In this document: positions 1 through 32,000 of the stretch, in pieces | How the letters are laid out: the number at the start of each line of letters is the position of its first letter | Position numbering within the stretch: the stretch's first letter is position 1 | Source: Sulfobacillus acidophilus DSM 10332 | GTDB lineage: Bacteria > Bacillota > Sulfobacillia > Sulfobacillales > Sulfobacillaceae | Assembly (NCBI GenBank): GCA_000237975.1 | Contig: CP003179.1 | Coordinates: forward strand, 2,354,270-2,386,269 | Length of the DNA: 32,000 bases | Reading direction: 5' to 3' | The notes under the pieces: generated by a model | Databases searched by the model: none | The model's input: only the letters and a program-made list of their open reading frames with translations | What the model was told of the DNA's origin: nothing | Position numbers and translations under genes: made by a program

Positions 1-125
1 TAACTAAAGGTAATCGGCCAGGTATGTTCATCCGGCGTAATGCCATGAACCATCCCCAGCAGGAAGGCCGTCACCAACGCCGCTCCTAATGCCAATCCGG
101 CATGCGGGTCCCACAGGTTAATCAT
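1..125 (-). CDS. N-terminal fragment of an integral membrane protein that runs off the window edge; function not assignable
   Basis: ATG at 125 on the minus strand with GGAGGGG 5 nt upstream. The translation MINLWDPHAGLALGAALVTAFLLGMVHGITPDEHTWPITFS is a hydrophobic helix followed by an HGxxPDEH motif. The motif is reminiscent of metal-transporter families but was not confidently identified. Confidence 0.6.
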   Translation of the reverse strand, partial: MINLWDPHAGLALGAALVTAFLLGMVHGITPDEHTWPITFS

Positions 126-163
126 TTTGGCCCCTCCATTCGTGCAACTTTCTTGCATAAGCA

Positions 164-192
164 ATAATATGTCTCATGGGAGTTGTTGTCAA
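164..192 (-). promoter_or_regulatory. sigma-A type promoter for the gene starting at 125
   Basis: The minus strand reads TTGACA (192..187), a 17-nt spacer, then TATTAT (169..164). This sits about 40 nt upstream of the ATG at 125. Confidence 0.6.
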
Positions 193-334
193 GAGGATGG
201 TTCCAACGGAAAAATTCCCAATGGTAGCTGTCCCCTGAGTAGGTTACAATACGGGGTGATGGTCAGCTGAGGAGGAATGACCGCTGAATACGCCATCGCC
301 GCGAGCGAAGCGCCCGAAACCGCGCAGCATTGGG

Positions 335-1864
335 TTGTCCGCCTCGCTCATTTTCATTGTGACCTTAATTAGCCGCCTTAGTGGATTTTTCCGCGAAGTG
401 GTGATGGCTGATTTCTTTGGCACCAGCACCGCCACCGATGCCTGGTTAATGGCATCGGCATTACCTAATTTACTCTTCAGCACCATTAACGGCGCCATTA
501 CAGTAACGGTGGTGCCTTTAATGACGCAAGCCGATGCGGAATATTCGCCCCGGTCGGTCGCGCGCTTTTTGAATGAAGTGTTTACCGCGCTCTTTCTCAT
601 TTCGGCCGGCCTCATCGCATTAGGCGAGGTGTTTGCGCCGCTCATTATGCACCTGATGGCGCCCGGCTTTCACGGCGGCGAACTGCGGCTCACGATTGAC
701 ATGACCCGCATTATGATTCCCACCATCTTTTTCTGGGGGATCGCGGGCTTGGTGGTCGGCATTTTGCAAGAGCGGGAAGAATATGTCACCCCGGCCATCT
801 CCCCCATGATGGTGAACATTGTCCGCATCCTGACCATCGTCATTTTAGGGCACTTTTGGGGCATTCGCGGTGTCGCGGCCGGGTTTACCCTCGCGGTCAT
901 CTCGCAGCTTTTGGTCACGGTTCCATCCCTTCATAAAATGGGGATTCACTTGCACTTTCGTTGGCATTTCAGCCATCCCTTGTTGAAAAAGATGATCAAT
1001 ATGGCGGGCCCGTTCTTTCTGACCAGTTCCGTCGGCAGCGTCGGCGTTATTGTCGACCGTATTCTCGCCTCCAGTTTAGTGGCCGGTAGCATTGCCGCCT
1101 TAAACTACTCCTATGTCCTGGTGCAAATGCCGATTGGGTTGGTCATCTCGTCCTTATCGACCCCGATTTATACGCGTCTCGCACAACATCACAGCCATCG
1201 GGAGGACGATACCTTTCGGCAATTGGCGATGCGCGGGTTTCGTCTGGTCCTCCTGATCATCGTCCCGATGACGATCTGGTATATCGCGTTGCGGATTCCC
1301 TTGTTGCAACTCTTATACCAGCGCGGCGCCTTTAATGCGCGCTCGACCGCGCTCACGTCCGGAACGCTTTTGTACTTCGCCCTCGGATTACCCGGCTTTA
1401 GCTTGTCGTTTTATTTACAGCGCCTATTTTTTGCCACGCAAGACACCAAGTCGCCTTCCCGTTTTTCCATCGCGACCATTCTCATTAATATCATCGGCGA
1501 CATTATTCTGGTGCATTTCATGAAAGCCGACGGTCTGGCGCTAGCCACGTCCTTCGCCACCTGGGTGAACGCCGCTCTCCTGACCTGGAAAGCGCTGCAA
1601 CCGCGATATAACCAGAACCTGCAATTCCGCCGGACACTGACCGCCTTAGGTTTAGCCGGCGGGCTCATGCTGGTCACGACCTTGGGGGTCAGCCATCTCC
1701 TCCACTTGAATCATCTGCACTCCTTCATTGGCTTGATAGCCGGTCTGGCCAGCACCGTGATTCTCTCTGGCCTGGTGTTCATCGGCGTTTTGACATGGCT
1801 TCGCTTCCCCGACCTGCGGGAAATGGAACAAAAACTGGTACGGCGGTTATTGGCCGCCCATTAA
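335..1864 (+). CDS. murJ: lipid II flippase MurJ/MviN
   Basis: 509-aa polytopic protein with an N-terminus typical of MurJ (IVTLISRLSGFFREVVMADFFGTS..DAW). Many TM helices run throughout. The TTG start at 335 has no obvious SD, so the start is uncertain. Confidence 0.85.
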   Translation: MSASLIFIVTLISRLSGFFREVVMADFFGTSTATDAWLMASALPNLLFSTINGAITVTVVPLMTQADAEYSPRSVARFLNEVFTALFLISAGLIALGEVFAPLIMHLMAPGFHGGELRLTIDMTRIMIPTIFFWGIAGLVVGILQEREEYVTPAISPMMVNIVRILTIVILGHFWGIRGVAAGFTLAVISQLLVTVPSLHKMGIHLHFRWHFSHPLLKKMINMAGPFFLTSSVGSVGVIVDRILASSLVAGSIAALNYSYVLVQMPIGLVISSLSTPIYTRLAQHHSHREDDTFRQLAMRGFRLVLLIIVPMTIWYIALRIPLLQLLYQRGAFNARSTALTSGTLLYFALGLPGFSLSFYLQRLFFATQDTKSPSRFSIATILINIIGDIILVHFMKADGLALATSFATWVNAALLTWKALQPRYNQNLQFRRTLTALGLAGGLMLVTTLGVSHLLHLNHLHSFIGLIAGLASTVILSGLVFIGVLTWLRFPDLREMEQKLVRRLLAAH

Positions 1865-1917
1865 TAAGGTGCGATCCGGGCCAAACTGCCATATGGTACC
1901 ATTATGGCGAGGAGGCG

Positions 1918-3378
1918 ATGAACATGGAGCTTTTAAAGCGGGTTACTCATCCGCTAGTGGTGGTCACGAATCGCGAACCGTACATTGACGAGCGCACGCG
2001 TTCCGGCATTCGCACCATCCAAAAAGCCGGTGGCGTGGTCTCTGCCTTGGATCCGTTGCTTCAGTCGCTCGGGGGCGACTGGGTGGCGTGGGGAAGTGGC
2101 ACGGCCGACCGCGATACCGCCCCCAAGGGCACTCGCCTCGTCCCTCCCAAGTCCCCGCGGTACCGTCTCCATCGCGTATTTTTAAGCCCCGAAGAAATTC
2201 AGGGCTATTATACCCATTATGCCAATCAAGGCCTTTGGCCCTTAAGCCATTTATTAATCGAACGCGCGCAATTTTCCCGTGATGCCTGGCCCATCTATCG
2301 GAGCGTGAACCAAAAATTCGCCCGCCGGGTGGCCCAGCAAAGTCCGCCGCAGGCATGGGTTTTTTCCCATGACTATCAATTGGCCCTCCTTCCCCAGGAA
2401 CTGAAAAAACTCCGACCGGATATCGCCATCGCCCATTTCTGGCATATTCCCTGGCCAACCTTTCCGGTGTTTCGATTGTGTCCCCAATATCAAGAAATCG
2501 TCCGCGGGCTTTTGGGTGCCGACATTTTAGGCTTTCAGACGCCCGACGATGTGGACAATTTTTTAACCGCCGTCGAGCGGACGGTAAAGTCCGCCTTGGT
2601 CGACCGGGACGGCGGGGATATTTTTTGGCAAGGACGAACCGTTCGTGTGCGAGCCATTCCCATATCGGTCGATGTAGAGGCGATTGAAGCGCTGGTCGAA
2701 TCCCCCCGGATAGCCCGCTGGGCAAGGGGCATTCGCCGTCGTCTGAAGGCAAGCCACCGATATCTTGGCGTCTCGGTCGATCGGGCTGACTACACGAAAG
2801 GCATCTTGCCCCGCCTGGCCGCCATTGACGCCTTCTTTGACCGGTATCCCGAACACCGCGGCCAAGTCGTCTTTTTACAAGTGGTGGTTCCCACCCGCTC
2901 CGAGGTGGAGGCCTACCGGAAACTCTTCCGTGAAGTCGAACAAGAGACGCTTCGGATTAATCATCGCTACGCCTATGGGGATTGGAAGCCGGTGATTACG
3001 GTCCGCCGGGCGGTCGACCGCGCCCGCTTGATGGGCATTTTCCGGGCAGCCGATTTCGCCTTGGTGAGTTCCCTCTTTGATGGGATGAATCTGGTGGCGA
3101 AAGAATTTGTGTCGGCACAAGTCGACGGGCGGGGCGTGTTGTTGCTCAGCGAAACCGCGGGGGCCGCGGTGGAACTGCAAGAAGCGCTCCACGTGAGCCC
3201 CCTCGACCCCGAAGGATTGGCCGCCACCCTCCATCAAGCGCTCACCATGCCGGTTAGCGATCGCGAGGCCCGGATGCGGCGCATGCGTCAGCAAGTCCAT
3301 GAACACACGATTTATGACTGGATGGCCCAGATATTCGAATTATTGCAAGAGGTTTCCGAAACGTATGCCCGATCCTAA
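1918..3378 (+). CDS. otsA: alpha,alpha-trehalose-phosphate synthase (GT20, OtsA)
   Basis: GT20 hallmarks are present: YANQGLWPLSH, HDYQLALLP, FWHIPWP, and DGMNLVAKEF near the C-terminus. I place the start at ATG 1918 (MNMELL), preceded by GAGGAGG. The track ORF extends upstream to 1795 and overlaps the murJ end. Confidence 0.85.
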   Translation: MNMELLKRVTHPLVVVTNREPYIDERTRSGIRTIQKAGGVVSALDPLLQSLGGDWVAWGSGTADRDTAPKGTRLVPPKSPRYRLHRVFLSPEEIQGYYTHYANQGLWPLSHLLIERAQFSRDAWPIYRSVNQKFARRVAQQSPPQAWVFSHDYQLALLPQELKKLRPDIAIAHFWHIPWPTFPVFRLCPQYQEIVRGLLGADILGFQTPDDVDNFLTAVERTVKSALVDRDGGDIFWQGRTVRVRAIPISVDVEAIEALVESPRIARWARGIRRRLKASHRYLGVSVDRADYTKGILPRLAAIDAFFDRYPEHRGQVVFLQVVVPTRSEVEAYRKLFREVEQETLRINHRYAYGDWKPVITVRRAVDRARLMGIFRAADFALVSSLFDGMNLVAKEFVSAQVDGRGVLLLSETAGAAVELQEALHVSPLDPEGLAATLHQALTMPVSDREARMRRMRQQVHEHTIYDWMAQIFELLQEVSETYARS

Positions 3379-4141
3379 TCGCCTGTCGTTATCCCGCTTG
3401 ATTCAGGCTTGGACGCATGCGCCGGGCGCCTGGTTTTTTGATCTGGACGGCACCCTCATCGACATAGCGGACCACCCCGATGCGGTGCGGGTGCCGAAGC
3501 GCCTGCTCACGGTCTTGACCCGGTTGGCGGCCGTCGGTCATCCCCGGTTAGCGGTGGTCAGCGGACGCGCGTTGGACAACCTCGGCCGATTGGCGGATTG
3601 GCCGCCGGCATTGGCCTTGGTCGGCAACCACGGAGGCGAGTATGCGGTCGACGGCCGCCGTTGGCGGGAGACGCTGCCTCCGGTCGCCGAACAGGCGATG
3701 AACCGCTGGCGGCAGGCCCTCACGGAGAGTATCCGGCGGATGCCCGGCGTTTTTCTGGAAGACAAGGGGCTGTCGTTAACCGTCCACGTCCGTCAGGCGC
3801 ATCCGTCGGATCTTCCCCGCCTCGCCCGCCTCTTGCAAGAACTCGAAGCCGACTCTGCGGCGCTGGCGGTCCGAAAGGCGCGGGCGGCCTGGGAAATTCG
3901 GCCACGCGAGGGCCCCACCAAAGCCCAGGCCATCCACACGCTTTTAACCCTCTGGAACCAAGCCGAACCCGGCGCCATTTTCGGGGACGATTGGACGGAT
4001 GAGGACGGGTTTCGCGCCTTTCCGCACGCCCTGACCGTCATCGTCGGTCCCCGACGCCCCACCGAAGCCCGCTACCGGCTCGCGTCCCCCCGGGTGTTAC
4101 GTGCCATGCTGGAGGCGCTCCTCACCTATGGGTACCGATAG
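3365..4141 (+). CDS. otsB: trehalose-6-phosphate phosphatase (HAD superfamily, OtsB)
   Basis: HAD motif I is present as FFDLDGTLIDI, and the position immediately after otsA fits. ATG 3365 (MPDPNRL) overlaps the otsA stop by 14 nt. The track ORF starts at 3299. Confidence 0.8.
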   Translation: MPDPNRLSLSRLIQAWTHAPGAWFFDLDGTLIDIADHPDAVRVPKRLLTVLTRLAAVGHPRLAVVSGRALDNLGRLADWPPALALVGNHGGEYAVDGRRWRETLPPVAEQAMNRWRQALTESIRRMPGVFLEDKGLSLTVHVRQAHPSDLPRLARLLQELEADSAALAVRKARAAWEIRPREGPTKAQAIHTLLTLWNQAEPGAIFGDDWTDEDGFRAFPHALTVIVGPRRPTEARYRLASPRVLRAMLEALLTYGYR

Positions 4142-4305
4142 ACGCACGGGAGGCCTAATGCCTGCCCTCCCCCGTCCGCCGGGCTTGACACCTCTCGGTA
4201 ACCTTTTGACGCCGAACGGCGATTAGAATTCCGGACAGGCAACCGTTCCATGGTAGAGTAAGAACGATATGACGGTAAATGATAACTGCTCCGAGGAGGC
4301 TTTTC

Positions 4306-5367
4306 ATGAAGATTCCGAAACGTGCCTTGTCTTTGACCTTGACCGCGCTCACGGCCACTCTATTGTCCGCCTGTGGTTCACATCCGGCGACGCCCCCCAC
4401 CGCGTCCGCCCCTCCGAGCCCCCAAGTCCAGGATCGCCCGGTCGATCCCTTAACCGGCCTTCCTTCGCCGGTTCACGGCCCGTTAATCGGGGTGATGGTG
4501 GAAAACTCGGAGTACGGACGGCCCCAATACGGATTGTCCTCGGCCGACGTCGTTTACGAGGCCTATACCGAATTCTTTTATTACTCCCGTTATCTCTTAC
4601 TGTTTTGGGGTCATGCGCCGGCCATGGTGGGTCCCGATCGATCCGCCCGACCCTATTTCGTCAGCCTTATCCATGAATGGCCGGCGGCCTATGTCCATGC
4701 CGGTGCCTCCAATCCCGGATATCAAAGTATCCAACAAGACGGCATTCATAATCTCGATTTAGATGCCAATGCCTTTAACTTAGGTTTTCGGGTCGCCAGC
4801 CGACCGGCACCCCATAATTTGTTTACCAATATTCAAACCGATATGAAAGAGGCGCGACGTCTCTGGGGAAACCCGACGGTCGCCCCGCATTGGCCGTTCG
4901 TGAGCCAGGTAAGCTCGGGCACCCCACCCTACCAAACCGTCACGCTGGTTTGGAATCCCAACAACACGATTGAACAATGGCGCTGGGACGGCGCGGCCCA
5001 AGGCTGGACCCGGTGGGTGCGATGCCCCAATTGTCCCGATAGCCAATGGACCCAAGTCATGGGCATGAATAGCGGGAAGCCGGTCATCGCATCAAACGTC
5101 GTCATCGAATACACCAACGAAAGCTATTTGCCCGATCCCGCCGGCACCGGCTGGATTCAAATCGCCACCCACGGTCAAGGACCGGCCTTGCTCTTTTTAG
5201 GCCACCGGTTTTATCGGGGGACTTGGGAAAACGCCGGATCCGGTCAACCCACCCGATTTTATTTGCCCGATGGACAGCCGGCACGCTTTAATCCGGGCCA
5301 AACGTGGATTGAAATCGTGCCCAACCGTCAAGCCCCGACCCAAAACTTTCAGTTGACCCTCAATTAG
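4306..5367 (+). CDS. DUF3048 (YerB-like) lipoprotein
   Basis: ATG 4306 lies 6 nt after GAGGAGG. The signal peptide carries a lipobox (LLSAC). The core VMVENSEYGRPQYGLSSADVVYE resembles the DUF3048 family signature. Confidence 0.75.
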   Translation: MKIPKRALSLTLTALTATLLSACGSHPATPPTASAPPSPQVQDRPVDPLTGLPSPVHGPLIGVMVENSEYGRPQYGLSSADVVYEAYTEFFYYSRYLLLFWGHAPAMVGPDRSARPYFVSLIHEWPAAYVHAGASNPGYQSIQQDGIHNLDLDANAFNLGFRVASRPAPHNLFTNIQTDMKEARRLWGNPTVAPHWPFVSQVSSGTPPYQTVTLVWNPNNTIEQWRWDGAAQGWTRWVRCPNCPDSQWTQVMGMNSGKPVIASNVVIEYTNESYLPDPAGTGWIQIATHGQGPALLFLGHRFYRGTWENAGSGQPTRFYLPDGQPARFNPGQTWIEIVPNRQAPTQNFQLTLN

Positions 5368-5484
5368 CGCGGGTCTTCGGGAGGAGCGTCTTTTGGCGTC
5401 GAACGTTTCGGCCCGTGCTCGACGCGTTCCGCATACCATTTTTTTCCACGTTTTGTATAATCCCTCTGCAAAGGGGGATTTTTC

Positions 5485-5760
5485 GTGTCCACAAAAAATC
5501 GTTTCCGTGACGACAGTCACGGCACTCTGCATAAGGCGACGGGCAATACGCGACGACCACATCCGTTTCGCGTGGTCCTCTGGGTGTCGCTGCTCGTCGC
5601 CGCCCTCGTCTTATGGCAATTGCCGGCGGTAACTCAAGGGCTATCGGGGGCTTCCCATGCCTTACAACACGCCGAGGGATTTCGCCATTATGTGGCCGGG
5701 CTCTTATCGATCGGCTATCATCGCGTGTTGTTGTGGGTTCATCGGACACCGACCCCATAA
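5485..5760 (+). CDS. small hypothetical single-pass membrane protein
   Basis: GTG start 6 nt after AAGGGGGA, with a perfect TATAAT at 5456..5461 upstream. There is one hydrophobic helix (FRVVLWVSLLVAALVLWQL). No family was recognised. Confidence 0.4.
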   Translation: MSTKNRFRDDSHGTLHKATGNTRRPHPFRVVLWVSLLVAALVLWQLPAVTQGLSGASHALQHAEGFRHYVAGLLSIGYHRVLLWVHRTPTP

Positions 5761-5787
5761 AAAACCGGCTCTCGGCACCATGGCCGG
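5759..5787 (-). terminator. possible intrinsic terminator after the BI-1/YccA-like gene
   Basis: The minus strand reads CCGGC-13 nt-GCCGG followed by TTTTTT, about 30 nt after the stop at 5817. The stem is short, so support is weak. Confidence 0.35.
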
Positions 5788-5816
5788 GGGCCGGGGCAGG
5801 GGAGTCGGCGTCACCC

Positions 5817-6482
5817 TTAACGACGTCCCAAGCGCAACAAGAAGAGAAACAAATTGACGATATCCACCAGGATAGACACCGCCAAGACGACCGGGGCGCC
5901 TTCCAACGGGATCACCCGGCCCCGAAAGCGCATAATCGAAAAGTCCACAATCAAATAGCCGATAAAAATCAGCACGCCAATCAGGTTATACGCCCGCGAC
6001 ATCACCACGCCGGTCATTCCCGGAATGATCCAAGACAGAAGGCTGGTGACCAGGAGCATGATCAACCCTAAAAAGAGGAGCGGCATAAGACGGGTAAAGT
6101 CCCAGGGAATCCAGGAGACCAACAAAGCCGAGAAGAGGACGGCAATCACCAGGGTGCCTAGCGTCGACCAGAGTAACGTCGGCTGCGTCACCGCCACCGT
6201 CCATACCACCGGTCCGATTAAAAGGCCCATGCCAATCGCGACGATGGTCCCCCAGGTTAATGCCCGACCGGCCGATGCAATATTGCGCGACACCATGATG
6301 GTGCCCAAAAAAGCCCCAATGATGCCGAGCCATAGGCTCCAACCGCCAAAAACCGGAGAAATGCCCGCCGCGACCGCTAAAATGGCCAACAGCAGAGCCA
6401 AATAACCCAGCGTGCGGCCCATCAGCGCCCCATCGACACCCTCGGCGATTTGGTACGCGCCATACGGAGAACGGTTAAACAT
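5817..6482 (-). CDS. BAX inhibitor-1/YccA family membrane protein
   Basis: Seven-TM-like hydrophobic profile with the family-typical C-terminus (SILVDIVNLFLFLLRLGRR). ATG 6482 is preferred because GGGAGGTG lies 6 nt upstream. The track start GTG 6491 lies inside that SD. Confidence 0.75.
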   Translation of the reverse strand: MFNRSPYGAYQIAEGVDGALMGRTLGYLALLLAILAVAAGISPVFGGWSLWLGIIGAFLGTIMVSRNIASAGRALTWGTIVAIGMGLLIGPVVWTVAVTQPTLLWSTLGTLVIAVLFSALLVSWIPWDFTRLMPLLFLGLIMLLVTSLLSWIIPGMTGVVMSRAYNLIGVLIFIGYLIVDFSIMRFRGRVIPLEGAPVVLAVSILVDIVNLFLFLLRLGRR

Positions 6483-6675
6483 TTGTCTCACCTCCCTACG
6501 CTTTCACAACCACAATTTAGCATAAAAGTCAGGAAAGGTCAAATGTCTTTTCGGCCTCCGTATAGCTTATCCCCGCCGACCAAGACTTATGTCAAGCCCC
6601 TTTCAGGTGGTTGCAGGCGCTCTCGATTTGCCGGAAAATAAGGCAGGAACAATACGTCGGCAAAGGAGGCGGAGG

Positions 6676-7065
6676 GTGGCTAAAGACGACCTGTCGTTCG
6701 AACTGTTGGCCGCCGGCTTGCGTCGGGACTCCCAAGATCTCGGCCGGTTTGCCGAAGTGCTGGCGACGAAACTGGAGGCGGCCTTGCCCGGCCAGGTCAC
6801 CGTGACCCGGCAAGGCGGACTCTTTCAAAAAGTCAAGCCGGTCAAAACGGTCACCGTGCAACTGGATCCCTGGCACTATGAGCTCTCCGTAGACCAAGGA
6901 CGCCCGACCACCCGCCGGGTCAAACGGGTGCGCGGGGTCGCCATAAAAACGGAACCGCTTTCTTTGGCCGCGTGGATTGAAGAGCTGGCCAAATCATTGT
7001 ACGAGGCCGCCCAAAATGAAGAAGCGGCCCGCCTGGCCTTAGAACGCTTTCTCATTCAACCCTGA
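6676..7065 (+). CDS. hypothetical protein (about 129 aa), no recognised family
   Basis: GTG 6676 follows AGGAGGCGGAGG. Coding-like codon usage. It ends 47 nt before the first PLP-enzyme gene. The track ORF begins at 6589. Confidence 0.5.
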   Translation: MAKDDLSFELLAAGLRRDSQDLGRFAEVLATKLEAALPGQVTVTRQGGLFQKVKPVKTVTVQLDPWHYELSVDQGRPTTRRVKRVRGVAIKTEPLSLAAWIEELAKSLYEAAQNEEAARLALERFLIQP

Positions 7066-7112
7066 AACCGATTGTTGCCCGACCACTTTACAATCCAAAG
7101 CGAGGGAACGTT

Positions 7113-8270
7113 GTGAAGCCCAAGACGCTACACCCCAACAGCCAGGTGGTTCATGTCGGGGTAGGACAAGATCCCGCCTATGGGTCGGTCAGTACCCCCA
7201 TCTATCAAACCGTGACCTACCAACATCCGGGCGATCATTTGGGGCCATTCGACTACACCCGGACGGACAACCCCACCCGTAAAAGTTTAGCTGAAGGCCT
7301 GGCCGCAATTGAAGGAGGGGCGGGCGCCACCTTGTTTTCGTCCGGGATGGCCGCCATCACCGCGCTCTTTCACCTGTTGCACAGTCAGGACCACGTGATC
7401 CTGACCGATGACCTCTATGGGGGAACCTACCGCGTGCTGGTGGACGTCTTTGATCATTTTGGACTGACCTATACGTTTGTCGACACCCGCAATCTCGAAG
7501 CGGTCCAACAGGCATTCACGCCTCGGACGCGATTGGTCTTCATCGAGTCGCCCTCGAATCCCTTATTAAAAATAACTGACCTGAGTGCAATGGCTCGACT
7601 CGCCCACGCGCATGGCGCCTGGCTCGCGGTGGATAATACGTTTATGACCGCATTACGGCAAAAACCGTTGAATTTGGGTGCCGATTTTGTCGTCTATAGC
7701 GCTACCAAATATCTGGCCGGTCACAATGATGTGCTGGCCGGGGCGATTGTGGCCAAAACGCCCGATCTCGCCGACGCATTGAACGCTCTCGCAAACACCA
7801 CCGGCGGGGTGCTGGCCCCGTTTGACGCTTGGCTCACCCTGCGAGGGCTAAAAACCTTAGCCGTCCGGTTGGATCGGGCCGAGGCCAATGCGGAGGCCAT
7901 TGCGTCGTTTTTAAACGAGCACCCGTTAGTGGAAGCGGTATTTTATCCCGGCCTGGCCAACCATCCCGGCCGCGCCCTTCATCAACGGCAAGCCAACGGT
8001 GCCGGGGCGATGATCGCGTTTCAACTGCCGGACACATCCCGTGTCGCCGAATTTTTGGATGCCTTGCAGCTGATTTTGCCGGCGGTCTCGCTAGGTGGCA
8101 CCGAATCCCTTATGACCCACCCTTTTTCCGAAACGCACCGGGAATTTCCCGAACCGCGACGCCTTAGCCTCGGCATCCGCCCAGGCCTTATGCGGCTGTC
8201 GGTGGGTTTGGAGTATGTCGATGACCTATTGGCCGATTTAGATCAGGCTTTGTCCCGCATCCAACATTGA
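7113..8270 (+). CDS. Cys/Met-metabolism PLP enzyme (cystathionine beta-lyase/gamma-synthase family)
   Basis: Family motifs are DNPTR, SSGMAA, DDLYGGTYRV, NPLLKITDL and the PLP lysine in YSATKYLAGHNDVLAG. By eye it looks closest to Bacillus MetC-type sequences. Confidence 0.85.
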   Translation: MKPKTLHPNSQVVHVGVGQDPAYGSVSTPIYQTVTYQHPGDHLGPFDYTRTDNPTRKSLAEGLAAIEGGAGATLFSSGMAAITALFHLLHSQDHVILTDDLYGGTYRVLVDVFDHFGLTYTFVDTRNLEAVQQAFTPRTRLVFIESPSNPLLKITDLSAMARLAHAHGAWLAVDNTFMTALRQKPLNLGADFVVYSATKYLAGHNDVLAGAIVAKTPDLADALNALANTTGGVLAPFDAWLTLRGLKTLAVRLDRAEANAEAIASFLNEHPLVEAVFYPGLANHPGRALHQRQANGAGAMIAFQLPDTSRVAEFLDALQLILPAVSLGGTESLMTHPFSETHREFPEPRRLSLGIRPGLMRLSVGLEYVDDLLADLDQALSRIQH

Positions 8271-8287
8271 CGACGAAGGAGAACGGT

Positions 8288-9490
8288 ATGAAGGACGAAC
8301 AAAAAAAGGGATTACGGTGGACCAGTCAATTTATTCACACCGGACACGACATCGATCCCGAAACCCAGGCGGTGGTGCCCCCCATCTATCGGGCCACCAC
8401 CTATCACCAGCCTGATCCCTGGAATCCGCCACGCTGGGACTACGCCCGGTCGGGCAACCCGACCCGTCATGCATTGGAAGACGCAATGGCCCAGCTGGAG
8501 CACGGCGTGCGCGGCTTTGCTTTTGCATCCGGCATGGCCGCCCTGACGGCGGCGTTCTTGTTGTTCGACCAAGGCGATCACCTCTTAGTGACCGAAGACT
8601 GCCAGGGCGGAACGCAACGCGTGTTACGGGGAGTTTTTCAACGGCTGGGCATCCGCGTCAGTTATGTCGATACGAGCCGTTTGGACCAATTGGAGCAAGC
8701 CCTAACGCCCCAGACCCGCGCCGTGTTGGTGGAGAATTTCTCCAATCCCTTTTTACACGTGGCCGATATTCGCCGTATCGCCGAATGGGCCCACCAAAAG
8801 AATTTGTTGGTCCTGGTCGACAATACCTTTTTGACGCCTTATCTGCAAAACCCGCTCACTTTAGGCGCGGATTTGGTCATTCATTCCGCCACCAAAATGA
8901 TCAGCGGCCATTCCGACGTCACGGCCGGCATCATTGTCGCGGCCGACGAGGCGTTGGCCAAGCGGGTGTATTTTATTCAAAACGCGTGCGGGCTGGCCCT
9001 TTCGCCCGACGACAGCTATCTGGTATGGCGCGGGCTCCGTACGTTACCGGTTCGCATGGAACGCGCGCAAGCTTCGGCCGATGCGTTAGCCCGCGCCCTG
9101 GTCGACACGCCGGGAGTCACCGCCGTTTACTATCCCGGGCTGCCGGACCATCCCGGTCATGACGTCGCCGTCCGGGACATGCGCGGGTTTGGGCAAATGG
9201 TCACGTTTCGCCTACAACGTCCGGATTGGATAACCGATTTGGTACCCCACCTCGACTGGATTGTGATAGGAGCGGGATTAGGCGGCACGGAAACGATTAT
9301 CTCCTTGCCGGAGCTCCATTGCCATGCCGCCCTTACCCCGGAAGAACGTCAAGCGCGCGAAATTACTCCCGACGTGGTGCGGGTGTCGGTCGGCTTGGAA
9401 GATCCTCACGACATTATCCGCACCTTGACCGAAGCCGTTAAAGCGGTTAGTACGTCCCGTCCGGGTGCTGGGCCAACCATGCTTCTTTAG
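8288..9490 (+). CDS. divergent Cys/Met-metabolism PLP enzyme paralog
   Basis: ATG 8288 follows AAGGAGA. Motifs GNPTR, ASGMAA and HSATKMISGHSDVTAG (PLP lysine) are present. The conserved LYGGTYR reads CQGGTQR in this paralog. Confidence 0.8.
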   Translation: MKDEQKKGLRWTSQFIHTGHDIDPETQAVVPPIYRATTYHQPDPWNPPRWDYARSGNPTRHALEDAMAQLEHGVRGFAFASGMAALTAAFLLFDQGDHLLVTEDCQGGTQRVLRGVFQRLGIRVSYVDTSRLDQLEQALTPQTRAVLVENFSNPFLHVADIRRIAEWAHQKNLLVLVDNTFLTPYLQNPLTLGADLVIHSATKMISGHSDVTAGIIVAADEALAKRVYFIQNACGLALSPDDSYLVWRGLRTLPVRMERAQASADALARALVDTPGVTAVYYPGLPDHPGHDVAVRDMRGFGQMVTFRLQRPDWITDLVPHLDWIVIGAGLGGTETIISLPELHCHAALTPEERQAREITPDVVRVSVGLEDPHDIIRTLTEAVKAVSTSRPGAGPTMLL

Positions 9491-10970
9491 CCTGCCGCCG
9501 CACCACTTTAGCCGCCGGGCCCATGGGTAGCTCCGGTACCAATTCGATGCGAAACGGCCTTTTATAGTCGGCGAGCCGGTCCCGGCACAGCGCATACAGC
9601 TCATCGACGGAGAGAGCGTCGGTTTTCGGCACCACCAACCCCAGCACCCGCTCTCCCCGTCGCGGGTCGGGTATGCCCACGACACACGCCAATTGAACCC
9701 CGGGATAACTCAATAACACGTTTTCCACTTCGGTCGGATAGACATTTTCCCCGGCCACAATGATCATGTCTTGCTTACGGTCCACGAGATACAGCATGCC
9801 CTCTTCACTGAGATACCCCATATCTCCGACGGTCAGAAAACCGTCCGGGGTGAATACGTGACGCGTCGCATCGGGTTTTTTCCAGTATTCCGTCATGAGC
9901 GAGGGCCCCCGGACAAAAACTTCCCCAATCTGACCCGGCGGCAACGCGTGACCCTCCTCGTCCAAAATCCGTATCTCTAGTCCGAGCGCCGGAAAGCCCA
10001 CCGATCCCAGCGCGCCGCCAATCGCATGCCGCATCAGCGTCACCGCCCCGTATTCGGTGGACCCGTAGACGTCATAGAGTTCAACCCGGGGAAATCCCCG
10101 CAAAATCCGATCGCGAAGCGTCGAATCAAGCGGTGCGGACGAGGTCATCATGACCCGTAGCGAATGCGGGTCGATTTTTCCGGCCTCTACCGCATCAGCC
10201 AAAAAGGTTAAAAGGCTCGGCACAAACATACTGTAGGTGACCTGGTGCCGATTCATCTCGTCGATGACATGCTGAGGATGAAACGTCCGATGCGGGTAAA
10301 TGACACAGGTGGCCCCAATGGCCATAGACAAGGTCACAAACCACATCGAGTTGACGTGAAACATCGGTAAAAGGGCGAATCCCACGTCTTGATGGCTGAT
10401 CCCCAGCTCCGACGCCAAGGTCAACGCAATAATCAAATTGGAAAAATGAGAACGTACGGCCCCTTTCGGACGCCCGGTGGTCCCCGACGTATAGACAATC
10501 ACCCACGGATCCCCCTCACGGCTGACCAGGGATACCGGTGCCGTGTCCATTGCCCCGACCAGCCGATCCCACGAGCGCTCGTGGGTTGAAGTCCCGGTGT
10601 AGTATACCGGAATCGACAACCCGGCTTGGTCAATCAGGGGCGCTAATTCCTGATCGGCCAATAACAGGGAAACTTCCGCATCCTGAAGCGCATAAGCGAT
10701 TTCGGCCGGCGCCCACCGCAAATTTAAGGGAACGCCGACGACCCCGGCTTTCGCCAAACCAAAATAGGCTTCGGCCATCGTGAGCCCGTTCGGCAACAAC
10801 AACGCCACGCGATCGCCCGGCTCGACCCCGAGGGACCGAAAGGCCCGGGCCATTTGATTGGCCCGTTCGTTCAAGGACCGATAGGTGAGAGTCTGTTCGC
10901 CAAAAACCAGCGCCACCTTGTCCCGATGGCGCCGCGCGGAGTTTTCCAATGCCTCTGCCACAGTTAACAC
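9447..10970 (-). CDS. AMP-dependent acyl-CoA synthetase/ligase (ANL superfamily)
   Basis: The AMP-binding motif YTSGTTGRPKGA is present, along with downstream YGSTE and GDMGY..DRKQDMII motifs. GTG start 10970 has GAAGGAG 9 nt upstream. Confidence 0.85.
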   Translation of the reverse strand: MLTVAEALENSARRHRDKVALVFGEQTLTYRSLNERANQMARAFRSLGVEPGDRVALLLPNGLTMAEAYFGLAKAGVVGVPLNLRWAPAEIAYALQDAEVSLLLADQELAPLIDQAGLSIPVYYTGTSTHERSWDRLVGAMDTAPVSLVSREGDPWVIVYTSGTTGRPKGAVRSHFSNLIIALTLASELGISHQDVGFALLPMFHVNSMWFVTLSMAIGATCVIYPHRTFHPQHVIDEMNRHQVTYSMFVPSLLTFLADAVEAGKIDPHSLRVMMTSSAPLDSTLRDRILRGFPRVELYDVYGSTEYGAVTLMRHAIGGALGSVGFPALGLEIRILDEEGHALPPGQIGEVFVRGPSLMTEYWKKPDATRHVFTPDGFLTVGDMGYLSEEGMLYLVDRKQDMIIVAGENVYPTEVENVLLSYPGVQLACVVGIPDPRRGERVLGLVVPKTDALSVDELYALCRDRLADYKRPFRIELVPELPMGPAAKVVRRQAKEAWLAQHPDGTY

Positions 10971-10992
10971 GTGTCAACGCTCCTTCACTTGG

Positions 10993-12261
10993 TCAAGACC
11001 TGAGCTTTCTTCGCCAGCTCACCCGGCTGCCCCACTCCAGCCAGGCCAAAAGTCCCACGGTGACGCCCAAGACCCACAGCATCGTCCCGGTCGTACCGGC
11101 CACAAATGCGGCCACGGAATGCGAGTAGAGCAGCCGACCGACCCACCAAATAAGCCCTAAGCCGGTGGTGCCGATCACGGCCCAGCGATTCTCCGCCACG
11201 GAAAATAGCATCAGAATATTTAAGAGACCCAGCGCCATCATACCCCAACCGAATTGGGGAAGAAAGCCTACGATAGGCAGGAAATGCCGTCCTAAAATCA
11301 CGGTCACCACCCAACGCCCGTAGAAAAGGAAAACACCCTCGGCCGTCAAGGCGATGCCCCCGTAGACCAACCCGCTAATTCCCAGAAAGCGCCACTTGCG
11401 GGCGGGATCGGCCAATATCGACGTCAACATGACCGTGCCAAAGCTGCCCGAGATAAACTGGATTGTGTGGCCAATGGTGGCTAACCCGTTATATCGCCCG
11501 GCCGGAATCGCCCCAAGCGAATGTTTCGCCAATAGCCCGTCGACAATGGAAAACAACACGTTAATGACGCCCACCACGGCGGTACCGGAAATCACCTCCG
11601 CCCGGGAGGGATCGCCGGCCGCCGGTGCCCTCTCGGTCGGCCGCCGGCTGACGCTCCAGGTGACCCAGGCAGCCACCCCCTCTAAGAGTCCGACCCAAAA
11701 CAACGGATAGCGGTGAAACACCACGGCAATGCCTGCCGCAATCACCCGAAAACCGGTATTGAGGACGGTTAGTAGTCCGGCCCAAACGTACCACCGGACC
11801 CGCTGCAAAATCCCCACGTTGGCGGCCAAGGCAAAACTCGGCACCACTTCCAGCGTAAACACGACAAGTAAAAACGGGCTCACATGTAAAAGACGACCTA
11901 AAAACGGGCTAGCAACGGCTAACGCCAACCAAATCGCGATGCCGCCTCCCCAGAGATACCACGCCTGTCGACGGCCTTTCCGTAATTTTTTCCCCATCCG
12001 CGTATAGACGAGGGTCACAACCGGCGCCGGTAGCACCAAAAACGCCGTCACGTTTAAAAAGGTCGTTAAATCGCCGTAATGGCGGGGACCCAACACGTGT
12101 GCCAAGACCACATGATAGAGGTAATTAAACAGTCCGGCGATGAGTGATGCGGCCCCAAAAATCCCGTTATCCCGCCAAAATTCGCGATCTTTCGTCCGCC
12201 TCACCTCCCTTTTCAGTGTGCCAACTCTCCCCGGAAAACATAATGACCACACGGGCCCCAA
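10993..12261 (-). CDS. polytopic membrane protein, oligosaccharide/polysaccharide flippase-like
   Basis: About 12 predicted TM helices, with an N-terminal region similar in style to Wzx/MurJ-type MOP flippases. It ends 22 nt upstream of the acyl-CoA synthetase start. The start codon (TTG 12261 in the track) is uncertain. Confidence 0.55.
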   Translation of the reverse strand: MGPVWSLCFPGRVGTLKREVRRTKDREFWRDNGIFGAASLIAGLFNYLYHVVLAHVLGPRHYGDLTTFLNVTAFLVLPAPVVTLVYTRMGKKLRKGRRQAWYLWGGGIAIWLALAVASPFLGRLLHVSPFLLVVFTLEVVPSFALAANVGILQRVRWYVWAGLLTVLNTGFRVIAAGIAVVFHRYPLFWVGLLEGVAAWVTWSVSRRPTERAPAAGDPSRAEVISGTAVVGVINVLFSIVDGLLAKHSLGAIPAGRYNGLATIGHTIQFISGSFGTVMLTSILADPARKWRFLGISGLVYGGIALTAEGVFLFYGRWVVTVILGRHFLPIVGFLPQFGWGMMALGLLNILMLFSVAENRWAVIGTTGLGLIWWVGRLLYSHSVAAFVAGTTGTMLWVLGVTVGLLAWLEWGSRVSWRRKLRS

Positions 12262-12369
12262 ATGACGGCCAGAAAACGCCTGGGGGTGGTGGGCGACCCG
12301 ACTCGAAAACCGGGATCGATGAAAAGAACGCGGACGGACGAAAGGCGGGTTTCACCCGGACAGACAAAA

Positions 12370-12392
12370 GCGCTCGGGCACGACCCGAGCGC
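12370..12392 (-). terminator. intrinsic terminator downstream of the MDR dehydrogenase gene
   Basis: The minus strand reads GCGCTCGGG-TCGTG-CCCGAGCGC (9-bp stem, 5-nt loop) followed by TTTTGT. It lies about 100 nt after the stop at 12495. Confidence 0.6.
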
Positions 12393-12494
12393 GAGGAATA
12401 TACCCATGGTTCATTCGGATTACTGACAATTCTTACATTCTCCAAATTCCCCTAAAATCCTGCTGTTGACGGGAGAATCTTAGACGTTTGCCGA

Positions 12495-13526
12495 CTAACG
12501 CGTCGGTTTTAATAGGATTTTGCCAAATTGTTCACGCGCCGACATCCGCTGATGGGCCGACTGGACATCCGTCAATGGCCAGACCGTGTCAATCACCGGC
12601 GTTAATCGGCCTTCGGCCACCGCCTGGAGAACCTGGCGCAAATCCTCGCGGGTTCCGCCGTAAGAACCCACAATTTGCAGTTCTTTCGCAAATAAGGTCC
12701 AGACGTCAATTTCGGCATAATTGCCGGTCAGTGTCCCACAGGTGACAATCCGCCCTTCCCGGGCGAGCGCCCGCACGCTCGTCGGCAACGTCTGTTGTCC
12801 CAAGTGCTCAAATACCACATCCACCCCGCGTTTTTGGGTGAGTTCGCGGACACGCAGCCCGACATCCTCCCGACTATAGTCAATTCCGTAGTCCGCCCCC
12901 AGTTCCGCCATCGCCCGTTCGACTTTAGCCGGCTGCCCGGCGGTGGCAATCACCTTAGCTCCCATCATTTTGGCGATTTGCACGGCGGCGCTGCCGACCC
13001 CTGATCCGGCCGCCCAGACCAATACCCAGTCGCCGGGGCGAATCCGCACCTTATCCACCAGCATATGCCAAGCCGTGATGGTCGACAGCGTGACCGCCGC
13101 CGCTTGTTCGGCCGAGACCCCATCCGGAATCGGAATGAGACTGTGGTCCGCCACCACCACGTATTCGGCATAACCGCCCTGACTGCCCAGCCCCAAGATA
13201 TCCCCTTTCAGGCAGACGGTTTCATGACCGGCTAAACAACTTTCGCACTGCCCGCAAAATAAATAGGGGGCGACGGCCACACGCTGCCCTAAGGGCCTGG
13301 TAACCCCCGCCCCGACGGCCACGACCGTCCCGGCGACTTCCGAGCCGGCGATGTGCGGCATCGGCCGTGCGGGAACCCGGCCTTCCCGCATCATCAGATC
13401 CAAGCGGTTAACCCCGACGGCTTCGACGCGGACAACCACTTCACCCGGTCCCGGTTGGGGATCCGGCACGGTTTTTACGTGAAGCACCTCCACGTCGCCC
13501 GTGGTTTCAAAAATTGCTGCCTGCAT
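12495..13526 (-). CDS. zinc-type/MDR-family alcohol dehydrogenase or quinone oxidoreductase
   Basis: MQAAIFE...GEVVVRVEAVGVNRLD shows a GroES-like fold, CGQCESCLAGHETVC is a structural-zinc Cys cluster, and AAGSGVGSAAVQ is a Rossmann motif. ATG 13526 follows GAGAGGTG. The track ORF extends to 13658. Confidence 0.8.
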   Translation of the reverse strand: MQAAIFETTGDVEVLHVKTVPDPQPGPGEVVVRVEAVGVNRLDLMMREGRVPARPMPHIAGSEVAGTVVAVGAGVTRPLGQRVAVAPYLFCGQCESCLAGHETVCLKGDILGLGSQGGYAEYVVVADHSLIPIPDGVSAEQAAAVTLSTITAWHMLVDKVRIRPGDWVLVWAAGSGVGSAAVQIAKMMGAKVIATAGQPAKVERAMAELGADYGIDYSREDVGLRVRELTQKRGVDVVFEHLGQQTLPTSVRALAREGRIVTCGTLTGNYAEIDVWTLFAKELQIVGSYGGTREDLRQVLQAVAEGRLTPVIDTVWPLTDVQSAHQRMSAREQFGKILLKPTR

Positions 13527-13581
13527 GCATGTCACCTCTCCCACCACTTCGCCATCCGGCGAAAGAATCCTGCCGGCGAGA

Positions 13582-14559
13582 TTACGGTTGACGACCAATT
13601 TGATGCAAGAGCAATTGATACACGGAGTTGTTGGCGTATCCCAAATGCCAGATGGCAATACCGGCTAAATGGTCCTGTTTGGCGAGCTGGATTTTTTCGT
13701 TCATGCCCTGCAGGCTTTCCCACCACGCGACCACCGGCCCTTGGCTGGTTTGATATGTGGCATAGGTTTCCTGATCCGCGGCATCCCACTTGGCATACCG
13801 GTTCATCTCGGGGGTTACCGCATTATAGGGTACGGTGGTGGCCGACGTGCTGCCCACCGGCCAAATGTAGCCGTAGGCCGCCACCCCTAACAGGATTTTT
13901 TGCGGCGGCACCGTTTTTTCCATACGGGTTACGATATTTTGGACCCAGGGAGTCGCGGCAACCGGTCCGGCATACGATCCGTCATCATGCTGATCGTAAC
14001 TCATCAGCACATATTGATCGACTTCCGGGTTTAGTTTGGCAAAATCATAGGCCCCGCCCGAATGCGGCACAATGGCCATGGTCACGACGCTGCCGCGCGG
14101 CATGAAGTCGTGCAAGTCGATCATAAAGCCGGTCAGTTGATGAACCAGCGAGGTATGGGGCGGCTCAAAATCGATATCGACCCCTTGAAAGTGCCCGGCC
14201 TTCACCATGTCGGCGATCGCACGGGCGGCGCGCAATCGGGTCAGCGGATTGTCCAAAAAGGCCTGGGTACCGGTCGCGTCATTCACCAACGGCGTAATCG
14301 CAATATGATGTTGTTCGACGGCCGATAAAATAGCCGGATCTACCCGATTAATCAGTCCGCCATACGCATTGACGGAATACCAAAAAGGAGAGAAATACGT
14401 GATGGCGTGGGGGTATTGATAGAGGCCGGCCAATCCGGCGGTGGCATCGTTCGCCCAAAACCCCAAGACCTTCAGGGGGGCCGCCTCGACCGGCGGAGCC
14501 AAAAGCGCCAGCGAGAGCGCGAGCCCGACCAATCCGGATACCCATTTCTTCATACGCAT
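13582..14559 (-). CDS. secreted glycoside hydrolase family 18 protein
   Basis: Signal peptide MRMKKWVSGLVGLALSLALLAPPVEA and GH18 catalytic motif GVDIDFE (DxDxE). ATG 14559 lies 7 nt after GAGGTG. Confidence 0.8.
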   Translation of the reverse strand: MRMKKWVSGLVGLALSLALLAPPVEAAPLKVLGFWANDATAGLAGLYQYPHAITYFSPFWYSVNAYGGLINRVDPAILSAVEQHHIAITPLVNDATGTQAFLDNPLTRLRAARAIADMVKAGHFQGVDIDFEPPHTSLVHQLTGFMIDLHDFMPRGSVVTMAIVPHSGGAYDFAKLNPEVDQYVLMSYDQHDDGSYAGPVAATPWVQNIVTRMEKTVPPQKILLGVAAYGYIWPVGSTSATTVPYNAVTPEMNRYAKWDAADQETYATYQTSQGPVVAWWESLQGMNEKIQLAKQDHLAGIAIWHLGYANNSVYQLLLHQIGRQP

Positions 14560-14609
14560 GTTCCGTCACCTCGGGGGTAGCATGTCCCCCCGAAGTCCGG
14601 CTCATCCCT

Positions 14610-15887
14610 CTAAGGCCGCGCCGCCGGGTTTAAATGAAAGTCGCTACCGACGGTAATCTCCATGTCCAGTCCCGGTACGTCATGATACGGCGATTCGGTA
14701 ATTGCCGTATCATTAAGCGGCCCCAGAGCATTGGCCATCCGGGCGACCAGATATTTGTCGCCGGTAAAATCGAGAATTTCATTTTGCACATGGTTATGGT
14801 GATTGGCCCAGATCACTTCATTCACCGTAAATCCCCGTTGCCGGAGCCATTGGGCCAATTGGAGCGCAGGCGCCATCGACAGCGTCCCGGCCCGTACCAC
14901 AATATGCACCGACCGACGATCGGCCGCAGTCAGCGGTCGTTCCAAGACAATCTCGTCCACCATGAGGTGCATGAGGCGCTGATTGACAATCCAATAATCG
15001 AGCATTTGGTGCATGTAGGGATCCATCCGTTGCACCGGATAGCCGGCTAAAGTGGCATACCGAATCTGGCTTTGATTCACATGAGCCGCCATTAAGCCCA
15101 AGGCGATTTCCTGCCGTAAACTCAAATTGGTGTAGACGATATCTTTACTCAGTTCGCGGATAATTTCCGGTAACTTCCAGATTTGGCTAGGCGTCAAAAC
15201 TTTTTTAAGAATTAATTTCACAATATACTGCTGTTGCTGAATCCGGCTGATATCTCCCAAGGGTTCATGCCGAAACCGCACGTAAGCCAGCACCTGATAT
15301 CCGTTTAACGTTTGCACCCCGGGCTTTAGGTGAATATCCAGGGGGTTTCCATAGCCGCCGTAATTCATCGGCTGGGTCACATCGACGGTAAGCCCGCCGA
15401 GACTATTGATGATCTTGACGAAGTTCCACATGGTGGTTTCCATGTAATAGTCGACGGGTACATGCAAGGTCTCTTCAACGAGTTTTACGGCCAGCTTGGG
15501 TCCGCCGAAATAATTGGCTTCATTGATTTTGGTCAACCCGACGCCGGGAATTTTGACCAACGTGTCACGCGGAATCGACAATACACTGGCTTGATAGGTT
15601 TGAGGATTAATAGATACCAGCATCATCGTGTCGGTGCGATCCCGAACATAGGGATTGGTCTGGTCTTTTCCGTTGATAATCGATAACGCATTCCCCAACA
15701 ATAAAATGGTTATGCGATTACGAAAGGCGGGCGGGTTATTGGCCAATACCGTATCGGTTACCGCATGGGGAGACACTTGTCGATAAAGATAGTAGCCCAC
15801 CCCGGCCCCAATGACGACAAAAGCGGCCAAAATCGTCAATAGCGTTCGTCCCCAGCCGATTTTCCGCCCCCCGCGAACCTGCCGCAC
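14610..15887 (-). CDS. LytR-CpsA-Psr (LCP) family cell-envelope protein
   Basis: N-terminal TM anchor followed by the LCP core (ITILLLG...DRTDTMMLVSINP...SIPRDT). A C-terminal LytR_C-like extension is present. Confidence 0.85.
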   Translation of the reverse strand: MRQVRGGRKIGWGRTLLTILAAFVVIGAGVGYYLYRQVSPHAVTDTVLANNPPAFRNRITILLLGNALSIINGKDQTNPYVRDRTDTMMLVSINPQTYQASVLSIPRDTLVKIPGVGLTKINEANYFGGPKLAVKLVEETLHVPVDYYMETTMWNFVKIINSLGGLTVDVTQPMNYGGYGNPLDIHLKPGVQTLNGYQVLAYVRFRHEPLGDISRIQQQQYIVKLILKKVLTPSQIWKLPEIIRELSKDIVYTNLSLRQEIALGLMAAHVNQSQIRYATLAGYPVQRMDPYMHQMLDYWIVNQRLMHLMVDEIVLERPLTAADRRSVHIVVRAGTLSMAPALQLAQWLRQRGFTVNEVIWANHHNHVQNEILDFTGDKYLVARMANALGPLNDTAITESPYHDVPGLDMEITVGSDFHLNPAARP

Positions 15888-16063
15888 CTAACCATCCCCC
15901 TTAATCTCCTTGCATTATACTCAAATATTTTGTGGGTTTTTCGACAATCTCAGATTGATCCATTCGATAAACGTTTGGTCACTCCGCCAGGTTACCGTCC
16001 CGACATAAGCGGAGAAGATTTCGGAAATACTAGCCGCACACGAGTCGTAAAGGAGGTTTTTTT

Positions 16064-16777
16064 ATGCACTGGACGCTGTGGCCGCTCGTCGTCAGCCTCT
16101 TGGCCGGCCCGGTAGCCACCCGCCCCGCACCAATCATCAATCACGTATTGACCAATCAAAAAGTGGTAGCCTTAACCTTTGACGACGGCCCGACCCGGAC
16201 GTGGACGCCGAAAGTCCTCCAAGTATTGAAAAAAGACCACGTGCGGGCCACCTTTTTTGTGGTGGGCAGCCACGCCGAACGACGACCGGAAATCCTCACG
16301 GAAGAAATCCGCGACGGAATGGAAATCGGGAGCCACGGCTATCAGCATATCACGTTAAAAGGCAAAGACGCCGCCACGGTGGAACAAGAAATTCAGCAAA
16401 ATCAGGCGCTCTTGCAATCCTTAGGGGCCCCCAAGCCCACGTTGTATCGTCTACCCGGCGGGGCATCCGATACCGTGGCCCGACAAGTCCTAGGAAAATT
16501 AGGATACCGCGTCATCGGCTGGTCCATTGACACGCGAGATTGGCGACATCGCTACACCGGAGCCGAAATGGCCCAACACGTGGAAAAAGACATATCGCCG
16601 GGAGCCATCATTATCTTTCACGATGGACCCAACTCGTCTCAAGCCACGGTCGACGCCGTCGAACAAATCATTCCGGCCTTAGAAAAGGCCGGCTACCGGT
16701 TTGACACCGTCTCGCACCTACTTAAGCTCGAGCGGGTACCGGCCATCCGGTCCGCCGCCCATCACCATCGCCCGTAA
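16064..16777 (+). CDS. polysaccharide deacetylase (NodB homology domain)
   Basis: ATG 16064 follows AAAGGAGG. NodB motifs are VALTFDDGP, HGYQH and LYRLPGG. Confidence 0.85.
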   Translation: MHWTLWPLVVSLLAGPVATRPAPIINHVLTNQKVVALTFDDGPTRTWTPKVLQVLKKDHVRATFFVVGSHAERRPEILTEEIRDGMEIGSHGYQHITLKGKDAATVEQEIQQNQALLQSLGAPKPTLYRLPGGASDTVARQVLGKLGYRVIGWSIDTRDWRHRYTGAEMAQHVEKDISPGAIIIFHDGPNSSQATVDAVEQIIPALEKAGYRFDTVSHLLKLERVPAIRSAAHHHRP

Positions 16778-16796
16778 ACCGGTCCGCCCGGCGGGA

Positions 16797-18005
16797 TTAA
16801 CTTGCCGGGCGGGTTTGGGGCTCCGCCGGCAATAAAAAGCTGCCCACCACGCCCAATAGAGACGCCAGGCCGGCCACGCCAATCATGGACGCATAGTTTC
16901 CGCCCAGTGAAATCCATAACCCCATCCCGAGCGGGACCAGCACCGCCGCCAAAAAACCGGCCGTGTTGGCTAATCCGGCGGCTAATCCTTGTTCTTCCAG
17001 CGGGAAAAAGTGACGGGTCACCGCGAAGGTAAGGACACTGGCTCCGTTAGCCAACCCCGTCAAGCCGAACAGCGTTAATAAGGCCCAACTCGGGAACCAG
17101 GAGGATCCCCACGTCCATATCATCCACGCCACCGCGTTTTCGACGGCCACGAACCGATAAGGCCAGACCACACCAAACCGATCAGCCAAAATCCCGCCCA
17201 AAGGCCCACCAAGTAAAGACCCCAAAAGACCGGCCGCCATATACAGGCTGGCCGTAACGCGGCCGACATGATGGACCGTTTCTAAGTAGGGCACCGCCAG
17301 AAGGCTGACGAATCCTAAAAATGGACCCATCATGCCCCAATGGCCTAAAACCGGCCCCCATAGGCGAGGGCGTTTTTGCCATACAGCCTGCCAGGGTAGT
17401 CCCCGCCGAACGCGCGCGGTCGCACCGGGAGCCGGGGCCCAGCGAAAAAACACGCCCCACGACACGGCCGCCATCGCAATTAAAAAGCCGCCCATGGCTA
17501 AAAACGGAGTCCGCCACCCGGATCCTTGAATCCATACCGCCAGCGGAAACGTGCCGAAAATCGCGCCAATATTCCCCGTCATGGCCACCAAACCGATAAT
17601 CCGGCCAAAAATCCCCGGGCTAAAGCGCCGCGCCAATACCTGAACAATATTGAGCCAAATCAAGGCGTCGCCCAGCCCCACCACGCCGCGCGACAGCACG
17701 ACGGTAAAAAACGTATGGGATAGGCCAAATAAGACCGTTCCCACGCCATCCAGCACCGCACCCGCCACCAGTAGCGCTTCCGCCGGCCAGCGCTGTCCGA
17801 CCCAGGTGACCGGCACTTGCAACGTAGCATATACGAAATACTGCGCGAGCGTCATCAGGGACAACACCGCCGGGGACACCCGGTAGAGGTGAAGGAGTTC
17901 CGGCGTCACCAACCCGGGGGCCGTCCGCTCCATAAATATCAGGCCGTAGATCAGGGCCACCGTCAAAAACACACCGAACAACGCGCGAGGCGATTCTTGT
18001 ATCAT
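16797..18005 (-). CDS. MFS transporter
   Basis: About 12 TM helices with an MFS-like loop (SRGVVGLGDA). The start is uncertain: I favour ATG 18005 (MIQESPRALF), while the track uses 18089. Confidence 0.7.
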   Translation of the reverse strand: MIQESPRALFGVFLTVALIYGLIFMERTAPGLVTPELLHLYRVSPAVLSLMTLAQYFVYATLQVPVTWVGQRWPAEALLVAGAVLDGVGTVLFGLSHTFFTVVLSRGVVGLGDALIWLNIVQVLARRFSPGIFGRIIGLVAMTGNIGAIFGTFPLAVWIQGSGWRTPFLAMGGFLIAMAAVSWGVFFRWAPAPGATARVRRGLPWQAVWQKRPRLWGPVLGHWGMMGPFLGFVSLLAVPYLETVHHVGRVTASLYMAAGLLGSLLGGPLGGILADRFGVVWPYRFVAVENAVAWMIWTWGSSWFPSWALLTLFGLTGLANGASVLTFAVTRHFFPLEEQGLAAGLANTAGFLAAVLVPLGMGLWISLGGNYASMIGVAGLASLLGVVGSFLLPAEPQTRPAS

Positions 18006-18089
18006 AACCCCATCATACCGCCTTTTCGTCGACGGACCGGTGCTCGCATAATCTTCTGAACAGGGAAGCCGCCATATGACGTCATTCAA

Positions 18090-18172
18090 CTTTTTTATTT
18101 TTAGGTATTGACAGACTAGTGTGATCTCTGAGACATTTAAAATGTAGTAATCCTATACGGTCACTCATCTAT
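18090..18172. promoter_or_regulatory. AT-rich divergent control region between the MFS gene and the sulfur-relay operon
   Basis: The most AT-rich stretch I noticed in the window. It holds a consensus TTGACA at 18108..18113 with no well-spaced -10. TGTGA-N6-AGACA lies at 18120..18135. A perfect inverted repeat ACATTT-a-AAATGT lies at 18133..18145. Confidence 0.4.
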
Positions 18173-19564
18173 GTGGGGGCGTTGGATATCATGGGCCTCG
18201 CCTATTGGATCAACGCCGCACCCCTATCCTTAGTCAGCGGATGGAGTTTTCTCGCCGCATTCAACCAACAGGAAAGACAGCACGGATATCCTTGGTGGAC
18301 ACGATCTGGACGATGGGCAGGCTGGAGTTTGCCTCTCATCGGGCTTTGGTGGATCGTGTGGGGTCTGCGGCACCCGATCCTGCTAACCGGAACAGCCAGG
18401 GCGGACCTCGCCGTTTTGTGGTTCGGCGAATTAAGCCTCGTCGGGTTGCGGAGGCCAGGCCGGTTCTCGGCCCTGTTCGCCGGAATCGTCGGTTTCCTGG
18501 CGCTTTTCGGTTTGAATCATCTGATGGCCCAGGGACTGTTGGCCCATCCCCTTCCCCTCAAGGGGGCTCCGAGCTATCCGATTCACGGATGGCCGACGGC
18601 CCTCTGGTTGACCGGCTGTGAAGCATCTGCCGCCGTCGCCGGCTTGAGTCTGGGAAGCCGGGCGGGGACAGAACAGCAGCTGGTGCGAGGTCTCCTCGCG
18701 CTGACGGGTACTGTCATCACGGGATTTTTCTTTACGAAATCCCTTATGGGCCCTTATTTACCGGCGTGGGCCAATTTAATGGACGGCTCCAGCCGCCACT
18801 GGTGGTATTGGATGGCCGACGGGGTCATGGGCTTATTTTGCTTCACCGGGCTACGGTTTTGGGCCCGGGGCCCCGGCGGTCGCGTCGCCGCCCTCGTCAC
18901 GAGCGCCGTACTCGTCGTCGGGCTGGTTTTGTTGGTCCATTGGGCAACCCGTGCCATGGTACCCGATTTTGCCACCCAAATGGGGCAGGCCGCCCTCCTG
19001 TTTGGCGTCCTCGGCGCCGTTATCGGCATCCTCGGGTCGGCGAATAGCCTTTGGCAAGCCGAACGGTTGCTGTTGGTAGGGGTGTCGGGTCTCTGGAGTA
19101 TCGCCTTAACGGGTGCTTTTCAGTCGTTGGCGATGAAAAACCATTGGGTGCCGCGACCGCCCATATCTCAGGTGCCGGCGACGACGGCGGCCGAGATTCA
19201 AGCCGGTCGGGAATTAGCCCAAAACCTGGGCTGTTATACCTGCCATGGGGTGAACGGCACCCAGGACCGCCCCAATCCGGGGGATCCCGGCCAATGGGTA
19301 TGGGCGTGGAATTCGGCGCCCTTTCACCATGTATTTGGCGGGCCTTCCGGTCGACAAAAACTCTGGACCTTATTGTGGAACGGTCAGTACGCGTACCGGA
19401 TGACATTTTACCCCTATCAACACAACTGGTCCGTCGCGTACGACACCATCGACAACCACTACAACGTCCCCGCGTGGAATGGCATTGTGACCGCTCAACA
19501 AATGCAGTGGCTGGTGAGTTATATCCAAAGTCTATCGGTCTCGCCGACCGGGAAAGGAAGGTAA
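18173..19564 (+). CDS. polytopic membrane protein fused to a C-terminal mono-haem c-type cytochrome domain
   Basis: About 10 hydrophobic helices over about 330 aa, followed by a soluble domain with haem motif CYTCH (19232..19246). The C-terminus is cytochrome-c-like (QQMQWLVSYIQSL). The start may be ATG 18191 instead of GTG 18173. Confidence 0.7.
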   Translation: MGALDIMGLAYWINAAPLSLVSGWSFLAAFNQQERQHGYPWWTRSGRWAGWSLPLIGLWWIVWGLRHPILLTGTARADLAVLWFGELSLVGLRRPGRFSALFAGIVGFLALFGLNHLMAQGLLAHPLPLKGAPSYPIHGWPTALWLTGCEASAAVAGLSLGSRAGTEQQLVRGLLALTGTVITGFFFTKSLMGPYLPAWANLMDGSSRHWWYWMADGVMGLFCFTGLRFWARGPGGRVAALVTSAVLVVGLVLLVHWATRAMVPDFATQMGQAALLFGVLGAVIGILGSANSLWQAERLLLVGVSGLWSIALTGAFQSLAMKNHWVPRPPISQVPATTAAEIQAGRELAQNLGCYTCHGVNGTQDRPNPGDPGQWVWAWNSAPFHHVFGGPSGRQKLWTLLWNGQYAYRMTFYPYQHNWSVAYDTIDNHYNVPAWNGIVTAQQMQWLVSYIQSLSVSPTGKGR

Positions 19565-19568
19565 CCGC

Positions 19569-19943
19569 GTGGCCCATCTGGTTGTGATGACCACCGACGC
19601 ACCCGAAAAGTGGGCGGATGCCGGCGAATTCGTCGTCCACTTCATCCTCGCCGCCCTTGCCGAAGGACATCGCGTCGACCTCTTGAGTGCCGGCGACGCG
19701 GTCCAAAGCCTCAGGCTTTCATCGCCGTGGTCCGATTTGGCCGTCGGTCGGCCAGACGGATTATTCCGCTGGCATGCCTGCGGGCATGCGTGTCATACCT
19801 CCGGTATCGCCGCCCCGGATTTGCCGCCGACCGCCGTGCTATCCAGCACCACCCAATTCGGTCAGCTCATGCGACAGGCCGACTGTACCGTCATTTTGGA
19901 ACCGGGGAGGATGGCGTCATGGACAACCGCATCGGGGTCGTGA
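19569..19943 (+). CDS. dsrE: DsrE/TusD-like sulfur-relay protein
   Basis: GTG 19569 lies 7 nt after GGAAAGGAAGG and 4 nt after the preceding stop. The DsrE-family N-terminus is HLVVMTTDAPEKW...ALAEGHRVDLL. A candidate active-site region is WHACGHACHTSGI. Confidence 0.65.
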   Translation: MAHLVVMTTDAPEKWADAGEFVVHFILAALAEGHRVDLLSAGDAVQSLRLSSPWSDLAVGRPDGLFRWHACGHACHTSGIAAPDLPPTAVLSSTTQFGQLMRQADCTVILEPGRMASWTTASGS

Positions 19944-20224
19944 TTCAACGCCCGCCGGACGATCGGCTGGCCGAACTCCTGCGCATCACCTTGGGCCTTT
20001 ATACCGCGGACGTGTTGGCCGGCGTCGTGGTTTGGGGACACGGTTGCGCAGTGTTTCAAGACGACCAAAACCCGGCGGCCCGGCAAATCTGCCGCTATTT
20101 GGAGGAACTGGTCGAGTGCGACGTGCCCGTGTATCAGACCGAAGGCTCCGGCCCGCTCGCGTCGATCAGCCCCCGAAAGGCCGCCGAGTGGCTGAAAGAC
20201 ATCCGCTGGGTCATTGTCCATTAA
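19919..20224 (+). CDS. dsrF: DsrF/TusC-like sulfur-relay protein
   Basis: ATG 19919 follows GGGGAGGA and overlaps the dsrE-like gene by 25 nt. The translation MDNRIGVVIQRPPDDRLAELLRITLGLYTADV..VVVWGHGCAVF fits the DsrE/F fold pattern. The upstream part of track ORF 19610..20224 is a GC artefact. Confidence 0.6.
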   Translation: MDNRIGVVIQRPPDDRLAELLRITLGLYTADVLAGVVVWGHGCAVFQDDQNPAARQICRYLEELVECDVPVYQTEGSGPLASISPRKAAEWLKDIRWVIVH

Positions 20225-20256
20225 ATGTCCCTAAAGGTAAAGGAGGCAGAGTTCAT

Positions 20257-20541
20257 ATGACCACGATTTTGGCTAGCCAGTGGGAGTCGCTGTTACCGGT
20301 GTTGGAACAGATCGTGGCCACCGAATCACATCACTCGGTCAACGTCATCTTGTATGGCGCCGCCTTATCCGCACCTGACCAGGCGTTGGCGGATTGGTCG
20401 CCGGACGGACTCTCGTCCGTGACCTTTTATTGCCCGCCGACGGGGTCGACATCCCGGCCCGATTTCGCGGTGACGGCGAGTTACCCAGAATTGGTGGCCT
20501 TGACCGTCAGCGCCGATCGCGTGATTTCCGTAACCGCTTAA
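20257..20541 (+). CDS. dsrH: DsrH/TusB-like sulfur-relay protein
   Basis: ATG 20257 follows AAAGGAGG. The 94-aa product has a layout like TusB: VNVILYGAAL, VTFYC, and YPELVALTVSADRVISV at the C-terminus. Confidence 0.6.
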   Translation: MTTILASQWESLLPVLEQIVATESHHSVNVILYGAALSAPDQALADWSPDGLSSVTFYCPPTGSTSRPDFAVTASYPELVALTVSADRVISVTA

Positions 20542-20571
20542 ATTCGAGAGAAAAGATTGGAGGGATGTTTC

Positions 20572-20835
20572 ATGCATGACGCTTCAACCCCTGTTCAAAA
20601 CTTGGCCCCTGACGAAGTGTTTGACGTCCGGGGCGAAACCTGCCCGTTTCCGGCGATGTATAGCCAACGGAAATTAAAAAAACTGCCGGCCGGCCGCGTC
20701 ATCGAAATACTCATTGACCATCCGCCCGCGGCGGAAGAAACCGTACCCGGCATCTGCGCCGAGAAAAACTGGCCCTACCATTCCGTCAAAGAAGACGGGT
20801 ATTGGCGGATTAAAGTGTTTAAAACCCATCCGTAA
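20572..20835 (+). CDS. tusA: TusA-family sulfurtransferase
   Basis: ATG 20572 lies 7 nt after GGAGGG. The diagnostic motif DVRGETCPFP (CPxP with the active Cys) is present. The size of about 87 aa fits the family. Confidence 0.85.
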   Translation: MHDASTPVQNLAPDEVFDVRGETCPFPAMYSQRKLKKLPAGRVIEILIDHPPAAEETVPGICAEKNWPYHSVKEDGYWRIKVFKTHP

Positions 20836-20853
20836 TCGAGAGGAGCACACTCC

Positions 20854-22113
20854 ATGACGATATTGGCCAATTTGCCGGCCATCACGCCCGGCTGGGTGTT
20901 GATCGGACTTTTCGTCCTGTTAGGTATTGGCTTTGGCATAATCCTGGAGCGAAGCCGCTTTTGCTTCACCACGGCTTTTCAAGAAACCATGGAATTTCGT
21001 AATCCGTGGATTTTACAAGCCGTCTTTCTCTGGATGGGCTTGTCGGCTTTGGTCGTTTCGGGCCTGACCGAATGGGGCGGCGTCCAGCCGCAATTGTTTA
21101 ATCAAGGGTGGTACACCGTGTTCGGCGGCTTTTTGTTCGGGACCGGCATGAGCATGTGTGGGGCGTGTGCCTCGGGTCAACTCTTCCGAGCCGGCTCCGG
21201 CTACGTCGCCAACTGGATGGAATTCATCGGAGCCGGATTCGGCGGCATCTTGTTCGCCCTCTGGTTCTACCCGGCCGTAGAACAGCGCGCGCTCGCGCAT
21301 TCGCAACCGCTGTCGTTACCGGCGACCCTCCACGTGCCGCCCATCGTCTGGGGGCTGGGCAGTGCCGTGTTATTTTTGGGTCTGGCGTGGCGCCTTCACC
21401 GGCGGGTTCCCCAACGGCGATCGGCCTCTTATCAGGAAAAAACCTTTCGCTTGTCGCTTCGGCATCCCTGGAATCCCTTAGCCGGCGCGATTTTGTTAAC
21501 CGTGTTATCCACCCTCTACCTCGTCCTTTCCTCCGGCACGTCCATGAGCATCAATACCCCCAACACGTTGACGATTGCCTGGTTAGTCAATTGGGTGACC
21601 AAACCGTTAGGGTACAATTTGGCCACGCACGGTTTTTTCGTGGAAGCCGACTATCACCATCACATTTATTCCCGGCTCTCCCCGCTGGCGCTAAACCAGA
21701 TATATGAACCGCATTTTGGCCATCATTTGGGCGATCTCGCCCTCGGCGTCTGGCTTTTCATCCCGCTTACGATTGTGGGGGCCTTCTTATCGTCCCGCAT
21801 CGCCGGGGAATTTAAATGGCGGATCCCCCAAAAGCGCAGCAAACTGCTCTGGTATTTAATTGGCGGGGTCATTATGGGCTTTGGCGCAGCCACCGCGCTG
21901 GGCTGCAATATCGGCGCCTGGACCGAAAGTTTCGCTGCCCGCTTTGACTTGTCCGGGCTCCTCTTCACCGTCGGCATGTTTCCCGGCGTCTGGTTCGGCA
22001 CCCGGCTGGATGAATGGGTGGCGGATCGGTTGTGGGGATTTGACCAACCGACCCCGGTCCTCCGTCCCCGACCCCGAGAAGCGATGCCCGCCCAAGCGGT
22101 CGAAGACCGTTAA
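20854..22113 (+). CDS. yeeE: YeeE/YedE-family sulfur-compound (thiosulfate-type) transporter
   Basis: Polytopic protein with the three family Cys-containing segments (ERSRFCFTTAF, MSMCGACASGQLF, ALGCNIGAW). It lies directly downstream of tusA, as in known YeeE/YeeD-type pairs. Confidence 0.8.
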   Translation: MTILANLPAITPGWVLIGLFVLLGIGFGIILERSRFCFTTAFQETMEFRNPWILQAVFLWMGLSALVVSGLTEWGGVQPQLFNQGWYTVFGGFLFGTGMSMCGACASGQLFRAGSGYVANWMEFIGAGFGGILFALWFYPAVEQRALAHSQPLSLPATLHVPPIVWGLGSAVLFLGLAWRLHRRVPQRRSASYQEKTFRLSLRHPWNPLAGAILLTVLSTLYLVLSSGTSMSINTPNTLTIAWLVNWVTKPLGYNLATHGFFVEADYHHHIYSRLSPLALNQIYEPHFGHHLGDLALGVWLFIPLTIVGAFLSSRIAGEFKWRIPQKRSKLLWYLIGGVIMGFGAATALGCNIGAWTESFAARFDLSGLLFTVGMFPGVWFGTRLDEWVADRLWGFDQPTPVLRPRPREAMPAQAVEDR

Positions 22114-22141
22114 GCATTCCACCCCAAGAGGAGGGTTTCCC

Positions 22142-22324
22142 ATGTCTGAGCTATGGACCGAACACCGGTCAGCACTCTGGTCCCTGTTTGTAGCCATCTT
22201 GTTATTGGCCGTTTTCATGGCCAAACCGCCGGTCAACGCCAGTACCGCCCCCACGACCCATCCGGCCCACAGCACGCCCGGTAAGGCAAGCACTCCCACC
22301 ATGGGTGTCGGCTGTGGCGGATAG
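22142..22324 (+). CDS. 60-aa membrane-anchored peptide with a Pro/Thr/Ser-rich linker and C-terminal GVGCGG
   Basis: ATG 22142 lies 6 nt after GAGGAGGG. One TM helix (ALWSLFVAILLLAVFMA) is present. The single Cys is third from the C-terminus. The ORF is embedded in a longer artefactual track ORF (21860..22324). Confidence 0.5.
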   Translation: MSELWTEHRSALWSLFVAILLLAVFMAKPPVNASTAPTTHPAHSTPGKASTPTMGVGCGG

Positions 22325-22350
22325 ATCTTTTAGAGAGGACGATTAATCGC

Positions 22351-23517
22351 ATGCGAGTTCCTGTACGGCTATCGGCCGTCGCCACCATCTTAGCCAGCCT
22401 GGCGGCCGGATGTGGCCAAACAACCACTCCGACAGCCACGACCGAACCGGCCGTGCATCCGGCACCGCCGTCCGACGGCTATGTCTTTGTCATGAACACC
22501 GGTTCGGACACGATTTCCGTGATCGACCCGAAAACCAATACGGTCATCAAAACCCTCAATGCCCAGGGCATGACCCTGTCCCCGTACCCGTCGGACCAAT
22601 ATGCCCCCGGATCGGGTTATGTTCTCTCGGGCTGGAAAAATACCTTATCCATTTTGAAGGTATCCGGCACGTCGGTTTCTCTGGTGAAAAACATCCCCTT
22701 ACCGACGAGTGTAACCACCAAAAACGGGACGCCGGTTCCCCAAACGGGCGTGTGGGGTGACATCACGCCGAGTGGCACCGGGGTTGTCGCGGTGCGCGAA
22801 GCCGAGAAATATCTCTTTTTGAACATGAATCCCCACAGCAAGACCTTTGGCCAAGTCGAATATTCCATTGATACGGCCCAGTTAGGTCCCCACGGGACCG
22901 GCATCGGGCCCTGAGACGTCTCCTTCTCCCCCGGTGGGGGACTTTGCTTTGTACCCTGTATCTACAGCAATCAGATTCAAGTGTTAAATGTGGCAAAACA
23001 CGAGGTGGTTTCGACGATCGCCAGCGCCGTGCCCAAACCGACCATGGATACCGTGTCGTGGAACGGTAAATATCTCATTGTGGAGGATACGGCCAATCTG
23101 GCCAATCAAGTCACCATCTATTCCTTGACCAACCCGGAAACGCCGGTCGCGCTAGCTACTTTGACGGCGGGCGTCGCTCCCAACACCGATCAAGTGGCTC
23201 CCAACAACCAATATACGTTTGAAATCTCGTCGGGTAACCCGAAAGCGCACATCAACGGGTCCGTCGAAGTCATTCAATTGTCGGACCATCCCTCCGTCAT
23301 CAAAACGATTGCCTTACCCGGATCCGGCGATACCGTGGGCACCTTTTCTCCGAACGGCCAGTACCTTTATGTCAATGTCCCCTCAATCAACAAGGTGGCG
23401 GTCATCTCGGTGTCGTCACAAAAGTTGGTCGACATGATATCCGTGGGCCAAGACCCGGGCGGACTCTTTACCAGTCATTACGATTGGGTTACGCGGCCAC
23501 CCGCCACGTCGAGTTAG
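22351..23517 (+). CDS. YVTN-type beta-propeller lipoprotein, one gene interrupted by an in-frame TGA at 22912..22914 (Sec/recoding candidate or pseudogene)
   Basis: Lipobox LAAGC and YVTN-like repeats (YVFVMNTGSDTISVIDPKTNTVIKTL; VGTFSPNGQYLYVNVPSINKVAVISV). Track ORFs 22351..22914 and 22981..23517 are in the same frame. The 66 nt between them encode a repeat-consistent DVSFSPGGGLCFVPCIYSNQIQVLNV. There is no SD before 22981. Confidence 0.7.
22912..22941 (+). other. in-frame UGA plus downstream GC hairpin (candidate SECIS-like/recoding element)
   Basis: UGA is followed 12 nt later by the hairpin UCCCCC-GGU-GGGGGA (22927..22941). The loop GGU occupies nt 22-24 counted from the U of UGA. Confidence 0.35.
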
Positions 23518-23528
23518 GGGGTGACGTC

Positions 23529-23615
23529 ATGACCCCTTTGATCGATGTAGCTCTCGGTGTCCTCGGTGCCGGATTGGTCATTTGGCAACTGCTCCTGAAA
23601 GACGTATTAAAATAG
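23529..23615 (+). CDS. 28-aa hydrophobic peptide (MTPLIDVALGVLGAGLVIWQLLLKDVLK)
   Basis: ATG 23529 lies 5 nt after GGGGGTG and 11 nt after the propeller stop. The stop is 3 nt before the terminator hairpin. Not in the ORF track because it is too short. Confidence 0.35.
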   Translation: MTPLIDVALGVLGAGLVIWQLLLKDVLK

Positions 23616-23618
23616 GCG

Positions 23619-23652
23619 AAAGGCCAGGTCTTCTTCGAGAAGGCCTGGCCTT
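23619..23652. terminator. bidirectional terminator hairpin between the sulfur operon and codY
   Basis: AAGGCCAGGTCTTC-TTCGA-GAAGGCCTGGCCTT forms a stem of about 14 bp. It sits between convergent genes ending at 23615 (+) and 23672 (-). Confidence 0.7.
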
Positions 23653-23671
23653 AACCTCTTCCCGGATCGGG

Positions 23672-24454
23672 TTACCGTTGCAACTTCTTGAGTTCCCCTA
23701 ACAACCGGTCGTTTAAGACCCGAATGTGGGTGCCTTTCATCCCGAGCGAACGGGACTCGATCACGCCGGCCGACTCAAATTTGCGTAGCGCGTTCACAAT
23801 CACCGACCGGGTAATGCCTACGCGATCCGCGACCTTGGACGCGACCAGGAGTCCTTCCGGTCCGCCAAGCTCTTCGAAAATGTGCTGAACCGCTTCCAGT
23901 TCCGAATAGGATAGGGTGTCGATAGCCACTTTCACGGCCGCTTTCTTCCGTGCTTCCATTTCCAGCTCATCGGATTTCGAGCGCAGGATCTCCATCGCCA
24001 CGACGGTCGCACCATACTCGGCCAAAATCAGGTCTTCATCGGTAAACTCCCGCCCAAACCGGGAAATGACCAATGTTCCCAAGCGATCGCCACCGCCGTT
24101 GACCGGCACGATGGTCGTCAATTTGTTTTCATAAAGACAAGGCTTATCATGGAAGAAGACACACTGCCGGGCTTGCTGCGACACATTCGGCAATGTCTCA
24201 TCCACCTTAAGAAGCCCTTGGTTATAGTTGGCGGGAAATACTTCCGGTTCAAGGACTTCACGCACCATGATGTTGCATTCGAATGAGTCCAGCAAAGAGT
24301 ACCCTAAAATCTTTCCACGCCGACTAACCACATACACGTTGGCCTGAATCAGTTCCCCTAAAATCTTGGCCATTTCCTCAAAGTTGACCGGATGACCGGC
24401 CGACCGCTGTAATAGGCGGTTAATCCGGCGCGTCTTGTCCAGCAACTGTTCCAC
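23672..24454 (-). CDS. codY: GTP/BCAA-sensing global transcriptional regulator CodY
   Basis: 260 aa with [16 protein letters not shown], a GAF-like N-domain and a C-terminal wHTH ([38 protein letters not shown]). GTG start lies 7 nt after GAGGAGGA. Position after hslU fits the conserved synteny. Confidence 0.95.
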
Positions 24455-24499
24455 GACAAATTCCTCCTCATATCGACGTAAAACCGCGATTTCACCCCC

Positions 24500-24528
24500 A
24501 GTATACCACGAAAATGGGATAAAGTGAT
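24500..24528 (-). promoter_or_regulatory. possible internal promoter for codY (extended -10)
   Basis: The minus strand reads TGgTATACT (-10 at 24505..24500, TG at 24508..24507). A weak -35, ATCACT, lies 17 nt upstream at 24528..24523. Confidence 0.4.
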
Positions 24529-24543
24529 AACGACAAAAAAAAT

Positions 24544-25947
24544 TCAGAGTATATACCTATTGATGTCAACGTTGTCCGCAATCCGACTCAAACGTTCATC
24601 GACATAGGCCGCCGTAATCGGGATGGTTTGGCCCGAGAGCTCCGGTGCGCTAAAACTCAACTCTTCCAGCACTTTTTCGATAATCGTGTGCAATCGTCGA
24701 GCCCCGATATTTTCGGTATCCCGATTCACCCGATAGGCATAGCGTGCCATGGCCCGTAAGGCGGCGTCATCGAACGTGACTTGCACCCCTTCGGCCGCCA
24801 ATAACGCTTGATATTGAAAAACCAACGAGTGACGCGGTTCGGTCAAAATTCGATAAAAATCGTCTTCGGTCAGGGCGTCGAATTCCACCCGAATGGGAAA
24901 CCGGCCTTGCAATTCGGGAATCAAGTCACTCGGCTTTGCCACATGAAAGGCGCCGGCGGCAATAAAAAGAATATGATCGGTCTTCACCGGGCCATACTTG
25001 GTTTGCACCGTGGACCCTTCCACAATCGGCAGAATGTCCCGTTGTACGCCTTCCCGCGAAACGTCCGGGCCATGCGCCGATTGGCTAGAGGAGGCAATTT
25101 TGTCGAACTCGTCGATAAAGATGATCCCTTGCTGTTCCGCGCGCCACACCGCTTCCGCATTCACGGATTCGGTGTCGATCAATTTGTCGGCTTCCTCTTG
25201 GGTAAGGACTTTCCGCGCTTCGGCCACCGTCATTTTTCGCCGTTTGGTGCGCTTGGGCAATATCCCCTGCAGCATCTCACCGAGGTTTAATTGATTTTCC
25301 ATCCCCGGCATGTTCCCCCCCATCATCGGCAAGGGGGCGACATCTTCGACTTCCACTTCAATTGTCTCGTGCTCCATCGCCCGCATACGGAGTTTCTCTC
25401 GGATTTTCCGCCGCTCATCCTCAATGCGACGCCGCTCCTCAGGATCTACCGGGCGCGAGGACGCAGTCGGCGTTCCGCCACCGAAAAACATTTCGAACGG
25501 GTTTCGAACCGGGCCGGTATCTTCCGGCAACGGAGCCAACGCATCCACAATCCGATCTTCGGCTAACCGCTCGGCTCGATCTTTCACCTTTTGGCTCCGC
25601 TCTTCTTTGACCATCCGCACGCTGACTTCGACCAAGTCGCGCACCATGGCGTCCACATCCCGCCCGACGTACCCCACTTCGGTGAATTTAGTGGCTTCCA
25701 CTTTAACAAACGGCACCTTTAACAAGCGAGCCAGCCGTCGGGCCACTTCCGTTTTTCCGACACCGGTCGGCCCAATCATGAGGATATTTTTCGGGGTAAT
25801 TTCTTCTTGCAACTCGGGATCCAGTCTGCTCCGGCGCCACCGGTGACGAAGAGCAATCGCGACCGCCCGCTTCGCCTCTTTTTGACCCACAATATATCGG
25901 TCGAGTTCCTCAACTATCCGCGCCGGCGTCATCAATGCCTCATCCAT
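24544..25947 (-). CDS. hslU: ATP-dependent protease ATPase subunit HslU (ClpY)
   Basis: [17 protein letters not shown], Walker [10 protein letters not shown] and [10 protein letters not shown] are present, plus the I-domain insertion. 467 aa. Confidence 0.95.
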
Positions 25948-25965
25948 GGAATTCCCCGTCCTCTC

Positions 25966-26505
25966 TTAACCTAACCGTTCAATGGTTAAATGATGGTTGG
26001 TATATACGCAAATATCCGCCGCAATATCCAACGAACGCCGAACAATATCTTCCAACGGGAGTCCCGTGTCCACCGACACCAGGGCACGGGCTGCCGCAAG
26101 CGCATAGCTACCGCCCGACCCGACGGCGGCAATACCGTCGTCCGGCTCGATGACTTCGCCGGTACCGGACAATAAAAAGACATTGTGCCGATCCAATACC
26201 ACCAAGAGCGCTTCGAGCTTCCCTAACATCCGGTCGGTGCGCCATTCCCGCGAAAGGGCCACCGCCGCCCGCGACAAATTGCCGTGGCTTTCTTCCAGTT
26301 TACCTTCAAACCGCTCAAACAACGTCAAGGCGTCCGCCACCGCGCCGGCAAATCCCGCCAACACCTCCCCGTGATACAGCCGGCGGACTTTTTTGGCCGT
26401 ATGTTTCATGACCGTATTTTGGCCGAACGTCACTTGTCCGTCTCCGCCAATCACCGCCTGGCCTTGGCGTACCATGGCCAAAATAGTTGTTCCGTGAAAT
26501 TCCAT
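25966..26505 (-). CDS. hslV: ATP-dependent protease peptidase subunit HslV (ClpQ)
   Basis: [12 protein letters not shown] gives the N-terminal Thr nucleophile context, and GDGQVT and [11 protein letters not shown] are present. ATG 26505 follows AAGGAGAGGGA. The longer track start (26556) would overlap xerC and lacks an SD. Confidence 0.9.
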
Positions 26506-26530
26506 GCTCCCTCTCCTTCGCTCTCCGCCA

Positions 26531-27418
26531 TCACGCGCGGGGGTGAGTGTGCTCATAGATGCGCCCGAGTTCCTCTTGGGAAATATGGGTATAGATCTGG
26601 GTGGTCCGAAGCGATCTATGGCCCAGCAACTCTTGCACCGCCCGTAAATCCGCCCCGTTCATCAATAAATGGGTGGCAAAAGAGTGCCGTAGCCAATGCG
26701 GGCTAATATTGCGGCGGACGGCACCGACCACCAACGCCGCTTTCACAATTCGCCGGACACTGCGAGTCGTCAACCGGCCACCCCGGGCATTTAAGAAAAC
26801 CGCCGTCGTCGACGAACGGGCCGCGAGCGTCGAGCGCGCCCCTTCGACGTATTCCTGGAGGGCGGCCATGGCCGGTCGGCCCAACAACACCGTGCGATAT
26901 TTTCGGCCTTTGCCTTTGACGGTTAATTCGCCGGTGGCCCAATGAATCGCGTCGAGATCCAAATCGACCGCCTCCTGGCTTCGTAACCCGCCGCCATATA
27001 TGACTTCTAATAAGGCGCGGTTTCGCACGCCCAACGGGGTCCGGTTTGACACCAAGCCGTCTAATAATTGGCTCATCTCGTCCACTGTGAGCACCCGGGG
27101 CAGGCCCGGACGATATCGGGGAGCCAAAACCCGGCGCGCCGGATTATCTTGCCGCCATCCCTCTCGTTCTAAATACCGATAAAAGGTGCGAATGACCGCC
27201 AATTTCCGGGCGACGGAGCGCGGTGAAAGGCCCCGCGCCCCCAAGGCCGCCAAATAGCGGTAAACGTCGCCCGTACCGACTTGGTCCAATTCCCCGGCCG
27301 CCCGCCAAAAGGCGACTAAATCACTGTGGTAGGCGCGTACCGTATGTTCGGACGCCTGCTCGACCGCGCTCAGATACCGGCAAAACCCGTCAATCCAGGT
27401 TTCACTGAGATTGGACAT
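26531..27418 (-). CDS. xerC: tyrosine recombinase XerC (CodV)
   Basis: Phage-integrase fold with R...[12 protein letters not shown]...LGH...TQIYTH catalytic residues. It has the conserved position between trmFO and hslV. Confidence 0.9.
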
Positions 27419-28757
27419 GGTGCGCCTCCGGTTCGACGCTAAGCGACTCTGCGATGGGAGTCATGACGGCGAGTGATCGCGCCTTAAGGCGTTCCCGCCG
27501 CTCCTTTTTGTCCTTGACGGCACGAATCTCCTCGGGAACCTCAAATAAGCCGAAGGTGGCATTCATCGGTTGGAAGGTGTCGGGATCGGCATGCGTGACA
27601 TAATAGAATAAGGCGCCCATCATGGTCTCCCGCGGTAGCACCACCGGATCGAGACCTTTTACGTAACGGGCCGCGTTAATGCCGGCTAAAATCCCCGAGG
27701 CGGCCGACTCGACGTAGCCTTCCACCCCAATCATTTGTCCGGCCAACCAAAGATCGGCCCGCTTTCGCGTATTGAGGCTCGGTTCGAGTATTTTCGGCGA
27801 TTTGAGATAGGTGTTCCGGTGCATCACCCCGTAACGGGCAAATTCCGCCTGCCGGAGCGCCGGGATCATCGACAGAATGCGTTTTTGCTCTCCCCAGCGC
27901 AAATTGGTTTGAAATCCGACCAGACTCCACAAAGACCCCGCCGCGTTGTCCCGTCGCAATTGGACCACCGCGTACGGTCGACGCCCGCCTTCGAGAGGGT
28001 TCTTCAGCCCAATCGGCTTCATGGGTCCAAATAAAAGGGTTTTGGGACCTCGGCGGGCAATCTCTTCGATGGGCAGGCACCCTTCAAAAAATCGGGCCTC
28101 TTCAAAATCATGCCGTTCATGTTGCTCGGCCGCCATCAAACTTTCATAAAAAGCTTCATATTCCGCCTTCGTCAACGGGCAATTAATATAATCGTCCGTC
28201 CCTTCCCGCGACCCATAAAACGCATAGTTCATATCAATACTGTCCCCAAAGACGATGGGGGCCGCCGCATCAAAAAACGACAAGGCATCGGTGGCAAAAA
28301 AATCCTGCAGGGCTAAACTCAAGGCTTCATGGGTCAAGGGGCCGGTGGCGATCACGGTCGGTCCTTCCGGAATCGTCTCCACCACGTCCCGGTGCACCGT
28401 AATACCCGGATGCCCCAAAATGGCCTCGGTTACGGCCTCGCTAAATATGTCCCGGTCCACCGCCAAAGCCGAACCCGCATCCACCCGGGCTTTTTCGGCC
28501 GCCTGTAGAATCAAGGAAGAAAAAAGCCGCATTTCGGCTTTGAGCGTGGCAGCCGGCGAGGTCCCCTGATCACCGCCTAACGAATTGGAACACACCAATT
28601 CGGCCAACCGATCGGTAATATGCGCGGGGGTTTTGACCAGAGGTCGCATTTCGTAGAGATCGACCGGAATGCCGCGTTGCGCAATTTGCCAAGCCGCTTC
28701 CGATCCCGCCAAACCGCCCCCCACGACGATAACCCGGTTATTGGGCTTGTTCCTCAT
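27402..28757 (-). CDS. trmFO: methylenetetrahydrofolate--tRNA-(uracil-5)-methyltransferase TrmFO (Gid)
   Basis: FAD motif VIVVGGGLAGSEAAW, 451 aa, TrmFO-type core. ATG 28757 lies 7 nt after AAGGAGGGG. It overlaps topA by 20 nt and xerC by 17 nt. Confidence 0.9.
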   Translation of the reverse strand: MRNKPNNRVIVVGGGLAGSEAAWQIAQRGIPVDLYEMRPLVKTPAHITDRLAELVCSNSLGGDQGTSPAATLKAEMRLFSSLILQAAEKARVDAGSALAVDRDIFSEAVTEAILGHPGITVHRDVVETIPEGPTVIATGPLTHEALSLALQDFFATDALSFFDAAAPIVFGDSIDMNYAFYGSREGTDDYINCPLTKAEYEAFYESLMAAEQHERHDFEEARFFEGCLPIEEIARRGPKTLLFGPMKPIGLKNPLEGGRRPYAVVQLRRDNAAGSLWSLVGFQTNLRWGEQKRILSMIPALRQAEFARYGVMHRNTYLKSPKILEPSLNTRKRADLWLAGQMIGVEGYVESAASGILAGINAARYVKGLDPVVLPRETMMGALFYYVTHADPDTFQPMNATFGLFEVPEEIRAVKDKKERRERLKARSLAVMTPIAESLSVEPEAHHVQSQ

Positions 28758-30843
28758 AGCCGCACCCCTCCTTTAGACAGGTCAACGTCTCTTGCCGTCC
28801 TTTTTTTCGGAGCGCCATCGACGATCCGCAGCGCGGACACGTCTTTTCGGTCGGCCGGAGCCACGTCACGAAATCGCAGGCGGGATACGAGTGGCATCCG
28901 TAAAATGTCCGGCCCTTCCGCGTGCGCCGGACCACCAGCTGGTCGCCGCACTTGGGACAGACCGCTCCCGTTTTCTCGACGAACGGTTTGGTGGCGGTAC
29001 ATTCGGGATAGCCGCTACAGGCCAAAAACTTGCCGAACCGCCCGTATTTAACCACCATCGGGCGCCCACACTGATCACACACCTCATCCGTTTCTTCCAC
29101 CGGGATCGCCACTTTCTCCAAATCCTGCTCAGCCTTGGCCAACTCCTCGGCAAAAGGACGATAGAAATCGGTCAGGACCTCCCGCCACCCGAGCTCCGCC
29201 GATTCCACCCGATCCAGTTGGTTTTCCACGTTGGCGGTAAAGCTGATGTCGACGATTTCAGGAAAATATTTCTGAAGGAGCTCCACCACCAACCGTCCCA
29301 GCGGAGTCGGGATCAGCCGTTTTTGCTCCCGCTGGACATATTCGCGTTGTAGCAAAGTGTCGATAATCGGGGCGTAAGTCGACGGACGCCCAATCCCCAG
29401 TTCTTCCAACGTCTTAACCAGACTGGCTTCCGTAAACCGCGGCGGCGGTTCCGTAAAATGCTGCTCGGCTTCGACCGCAGTGGCCGTCAGTGTCTGGCCT
29501 TCCTGCACCACCGGCAGCGGTCCTTGTCCGGCATCGTCCTCGTTGGCGGCTTTCGTATCGTCGGCTGCCGACTCTTGATAGAGGACCGTGAAACCGGCAA
29601 ACTTCACCACGGCACCATGCGCCCGAAAACGATCCTCACCGACCGATAATTCGACGGTCGTCGCGTCATACACCAGGGGAGCCATTTGGCTGGCCACAAA
29701 GCGCTCCCAAATCAGGCGATATAGGCGCAACTGATCCCGGGTTAGGCTCGCTTTCAGCCGATCAGGATGCCGCATTACAGACGTTGGCCGAATCGCCTCG
29801 TGCGCCCCTTGCACCCCGGGTCGCTCCTTTTCGGGCCTTTTAGCGGCACCCAGTCCCTTCCAATAGGCCGTCCCATATTGGGATTCGATAAATTGGCGGG
29901 CTTCGGCTTCCGCCACATCGGCTACCCGCGTCGAGTCCGTTCGAATATAGGTGACTAACCCGACGGTCCCTTCCCCCTGAACATCAAGTCCTTCGTAAAG
30001 CTGCTGGGCGATGCTCATCGTCCGCTTGACCGAAAATCCCAATCGACGAGAAGCCTCTTGCTGCAAAGTCGAGGTGGTAAACGGCAGCGCCGGAAATCGC
30101 CGCCGCTCGCGCGTTTTAACCGATTCGACGTGCACCGTCTGGCCTTTTTTGACCCGTCCGACGACGGTTTGGGCATCCACCGGACTGAGTCGGCCTTTTT
30201 CGCCTAAAGGGCCGGCGTATTGCGCCGTCATGACCGGTTGGGTATCGAGCGTCAGCGTGACCGTATAGTATTCTTCCGGCTGGAAGGCCTGAATTTGGTC
30301 CTCGCGGTCCACCAAAAGCCGTAACGCGGCCGACTGCACCCGACCGGCGGAAAGGCCCGGGCGCACCTTGCGCCATAATAAGGGCGAGAGCTGATACCCG
30401 ACGACACGATCAAGCACTCGACGTGCTTGTTGCGCATCGACTAAATGCATATCGATGGGCCGTGCATGGCGGATGGCCTCCGTCACCGCATCCTTGGTAA
30501 TCTCATGAAATTCGATGCGCCGAGCTTCCGCTAAAGGAATCCCCAGCGATTCGGCCAAATGCCAGGAAATGGCTTCCCCTTCGCGGTCGGGGTCCGTCGC
30601 CAAATAAACCCGGTCGGTTTTTTTGGCGGCGTCTTTAAGTTCCTTTAATAACGGACCTTTTCCGCGAATCGTAATATAACGGGGTTCGAACCCGCGTTCT
30701 AAATCCACCCCAAATTGACTTTTGGGCAGATCCCGCACATGGCCCATGGAGGCCTTCACTTGATAGCGACTTCCTAGAAACCGGCTAATGGTCTTCGCTT
30801 TGGCCGGCGACTCCACTATAATCAGCGGCTTTGGCTTGGGCAC
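28738..30843 (-). CDS. topA: DNA topoisomerase I
   Basis: Toprim N-terminus LIIVESPAKAKTI, active-site region YIRTDS, and C-terminal Cys4 zinc-ribbon repeats (CDQCGRPM..C..C; CPKCG..C..C; CPRCG). GTG 30843 follows GGGAGGTG. Confidence 0.95.
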   Translation of the reverse strand: MPKPKPLIIVESPAKAKTISRFLGSRYQVKASMGHVRDLPKSQFGVDLERGFEPRYITIRGKGPLLKELKDAAKKTDRVYLATDPDREGEAISWHLAESLGIPLAEARRIEFHEITKDAVTEAIRHARPIDMHLVDAQQARRVLDRVVGYQLSPLLWRKVRPGLSAGRVQSAALRLLVDREDQIQAFQPEEYYTVTLTLDTQPVMTAQYAGPLGEKGRLSPVDAQTVVGRVKKGQTVHVESVKTRERRRFPALPFTTSTLQQEASRRLGFSVKRTMSIAQQLYEGLDVQGEGTVGLVTYIRTDSTRVADVAEAEARQFIESQYGTAYWKGLGAAKRPEKERPGVQGAHEAIRPTSVMRHPDRLKASLTRDQLRLYRLIWERFVASQMAPLVYDATTVELSVGEDRFRAHGAVVKFAGFTVLYQESAADDTKAANEDDAGQGPLPVVQEGQTLTATAVEAEQHFTEPPPRFTEASLVKTLEELGIGRPSTYAPIIDTLLQREYVQREQKRLIPTPLGRLVVELLQKYFPEIVDISFTANVENQLDRVESAELGWREVLTDFYRPFAEELAKAEQDLEKVAIPVEETDEVCDQCGRPMVVKYGRFGKFLACSGYPECTATKPFVEKTGAVCPKCGDQLVVRRTRKGRTFYGCHSYPACDFVTWLRPTEKTCPRCGSSMALRKKGRQETLTCLKEGCGYEEQAQ

Positions 30844-31027
30844 CAGGCCACCTCCCGTCTGAGCGTTACCTATCTTATCGCAAATTTACCCGGATATCCA
30901 CCAAGGTGCCCAGGCTGCCCGCGAATCCAAGCGCTTCCAGCTTACCCAAAATGTCTCGATCACGCGAGATATATGGCAAAATTCGTGCTGACGAGTCATA
31001 AATAGCGCAAATCGTCCAAAATTCGCC

Positions 31028-31056
31028 ATGACAAGCCCGTCCATTCCTGCTATGAT
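31028..31056 (+). promoter_or_regulatory. sigma-A type promoter driving the riboswitch-hydrolase transcript
   Basis: ATGACA (31028..31033), a 17-nt spacer, then TATGAT (31051..31056). The predicted start is about 31063, at the 5' edge of the riboswitch. Confidence 0.6.
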
Positions 31057-31062
31057 GCCGAA

Positions 31063-31182
31063 GACTCCTTTACGCCGAATCGCGGCCGGGCGCCGCGTAC
31101 GGGGGACTTCGAGCACATCGGGGTGAATCGGCGTTTGCCGTAGGGCACCTTCTGTCCGAACCCGCAACTAACCTCGGAGGCA
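31063..31182 (+). promoter_or_regulatory. c-di-AMP riboswitch (ydaO/yuaA class)
   Basis: Blocks matching my memory of the ydaO consensus occur in order: AAUCGC, ACGGGGGAC, GGGGUGAAUC, then CCGAACCCGCAACUAACCUCGGAGGC. The 3' end contains the GGAGG SD of the downstream gene. It sits upstream of a cell-wall hydrolase, a classic context for this class. Confidence 0.85.
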
Positions 31183-31186
31183 ATTT

Positions 31187-32000
31187 ATGAAGGAAGGGAG
31201 CCTGACTGTGTCTCGTTATCCCAAAGCCCTGGCGGGTCTTTCCGCCTTGGGGTTGATGTTCGCGTTTGCTCCTCTGGCCGATGCCGCCAGCTTGACCGGC
31301 ATTTATGGTCCCGGGGCTACCGGCAGTTCCGTCGCCTTGTTACAGACCGAATTGACCCGCGCGGGCTATCCGGTTCCGGCCACCGGCTATTTTGGGCCCA
31401 TAACCGAAAATGCCGTGCGAAGTTTTCAATCGGCACATGGTTTAGTCGTCGACGGGTGGGTCGGACCCGCCACCGAAGCCGCATTGGCGTCGACCGGAAC
31501 CTTATCCGGATCCCAAACGACCAACCAATATACCGTGGAACCCGGCGATACCCTATTCGGCATCGCCCAGAAGTTTCACACCACGGTGGACACCTTGGTC
31601 AGCTTAAACCATCTGGCCAATCCCAATTGGCTCATGGTCGGCCAAACGTTGACGGTTCCCGCCGGCCTATCCGCCAGTGCCTTTCAGCCCGCCGTCACTG
31701 CGTCCGGCGGGGCTCAATCGCAATCCGGTACGGAAAAATACGTCGTGCAGGCGGGAAATACGCTCGCCGGAATTGCCGCGCTGTTTCACACCAGCTGGCA
31801 AAATCTCGCCGCCCTGAATCATCTCGGTAATCCGAACGTCATCTGGGTCGGCGAAACCCTAACGGTGCCTGCCGGCAATGCCACCCCGCCGGCGAACCCC
31901 CCGACCTCCGCAAGCGTTAGCTTGCCGGTTGAAGCGGCACCCATGTCGTCCGGACAAGCCATTGCTTCCTTGGCGCTCAAATATTTGGGGGTTCCGTACG
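31187..32000 (+). CDS. secreted cell-wall hydrolase: PG-binding domain + 2x LysM + start of an NlpC/P60 domain (3' partial)
   Basis: ATG 31187 lies 6 nt after GGAGG, with an alternative in-frame GTG at 31208. The signal peptide ends ...APLADA. The PG_binding_1-like segment is VALLQTELTRAGYPV..GYFGPITENAVRSFQSAHGLVVDGWVGPAT. Two LysM repeats are present (YTVEPGDTLFGIAQKF...; YVVQAGNTLAGIAALF...). The window ends in LKYLGVPY. Missing from the ORF track because there is no stop inside the window. Confidence 0.85.
   Translation, partial: MKEGSLTVSRYPKALAGLSALGLMFAFAPLADAASLTGIYGPGATGSSVALLQTELTRAGYPVPATGYFGPITENAVRSFQSAHGLVVDGWVGPATEAALASTGTLSGSQTTNQYTVEPGDTLFGIAQKFHTTVDTLVSLNHLANPNWLMVGQTLTVPAGLSASAFQPAVTASGGAQSQSGTEKYVVQAGNTLAGIAALFHTSWQNLAALNHLGNPNVIWVGETLTVPAGNATPPANPPTSASVSLPVEAAPMSSGQAIASLALKYLGVPY

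What the first reader, a model, noticed from the sequence alone, without database searches (positions are those of the whole stretch)
18090..23652. Compact nine-gene unit: membrane cytochrome c, DsrEFH-like trio, TusA, YeeE, Cys-tailed peptide, propeller lipoprotein
All nine ORFs are co-directional. The junctions in order are a 4-nt gap, a 25-nt overlap, then gaps of 32, 30, 18, 28, 26 and 11 nt. The unit begins after an AT-rich control region and ends 3 nt before a roughly 14-bp bidirectional terminator hairpin. TusA with YeeE is a known sulfur-compound uptake pairing, and DsrEFH/TusBCD are known cytoplasmic persulfide relays. Here they are joined to a haem-c membrane protein and to two exported or tethered proteins whose only cysteines are positioned like carrier sites. 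No DsrC/TusE, Hdr-like, Sox or rhodanese gene is in the window. My inference is a self-contained route: capture or activation of extracellular sulfur (propeller, peptide), import (YeeE), cytoplasmic relay (TusA, DsrEFH-like), and an electron outlet (cytochrome fusion). I cannot tell from the sequence alone whether this exact architecture has been described.
Basis: partly seen in the sequence, partly recalled or inferred. Interest (0 to 1): 0.75.

Follow-up and report, generated by a model that had tools for sequence, protein, structure and literature searches.

The report
Sulfur-relay operon hiding a new selenoprotein
This is a real, co-regulated and evolutionarily conserved sulfur-trafficking operon of Sulfobacillus acidophilus, and its surface "propeller" gene is interrupted by a UGA codon that almost certainly encodes selenocysteine, so it marks a selenoprotein family I could not find described.

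Summary
The nine co-directional ORFs and their junctions are as described, in Sulfobacillus acidophilus TPY (TPY_1258 to TPY_1251 plus two small ORFs that the TPY gene calls omit). Pfam confirms the cytochrome c domain, TusA and YeeE. The three small ORFs are DsrE/F/H-type only through their orthologues, which pass Pfam thresholds in four related loci with the same gene order.

Four Bacillota lineages carry TGA at this column, and more than 20 actinobacterial and archaeal homologues carry an invariant Cys there. A 6-7 bp hairpin follows 11-13 nt downstream. It shows compensatory changes and is absent from the Cys genes. The half after the TGA is under purifying selection. S. acidophilus is a known Sec user. 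I read this as a previously undescribed, lipid-anchored selenoprotein.

The small peptide ends in VGCGG, which resembles the SoxY carrier arm.

In published RNA-seq all eight annotated genes are 4- to 56-fold higher on Fe(II) than on S0, alongside cysK and cysI. That argues against a route for S0 energy oxidation. It favours scavenging and import of reduced sulfur. The function remains inferred.

The parts
18090..18172 (.). AT-rich intergenic region, presumed promoter and operator of the operon
   Evidence: GC is 0.375-0.39 against about 0.58 in the flanks. The scan found no sigma-70 consensus match. Only two short palindromes are present.
18173..19564 (+). Polytopic membrane protein with a C-terminal monohaem cytochrome c domain (TPY_1258). 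The start is probably ATG 18191.
   Evidence: Pfam Cytochrom_C covers aa 343-455 at 28.8 bits, above the 21.3 cut-off. The CxxCH motif and the block PNPGDP...GQYAYR...VPAW are invariant in five homologues. Only five full-length homologue clusters exist among 1.84 billion representatives.
19569..19943 (+). DsrE/TusD-like subunit (TPY_1257) with the conserved active-site-position Cys (WHAC)
   Evidence: Pfam DsrE gives E 1.6e-3, below the cut-off. BLASTP to orthologues L017, L021 and L019 gives E 2e-9 to 3e-8. hhalign gives 97.5%, E 9e-12. The orthologues score 47-54 bits for DsrE.
19919..20224 (+). DsrF/TusC-like subunit (TPY_1256)
   Evidence: hhalign gives 96.3% to type-A F orthologues and 96.2% to a 31-sequence actinobacterial family. 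The AF2 model has pLDDT 85 with a beta-alpha-beta sandwich fold. The best full-length Foldseek hits are 2fb6 and 3pnx ('putative sulfurtransferase DsrE'), but their E-values are weak at 0.018-0.031.
20257..20541 (+). DsrH/TusB-like subunit (TPY_1255), the weakest assignment of the three
   Evidence: hhalign gives 67.9%, E 4.9e-5, to DsrH-positive orthologues over 81 columns. E. coli TusB matches the same profile at 94%. BLASTP to the L017 H protein gives E 0.01.
20572..20835 (+). TusA-family sulfur carrier (TPY_1254) with the RGETCPFP motif
   Evidence: Pfam TusA gives 2.5e-14 and 53.3 bits. It is 68-77% identical to orthologues. NCBIfam YedF, TusA and TsuB models all score below their cut-offs.
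20854..22113 (+). YeeE/YedE-family membrane channel (TPY_1253) with three Cys motifs (RFCF, CGAC, LGCN)
   Evidence: Pfam Sulf_transp gives 7.8e-50. It falls below all NCBIfam equivalog cut-offs: YedE/FdhT 115 of 350, TsuA 107 of 400. It is 46-68% identical to orthologues.
22142..22324 (+). 60-aa membrane-tethered peptide: one hydrophobic helix, a Pro/Thr/Ser/Ala linker, and a C-terminal VGCGG. No gene is called here on the TPY record.
   Evidence: The sequence is shown. The L017 and L021 orthologues sit at the same position after YeeE, and L019 encodes the equivalent peptide upstream of the cytochrome fusion. All end in VGCGG, and the L019 version is a lipoprotein. Seven actinobacterial counterparts end in GGC. 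No gene is called here in L001, but one is called in L002-L006.
22351..23517 (+). Lipoprotein YVTN beta-propeller read through UGA (TPY_1252 + TPY_1251); candidate selenoprotein of 388 residues with the lipobox LAAGC
   Evidence: The read-through translation is. Full-length homologues span the stop codon. The NCBIfam YVTN repeat scores 42.3 against a 27.85 cut-off. The AF2 model of orthologue P0001 (pLDDT 80; strands consistent with about seven four-stranded blades) has 1l0q as top PDB hit. The two halves have equal RPKM on Fe(II), 82.6 and 88.5.
22912..22914 (+). In-frame UGA, proposed selenocysteine codon (residue 188)
   Evidence: It aligns to an invariant Cys in P0001, P0002, L011-L015, five further full-length homologues and four haloarchaeal homologues. 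TGA occurs at the same column in L010, L017 and L022. Two S. acidophilus strains that differ at 7 of 1167 nt both retain it.
22927..22941 (+). SECIS-like hairpin UCCCCC-GGU-GGGGGA, starting 12 nt after the UGA
   Evidence: The fold is shown. In the four TGA genes, 91.7% of cells pair and 3 of 6 pairs show compensatory changes. In the seven Cys genes, 42.9% pair and none are compensatory.
23529..23615 (+). 28-aa hydrophobic ORF; doubtful as a gene
   Evidence: It has a Shine-Dalgarno sequence, AGGGGGTGA, upstream. No family hit was found, and no counterpart exists in related loci.
23620..23652 (.). 14-bp hairpin between the operon and the convergent codY gene
   Evidence: The sequence is shown. 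The terminator scan did not flag it. The T-run lies on the codY side.

Best explanation
This is a single operon that encodes a sulfur-trafficking pathway spanning the cell envelope.

Outside the membrane there are three components. The first is a lipid-anchored YVTN beta-propeller. Its invariant reactive residue is selenocysteine, encoded by UGA 22912-22914 and decoded with the hairpin at 22927-22941. It is paired with a cysteine found only in the Sec forms, 15 residues later (FVPC). The second is a tethered, disordered peptide whose C-terminal VGCGG mimics the SoxY carrier arm. The third is a polytopic membrane protein carrying an external monohaem cytochrome c domain.

YeeE spans the membrane. 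TusA and a DsrE/F/H-type trio sit in the cytoplasm.

Proposed mechanism (inferred). The selenolate, which stays nucleophilic at the external pH of about 2, attacks an external sulfur compound such as a polythionate, thiosulfate or polysulfide. Sulfane sulfur then passes to the peptide's Cys, which presents it to YeeE. TusA takes it on the inside and hands it to the DsrEFH-like complex for cellular use. The Sec-Cys or peptide redox state is reset through the cytochrome. In the actinobacterial version a CcdA-like protein plus a thioredoxin-like protein would play that role.

Physiological role (inferred from expression). The operon supplies reduced sulfur when none is available in bulk. It is not the main S0-oxidation route.

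Shown here: the gene set, its conservation, its co-regulation, the family assignments, the Sec/Cys column and the hairpin covariation. Inferred: the substrate, the direction of flow, the role of the cytochrome and the topology of the peptide tail.
For: Family assignments.

Conservation of type-A synteny in L017/18, L019/20, L021 and L022. Type-B synteny in eight actinobacterial loci, with TusA fused to a split YeeE.

Selenocysteine:
- Cys at the TGA column in homologues.
- TGA in four lineages that share 42-63% amino-acid identity.
- A hairpin with compensatory pairs that is absent from the Cys genes.
- Purifying selection after the TGA similar to that before it. For L010 against L017, dN/dS is about 0.31 after and 0.20 before, with synonymous sites saturated in other pairs.
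- S. acidophilus TPY is listed as a Sec-utilising organism with 7 known selenoproteins (PMC5029168 Table S2). Sec-containing formate dehydrogenases are reported in all Sulfobacillus genomes (PMC4378227).

The VGCGG and GGC tails. The SoxY GGCGG carrier cysteine: PMC6067878. The precedent for handing SoxY-bound sulfur to a YeeE-type SoxT and then to TusA: PMC11582611.

An exported rhodanese lipoprotein lies directly upstream of the cytochrome-fusion gene in L019 and L021, and L021 has no propeller gene. This suggests that the outer step is sulfane-sulfur transfer.

Expression: TPY_1251-1258 are all higher on Fe(II), with log2 ratios of 2.2-5.8, alongside cysK (log2 4.12) and cysI.
Against: No biochemical evidence exists for any step.

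The RNA-seq used one biological replicate, and cultures were harvested at different ages, 24 h against 3 days. In the same data set the hdr cluster is also higher on Fe(II), so the pattern does not cleanly separate assimilation from dissimilation.

Sulfate is abundant in both media, and a sulfate-assimilation pathway has been predicted for this species (PMC4378227). It is therefore unclear why the cell would need to scavenge reduced sulfur.

A high-potential cytochrome c and a CcdA/thioredoxin pair would normally move electrons in opposite directions, so treating them as equivalent is uncertain.

The cytochrome domain lacks the usual distal Met; it has VPAW.

The S. acidophilus hairpin on its own is no more stable than shuffled sequence (z -0.30). 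No Rfam family matches.

In L010 the Sec-propeller stands without YeeE, TusA or DsrEFH genes nearby. Haloarchaeal homologues lie in unrelated contexts.

ORF4 is assigned as DsrH-like at only 68% probability.
Confidence: 0.5

Rival explanations
1. One reading: a self-contained dissimilatory route that captures extracellular S0 or polythionate, imports it, relays it, and passes electrons out through the cytochrome for energy conservation.
For: The component list fits. TusA and DsrE-type relays feed sulfur-oxidising sHdr systems in other organisms (PMC11094781 and PMC11582611). In the same RNA-seq the S. acidophilus hdr cluster is also higher on Fe(II), so 'low on S0' is not unique to assimilatory genes.
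Against: On S0 the genes have RPKM of 2-24, against 47-224 on Fe(II). Genes truly induced by S0 (sor, soeABC, rhd TPY_2911) behave in the opposite way. The unit and the window encode no oxidising enzyme. No DsrC, TusE or Hdr gene is adjacent.
Confidence: 0.2
2. An envelope thiol/selenol redox-defence system. The Sec-propeller and the Cys-tailed peptide would detoxify oxidants, reactive sulfur species or thiophilic metals at the cell surface in Fe(III)-rich acid. The cytochrome, or CcdA plus thioredoxin, would recycle them, and YeeE, TusA and DsrEFH would dispose of the product.
For: The operon is induced on Fe(II), where Fe(III) accumulates, alongside a peroxiredoxin (TPY_2300, log2 5.78). Type-B clusters carry a CcdA-like protein and a thioredoxin-like protein. 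Neighbours in relatives include ArsR-type regulators (L010, L019), CopA/CopZ-like genes (L017) and ArsP (L022). Most known selenoproteins are redox enzymes (PMC13188914 abstract).
Against: A YeeE importer with a fused TusA and a cytoplasmic DsrEFH relay points to sulfur delivery inward rather than detoxification. The rhodanese alternative in L019 and L021 is a sulfur transferase. The metal and regulator neighbours are not conserved between loci.
Confidence: 0.17
3. A selenium-acquisition system of the YedE/YedF type that supplies Se for the organism's selenoproteins.
For: The best NCBIfam hits are YedF for the TusA-like protein (1.1e-8) and YedE/FdhT for the channel (3.6e-33). The organism uses Sec. 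YedE-like proteins are linked to Se transport (PMC11582611).
Against: Both scores fall far below the family cut-offs: 34.6 of 79 and 115 of 350. The actinobacterial clusters use Cys and share the same architecture. DsrE/F/H trios and the rhodanese are sulfur-relay proteins. No selD, selA or selB gene is nearby.
Confidence: 0.08
4. The propeller gene is a pseudogene. The TGA would be an ordinary nonsense mutation, and only a truncated 187-aa lipoprotein, or nothing, would be made.
For: Every gene caller splits the gene. TGA is also used as a normal stop codon in this operon. The S. acidophilus hairpin is not thermodynamically exceptional.
Against: The same codon type sits at the same column in four lineages that share only 42-63% identity. 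It falls exactly on the family's invariant Cys. No other stops or frameshifts occur. pN is well below pS after the TGA, as it is before. The hairpin has compensatory changes and is absent from the Cys genes. A Cys at +15 co-varies strictly with Sec. mRNA levels are equal on both sides of the TGA.
Confidence: 0.04

Closest known systems
SoxYZ to SoxT (YeeE-like) to TusA to DsrE3C/sHdr sulfur import in Hyphomicrobium denitrificans (PMC11582611)
   Same: A carrier cysteine in a Gly-rich C-terminal tail outside the membrane, a YeeE-family channel, and cytoplasmic TusA followed by DsrE-family transferases.
   Different: There is no SoxY or SoxZ fold here, only a 60-aa tethered peptide. There are no SoxXAB genes. 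The organism has a Gram-positive envelope. The extra components are a Sec-propeller lipoprotein and a membrane-cytochrome fusion. No Hdr genes are adjacent, and the operon is repressed on S0.
TsuA/YeeE with TsuB/YeeD thiosulfate uptake for assimilation in E. coli and Spirochaeta thermophila (PMC11073785)
   Same: An adjacent Sulf_transp channel and TusA-like partner; three conserved Cys motifs in the channel; induction alongside cysteine-synthesis genes.
   Different: The channel scores 72-107 bits against TsuA cut-offs of 400-645. It is 419 aa against about 330-350. It is accompanied by a DsrEFH trio and three extracytoplasmic proteins that the E. coli system lacks.
DsrEFH (Allochromatium vinosum), TusBCD (E. 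coli) and the recently reported DsrEFH type II (PMC13293266)
   Same: Three tandem DsrE-fold paralogues with a conserved Cys in the E/D subunit, encoded next to TusA.
   Different: The S. acidophilus proteins are too divergent to reach Pfam thresholds. No DsrC or TusE acceptor, DsrAB or MnmA lies nearby. Whether they belong to type I, type II or neither was not tested.
Bacterial selenoproteins with Cys homologues, such as FdhA and the families catalogued in BSepDB and deep-Sep (PMC13326102, PMC12013277)
   Same: An in-frame UGA at a redox or nucleophilic Cys position, Cys-containing homologues, TGA-containing orthologues, and a stem-loop with a G-rich apical loop just downstream.
   Different: The fold (YVTN beta-propeller) and the location (lipid-anchored outside the cell of an extreme acidophile) appear in none of the selenoproteome papers I could search. 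The BSepDB family table itself was not readable.
YncE/YVTN beta-propellers, e.g. the archaeal S-layer propeller 1l0q
   Same: YVTN repeat signature and overall propeller fold. Foldseek gives E 1.5e-19 and TM 0.68.
   Different: This subfamily has an invariant G-x-[C/U]-D ... P-[D/C] motif at the start of one blade. Generic YVTN proteins do not share it.

Membership tests
DsrEFH / TusBCD sulfur-transferase complex | Three tandem genes of the DsrE/DsrF and DsrH Pfam families (PF02635, PF02635, PF04077) | tested here: met
   The feature is met through orthologues. L017, L019 and L021 score 47-54, 32-36 and 38-49 bits, all above the cut-offs. ORF2, ORF3 and ORF4 match only their cognate profiles, at 97.5%, 96.3% and 67.9%. 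E. coli TusB, TusC and TusD match the H, F and E profiles at 94%, 68% and 20%.
DsrEFH / TusBCD sulfur-transferase complex | The window's own proteins reach the curated family thresholds | tested here: not met
   ORF2 scores 19.0 bits for DsrE against 22.7. ORF3 and ORF4 have no Pfam or NCBIfam hit. phmmer and profile searches of the PDB found nothing.
DsrEFH / TusBCD sulfur-transferase complex | Conserved sulfur-binding Cys in the DsrE/TusD subunit | tested here: met
   The Cys in ORF2 (WHAC) aligns with the single conserved Cys of the type-A and type-B E proteins.
DsrEFH / TusBCD sulfur-transferase complex | A DsrC/TusE acceptor partner, and heterohexamer formation | tested here: inconclusive
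   No DsrC or TusE domain occurs in the window ORFs I scanned. The rest of the genome was not searched. Complex formation cannot be tested with these tools.
TusA (PF01206) | Family HMM score above the cut-off, and the Cys-Pro-x-Pro motif | tested here: met
   The protein scores 53.3 bits against 28.6. The motif RGETCPFP is visible in the sequence.
YeeE/TsuA thiosulfate transporter (equivalog level) | Score above the NCBIfam TsuA or YedE cut-offs | tested here: not met
   TsuA scores 107 of 400 and 72 of 645. YedE/FdhT scores 115 of 350. Only the superfamily model, Sulf_transp, is met at 170.6 bits.
Bacterial selenoprotein | In-frame UGA aligned with Cys in homologues | tested here: met
   The Cys is invariant in all 17 Cys-type sequences aligned: P0001, P0002, P0097, P0100, P0105, P0108, seven further actinobacterial loci (L008, L009, L011-L015) and four haloarchaeal proteins.
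Bacterial selenoprotein | UGA-containing orthologues in other organisms, with an intact and selected downstream frame | tested here: met
   Orthologues are in L010, L017 and L022. pN is 0.27-0.43 against pS of 0.42-0.78 after the UGA.
Bacterial selenoprotein | SECIS stem-loop immediately downstream of the UGA | tested here: met
   A 6-7 bp stem starts 11-13 nt after the UGA, with apical loops GGU, GGA, GGG and GGU. Pairing is 91.7%, with 3 of 6 pairs compensatory, against 42.9% and none in the Cys genes. With only four sequences, 28 of 500 shuffles reach the same score. No Rfam model matches.
Bacterial selenoprotein | The host has the Sec machinery (selA, selB, selC, selD) | not testable with these tools
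   The evidence comes from literature only. S. acidophilus TPY is listed among Sec-utilising organisms with 7 selenoproteins (PMC5029168 Table S2). Sec-containing formate dehydrogenases are reported in all Sulfobacillus genomes (PMC4378227). The machinery was not checked for the MAGs behind L010, L017 and L022.
Bacterial selenoprotein | Selenium physically incorporated in the protein | not testable with these tools
   This needs 75Se labelling or mass spectrometry.
SoxY sulfur carrier protein | C-terminal GGCGG carrier motif | tested here: inconclusive
   The tail is VGCGG in S. acidophilus, L017, L019 and L021, and GGC in seven actinobacterial peptides. It resembles the SoxY motif (PMC6067878) but is not identical.
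SoxY sulfur carrier protein | SoxY domain and a SoxZ partner | tested here: not met
   The 60-aa peptide has no Pfam or NCBIfam hit, and no SoxZ gene is present. It may work like the SoxY arm but is not a member of the family.
Class I c-type cytochrome | CxxCH haem-binding motif and family HMM | tested here: met
   The motif is CYTCH. PF00034 scores 28.8 against 21.3. CxxCH is invariant in five homologues.
Class I c-type cytochrome | Distal Met ligand in the conserved M-P-A-type motif | tested here: not met
   All five homologues have VPAW at that position, and no conserved Met lies nearby. That this motif normally carries the Met ligand rests on my own knowledge.
YVTN / YncE beta-propeller | YVTN repeat HMM and an all-beta propeller fold | tested here: met
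   TIGR02276 scores 42.3 against 27.85. The AF2 model of orthologue P0001 has pLDDT 80 and strands consistent with about seven four-stranded blades; its best PDB match is 1l0q at E 1.5e-19.

The most novel reading that the evidence does not exclude
The UGA encodes selenocysteine in a lipid-anchored beta-propeller that works on the outer face of the membrane of an extreme acidophile. Sec, paired with a Cys found only in the Sec forms on the neighbouring strand, would replace the Cys/Asp pair of neutral-habitat relatives, because a thiol cannot act as a nucleophile at pH about 2. Together with a tethered peptide that mimics the SoxY tail and a dedicated membrane cytochrome, it would form a minimal, previously undescribed extracytoplasmic sulfur-carrier system feeding YeeE, TusA and DsrEFH.
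Probability: 0.4. Interest if true: 0.85.

Novelty: new variant of a known kind. Interest (0 to 1): 0.8.

Why it matters
Three things follow if this holds.

1. It adds a selenoprotein family with an unusual fold and location: an exported, lipid-anchored beta-propeller. It comes with a natural Sec/Cys comparison. The acidophilic Bacillota versions carry Sec plus Cys, and the actinobacterial and haloarchaeal versions carry Cys plus Asp. That comparison bears directly on the long-standing question of why cells pay for selenocysteine.

2. How sulfur bound outside the membrane reaches YeeE-type channels and TusA is still described as unknown in the best-studied system (PMC11582611). Here the genes for a candidate outer enzyme, a carrier tail, the channel and the cytoplasmic relay sit in one small operon, in a cultivable organism into which plasmids have been introduced by conjugation.

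3. The TPY gene calls on record here split the gene into two hypothetical proteins and call no gene for the carrier peptide. Sulfur-metabolism models for this bioleaching organism therefore omit the system.

Tried and rejected
- Single-sequence and profile searches of PDB sequences for ORF2-4 found nothing relevant.
- hhalign of ORF2-4 against single E. coli TusB, TusC and TusD sequences gave nothing. The link appeared only through orthologue profiles.
- Rfam found no SECIS family in 22700-23200.
- Folding energy of the S. acidophilus hairpin is not better than shuffled sequence (z +1.27 for 70 nt, -0.30 for 40 nt). I therefore relied on comparative evidence.
- The metagenome-contig scan with the propeller profile found no relative.
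I modelled orthologue P0001 instead.
- The cytochrome's membrane domain shows no similarity to the CcdA-like protein of type-B clusters (hhalign 1.5%). It has no conserved His or Cys that would suggest haem b or a thiol relay.
- Haloarchaeal homologues were checked for sulfur-gene neighbours and have none.
- No sigma-70-like promoter and no canonical intrinsic terminator was found.
- TPY_1113, listed as a tusA in the transcriptome paper, was checked and is a different gene at 1.039 Mb.

Full report
SOURCE AND OBSERVATION

The window comes from Sulfobacillus acidophilus TPY (CP002901.1, around 1.165-1.186 Mb). The upstream intergenic region is AT-rich, with GC of 0.375-0.39 against about 0.58 nearby. 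A 14-bp hairpin (23620-23633 with 23639-23652) separates the unit from the convergent codY gene. The consensus scan did not flag it as an intrinsic terminator and found no sigma-70-type promoter.

Three corrections are needed.
- The 'propeller' is not an open reading frame. An in-frame TGA lies at 22912-22914, and the gene is called as products of 187 and 178 aa in every assembly that covers it, L001-L004.
- The first gene probably starts at ATG 18191, because a 96%-identical homologue begins at our residue 7.
- The 28-aa ninth ORF has a ribosome-binding site but no conservation.

FAMILY ASSIGNMENTS

Pfam confirms three parts:
- a cytochrome c domain at residues 343-455 of the first protein (28.8 bits, cut-off 21.3);
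- TusA (53.3 bits);
- a Sulf_transp/YeeE channel (170.6 bits).

The three small ORFs fail on their own. ORF2 scores 19.0 bits for DsrE against a cut-off of 22.7. ORF3 and ORF4 have no Pfam or NCBIfam hit, and PDB sequence searches find nothing.

The question was settled through relatives. An exhaustive HMMER search with the cytochrome fusion found only five full-length homologue clusters among 1.84 billion representatives. Their contigs carry the same architecture: cytochrome fusion, DsrE, DsrE, DsrH, TusA, YeeE and a small peptide, with or without the propeller (L017/18, L019/20, L021, L022). In those loci the trio passes Pfam gathering thresholds, at DsrE 47-54 bits, DsrE 32-36 bits and DsrH 38-49 bits.

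ORF2, ORF3 and ORF4 each match only the profile of their positional counterpart: 97.5% (E 9e-12), 96.3% (E 2e-9) and 67.9% (E 5e-5). E. coli TusB, TusC and TusD map onto the H, F and E profiles. An AlphaFold model of ORF3 (pLDDT 85) has DsrE-like proteins (2fb6, 3pnx) among its best full-length Foldseek matches, but their E-values are weak.

I accept 'DsrEFH-like trio', with ORF4 the weakest link. ORF2 keeps the Cys at the sulfur-binding position.

THE IN-FRAME TGA

A homology search with the read-through protein returned full-length proteins (P0001, P0002; 33% identity, 97% coverage) that have Cys exactly at the TGA column. A scan of species-representative genomes added five actinobacterial Cys-type genes. 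It also added a Bacillota MAG (L010, 59-66% identity) that has TGA at the same column. Two loci found through the cytochrome homologues, L017 and L022, also have TGA there. This gives four TGA-bearing lineages that share 42-63% amino-acid identity. Against them stand 19 full-length protein clusters (E below 1e-160), each with Cys at that column wherever I aligned it. Four more distant haloarchaeal homologues keep the same C-D ... P-D motif invariant.

Every TGA gene has a 6-7 bp G+C-rich hairpin starting 11-13 nt after the UGA, with the apical triloop at +21 to +22:
- UCCCCC-GGU-GGGGGA (S. acidophilus)
- GAGUCCC-GGA-GGGACUC (L010)
- GUCCCC-GGG-GGGGAC (L017)
- GGCCCC-GGU-GGGGCC (L022)

On the alignment, 91.7% of cells pair and three of six pairs change on both sides (U-A, A-U, G-C; C-G, G-C; C-G, U-A), even though the encoded amino acids differ. 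Sliding the partner column by one drops pairing to 66.7%. In the seven Cys genes the same columns pair at 42.9% with no compensatory change. With four sequences the shuffle statistics are modest (28 of 500). The S. acidophilus hairpin alone is not more stable than shuffled sequence, although the L010 hairpin is (z -3.6).

The half after the TGA is as conserved as the half before it: pN is 0.27-0.43 against pS of 0.42-0.78, and for L010 against L017 dN/dS is about 0.31 after the TGA and 0.20 before. Two S. acidophilus strains that differ at 7 of 1167 nt both keep the TGA. mRNA abundance is the same on both sides of it.

S. acidophilus TPY is listed as a Sec-utilising organism with seven known selenoproteins (PMC5029168 Table S2). 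Sec-containing formate dehydrogenases are reported for all Sulfobacillus genomes (PMC4378227).

I conclude, at about 85% confidence, that residue 188 is selenocysteine. One further regularity supports this. All four Sec forms have Cys 15 residues downstream ([FY]VPC), and every Cys form has Asp there (IPD). The turn P-G-G-G lies midway between the two positions, which puts them opposite each other on adjacent antiparallel strands. This suggests a selenenylsulfide couple.

OTHER EXTRACYTOPLASMIC PARTS

The 60-aa product of 22142-22324 consists of one hydrophobic helix, a Pro/Thr/Ser/Ala-rich linker and the C-terminus VGCGG. Counterparts in L017, L021 and L019 end in the same five residues, and the L019 version is a lipoprotein, which puts the tail outside the cell. 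Seven actinobacterial counterparts end in GGC. The tail resembles the SoxY C-terminal GGCGG, whose cysteine carries sulfur intermediates (PMC6067878). The peptide has no SoxY domain, so it may work like the SoxY arm but is not a family member.

In L019 and L021 an exported rhodanese lipoprotein lies directly upstream of the cytochrome-fusion gene, and L021 has no propeller gene. This suggests that the outer catalytic step is sulfane-sulfur transfer.

The actinobacterial clusters contain the following:
- a YeeE split into two genes, with TusA fused to the second half;
- the GGC peptide;
- three small proteins, of which the middle one is homologous to ORF3;
- the Cys-propeller;
- in place of the cytochrome, a CcdA/DsbD-like membrane protein plus a cytoplasmic thioredoxin-like protein.

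The TusA fusion is good evidence for a direct handover from channel to TusA.

The membrane domain of the cytochrome fusion is poorly conserved and has no conserved His or Cys. The haem domain is highly conserved but has VPAW where class I cytochromes usually carry the distal Met.

EXPRESSION

Published RNA-seq of this very strain (PMC5114278, supplementary file 3) lists every annotated gene of the unit as higher on FeSO4 than on S0.

| Gene | S0 RPKM | Fe(II) RPKM | log2 ratio |
|---|---|---|---|
| TPY_1258 | 4.0 | 224.4 | 5.81 |
| TPY_1257 | 13.5 | 175.5 | 3.70 |
| TPY_1256 | 24.3 | 109.1 | 2.16 |
| TPY_1255 | 2.4 | 105.0 | 5.47 |
| TPY_1254 | 1.9 | 47.1 | 4.62 |
| TPY_1253 | 1.9 | 55.4 | 4.88 |
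| TPY_1252 | 3.6 | 82.6 | 4.52 |
| TPY_1251 | 9.1 | 88.5 | 3.28 |

The flanking genes TPY_1249, 1250, 1259 and 1260 are not in the list.

The direction is the opposite of what a pathway for capturing S0 predicts. The genes behave like cysK (log2 4.12) and cysI, and unlike sor, soeABC and rhd TPY_2911, which rise on S0. Three caveats apply: there was one biological replicate, the cultures differed in age, and the hdr cluster is also higher on Fe(II) in this data set.

MOST LIKELY MECHANISM

The assignments, the synteny across two phyla, the co-regulation and the Sec evidence are shown. The rest is inferred.

I propose an envelope-spanning sulfur acquisition system. The Sec-propeller, or a rhodanese in some relatives, mobilises sulfane sulfur from an external compound. 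The sulfur is carried on the Cys of the tethered VGCGG tail to YeeE. TusA takes it on the inside and passes it to the DsrEFH-like complex. The cytochrome, or CcdA plus thioredoxin in the actinobacterial version, resets the outer selenol and thiol couple.

Sec has a much lower pKa than Cys (established chemistry, my own knowledge). That would explain why Sec is preferred at an external pH of about 2.

The closest described logic is the hand-off from SoxY-bound sulfur to the YeeE-like SoxT and then to TusA (PMC11582611), and TsuA/TsuB thiosulfate uptake (PMC11073785).

Rivals are a dissimilatory S0 route (0.2), an envelope redox-defence system (0.17), selenium uptake (0.08) and a pseudogene (0.04).

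NOVELTY

The cytoplasmic core is a known kind. The outer module has three parts: the Sec-propeller, the carrier-tail peptide and the membrane-cytochrome fusion. I could not find it described. No paper holds both 'selenoprotein' and 'YVTN'. A 2026 review of the prokaryotic selenoproteome, deep-Sep and the BSepDB main text mention neither a propeller or lipoprotein selenoprotein nor Sulfobacillus. The BSepDB family table was not readable, so prior listing cannot be fully excluded.

The TPY gene calls on record here split the selenoprotein into two genes with no Pfam hit and call no gene for the peptide.

I rate this a new variant of a known kind, with interest 0.8.

Noticed in passing
window 7113-8270 and 8267-9490: Two tandem, overlapping Cys/Met-metabolism PLP enzymes (PF01053; 453 and 431 bits) lie about 9 kb upstream of the operon. 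They may belong to the same sulfur-amino-acid neighbourhood. I did not look up their expression.
   Followed up: no
window 22142-22324: No gene is called for the VGCGG peptide on the TPY record (L001), but it is called as a 60-aa product in the Logan assemblies L002-L005.
   Followed up: yes
window 19180-19560 (cytochrome domain): The cytochrome c domain has VPAW where class I cytochromes usually have the Met-containing M-P-A motif. This holds in all five homologues, so the distal haem ligand is unclear.
   Followed up: partly
L010 8900-12430: In a Bacillota MAG the Sec-propeller stands apart from any YeeE, TusA or DsrEFH gene. An ArsR-type regulator with C-terminal cysteines precedes it. A paralogous propeller with Ala at the Sec column follows it. 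An FdhE-like CxxC protein lies on the opposite strand.
   Followed up: partly
L019 7200-7984; L021 5356-5940: Exported rhodanese lipoproteins with the active-site loop CYTGQW lie directly upstream of the cytochrome-fusion gene. In L019 the VGCGG carrier is itself a lipoprotein (lipobox LAAC), and an ArsR-type HTH_5 gene and a DrsE_2 gene precede it.
   Followed up: partly
L007 6976-12872 (also L008, L009, L011-L015): The actinobacterial version of the cluster has YeeE split into two genes with TusA fused to the second. It also has a CcdA-like protein with PCTLP and GCPCP motifs and a large conserved extracytoplasmic tail, a signal-less CxxC thioredoxin-like protein, and a final TM protein with a weak SAF-like match and a conserved C-terminal Cys.
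   Followed up: partly
P0110-P0113; L023, L024: Haloarchaeal homologues of the propeller keep the invariant C-D and P-D motif. They have a twin-arginine signal plus a lipobox-like sequence and a C-terminal C-x-G-x-C-x-C-G-H tail. In L024/L025 the gene lies next to molybdenum-cofactor genes (MobB-MoaE, MoeA).
   Followed up: partly
L017 78-2759; L022 10016-11197: Metal and metalloid genes flank some related clusters: a CopA-like P-type ATPase and an HMA chaperone upstream in L017, and an ArsP permease downstream in L022. The pattern is not conserved, so it may be coincidence.
   Followed up: no
L022 8941-9914: In L022 two extra genes follow the Sec-propeller. One is a Cys-rich 211-aa protein. 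The other is a 111-aa protein whose sequence (MGCDQCC ... VDHVISL) looks DsrE-like. I did not test this.
   Followed up: no
window 23672-30843: The operon abuts the conserved codY-hslU-hslV-xerC-trmFO-topA block on the opposite strand. The operon looks like an insertion between this block and an MFS transporter gene.
   Followed up: no

Follow-up and report, generated by a model that had tools for sequence, protein, structure and literature searches.

Organisation and transcription of the gene block

The window, a stretch of 32,000 nt of the genome of the heat-loving Bacillota species Sulfobacillus acidophilus DSM 10332 (GenBank CP003179.1, positions 2354270-2386269), carries between positions 18173 and 23615 a block of nine co-directional genes on the plus strand. 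In order, they specify a membrane protein with a cytochrome c domain, DsrE, DsrF, DsrH, TusA, a YeeE-family transporter, a 59-aa peptide, a YVTN β-propeller lipoprotein and a 28-aa peptide. A preliminary description of this DNA had announced nine ORFs; all nine are found on the plus strand at the place given there, but the propeller does not constitute one ORF under the standard code. The successive genes are separated by 4, −25 (i.e., an overlap), 32, 30, 18, 31, 26 and 11 nt, in agreement with the earlier figures except for the gap between yeeE and the 59-aa peptide gene, which measures 31 rather than 28 nt because there is no start codon at position 22142.

The sequence upstream (18090..18172, plus strand) is indeed AT-rich, as described previously, and is the likely promoter of the unit: contigs assembled from the organism's own RNA-seq start at position 18159. 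A sigma-70 consensus was sought in 18090-18172 and not found. The RNA contigs span the whole block unbroken; hence, the block is transcribed. Downstream, a 15-bp palindromic hairpin (23620-23650, in the interval 23619-23653, not assigned to a strand; −28 kcal/mol, z = −4.7) separates the block from the convergent codY gene (23672-24454). The preliminary description had a bidirectional terminator of some 14 bp here. The hairpin does follow the last gene, but a U-tail exists on the minus strand only, and it is therefore mainly the codY terminator and not fully bidirectional. The block is not a recently acquired island: its base composition is normal and the codY–hslUV–xerC neighbourhood is conserved.

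The core order cyt–dsrEFH–tusA–yeeE recurs in genomes G017 and G026, in two metagenome-assembled genomes of Bacillota and in three further assemblies, so that seven or more genomes or assemblies carry the core together with the cytochrome gene. The arrangement thus exceeds chance, and the conservation of gene order that had been proposed as a check is borne out in several other genomes. The G017 group and L059 also have the 59-aa peptide and the propeller. The relatives are Bacillota from hot springs.

The sulfur-transfer core

The dsrE (tusD-like) gene (19569..19943, plus strand) matches PF02635 at 0.0017 and is further identified by synteny. Using profiles made from the relatives' copies, we confirmed the complete trio, with DsrF (TusC-like; 19919..20224, plus strand) recognised as DsrE/DsrF (PF02635, 8e-9) and DsrH (TusB-like; 20257..20541, plus strand) as DsrH (PF04077, 7e-13). 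Next to them lie the gene for a TusA/YeeD-type sulfurtransferase (20572..20835, plus strand; PF01206, 2.9e-14), in which Cys24 of the CPxP motif (ETCPFP) is invariant and Cys62 is the second conserved cysteine, and the gene for a YeeE/TsuA-family sulfur transporter (20854..22113, plus strand), which covers the entire Sulf_transp profile (PF04143, 7.8e-50). The transporter resembles StYeeE (8J4C/6LEO): the aligned cysteine in TM1 (the C22 equivalent) and the C91 equivalent are both present and conserved in the relatives. With the full-length Sulf_transp domain and both cysteines, it belongs to YeeE/TsuA, as the protein with the CPxP cysteine belongs to TusA/YeeD. The identities assigned earlier to these components, including the DsrE/F/H-like ORFs, withstood the profile searches.

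Three adjoining genes for DsrE-, DsrF- and DsrH-fold proteins, syntenic with tusA and yeeE/yedE, are among the features that define a DsrEFH type II or YTD cluster, and the block has them. By its gene context, the trio fits type II. In cable bacteria, sulfur passes between TusA and DsrE by way of Cys67 of DsrE (Electronema aureum), and the DsrEFH type II/TusA/YeeE genes are expressed as an operon (PMC13293266). Cys71 is invariant in the alignment of DsrE from the window and is a candidate counterpart of Cys67 of E. aureum. The DsrE, DsrF and DsrH copies in the window are unusually divergent, and a motif kept in the relatives is lost; as judged from sequence, their function could be reduced in this lineage.

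As in the known DsrEFH type II/YTD clusters, the genes for a YeeE-family transporter, TusA, DsrE, DsrF and DsrH are adjacent and co-directional, and likely constitute one transcription unit. The cluster described here differs in occurring in Bacillota and in the addition of the cytochrome fusion, a peptide ending in Cys-Gly-Gly, a predicted selenocysteine (Sec) propeller lipoprotein and a small transmembrane peptide, as well as in a genome devoid of DsrC or DsrAB to receive the sulfur. The block is, therefore, a variant of a known sulfur-transfer module (an importer with a TusA/DsrEFH relay). The preliminary description had left it undecided whether the architecture had been described: the core is already known and only the Bacillota elaborations are new, while the sequence of import and relay that it proposed is the published logic for the YTD/DsrEFH type II module (PMC13293266).

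An in-frame UGA in the propeller gene

The propeller gene (22351..23517, plus strand; YNCE/YVTN matches) encodes a lipoprotein with the lipobox LAAGC. Under the standard code, a TGA at 22912-22914 divides it into ORFs of 187 and 178 aa. This in-frame UGA was overlooked in the preliminary description. The same codon occurs in G017, L053 and L059: the position of the UGA and the GC-rich hairpin 3′ of it are kept in four records (including the window) from at least three lineages, and a sequencing error is thereby ruled out. The protein sequence is conserved across and after the UGA. In the distant homolog L032, a Cys occupies the UGA column (GPCDV versus GP-U-DV). AlphaFold2 returns a single continuous propeller across the UGA (pLDDT 82), for which Foldseek finds YVTN/cd1 propellers, and the genome specifies SelA, SelB, a Sec-containing SelD and tRNA-Sec. 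A conserved UGA in an organism with Sec machinery, together with a Cys homolog at the putative Sec position, gives the gene a Sec-coding signature.

The hairpin (22927..22941, +16..+30 relative to the UGA, plus strand), with the conserved core CCCCGG(U/G)GGGG, is a candidate SECIS element, although support from covariation is weak. No model in Rfam captures bacterial SECIS hairpins: cmscan against Rfam matched no model to the hairpin after the UGA, nor to the SelD Sec site used as a positive control, and the negative outcome therefore speaks neither for nor against the candidate.

Alternatively, translation ends at the UGA and the propeller corresponds to two genes, for a lipoprotein half of 187 aa and a cytoplasmic half of 178 aa. 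Start codons do occur two codons past the UGA in G017, L053 and L059, where gene callers split the gene. In the window, however, that place has no start codon and the next one follows only after 22 codons, although the protein sequence of this stretch is conserved, and AlphaFold2 forms one propeller from both halves, with a strand contributed by the stretch that would be skipped. Moreover, a half without a signal peptide could not join the lipoprotein half outside the cell, the genome has Sec machinery, and a homolog has Cys at the same column. We consider this alternative very unlikely. In view of the Sec machinery, the conserved UGA and hairpin, the downstream conservation, the model of one propeller and the Cys homolog, the lipoprotein is likely a selenoprotein, probably containing selenocysteine at codon 188 (Sec188). 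The propeller was found in close relatives only, and a literature search for Sec-containing YVTN propellers found nothing relevant. Standard gene callers cut such a UGA-containing propeller gene into two, which calls for caution with existing annotations.

Since the organism uses Sec, the block could serve selenium rather than sulfur: YeeE would be a YedE/FdhT-like selenium transporter, and TusA and DsrE a split YedF-like carrier feeding selenoproteins, including the propeller. Throughout the bacteria, YedE and YedF are found together with SelD, and YedE/YedF likewise combines a transporter with TusA/DsrE-domain proteins in Sec-using organisms (PMC5322559). The best NCBIfam matches of YeeE and TusA are indeed the selenium-metabolism models YedE/FdhT and YedF, but the scores are far under the curated cutoffs (115 versus 350 and 34 versus 79, respectively; TIGR03527 is far under its cutoff). 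YedF fuses TusA to DsrE, whereas the block has separate TusA and DsrEFH genes accompanied by a cytochrome, and its gene set agrees with the sulfur YTD module. A role in selenium supply is accordingly improbable.

The cytochrome fusion and the small peptides

The first gene (18173..19564, plus strand) encodes a membrane protein with a C-terminal monoheme cytochrome c (Cytochrom_C, PF00034, at residues 343-455; CxxCH at 354-358). Its N-terminal part of some 320 residues comprises about 10 membrane helices, modelled with low confidence by AlphaFold2; with a mean pLDDT of 45, the model was too poor for a fold search. The family is rare (about five full-length clusters). The membrane domain has no homolog beyond its own family in Pfam, NCBIfam, the ESM Atlas or a phylum-wide genome search, where the ESM Atlas look-up returned nothing more specific than generic membrane folds (TraX-like, TM about 0.5). 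An initial scan of genome contigs with the cytochrome as the query gave no match. The domain assignment and the modelled helices predict that the cytochrome c domain sits outside the cell.

The 59-aa peptide (22145..22324, plus strand) has a single N-terminal TM helix and the C-terminus GVGCGG; it finds no match in Pfam. The identical tail occurs in G017, L053, L060 and L062, i.e., in five records with the window, on peptides of 59-68 aa that are anchored by a TM helix or a lipid. The L060 peptide is a lipoprotein, which argues that the tail is extracellular. By motif resemblance only, the tail is like the GGCGG carrier arm established at the C-terminus of SoxY (PMC6067878): as in the SoxYZ/SoxAX system, a glycine-flanked C-terminal Cys is found beside a c-type cytochrome. 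The likeness to Sox is functional only. Whereas SoxY is an Ig-like protein with a GGCGG arm and a SoxZ partner, the peptide is not Ig-like, the cytochrome is fused to a polytopic domain and there is no SoxCD; SoxZ and SoxB are absent from the window. The last gene (23529..23615, plus strand) encodes a single-TM peptide of 28 aa, with a homolog downstream in G017.

A possible route for sulfur

No DsrC, DsrAB, AprA or Sox was found in the genome as searched, AprA scoring below the cutoff; the search for DsrAB yielded only a CysI-like NIR_SIR sulfite reductase, which is not DsrAB. DsrC and reductive DsrAB, which typically, if not by strict definition, co-occur with type II trios, are thus both missing from the genome, and hdr-like genes and lbpA (the sHdr–LbpA system) are missing from the window. 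The oxidation of sulfur as it proceeds in cable bacteria cannot operate here. Nor is the route self-contained, as was proposed earlier, since there is no DsrC, DsrAB or AprA to take the sulfur.

We propose that the block probably couples an extracellular redox step based on Sec and Cys, together with a cytochrome, to sulfur import. Sulfane sulfur, derived from thiosulfate or sulfide, would first be handled outside the cell by three parts: the membrane-anchored peptide, with its Cys-Gly-Gly tail serving like the sulfur-carrying arm of SoxY; the lipid-anchored propeller, with its predicted selenocysteine as a reactive selenium nucleophile for S–S/S–Se chemistry; and the cytochrome c domain, which may swap electrons with the membrane via the polytopic N-terminal domain. 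The YeeE-family transporter would import the sulfur, the CPxP cysteine of TusA would take it and exchange it with the active cysteine of DsrE in the DsrEFH complex, and sulfur would reach the cytoplasm as persulfide. A persulfide relay from Cys to Cys frees no electrons by itself, so that an electron step must be located in the membrane or outside the cell; the cytochrome is a plausible electron outlet. The oxidative direction, from sulfide or thiosulfate to cytochrome c and the membrane, is the most likely. We give this whole flow a probability of roughly 45%. Against it stand the GVGCGG peptide, far smaller than SoxY and without a SoxZ partner, the divergence and lost motif of the DsrE/F/H copies, the lack of DsrC, DsrAB, AprA and Sox, and the membrane domain, which matches no known family and is poorly modelled, so that a link to quinones stays hypothetical.

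The same lack of a dissimilatory Dsr/Apr pathway, along with the CysI-like sulfite reductase, would suit assimilation of thiosulfate or sulfane sulfur for biosynthesis, with DsrEFH buffering and distributing cytoplasmic persulfide and the outside proteins reducing or capturing oxidised sulfur compounds with membrane electrons delivered via the cytochrome. E. coli YeeE/YeeD frees sulfide from thiosulfate in uptake (PMC11073785), and YeeE/TusA of the block carries the conserved cysteines of that system: as in YeeE–YeeD of E. coli and Spirochaeta thermophila (TsuA–TsuB; PDB 8J4C), the Cys pair of YeeE goes with a TusA-family CPxP partner. Here, however, the pair is embedded in a larger module with a cytochrome, DsrEFH and extracellular carriers including a putative Sec protein, which the assimilatory systems lack, and in other phyla YTD is associated with a dissimilatory metabolism of sulfur (PMC13293266, PMC12998232). 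Assimilation is an unlikely function. Disproportionation of S0 by a YTD candidate cluster for "sulfur disproportionation" is less likely still: YTD is overexpressed in Desulfobacterota while disproportionating (PMC12998232) and some Bacillota disproportionate sulfur, but oxidative-branch enzymes of the DsrAB/AprA/Sat type are missing from the genome and the link with YTD is itself contested (PMC13293266).

Returning to extracellular handling followed by import, the block might even be a Gram-positive counterpart of periplasmic Sox chemistry, unrelated in sequence, in which the Sec propeller and the carrier peptide would capture and convert sulfur compounds at the surface, the cytochrome would pass the electrons to the membrane, and YeeE would deliver the sulfur to the TusA/DsrEFH relay, although this bolder form is rather doubtful. 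If true, it would amount to selenium-assisted extracellular sulfur oxidation without Sox or Dsr oxidative enzymes. A surface propeller lipoprotein with selenocysteine, as predicted here, would add a new family of selenoproteins, one that belongs to a sulfur pathway. YTD/DsrEFH type II was linked to sulfur transfer only recently (2026) and was thought to occur mainly in Desulfobacterota and Nitrospirota; its presence in Bacillota with extracellular parts hints at how sulfur gets to the importer, and the GVGCGG peptide and the cytochrome fusion offer handles for tracing the destinations of sulfur and electrons.

Layout, Borders and Transcription of the Gene Block

The block consists of nine co-directional genes on the plus strand (window 18173–23615), in agreement with the preliminary description. 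The first gene (18173–19564) specifies a membrane protein whose C-terminal part is a fused monoheme cytochrome c (Cytochrom_C, PF00034, at residues 343–455; CxxCH at 354–358). It is followed by three genes for small proteins, homologous to DsrE (TusD; 19569–19943), DsrF (TusC; 19919–20224) and DsrH (TusB; 20257–20541), and by those for TusA (20572–20835; PF01206, 2.9e-14) and a YeeE/Sulf_transp transporter (20854–22113; PF04143, 7.8e-50). Further downstream are located the genes for a 59-aa peptide that has a single TM helix at its N-terminus and ends in GVGCGG (22145–22324), a YVTN β-propeller lipoprotein (22351–23517; lipobox LAAGC; YNCE/YVTN matches) and a 28-aa TM peptide (23529–23615). 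The junction lengths reported earlier hold, except for the gap before the 59-aa peptide, which measures 31 nt rather than 28. The propeller gene had been taken for one ORF; an in-frame TGA (22912–22914, plus strand), then overlooked, divides it into ORFs of 187 and 178 aa.

The AT-rich stretch upstream of the block is present. Past the last gene lies a strong 15-bp palindromic hairpin (23620–23650; z = −4.7), which had been described as a bidirectional terminator. The U-tail occurs on the minus strand only, and therefore the hairpin is mainly the terminator of the convergent codY gene (23672–24454), part of the CodY–HslUV–XerC neighbourhood typical of Bacillota.

The organism’s own RNA-seq run contains the whole stretch at 100% identity; three overlapping Logan RNA contigs span 18159–23800, one of them beginning 14 nt upstream of the first gene. 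This shows that the block is transcribed; the contigs are consistent with a single transcript, short of proof. One continuous RNA contig runs from the propeller gene across the hairpin at 23619–23653 into the codY region. The organism was also found in a hot-spring metagenome.

Conservation in Relatives

The cytochrome–DsrEFH–TusA–YeeE order recurs in G017 (a genome of the same family, other genus), in G026 (of the same taxonomic order but another family) and in two Bacillota MAGs (L034 and L035). It is also kept in three further assemblies, identified via cytochrome homologs: L059 and L060/L061 (with some reordering), and L062. The cytochrome fusion family is rare: 1.84 billion representative proteins contain about five clusters of full-length members, and in every copy for which the neighbourhood was read (eight records), dsrEFH/tusA adjoin it. 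A rhodanese gene is absent from the window, as noted before; three relatives (L059, L060/L061, L062) carry one beside the cluster. A DrsE_2 protein and an HTH regulator, both lacking in the window, are additionally encoded near the cluster in L060. The cluster-bearing relatives are hot-spring MAGs of Bacillota; spore genes (SASP, GPR) occur on G017-like contigs. The block is a real unit, both conserved and transcribed.

The DsrEFH, TusA and YeeE Proteins

Searched singly against Pfam, the DsrF and DsrH sequences of the window gave no match. Profiles of the window copies aligned with the relatives’ orthologs match DsrE/DsrF (PF02635, 8e-9) and DsrH (PF04077, 7e-13), by which the three genes proposed to be DsrEFH-like are indeed identified as DsrE, DsrF and DsrH homologs. 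In the DsrE alignment, Cys71 is invariant, at the place where one would expect an active cysteine. The three window genes (19569–20541) are about twice as diverged from their orthologs as these are among themselves (alignments A1–A3), and the (E/A)RGL motif, conserved elsewhere in all three Dsr subunits, is lost from them, while the DsrE cysteine is retained. TusA, YeeE and the cytochrome show no such acceleration. In this lineage, selection on the trio could have been relaxed, or its partner could have changed.

TusA has the CPxP cysteine (Cys24) and a second conserved one, Cys62. YeeE can be aligned to the Spirochaeta YeeE from the YeeE–YeeD thiosulfate-uptake structure (8J4C/6LEO), and it retains the TM1 cysteine (C37 = StYeeE C22) and the C91 equivalent (C105). 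That these genes would serve selenium uptake via YedE/YedF-like proteins is improbable, their scores against the NCBIfam YedE/FdhT and YedF models being far under cutoff.

The Propeller as a Probable Selenoprotein

The genome of S. acidophilus (G000) encodes Sec machinery: SelA and SelB score above cutoffs, and SelD and a tRNA-Sec with anticodon TCA are present. SelD (locus L024, around 1531) is itself a selenoprotein, with the Sec UGA in SKSG-U-GCK. One of the seven molybdopterin oxidoreductases in G000 (C1:982570–983841, L056) has an in-frame TGA and is likely a Sec formate dehydrogenase.

The propeller UGA occurs at the identical codon in the window, in G017 and its Logan assemblies, and in records L053 and L059, the latter a distinct lineage with a cytochrome only 36% identical. 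In four out of four propeller records, GAC directly follows the UGA, and a GC-rich hairpin, in which the core CCCCGG(U/G)GGGG is conserved, is located some 16–30 nt past it (window 22927–22941, plus strand). The nucleotide core is preserved despite differing encoded residues (SPGGG versus GPRGG); given how similar the sequences are, support from covariation is weak. In an Rfam scan, no bacterial SECIS model matched the hairpin or the SelD positive control, and hence we term it a candidate SECIS. A consensus scan also flagged 22927–22941 as a weak terminator-like site, the T-tail of which is not conserved in relatives.

Protein-level conservation continues across the UGA, and a distant propeller homolog (L032, in genome G427) has a Cys in the UGA column (GPCDV versus GP-U-DV). 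No YTD genes accompany that homolog (G427 C1:3528415–3529107) in the 3.7 kb that were read around it. In the AlphaFold2 model, both halves form one continuous 7/8-bladed propeller (pLDDT 82, pTM 0.81), with structural neighbours that include an archaeal S-layer YVTN propeller, cd1 nitrite reductase and thiocyanate dehydrogenase. Two separate genes, without read-through at a Sec codon, are thus a poor explanation of the interrupted frame; the propeller is very probably a lipid-anchored extracellular selenoprotein with Sec188. G017 has another YVTN propeller lipoprotein, which lacks Sec (contig L033:5331–6464), and L053 is arranged alike.

Proposed Route of Sulfur Transfer

The GVGCGG-tailed peptide was found again in G017, L053, L060 and L062. 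The L060 version is a lipoprotein (lipobox …LAACGG), implying that the Cys tail is extracellular. The tail matches the C-terminal GGCGG of SoxY, the sulfur-carrying arm of that protein (PMC6067878). A homolog of the 28-aa peptide occurs in G017, downstream of the Sec propeller (L033:6477–6563), and L053 again shows this layout.

We tentatively propose, at a probability of roughly 45%, that the block is an extracellular-to-cytoplasmic sulfur-transfer system. The Sec propeller and the tethered Cys-Gly-Gly carrier peptide would process sulfur compounds outside the cell, the cytochrome fusion would exchange electrons with the membrane, and sulfur would be imported via YeeE and handed to a TusA/DsrEFH persulfide relay. 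SoxAX/SoxY would be a functional analogue of the outside parts and the cytochrome fusion, the sequences being unrelated. We infer both the oxidative direction of flow and the cytoplasmic sink of the sulfur.

The corresponding operon of cable bacteria was shown in vitro to transfer sulfur from TusA to DsrE, at its active Cys67, and then to DsrC (PMC13293266). Unlike in that DsrEFH type II system, DsrC was not found in G000, nor was dissimilatory DsrAB, and AprA searches remained below cutoff; consequently, a DsrC-type destination of the DsrEFH sulfur is missing here. The sole strong sulfite/nitrite reductase-family (NIR_SIR) protein in G000 resembles CysI, has 572 aa and is encoded on the second contig (C2:27810–28949). 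An assimilation route is a less likely reading of the block. For Desulfobacterota and Nitrospirota, the YTD cluster has come under discussion as an indicator of sulfur disproportionation or oxidation (PMC12998232), and we consider the chance that the block is a disproportionation module to be slight. G000 is rich in molybdopterin oxidoreductases.

The block represents the YTD/DsrEFH type II sulfur-transfer module, characterised only recently, in a new form that belongs to Bacillota. To the module it adds a membrane protein of a rare kind, fused to cytochrome c, a carrier peptide with a SoxY-like GVGCGG tail, and a propeller that is probably an extracellular selenoprotein.

What the first reader, a model, noticed from the sequence alone, without database searches (positions are those of the whole stretch)
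18090..23652. Compact nine-gene unit: membrane cytochrome c, DsrEFH-like trio, TusA, YeeE, Cys-tailed peptide, propeller lipoprotein
All nine ORFs are co-directional. The junctions in order are a 4-nt gap, a 25-nt overlap, then gaps of 32, 30, 18, 28, 26 and 11 nt. The unit begins after an AT-rich control region and ends 3 nt before a roughly 14-bp bidirectional terminator hairpin. TusA with YeeE is a known sulfur-compound uptake pairing, and DsrEFH/TusBCD are known cytoplasmic persulfide relays. Here they are joined to a haem-c membrane protein and to two exported or tethered proteins whose only cysteines are positioned like carrier sites. No DsrC/TusE, Hdr-like, Sox or rhodanese gene is in the window. 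My inference is a self-contained route: capture or activation of extracellular sulfur (propeller, peptide), import (YeeE), cytoplasmic relay (TusA, DsrEFH-like), and an electron outlet (cytochrome fusion). I cannot tell from the sequence alone whether this exact architecture has been described.
Basis: partly seen in the sequence, partly recalled or inferred. Interest (0 to 1): 0.75.

Follow-up and report, generated by a model that had tools for sequence, protein, structure and literature searches.

The report
Sulfur-import operon hiding a selenoprotein
The nine-gene unit is real and conserved, and its "propeller lipoprotein" gene contains a stop codon that is almost certainly read as selenocysteine, so this acid-loving bacterium appears to use an exported selenium-containing protein with a YeeE/TusA/DsrEFH-like sulfur import and relay system.

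Summary
All nine co-directional ORFs and all eight junctions (4, -25, 32, 30, 18, 28, 26, 11 nt) are exactly as described. One point was missed: the propeller ORF is open only if an in-frame TGA (22912-22914) is read through. That TGA lies at the same codon in three divergent lineages and aligns with Cys (P-C-D motif) in at least 20 full-length homologue clusters. A conserved GC hairpin with a GGU/GGG loop follows it, and the genome carries tRNA-Sec, SelA, SelB and SelD. I conclude it is an unannotated selenoprotein, which public annotation splits into two genes.

Family calls hold: cytochrome c, TusA and YeeE pass Pfam. The DsrEFH-like trio is supported only through orthologues and profiles. 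Gene order is conserved in other genera of the class. In one genome the core sits directly upstream of the sHdr-LbpA sulfur-oxidation cluster. Distant Cys-type propellers also sit beside YeeE and TusA.

Best reading: a capture, import and relay module for scarce reduced sulfur, with a Sec nucleophile and a SoxY-like Cys-tailed peptide outside the cell. The function itself is inferred, not shown.

The parts
18090..18172 (.). AT-rich spacer between the divergent MFS transporter gene (16797-18089, minus strand) and the unit. It is the presumed promoter/control region.
   Evidence: GC 0.31 against 0.57 for the window. The strict sigma-70 consensus scan found no site. Only two short palindromes were found.
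18173..19564 (+). O1: polytopic membrane protein of about 330 aa (about 10 predicted helices) fused to a C-terminal class I cytochrome c domain with a CxxCH motif (Cys354/Cys357/His358). The true start is probably ATG 18191.
   Evidence: Pfam Cytochrom_C, 28.8 bits, residues 343-455. The close homologue P0151 starts at the ATG. Only 3 relatives were found among 5.8 billion proteins. Orthologues occur in 5 of 210 genomes of the class. The membrane domain has no family or fold match.
19569..19943 (+). O2: divergent DsrE/TusD-like subunit with the invariant active-site-type Cys71. The usual Arg of the C-x6-RG motif is replaced (TSG).
   Evidence: Own Pfam DsrE score is 19 bits, below the 22.7 cut-off. 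The syntenic orthologue scores 46.8 bits. The family profile matches TusD at 3e-7 and DsrE at 3.2e-7 in PDB. Cys is invariant in 5 lineages.
19919..20224 (+). O3: divergent DsrF/TusC-like subunit. It overlaps O2 by 25 nt.
   Evidence: No Pfam hit of its own. The orthologue scores DsrE 36.1 bits. The profile matches YchN at 9e-5 and DsrF at 6e-3.
20257..20541 (+). O4: divergent DsrH/TusB-like subunit.
   Evidence: No Pfam hit of its own. The orthologue scores DsrH 44.8 bits. The profile matches TusB at 5e-5 and DsrH at 6.5e-5.
20572..20835 (+). O5: TusA-family sulfur carrier with the CPxP cysteine motif (Cys24).
   Evidence: Pfam TusA 53.3 bits. 69% identical to the orthologue in the other genus.
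20854..22113 (+). O6: YeeE/YedE-family transporter (Sulf_transp), with the three cysteine motifs of TsuA. It is the only member of this family in the genome.
   Evidence: Pfam 170.6 bits. It aligns to S. thermophila TsuA 6LEO, including the RxxFCF, GACASG and LGCNIG motifs. It is well below all NCBIfam equivalog cut-offs. It is the only Sulf_transp match in the genome.
22142..22324 (+). O7: 60-aa peptide with one N-terminal hydrophobic helix, a Pro/Thr/Ser/Ala-rich linker and a C-terminal GVGCGG-COOH tail. Cys58 is its only Cys.
   Evidence: Sequence. The same tail is present in the orthologues, and a GFGGC-COOH tail occurs in a distant Cys-propeller locus. Only 4 proteins of this kind were found in 5.8 billion. 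It is not annotated in strain TPY, where the 237-nt gap matches.
22351..23517 (+). O8: lipoprotein (lipobox Cys21) forming a 7-bladed YVTN-type beta-propeller. Selenocysteine is at residue 188 (motif GP-U-D), with Cys203 fifteen residues downstream.
   Evidence: TIGR02276 44.6 bits and YNCE 34.3 bits. The AlphaFold2 model of the read-through protein has pLDDT 86.7 and pTM 0.85. Fold matches are generic propellers only, TM up to 0.67 by the query.
22912..22914 (+). In-frame TGA read as selenocysteine (Sec188 of O8).
   Evidence: The TGA is at the same codon in three lineages at 40-59% identity. Cys is at this column in 25 homologue clusters. tRNA-Sec, SelA, SelB and SelD are in the genome. The TGA is unchanged in contigs of an RNA run.
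22927..22941 (+). SECIS-like hairpin: a 6-bp G/C stem with a GGU triloop, starting 15 nt after the U of UGA.
   Evidence: The hairpin sits at the same place in all Sec lineages. The two outer pairs change on both sides (U-A, C-G in the window; G-C, G-C in L038). No dedicated SECIS predictor was available.
23529..23615 (+). O9: 28-aa single-helix membrane peptide.
   Evidence: A strong SD-like motif precedes it. A 28-aa counterpart sits at the end of the unit in the other genus.
23620..23652 (.). Perfect 15-bp hairpin between the unit and the convergent codY gene. The U-tract lies on the codY side only.
   Evidence: -32.5 kcal/mol, z -4.5, 0 of 200 shuffles fold as well.

Best explanation
The unit is one co-regulated operon encoding a capture, import and relay system for reduced sulfur that is scarce outside the cell.

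Outside the membrane:
- O8, a lipid-anchored 7-bladed propeller, uses selenocysteine 188 (Cys in neutral-type homologues) as the nucleophile. It takes up sulfane or thiosulfonate sulfur from S0, polysulfide, thiosulfate or tetrathionate. Cys203 may be a resolving partner.
- O7, a membrane-anchored peptide whose flexible linker ends in GVGCGG-COOH, acts like the SoxY swinging arm and carries the sulfur to the transporter.
- O1, the outward-facing haem c domain, takes or gives the electrons needed to form or resolve the Se-S/S-S adducts. This is by analogy with SoxXA coupling substrate to SoxY.

In the membrane and inside:
- YeeE (O6) passes the sulfur across the membrane.
- TusA (O5) and the DsrEFH-like trio (O2-O4, Cys71) receive it as persulfide. 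They hand it to cytoplasmic consumers, namely the sHdr-LbpA oxidation system and/or biosynthesis.

Shown here: the gene set, its order and its conservation; the family assignments; the Sec codon with Cys homologues, hairpin and Sec machinery; co-regulation; and the link to sHdr in a relative.

Inferred: the substrate, the direction of flow, the roles of O7, O1 and O9, and that Sec is actually inserted.
For: - Anatomy and junctions are exact. SD-like motifs precede O2-O9, and none precedes the internal GTG 22981.
- Sec: the TGA is conserved in three lineages. The P-C-D motif is found in 25 homologue clusters. The hairpin shows compensatory changes. tRNA-Sec scores 73 bits and ARAGORN calls SeC. 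SelA scores 551, SelB 339 and SelD 357 bits. SelA is also present in the other genome carrying the TGA. The full-length read-through folds as a complete propeller, pLDDT 86.7.
- Order conservation: the full unit is in G017/L030, L040 and L042. Cytochrome, TusA, YeeE, DsrEFH and Sec propeller are together in L038. The core (cytochrome, DsrEFH, TusA, YeeE) is in G026 and G104, and cytochrome-TusA-YeeE in G103.
- Link to sulfur oxidation: in G104 the core is followed on the same strand by TusA, DsrE3, HdrC1, HdrB1, HdrA, HdrC2, HdrB2, LbpA and a lipoate ligase.
- Distant Cys propellers sit with YeeE, TusA, a Cys-tailed peptide, three small DsrE/F/H-like genes, LbpA and radical-SAM genes in L032/L033. 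In L037 one sits with rhodanese, YeeE and TusA.
- Co-regulation: TPY_1251 to TPY_1258 have identical lengths and gaps to O1-O6 and the two halves of O8. All are higher on FeSO4 than on S0, log2 3.28 to 5.81 with one at 2.16 (PMC5114278 supplement).
- Contigs of a 2016 RNA run cover 18159-24000 without a difference and bridge all junctions.
- The C-terminal GGCGG cysteine of SoxY is an established sulfur-binding site (PMC6067878). YeeE(TsuA)-YeeD(TsuB) is a solved transporter/carrier pair.
Against: - No biochemical datum exists for any of the nine products.
- Expression is low on S0, the obvious substrate. The same direction is shown by the assimilatory sat/cysH/cysI/cysK genes and by the hdr cluster, so it cannot separate oxidation from assimilation.
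- The window's DsrE/F/H-like proteins are very divergent (26-31% identity to orthologues against 68-69% for TusA and YeeE). They fail Pfam cut-offs and have lost the Arg of the C-x6-RG motif.
- The genome has no DsrC/TusE acceptor.
- The topology of O7 (tail outside) is not established.
- The membrane domain of O1 is an orphan, and its model failed (pLDDT 43).
- Three Cys-propeller loci have no YeeE nearby (L031, L034, L035).
- The SECIS-like hairpin has a small 3-nt loop. The 70-nt stretch around it does not fold better than shuffles (z +1.27).
Confidence: 0.5

Rival explanations
1. Purely assimilatory scavenging. The unit is a TsuA/TsuB-like uptake system for thiosulfate or another sulfur source for cysteine synthesis. 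It is derepressed with the cys regulon when only sulfate is available, and the outside proteins serve as binding or processing factors.
For: All genes are up on FeSO4 together with sat, cysH, cysI, the sirohaem genes and cysK. O6 is the only YeeE-family gene in the genome. O6 keeps the three TsuA cysteines. YeeE/YeeD is a thiosulfate uptake pair for assimilation (PDB 8K1R/8J4C names).
Against: A membrane cytochrome c and a DsrEFH-like trio are not part of known assimilatory uptake. The core abuts the dissimilatory sHdr-LbpA cluster in G104, and LbpA/radical-SAM genes in L032. The hdr genes show the same FeSO4-up pattern. O6 and O5 are far below the TsuA and TsuB equivalog cut-offs.
Confidence: 0.2
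2. One reading: a self-contained dissimilatory route for extracellular S0. It is induced by sulfur substrates and passes electrons out through the cytochrome fusion.
For: The parts list is compatible. There are links to sHdr in relatives.
Against: RPKM is 2-24 on S0 against 47-224 on FeSO4. The genes that rise on S0 in that study are sor, soeABC and other tusA/rhodanese genes. No sulfur-oxidising enzyme is in the unit. The cytochrome's membrane domain has no conserved haem b or quinone-site signature.
Confidence: 0.15
3. Selenium, not sulfur, is the cargo. This would be a YedE/YedF-like selenium uptake or trafficking system, whose outer receptor happens to be a selenoprotein.
For: The best NCBIfam hits of O6 and O5 are the selenium-linked YedE/FdhT (115 bits) and YedF (34.6 bits) models. 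The unit contains a selenoprotein. The genome uses Sec.
Against: Those scores are far below the cut-offs (350 and 79), and TsuA scores about the same (107 bits). Neighbours in relatives are sulfur-oxidation genes: sHdr, LbpA and rhodanese. G103 has cytochrome-TusA-YeeE, but SelA was not found there, though that genome is only 84% complete.
Confidence: 0.1
4. The TGA is a real stop. The propeller is a broken gene or two separate small genes, and only the cytochrome-DsrEFH-TusA-YeeE core is functional.
For: Public annotation calls two genes. The core exists without a propeller in G026, G103 and G104. A paralogue has Trp, Arg or Ala at this column.
Against: The same TGA sits at the same codon in three lineages that are 40-59% identical. 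In-frame protein conservation continues across the 66 nt between the two 'genes'. No SD precedes GTG 22981, and the C-half has no signal peptide. Half a propeller would not fold, whereas the read-through gives a confident 7-blade model. Cys sits at the column in 25 clusters.
Confidence: 0.05

Closest known systems
YeeE(TsuA)-YeeD(TsuB) thiosulfate uptake pair (Spirochaeta thermophila, E. coli; PDB 6LEO, 8K1R)
   Same: A Sulf_transp membrane protein with the three conserved cysteine motifs, next to a TusA-fold carrier with a CPxP cysteine.
   Different: O6 is 419 aa with a long central insert. It scores 107 and 72 bits against cut-offs of 400 and 645 for the TsuA models, and O5 scores 16 bits against 147.5 for TsuB. 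TsuAB has no partner cytochrome, DsrEFH-like trio, propeller or Cys-tailed peptide.
SoxT1A / SoxYZ / Rhd / DsrE3C / TusA import route to sHdr-LbpA in Hyphomicrobium denitrificans (PMC11582611, PMC11094781)
   Same: The logic matches: an outside carrier with a glycine-flanked C-terminal cysteine, a YeeE-family importer, and cytoplasmic TusA/DsrE-type transferases feeding sHdr. In G104 the core lies directly before the shdr-lbpA cluster.
   Different: The outside parts differ. Here they are a Sec propeller lipoprotein, a 60-aa anchored peptide and a membrane cytochrome c, instead of SoxYZ and DsbA. The inside part is a DsrEFH-like trio instead of DsrE3/Rhd. The host is Gram-positive and acidophilic. 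That paper mentions no propeller.
DsrEFH-DsrC (Allochromatium vinosum, PDB 2HY5) and TusBCD-TusE (E. coli, PDB 2D1P)
   Same: Three paralogous DsrE-fold genes in the order E, F, H. Profiles match DsrE/TusD, DsrF and DsrH/TusB respectively. The DsrE cysteine is invariant.
   Different: No DsrC/TusE was found in the genome, and no rDsr genes were found in the window. The window's copies fail Pfam thresholds and lack the motif arginine.
SoxY sulfur-carrier arm (C-terminal GGCGG)
   Same: A single cysteine three residues from the C-terminus, flanked by glycines (GVGCGG-COOH), at the end of a flexible segment.
   Different: O7 has no SoxY immunoglobulin-like body, no SoxZ partner and no Pfam hit. 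It is anchored by its own hydrophobic helix.
Known prokaryotic selenoprotein families (2026 review PMC13188914; NCBIfam release 20)
   Same: A UGA/Cys pair, a hairpin just downstream, and misannotation as truncated genes. The list already holds Sec forms of DsrE-like, rhodanese-like and YeeE/YedE proteins, so selenium in sulfur trafficking has precedent.
   Different: The review never mentions a propeller, lactonase-like or lipoprotein family. O8 matched no selenoprotein model in NCBIfam, only generic YVTN/propeller models.

Membership tests
Bacterial selenoprotein gene | In-frame UGA conserved at the same codon in orthologues | tested here: met
   The window, the G017/L030/L040/L042 group and L038 all have TGA after G-x-G-P and before D.
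Bacterial selenoprotein gene | Cysteine at the aligned position in homologues without UGA | tested here: met
   25 of the 150 best cluster representatives have Cys aligned to residue 188. Nearly all the closest full-length ones carry P-C-D.
Bacterial selenoprotein gene | SECIS stem-loop in the coding region just after UGA | tested here: inconclusive
   A 6-bp GC stem with a GGU/GGG loop lies 15-16 nt after UGA in all lineages, with two compensatory pairs. There are only three independent sequences, the loop is 3 nt, the local fold is not better than shuffles, and no SECIS predictor was available.
Bacterial selenoprotein gene | tRNA-Sec, SelA, SelB and SelD in the genome | tested here: met
   RF01852 73 bits and ARAGORN tRNA-SeC. 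SelB 339, SelA 551 and SelD 357 bits, all above cut-off. SelA is also in G017.
Bacterial selenoprotein gene | Selenium shown in the protein | not testable with these tools
   Needs 75Se labelling or mass spectrometry.
DsrEFH / TusBCD sulfur relay complex | Three DsrE-fold subunits, each assignable to E/D, F/C and H/B | tested here: met
   Orthologues pass Pfam: DsrE 46.8, DsrE 36.1 and DsrH 44.8 bits. Profiles that include the window's proteins match TusD/DsrE, DsrF/YchN and TusB/DsrH.
DsrEFH / TusBCD sulfur relay complex | The window's own proteins reach the curated family thresholds | tested here: not met
   O2 scores 19 bits against 22.7. O3 and O4 have no hit.
DsrEFH / TusBCD sulfur relay complex | Conserved active-site cysteine in the DsrE/TusD subunit | tested here: met
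   Cys71 is invariant in five lineages. The following Arg-Gly is replaced by Ser-Gly in the window only.
DsrEFH / TusBCD sulfur relay complex | Acceptor DsrC or TusE encoded in the genome | tested here: not met
   No PF04358 match in the 99.99% complete genome. The control found it in E. coli.
YeeE/TsuA-type transporter with TusA-like partner | Sulf_transp domain, three conserved cysteine motifs, and an adjacent TusA-fold gene | tested here: met
   170.6 bits. Alignment to 6LEO. TusA 53.3 bits, 18 nt upstream.
YeeE/TsuA-type transporter with TusA-like partner | Equivalog-level identity with TsuA, TsuB, YedE or YedF | tested here: not met
   All NCBIfam scores are far below cut-off: 115/350, 107/400, 72/645, 35/79 and 16/147.5.
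SoxY carrier protein | C-terminal GGCGG cysteine arm on a SoxY fold paired with SoxZ | tested here: not met
   Only the tail resembles it (GVGCGG-COOH). There is no SoxY domain hit, the protein is 60 aa, and no SoxZ gene is present.
Class I cytochrome c | CxxCH motif and a Cytochrom_C domain above threshold | tested here: met
   28.8 bits against 21.3, with CYTCH at residues 354-358. The sixth ligand is not identified.
sHdr-associated sulfur import module | Physical linkage to shdr/lbpA genes | tested here: inconclusive
   Not linked in the window: no hdr genes among ORFs of 200 aa or more. Directly linked in G104 and near LbpA in L032/L033.

The most novel reading that the evidence does not exclude
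O8 founds a new selenoprotein family: an exported, lipid-anchored beta-propeller. Its catalytic Cys has been replaced by Sec in acidophilic Sulfobacillus-type lineages because a thiol is a poor nucleophile at the external pH of about 2. Together with a minimal membrane-anchored SoxY-like arm (O7) and an orphan membrane cytochrome c (O1), it would form a Sox-like sulfur-activating surface machine of Gram-positive acidophiles. This machine would feed YeeE, TusA and a DsrC-independent DsrEFH.
Probability: 0.25. Interest if true: 0.85.

Novelty: new variant of a known kind. Interest (0 to 1): 0.7.

Why it matters
How Gram-positive acidophiles used in bioleaching take hold of insoluble or unstable sulfur outside the cell and bring it in is unresolved. 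This unit offers a concrete, testable parts list:
- an outside nucleophile;
- a carrier arm;
- the genome's only YeeE-type transporter;
- a cytoplasmic relay.

It also adds a probable new selenoprotein family that current annotation splits into two hypothetical genes. It would be an exported selenoprotein in an organism living at very low pH, where the chemical advantage of selenol over thiol is greatest. A conjugation system for S. acidophilus TPY has been reported (PMC5114278). RNA-seq already shows when the operon is on (FeSO4 growth). Direct tests are therefore feasible.

Tried and rejected
- A metagenome-contig scan with the two-orthologue propeller alignment found no relative. The genome-contig scan found only the contig already known.
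- The structure prediction of O1 failed (pLDDT 43). The ESM Atlas look-up of its membrane domain gave no usable hit. Sequence search against PDB matched only the haem motif region. The membrane domain therefore stays unassigned.
- Foldseek of the O8 model against PDB returned only generic 7- and 8-bladed propellers: an S-layer YVTN domain, lactonases, cd1 nitrite reductase and thiocyanate dehydrogenase, TM up to 0.67 by the query. No functional lead resulted. The atlas fold search did not complete.
I did not try another route.
- The consensus promoter scan found no sigma-70 site in 17800-23900. Rfam found nothing in or next to the unit.
- The RNA-run contigs leave 17894-18158 uncovered. Contigs cannot show a transcript start, so I draw nothing from this.
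- I first suspected TPY_1113 was this TusA. Its length and neighbours do not fit. The true counterparts are TPY_1251 to TPY_1258.
- I considered reading TGA as Trp because one paralogue has Trp at the column. I rejected this because the closest full-length homologues have Cys and the Sec machinery is present.

Full report
**Observation.** A script gives exactly the stated junctions: 4, -25, 32, 30, 18, 28, 26 and 11 nt. The spacer 18090-18172 has GC 0.31 against 0.57 for the window. A perfect 15-bp hairpin (23620-23652, -32.5 kcal/mol, z -4.5) starts three or four nucleotides after the last stop and faces the convergent codY gene. Purine-rich SD-like motifs precede O2 to O9.

One thing was missed. 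The 'propeller lipoprotein' frame 22351-23517 contains an in-frame TGA at 22912-22914. Under the standard code it falls into pieces of 187 and 178 residues.

**The TGA is very probably selenocysteine.**
- A search of 40 related genomes found an orthologue in another genus (G017, 59% identity) that also carries one in-frame TGA. It sits at the same codon, G-I-G-P-TGA-D-V-S.
- A third lineage, 40% identical, from a metagenome (L038), has G-K-G-P-TGA-D-M-S. Two more contigs of the G017 type repeat the pattern.
- An exhaustive search of 1.84 billion cluster representatives returned split N- and C-halves for these lineages. It also returned full-length homologues of 350-435 residues with cysteine at that column, in a P-C-D motif. 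Of the 150 best representatives, 25 have Cys aligned to residue 188.
- In all Sec forms a 6-bp G/C stem with a GGU or GGG loop begins 15-16 nt after the U of UGA. The two outer pairs differ on both sides between the window and L038.
- The genome has a tRNA-Sec (73 bits; ARAGORN anticodon tca), SelA (551 bits), SelB (339 bits) and SelD (357 bits, itself with a TGA). G017 has SelA too.
- The read-through protein gives a confident complete 7-bladed propeller model (pLDDT 86.7, pTM 0.85).
- The 66 nt between the two annotated 'genes' are conserved in frame. The internal GTG has no SD, and the C-half has no signal peptide.
- Contigs of an RNA run carry the TGA unchanged.
- A paralogue type next to the orthologue in G017 has Trp, Arg or Ala at the column and lacks both cysteines.
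- In Sec forms residue 203 is Cys (V-P-C). In Cys forms it is Asp (I-P-D). This suggests a selenylsulfide partner, but that is an inference.

**Family assignments.**
- O1 has a C-terminal cytochrome c domain (28.8 bits, CYTCH). It follows about 330 residues with about ten predicted helices. Only three relatives exist in the 5.8-billion-protein index.
- The O1 membrane part has no family, no fold match and no invariant histidine pair.
- O5 is TusA (53 bits).
- O6 is a YeeE/Sulf_transp protein (171 bits). It aligns to the solved TsuA including its three cysteine motifs. It is far below every NCBIfam equivalog cut-off (TsuA, YedE/FdhT), so it is a separate subfamily. It is the only such gene in the genome.
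- The window's O2-O4 barely register: DsrE 19 bits for O2 and nothing for O3 and O4. Their syntenic orthologues pass Pfam as DsrE, DsrE/DsrF and DsrH. Profiles built across lineages match TusD/DsrE, DsrF/YchN and TusB/DsrH in PDB, in that gene order.
- The DsrE cysteine is invariant.
- The S. acidophilus trio is unusually divergent: 26-31% identity, against 68-69% for TusA and YeeE. The genome has no DsrC/TusE.
- O7 has one hydrophobic helix, a Pro/Thr/Ser-rich linker and a GVGCGG-COOH end. The tail is identical in the orthologues, and a GFGGC-COOH peptide sits in a distant Cys-propeller locus. The family has four members in the protein index. The tail recalls the C-terminal GGCGG cysteine of SoxY, an established sulfur-binding site (PMC6067878).

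**Conservation of the neighbourhood.**
- The whole order recurs in G017 (MAG 'Bacillota bacterium HOT.CON.99') and in two related metagenome contigs. That order is cytochrome, E, F, H, TusA, YeeE, peptide, Sec propeller, [paralogue], 28-aa peptide.
- L038 has cytochrome, TusA, YeeE, E, F, H and a Sec propeller.
- Across 210 genomes of the class, the cytochrome occurs in five. G026 and G104 have cytochrome, E, F, H, TusA and YeeE without a propeller. G103 has cytochrome, TusA and YeeE.
- In G104 the core is followed on the same strand by TusA, DsrE3, HdrC1, HdrB1, HdrA, HdrC2, HdrB2, LbpA and a lipoate ligase. This is the sHdr-LbpA sulfur-oxidation cluster.
- Distant Cys-type propellers with twin-arginine signals lie with split YeeE, TusA, a small membrane peptide, the Cys-tailed peptide and three small DsrE/F/H-like genes. 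Also present are a membrane protein with a sub-threshold DsbD_2 match, a thioredoxin-fold protein, LbpA and two radical-SAM genes (L032/L033).
- Another Cys-type propeller lies with rhodanese, YeeE and TusA (L037).
- Three other Cys-propeller loci show no YeeE within the contig.

**Expression.** The published RNA-seq of strain TPY (PMC5114278, supplementary file 3) lists TPY_1258 to TPY_1251. Their lengths are 1392, 375, 306, 285, 264, 1260, 564 and 537 nt, and their gaps are identical to the window's. O7 and O9 are not annotated there.

All eight genes are higher on FeSO4 than on S0. RPKM is 1.9-24 on S0 against 47-224 on FeSO4, and log2 is 5.81, 3.70, 2.16, 5.47, 4.62, 4.88, 4.52 and 3.28. 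Both media contain sulfate and 0.2 g/L yeast extract. The same direction is shown by the assimilatory sat/cysH/cysI and cysK genes and by the hdr cluster. In contrast, sor, soeABC and other tusA/rhodanese genes rise on S0.

Contigs of a 2016 RNA library cover 18159-24000 without a difference. They bridge every junction and the TGA. Contigs cannot prove a single transcript.

**Interpretation.**
- Three points change. The capture protein is a selenoprotein. The unit is switched on when reduced sulfur is absent, not when S0 is abundant. It is not self-contained.
- I therefore read it as a high-affinity capture and import system for scarce reduced sulfur. It would feed cytoplasmic consumers (sHdr and/or biosynthesis).
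- The haem c domain would serve the redox chemistry of adduct formation outside. This is by analogy with SoxXA, from established knowledge of the Sox system. In the distant Cys-type loci a thioredoxin-fold protein with a weakly DsbD-like membrane protein occupies the corresponding place. These roles are inferred.
They are weighed in their own sections.

**Novelty.** Full-text searches found no description of this gene set or of a propeller selenoprotein. The 2026 review of the prokaryotic selenoproteome never mentions propeller, lactonase or lipoprotein families. O8 matched no NCBIfam selenoprotein model. The search covers open-access papers only.

Noticed in passing
window 31063-31197 (+): A c-di-AMP riboswitch (RF00379, 71 bits) overlaps by 11 nt the listed start (31187, first in-frame ATG/GTG/TTG) of the next gene. 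That gene encodes LysM and peptidoglycan-binding domains and runs off the window end.
   Followed up: no
L023 (own genome, C1:1401608-1402540): The genome's SelD gene itself has an in-frame TGA near its N-terminus, followed by a long hairpin. SelD is therefore a selenoprotein here.
   Followed up: partly
L030 5331-6563 (G017); also P0008, P0026: In the G017 lineage a second propeller paralogue follows the Sec propeller with a 4-nt overlap. It lacks both the Sec/Cys and Cys203 (Trp, Arg or Ala at the column). It ends at a TGA 12 nt before the 28-aa membrane peptide. The window has no such paralogue.
   Followed up: partly
L048 about 8330-8601 (G026): After YeeE there is a peptide gene whose hydrophobic N-terminus and ...AVGCGG end lie in different frames. 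This is an apparent frameshift or an assembly error in very GC-rich DNA. No propeller follows.
   Followed up: no
P0010, P0016, P0022 (Cys-type propellers): Several Cys-type homologues carry C-terminal cysteine-rich tails (such as ...CTLPCCGERG and ...CPWECCGPV) and twin-arginine signals. They may be a fused counterpart of the separate Cys-tailed peptide O7.
   Followed up: no
window 19569-20541: The S. acidophilus DsrE/F/H-like trio is far more divergent from its orthologues (26-31%) than its operon neighbours TusA and YeeE (68-69%). O2 has lost the arginine of the C-x6-RG motif that the other four lineages keep.
   Followed up: partly
window 18173 / 18191: The first ORF probably starts at ATG 18191 rather than at the first possible GTG 18173. 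The 96% identical homologue P0151 starts there, and a G-rich stretch lies upstream. Strain TPY is annotated from the GTG.
   Followed up: partly
window 7113-9490 (+): Two adjacent Cys/Met-metabolism PLP-dependent enzyme genes (453 and 431 bits) lie 9 kb upstream of the unit. These are sulfur amino-acid metabolism genes in the same region.
   Followed up: no
window 10993-12258 (-): A 421-residue ORF has no Pfam match at E 1e-5.
   Followed up: no
L038 2584-2811 and 8609-9582: In the third Sec lineage the unit is preceded by a 75-aa lipoprotein-like peptide with a GGGCG motif. It is followed by a weakly NifU-like 211-aa protein, a 111-aa DsrE-like-looking protein with no Pfam hit, and an ArsP permease.
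   Followed up: no

Follow-up and report, generated by a model that had tools for sequence, protein, structure and literature searches.

A beta-propeller lipoprotein gene of Sulfobacillus acidophilus with an in-frame UGA very probably read as selenocysteine

Selenocysteine (Sec)-containing DsrE-like, rhodanese-like and YeeE/YedE proteins have been predicted in bacterial sulfur trafficking (Table 1 of PMC9312934; PMC13188914). The locus described here resembles them in several ways: a redox or sulfur-transfer Cys appears to be replaced by Sec, an in-frame UGA is followed just downstream by a hairpin, and Cys homologues are widespread. The pathway context is also alike, as DsrE, TusA and YeeE are encoded by neighbours of the gene considered here. 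The predicted protein differs from these selenoproteins, however, in being a seven-bladed YVTN/YncE propeller and an exported lipoprotein rather than a DsrE, rhodanese or transporter fold, and its motif, G-P-U-D ... V-P-C with 14 residues between, is neither UxxC nor CxxU.

For the recoding signal, the SECIS element of E. coli fdhF serves as a reference, the minimal form of which begins 11 nt after the UGA. In the present gene, the putative element likewise lies directly 3' of the UGA within the coding sequence, with the stem-loop starting 12 nt after the UGA, and GGU is found at nt 22-24 in both (for fdhF, this position was checked across 5,419 E. coli genomes). Unlike the fdhF element, it is a triloop on a nearly pure C:G stem and, as had been remarked in an earlier note on this DNA, it lacks the bulged U of the E. 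coli model. The lower stem is missing in S. acidophilus but present in the relatives L095 to L099. The third loop base varies (U, G or A) among the Sec lineages, and contact with SelB is putative.

Two groups of propellers should also be considered. The YVTN/YncE propellers (PF21783, TIGR02276, the archaeal S-layer YVTN domain of PDB entry 1l0q and E. coli YncE) share the repeat family and the fold with our protein, which stands apart from them through its conserved Cys/Sec site and its place in a cluster of sulfur-trafficking genes. SELENBP1 and methanethiol oxidase (MtoX) are beta-propellers as well; SELENBP1 acquires its selenium post-translationally, not through a UGA codon. Membership of this family was rejected, as one homologue of our protein, P0001, gave only a weak partial match to NF052453 over the conserved-Cys stretch (E = 2.7e-5, 22.8 bits against a cut-off of 650), while the S. 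acidophilus protein itself gave no match. As for the host, S. acidophilus and its strain TPY are listed in published tables as Sec-utilizing by the SelD/SelA/SelB criterion, with seven known selenoproteins (PMC5029168, Table S2), and Sec-containing formate dehydrogenases have been reported in all Sulfobacillus genomes (PMC4378227).

The analyzed DNA, referred to below as the window, is a stretch of 32,000 nucleotides from S. acidophilus DSM 10332. The gene and its elements are as follows.

22351..23517, forward strand: predicted selenoprotein gene of 388 codons plus TAG, encoding a YVTN/YncE-type seven-bladed beta-propeller lipoprotein (Pfam and TIGR02276 matches, purifying selection)
22333..22339, forward strand: Shine-Dalgarno-like GAGAGGA, 11 nt upstream of the ATG at 22351, read off the sequence
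22351..22413, forward strand: lipoprotein signal peptide with the lipobox L-A-A-G-C at its end (Cys21 codon at 22411..22413)
22912..22914, forward strand: in-frame UGA, probably read as Sec; found at the same column in 14 assemblies of five lineages, with Cys in 25 full-length homologues
22927..22941, forward strand: SECIS-like upper stem-loop UCCCCC-GGU-GGGGGA, with a 6-bp stem (U16-A30, C17-G29 ... C21-G25) and the triloop GGU at 22933..22935
22945..22947, forward strand: Cys199 codon TGC, found in S. acidophilus only, with H, Y or A in other Sec lineages
22957..22959, forward strand: Cys203 codon TGT within the V-P-C motif, present throughout the five Sec lineages; candidate for a resolving or partner role

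The frame runs from the ATG at 22351 to the TAG at 23515..23517 and holds a single internal stop, formed at codon 188 of 388 by the TGA at 22912..22914. The two open reading frames 22351..22914 and 22981..23517 are thus one gene interrupted only by this TGA, as had been proposed from the shared frame, and purifying selection acts on both sides of it. Current deposits nonetheless give two hypothetical proteins, TPY_1252/TPY_1251 and AEW05864/AEW05865, and for strain DSM 10332, too, the gene was entered as two open reading frames. The 66 nt past the TGA encode 22 residues (DVSFSPGGGLCFVPCIYSNQIQ); the 26-residue string previously quoted for this segment extends into the second open reading frame and has been corrected here. 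The mature protein would have a mass of about 38.5 kDa. Its N-terminus, judged by eye, reads ...ILASLAAG-C21-GQ, in agreement with the lipobox pattern [LVI]-[ASTVI]-[GAS]-C, and A-G-C-G is kept in every Sec-form lineage for which the N-terminus was recovered.

Profile searches place the protein among the YVTN/YncE-like propellers, with 34.5 bits for Pfam YNCE (PF21783; cut-off 27.1) and 44.6 bits for TIGR02276 (cut-off 27.85). The fold is taken from the AlphaFold model of P0001, a propeller with a pLDDT of 83.9 whose best PDB match is 1l0q (E = 1.6e-19). Orthology to YncE was rejected (NF052280, 15 bits against a cut-off of 400), as was membership of MtoX and L-NosZ in NCBIfam, where scores were far under the cut-off, and no selenoprotein-specific or equivalog model was matched in the NCBIfam search. 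Foldseek against the PDB returned generic propellers only (YVTN S-layer proteins, lactonases, NirN/NirF, hydrazine synthase, NosZ and thiocyanate dehydrogenase), from which no functional assignment follows. A scan of metagenome contigs with the generic pattern T[VI]SVIDP likewise gave only YncE-like propellers, at about 25% identity.

The TGA is not an error of sequencing or assembly, a possibility that had been raised earlier. The window is identical to the strain TPY sequence CP002901.1, where the TGA is also present. Five sequencing runs assembled by Logan show the same TGA, as do one ENA metagenome, two JGI metagenomes and one MAG, and it thus recurs in many independent assemblies. It is identical in nine assemblies of the S. 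acidophilus clade, including strains about 5% divergent in DNA, and is found at the same column, within G-P-TGA-D-[V/M]-S, in four further Bacillota lineages (L095/L098, L097, L099 and L096). The proteins of L095 to L099 share 49-73% identity with the window protein in the N-terminal half and 42-57% in the C-terminal half, and no second stop or frameshift was found in the TGA-form genes of these four lineages. The UGA is thus conserved across 14 assemblies and five lineages, with the protein conserved on both sides, as expected of a selenoprotein gene. It should be noted that TGA is also the ordinary stop of 7 of the 27 genes in the window and, therefore, that the genetic code is not reassigned.

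At the TGA column, Cys is seen in the more distant homologues. This is the case for 25 full-length homologues from Actinomycetes, haloarchaea and metagenomes (12 from our alignment A4 that share the motif G-x-C-D, together with 13 Cys-form loci), where the codon is TGT or TGC. Cys homologues aligned to a UGA are another mark of a selenoprotein gene. The earlier note had offered a Trp (TGG) or Gly (GGA) codon as the source of the TGA; this origin is rejected because homologues carry Cys at the column, with neither TGG nor GGA among the orthologues, which have TGA, or the distant homologues. In the wider family, the motif around the single conserved Cys is G-[P/I/L]-C-D-x-[S/T] and, in P0001, P0002 and P0018, the column Cys is the sole Cys apart from that of the lipobox or signal region. 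Sec188 would be the counterpart of this Cys and, going by the secondary structure given for the model, is predicted to lie immediately ahead of the first strand of a blade.

The window protein contains three cysteines, namely Cys21 of the lipobox LAAGC, Cys199 and Cys203. The latter two had been proposed as a unique pair, CFVPC. They are indeed the only cysteines besides that of the lipobox, and Cys203 is conserved in the Sec forms, but Cys199 is specific to S. acidophilus and a conserved pair was thus rejected. At the position of Cys203, most Cys forms present Asp (I/V-P-D).

To follow selection on the read-through frame, codon changes were compared between the window and L010, a strain about 5% divergent. 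Upstream of the TGA, there were 22 synonymous and 6 non-synonymous changes. Codons 188-210, part of which two separate genes would leave non-coding, presented 4 and 0, respectively, and the codons past them 20 and 4. For all post-TGA codons, this amounts to 24 synonymous and 4 non-synonymous changes (P = 1.5e-11, with a synonymous fraction of 0.244 expected under neutrality), while the same changes scored in the other two frames gave 2/26. As judged from selection, the frame is translated across the TGA. Purifying selection reveals translation of the frame only and does not tell which residue is inserted.

The hairpin was assessed against the consensus bacterial SECIS (bSECIS) model, which specifies a loop of 3-9 nt, an upper stem of 4-16 bp, G in the first two loop positions, a distance of 16-37 nt from the UGA and a minimum free energy of at most -7.5 kcal/mol (PMC13188914). 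These constraints were applied with our own script rather than with bSECISearch. The window hairpin has the position and spacing described in the earlier note, starting 12 nt after the UGA with the loop at nt 22-24 from the U of the UGA, which leaves 18 nt between UGA and loop; its energy is -9.7 to -11.6 kcal/mol. The window hairpin and those of the four other lineages comply with every one of the published constraints. All six Sec-form sequences present a perfect GC-rich stem of 6-7 bp with a GGU, GGG or GGA triloop 18-19 nt past the UGA (-7.8 to -13.6 kcal/mol) and, in four lineages, a lower stem of about 8 bp is added, yielding an element of about 40 nt with -16.5 to -22.5 kcal/mol. The position is thus kept in five lineages, and compensatory base-pair changes are seen, answering a question that the earlier note had raised: four of the seven stem pairs are altered on both sides, and the covariation score is 0.586, as compared to 0.185 for shuffled alignments (0 of 500 reached the observed score), from five sequences only that were aligned by the hairpin itself. 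No compliant hairpin was found in any of 13 Cys-form genes, including those of high-GC haloarchaea and Actinomycetes (best, -4.6 kcal/mol).

The hairpin region did not fold with greater stability than shuffled controls (z = +0.84 to -1.1), a comparison that is a poor test for a C5/G5 hairpin. A hairpin of any kind with at least 5 bp follows about 45% of the TGA triplets in the window, while at least five G:C pairs with GGU in the loop follow only 3 of the 858 window TGAs. In Rfam, a cmscan of 22800..23100 with an E threshold of 10 found no SECIS family and only a spurious snoRNA match. The bacterial SECIS models of Rfam are narrow, and such a miss is weak negative evidence.

Several other explanations of these data were weighed. 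A Cys codon (TGT or TGC) could have mutated to TGA in a gene that is dead or dying; this would take a single base change, the homologues do have Cys, and the GenBank deposit consists of two hypothetical proteins. Such a pseudogene is nonetheless largely refuted because the TGA is conserved, being shared by five lineages whose proteins are as little as about 42% identical and whose genes have acquired no other stop or frameshift, and the 24/4 ratio downstream matches the 22/6 upstream. Relaxed constraint, an unshared stop and further disabling mutations, by which pseudogenes are recognized, were not what we found, and we consider this explanation extremely unlikely. The gene could, alternatively, be split, with polypeptides of 187 and about 178 residues, the second made from an internal start, assembling into the propeller. 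Gene callers do place GTG or ATG starts soon after the TGA in every lineage, and L096 and L099 have an ATG two codons past it. Yet the start is not conserved, falling at codon 211 in the window, 201 in L010 and 190 in L095 and L096, while codon 190 of the window is GTC. No Shine-Dalgarno sequence precedes 22981, as had been seen earlier, and the 22 codons from the TGA to the GTG at 22981 evolve as coding sequence (4/0) and contain the conserved motif D-[V/M]-S..P.G....V-P-C. Moreover, the C-terminal half has no signal peptide and would therefore be unable to join an exported lipoprotein. Two polypeptides are thus very improbable. Finally, the UGA could be read through without Sec, for instance by a near-cognate tRNA for Trp, Cys or Arg, the hairpin serving only to slow the ribosome or release factor 2. 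This is consistent with purifying selection, which shows translation and not the inserted residue, and with the fact that no Rfam SECIS model matches the hairpin. Against it stand the Cys found in all homologues, an apical loop rich in G at the canonical distance, and a host listed with the Sec machinery and seven other selenoproteins. We are aware of no bacterial case in which read-through of a UGA without Sec is conserved where a catalytic Cys would stand, and hold this option to be very unlikely.

The hairpin might also be unrelated to recoding, either as an intrinsic terminator or attenuator, or as a by-product of Pro-Gly-Gly codons. A terminator scan does flag 22927..22940, followed by ACTTTGCTTT, but the terminator reading is rejected because the T-rich tail is not conserved, being missing in L095, L096, L097 and L098. 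In favor of a codon by-product, haloarchaeal Cys forms have a 4-bp mini-hairpin, CCCC-GAC-GGGG, that arises from P-x-G codons, and 2-41% of synonymous recodings of the hairpin peptides still yield a compliant hairpin. To this extent, the caveat concerning Pro-Gly-Gly codons that accompanied the original proposal stands. On the other side, the peptide differs between the Sec and Cys forms in the hairpin-creating direction, and the peptide under the hairpin varies among lineages (SPGGG, GPRGG, SPRGG, SPGGT and GPGGA) while the stem shows compensatory substitutions. Furthermore, no hairpin of the Cys forms reaches -7.5 kcal/mol. A hairpin that has nothing to do with recoding is accordingly given next to no weight.

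We thus consider it highly probable, as judged from sequence, that a single S. acidophilus gene encodes an exported, lipid-anchored propeller in which UGA codon 188 is decoded as Sec via the stem-loop at 22927..22941. The Sec reading of the earlier note is in this way supported by the TGA of the orthologues, the Cys of the homologues, a conserved and covarying hairpin and the published listing of the host as a Sec user. In the canonical bacterial mechanism, the GGU apical loop, 18 nt past the UGA, would recruit SelB with Sec-tRNA(Sec) to the ribosome. The gene most likely represents a previously unlisted selenoprotein family, as the selenoprotein lists of 2022 and 2026 contain no propeller, YVTN or YncE entry (PMC9312934, PMC13188914), although a very recent listing may have escaped our attention.

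The surroundings of the gene point to a possible role. The genes upstream are as follows.

18173..19564, forward strand: opening gene of the cluster, for a polytopic membrane protein whose C-terminal domain is a mono-haem cytochrome c (Cytochrom_C, E = 3.3e-6)
19569..19943, 19919..20224 and 20257..20541, forward strand: three small DsrE/F/H-like genes (weak DsrE match)
20572..20835, forward strand: TusA sulfurtransferase gene (TusA, E = 2.9e-14)
20854..22113, forward strand: YeeE/YedE-type sulfur (thiosulfate) transporter gene (Sulf_transp, E = 7.8e-50)
22142..22324, forward strand: conserved 60-aa gene; its product has a single transmembrane helix and a tail rich in Pro, Thr and Ser, and ends in GVGCGG

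The DsrE-like, TusA and YeeE (Sulf_transp) genes bear out the sulfur-trafficking operon that had been suggested for this region. In L095, the counterparts of the three small genes match Pfam DsrE, DsrE and DsrH, respectively, and the GVGCGG C-terminus of the 60-aa gene is also found in L095, L097 and L010. YeeE, TusA and DsrE-like genes flank not only the Sec forms but also the actinobacterial-type Cys forms, downstream of which DsbD_TM and thioredoxin genes are found as well. The Cys form of Halobellus is followed by a tandem rhodanese gene.

From this gene context, residue conservation and chemistry, we infer a biochemical role along the following lines. Sec188 may be the reactive nucleophile of an extracytoplasmic sulfur-handling step, attacking the S-S bonds of polysulfide, polythionate or thiosulfate-type substrates to form a Se-S adduct. 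Either Cys203 or the C-terminal Cys of the neighboring 60-aa membrane-tethered peptide could resolve this adduct, and the product would feed the YeeE transporter and then the cytoplasmic relay of TusA and DsrE-like proteins encoded upstream. The pKa of a selenol is about 5, and S. acidophilus lives near pH 2. On the outer face of the membrane at such a pH, a selenol would be far more reactive than a thiol, which would explain the change from Cys...Asp to Sec...Cys. A more encompassing proposal can be offered only tentatively, and we regard it as rather doubtful. The protein would be the founding member of its unlisted family and the first Sec-containing beta-propeller, a translocon-exported lipoprotein on the acid-exposed outer membrane face of an extreme acidophile, in which a Cys...Asp catalytic pair was changed to Sec...Cys in this lineage, keeping the nucleophile reactive near pH 2. 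Together with the membrane-tethered GVGCGG peptide and the haem c membrane protein, it might form an undescribed extracellular entry step that activates reduced sulfur compounds for the YeeE/TusA/DsrE-like relay in Sulfobacillus.

The bacterial selenoprotein catalogue is dominated by thioredoxin-fold and molybdopterin enzymes. Merging the two deposited open reading frames would yield a 388-residue protein, the eighth selenoprotein of S. acidophilus, and would add to this catalogue a beta-propeller fold and an extracytoplasmic lipoprotein location. The Sec/Cys column would be the probable active site of a widespread, uncharacterized propeller family whose genes accompany those for YeeE, TusA, DsrE and rhodanese in Bacillota, Actinomycetes and haloarchaea. 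The idea that Sec is favored where thiols are protonated becomes directly testable through the replacement of Cys...Asp by Sec...Cys. Lastly, as Sulfobacillus is an industrial bioleaching organism, an unrecognized extracellular protein with a presumed part in sulfur handling may also be of practical interest.

Translation of 22351..23517 (+) gives 388 codons in a single frame, with the TGA at 22912..22914 (codon 188) as the only internal stop, just as the earlier note had read it. The protein begins with a lipoprotein signal (…ILASLAAG-C21-GQ) and, beyond it, matches YVTN/YncE beta-propeller profiles above the curated cut-offs (PF21783, 34.5 bits against 27.1; TIGR02276, 44.6 bits against 27.85); no selenoprotein model in NCBIfam matched it. 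Its only cysteines are Cys21, Cys199 and Cys203. TGA is the ordinary stop of 7 of the 27 window genes.

The TGA was seen in all independent assemblies that span the site, and an assembly or sequencing error, a concern of the earlier note, is thus excluded. On CP002901.1 (Sulfobacillus acidophilus TPY), which encodes an identical neighbouring YeeE protein, the locus is identical to the window across 13,260 bases, and the half-ORFs were deposited separately in both strains (TPY_1252/TPY_1251 for TPY and AEW05864/AEW05865 for DSM 10332). Among the other homologous loci, the TGA is kept in L001, L003 and L004, where the sequence equals that of the window, in L014, where 21 of 926 positions differ, and at about 5% divergence in L010, L011, L012 and L013 (59-60 of 1,167 bases). 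L002 also keeps the TGA and differs at seven positions within the gene, all 3' of the TGA and six of them synonymous. Over 8.9 kb, L002 shows 18 differences from the window, eight of which, including these seven, cluster within 380 bases (23148..23529), perhaps a tract that a more divergent strain donated by recombination; the synonymous changes were for this reason given little weight.

A codon-by-codon comparison of the window with L010 provides the measure of selection on the read-through frame.

Synonymous and non-synonymous differences between the window and L010
Upstream of the TGA: 22 synonymous, 6 non-synonymous
Codons 188-210 (non-coding if the second ORF began at GTG 22981): 4 synonymous, 0 non-synonymous
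Further downstream: 20 synonymous, 4 non-synonymous

After the TGA, 24 of 28 changes are synonymous, against a neutral synonymous fraction of 0.244 (P = 1.5e-11), and the same differences read in the other two frames give 2 synonymous and 26 non-synonymous changes. There are no indels or additional stops between the two sequences. Purifying selection acts on the whole read-through frame.

In a word-indexed protein search, P0001 and P0002 (33% identity) were the only close homologues of full length; both have Cys opposite the TGA (G-L-C-D-[I/V]-S vs G-P-TGA-D-V-S). An exhaustive HMM search revealed a broad family, in which the motif G-[P/I/L]-C-D-x-[S/T] is common to the full-length proteins P0018, P0019, P0027, P0029, P0037, P0040, P0043, P0044, P0056, P0077 and P0105, and in which several half-length proteins terminate or start exactly at the TGA column. 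The DNA behind these half-length proteins shows a TGA, in frame and aligned with that of the window, in four further loci, L095 (of the same lineage as L098, the MAG Bacillota HOT.CON.99), L096, L097 and L099 (the MAG Bacillota LSA3.bin48); in each, the ORF carries on to an ordinary terminus. Their N-terminal halves are 49-73% identical to that of the window protein, their C-terminal halves 42-57%. A genome scan found forms with Cys encoded by TGT or TGC in Actinomycetes MAGs, Halobellus and Halovenus. Selenoproteins are classically called from a UGA that is conserved, homologues that have Cys in its place and flanks conserved on either side (PMC12013277), and the present column matches this signature. 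As for other family members, a second propeller lipoprotein (P0069 type) lies directly 3' of the TGA-containing gene in L095 (5920..6984) and L099 (9043..10176); it has neither Cys nor Sec, reads G-P-R-S at the column, and is absent from the S. acidophilus locus, where codY comes next instead. Many Cys forms (P0018, P0027, P0037, P0040, P0043, P0044, P0056, P0105; loci L105 to L109) have twin-arginine (RRDFL-type) signals in place of the lipobox, and several end in C-P-x-x-C-C-G, possibly a site for a cofactor or metal; both features are absent from the Sec forms.

Downstream of the UGA, the hairpin described in the earlier note was found at the expected position:

22927..22941 (+): hairpin UCCCCC-GGU-GGGGGA, loop at nt 22-24 (numbering starts with the U of UGA)

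GGU occupies the same nt 22-24 in the fdhF element of E. coli, whose sequence as used here matched fdhF at 100% in 5,419 of 5,426 E. coli genomes. The region shows no extra stability over shuffled sequence, and about 45% of the window's TGA triplets have some hairpin of 5 bp or more after them; the combination of at least five G:C pairs and GGU in the loop is seen after only 3 of 858. A perfect 6-7 bp stem occurs at the same place in 6/6 Sec-form sequences, with the triloop GGU (window, L096), GGG (L095, L098, L097) or GGA (L099) 18-19 nt past the UGA and energies of -7.8 to -13.6 kcal/mol; in L095 to L099 a lower stem of about 8 bp extends the element to about 40 nt and -16.5 to -22.5 kcal/mol. 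The consensus bSECIS model (PMC13188914) has an apical loop of 3-9 nt, an upper stem of 4-16 bp, a G within the first two loop positions followed usually by G or U, a UGA-to-loop distance of 16-37 nt and an MFE of at most -7.5 kcal/mol, and the Sec-form hairpins lie within all of these constraints. No Rfam family matched the hairpin.

In a hairpin-anchored alignment of the five distinct Sec-form sequences, 4 of 7 stem pairs are altered on both sides (one pair reads C-G, G-C or U-A; another U-A, G-C, A-U or G·U). The covariation score of 0.586, compared with 0.185 for shuffles, was reached by none of 500 shuffles, and all slid registers scored 0.171 or less; as there are only five sequences and we chose the register, this should be considered supportive rather than decisive. 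The Cys forms are a cleaner control: no compliant hairpin at or below -7.5 kcal/mol was found in 13 genes (best -4.6), high-GC haloarchaea and Actinomycetes included. The caveat that Pro-Gly-Gly codons could themselves produce the hairpin holds in part, as synonymous recoding with window codon usage kept a compliant hairpin in 2-41% of trials, and one as good as observed in 0.5-21%. The peptide itself, however, differs systematically, being [S/G]-P-[G/R]-G-x in Sec forms and S-P-[S/D/N]-G-[K/R/Q] in Cys forms, a difference expected if a SECIS within the reading frame constrains the residues. In the Halobellus Cys forms L105 and L108, a 4-bp mini-hairpin (CCCC-GAC-GGGG) occupies the place of the Sec-form hairpin, 18 nt from the Cys codon; P-x-G codons predispose to it, and it is plausibly an evolutionary seed of the SECIS. 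By consensus scan, the hairpin with its tail ACTTTGCTTT (22927..22951, +) is also terminator-like, a reading that we rejected as it rests on a T-rich tail that is unconserved in L095, L096, L097 and L098.

Taken together, the conserved TGA, the Cys homologues, the hairpin and the selection on the frame support the proposal of a single gene in which UGA-188 very probably encodes selenocysteine. Decay into a pseudogene is refuted, as both the TGA and the frame downstream of it are conserved. A split gene, with the C-terminal half translated from its own start, is unlikely: the putative restart is unconserved (codon 211, 201 or 190, the last being GTC in the window), the codons from the TGA to the restart evolve like coding sequence, and the C-terminal half lacks an export signal. 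Reading through the UGA without Sec would give the same continuous frame but leaves the Cys homologues and the G-loop hairpin unexplained, and we consider it very improbable. Published work reports selenocysteine use in the species and the genus: S. acidophilus and strain TPY count among the Sec users, defined by SelD/SelA/SelB, and are credited with 7 known selenoproteins (Peng et al.; PMC5029168 Table S2), putative Sec-containing formate dehydrogenases are reported from all Sulfobacillus genomes (Justice et al. 2014; PMC4378227), and a proteomic comparison of S. thermotolerans showed up-regulation of PrxU, a peroxiredoxin annotated as containing Sec.

The predicted model of the Cys form P0001 is a 7-bladed propeller (pLDDT 83.9), with the YVTN domain 1l0q as its best PDB match and generic matches otherwise. 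This model places the conserved Cys183 in the loop just ahead of a blade's first strand and Asp198 at the end of the next strand, so that both would flank one beta-hairpin on the same face. At the Asp position, 15 residues past the Sec/Cys column, all five Sec lineages have V-P-C (Cys203 in the window, 22957..22959). The 13 Cys-form loci, like most of the remaining Cys-form proteins, read [I/V]-P-D at this point. The two positions thus change together across the family, giving either a Cys...Asp or a Sec...Cys pair. Of the cysteine pair singled out in the earlier note, Cys203 is therefore the conserved member, while Cys199 is found in S. acidophilus only. The residue pattern suggests a nucleophile and general base in the former pair, and a selenol and resolving thiol in the latter.

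The propeller gene of S. acidophilus, L095 and L096 is preceded, in this order, by genes for a membrane cytochrome c, three DsrE/F/H-like proteins, TusA, YeeE and a 60-aa membrane peptide that ends in GVGCGG. The accompanying features in the window are:

18173..19564 (+): gene at the head of the cluster, coding for a polytopic membrane protein of 463 aa whose C-terminal domain is a mono-haem cytochrome c (CYTCH)
22142..22324 (+): conserved 60-62 aa gene between YeeE and the propeller gene
23530..23616 (+): 28-aa hydrophobic ORF MTPLIDVALGVLGAGLVIWQLLLKDVLK directly 3' of the propeller gene, with a Shine-Dalgarno-like GGGGGTG
About 23622..23653: inverted repeat after the 28-aa ORF, common to the convergent codY gene

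The cytochrome c protein, which might accept electrons on the outer face, has a faint match to cytochrome 579, and its gene also heads the cluster in L010 and L011, two loci of the S. acidophilus clade; no Pfam match is on record for the equivalent first gene of L095 and L096. The 60-62 aa protein (also L095 4437..4625, L097 221..406 and L010 5793..5975) crosses the membrane with a single helix, is rich in Pro, Thr and Ser in its tail and always ends in GVGCGG, with no family match in NCBIfam; an analogue of 82 aa ending in SLGGC is encoded in the Cys-form locus L007 (6884..7132). The protein may act as a Cys 'arm', tethered to the membrane, that carries sulfur.

In actinobacterial-type loci, the Cys form lies 3' of YeeE-TusA and DsrE-like genes and 5' of DsbD_TM (CcdA-like) and thioredoxin genes, whose products would hold an exported thiol reduced, and in Halobellus a tandem rhodanese gene lies 3' of it. 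Based on the position of the Sec/Cys residue, its paired residue and the gene context, we propose that the propeller lipoprotein would perform an extracytoplasmic sulfur-activating or sulfur-transferring step feeding YeeE, and that exposure to acid at the surface of an acidophile would favour Sec. Confidence in this role is far lower than in the Sec recoding.

No propeller, YVTN, YncE or lactonase entry appears among the 87 prokaryotic selenoprotein families of the 2022 "complete list" (PMC9312934 Table 1) or in the family table of a 2026 review (PMC13188914), and the words "propeller", "YncE" and "YVTN" are absent from the deep-Sep and BSepDB papers. In the literature searched, YncE was never paired with a selenoprotein, and YVTN and selenocysteine met in one paper only, in unrelated passages. 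The case for a previously unlisted selenoprotein family is thus solid, although a very recent listing is conceivable. Decoding would follow the mechanism already known from bacteria and new selenoprotein families turn up regularly, yet the family, the fold and the cellular location are new, and the result is a probable selenoprotein propeller with a testable rationale.
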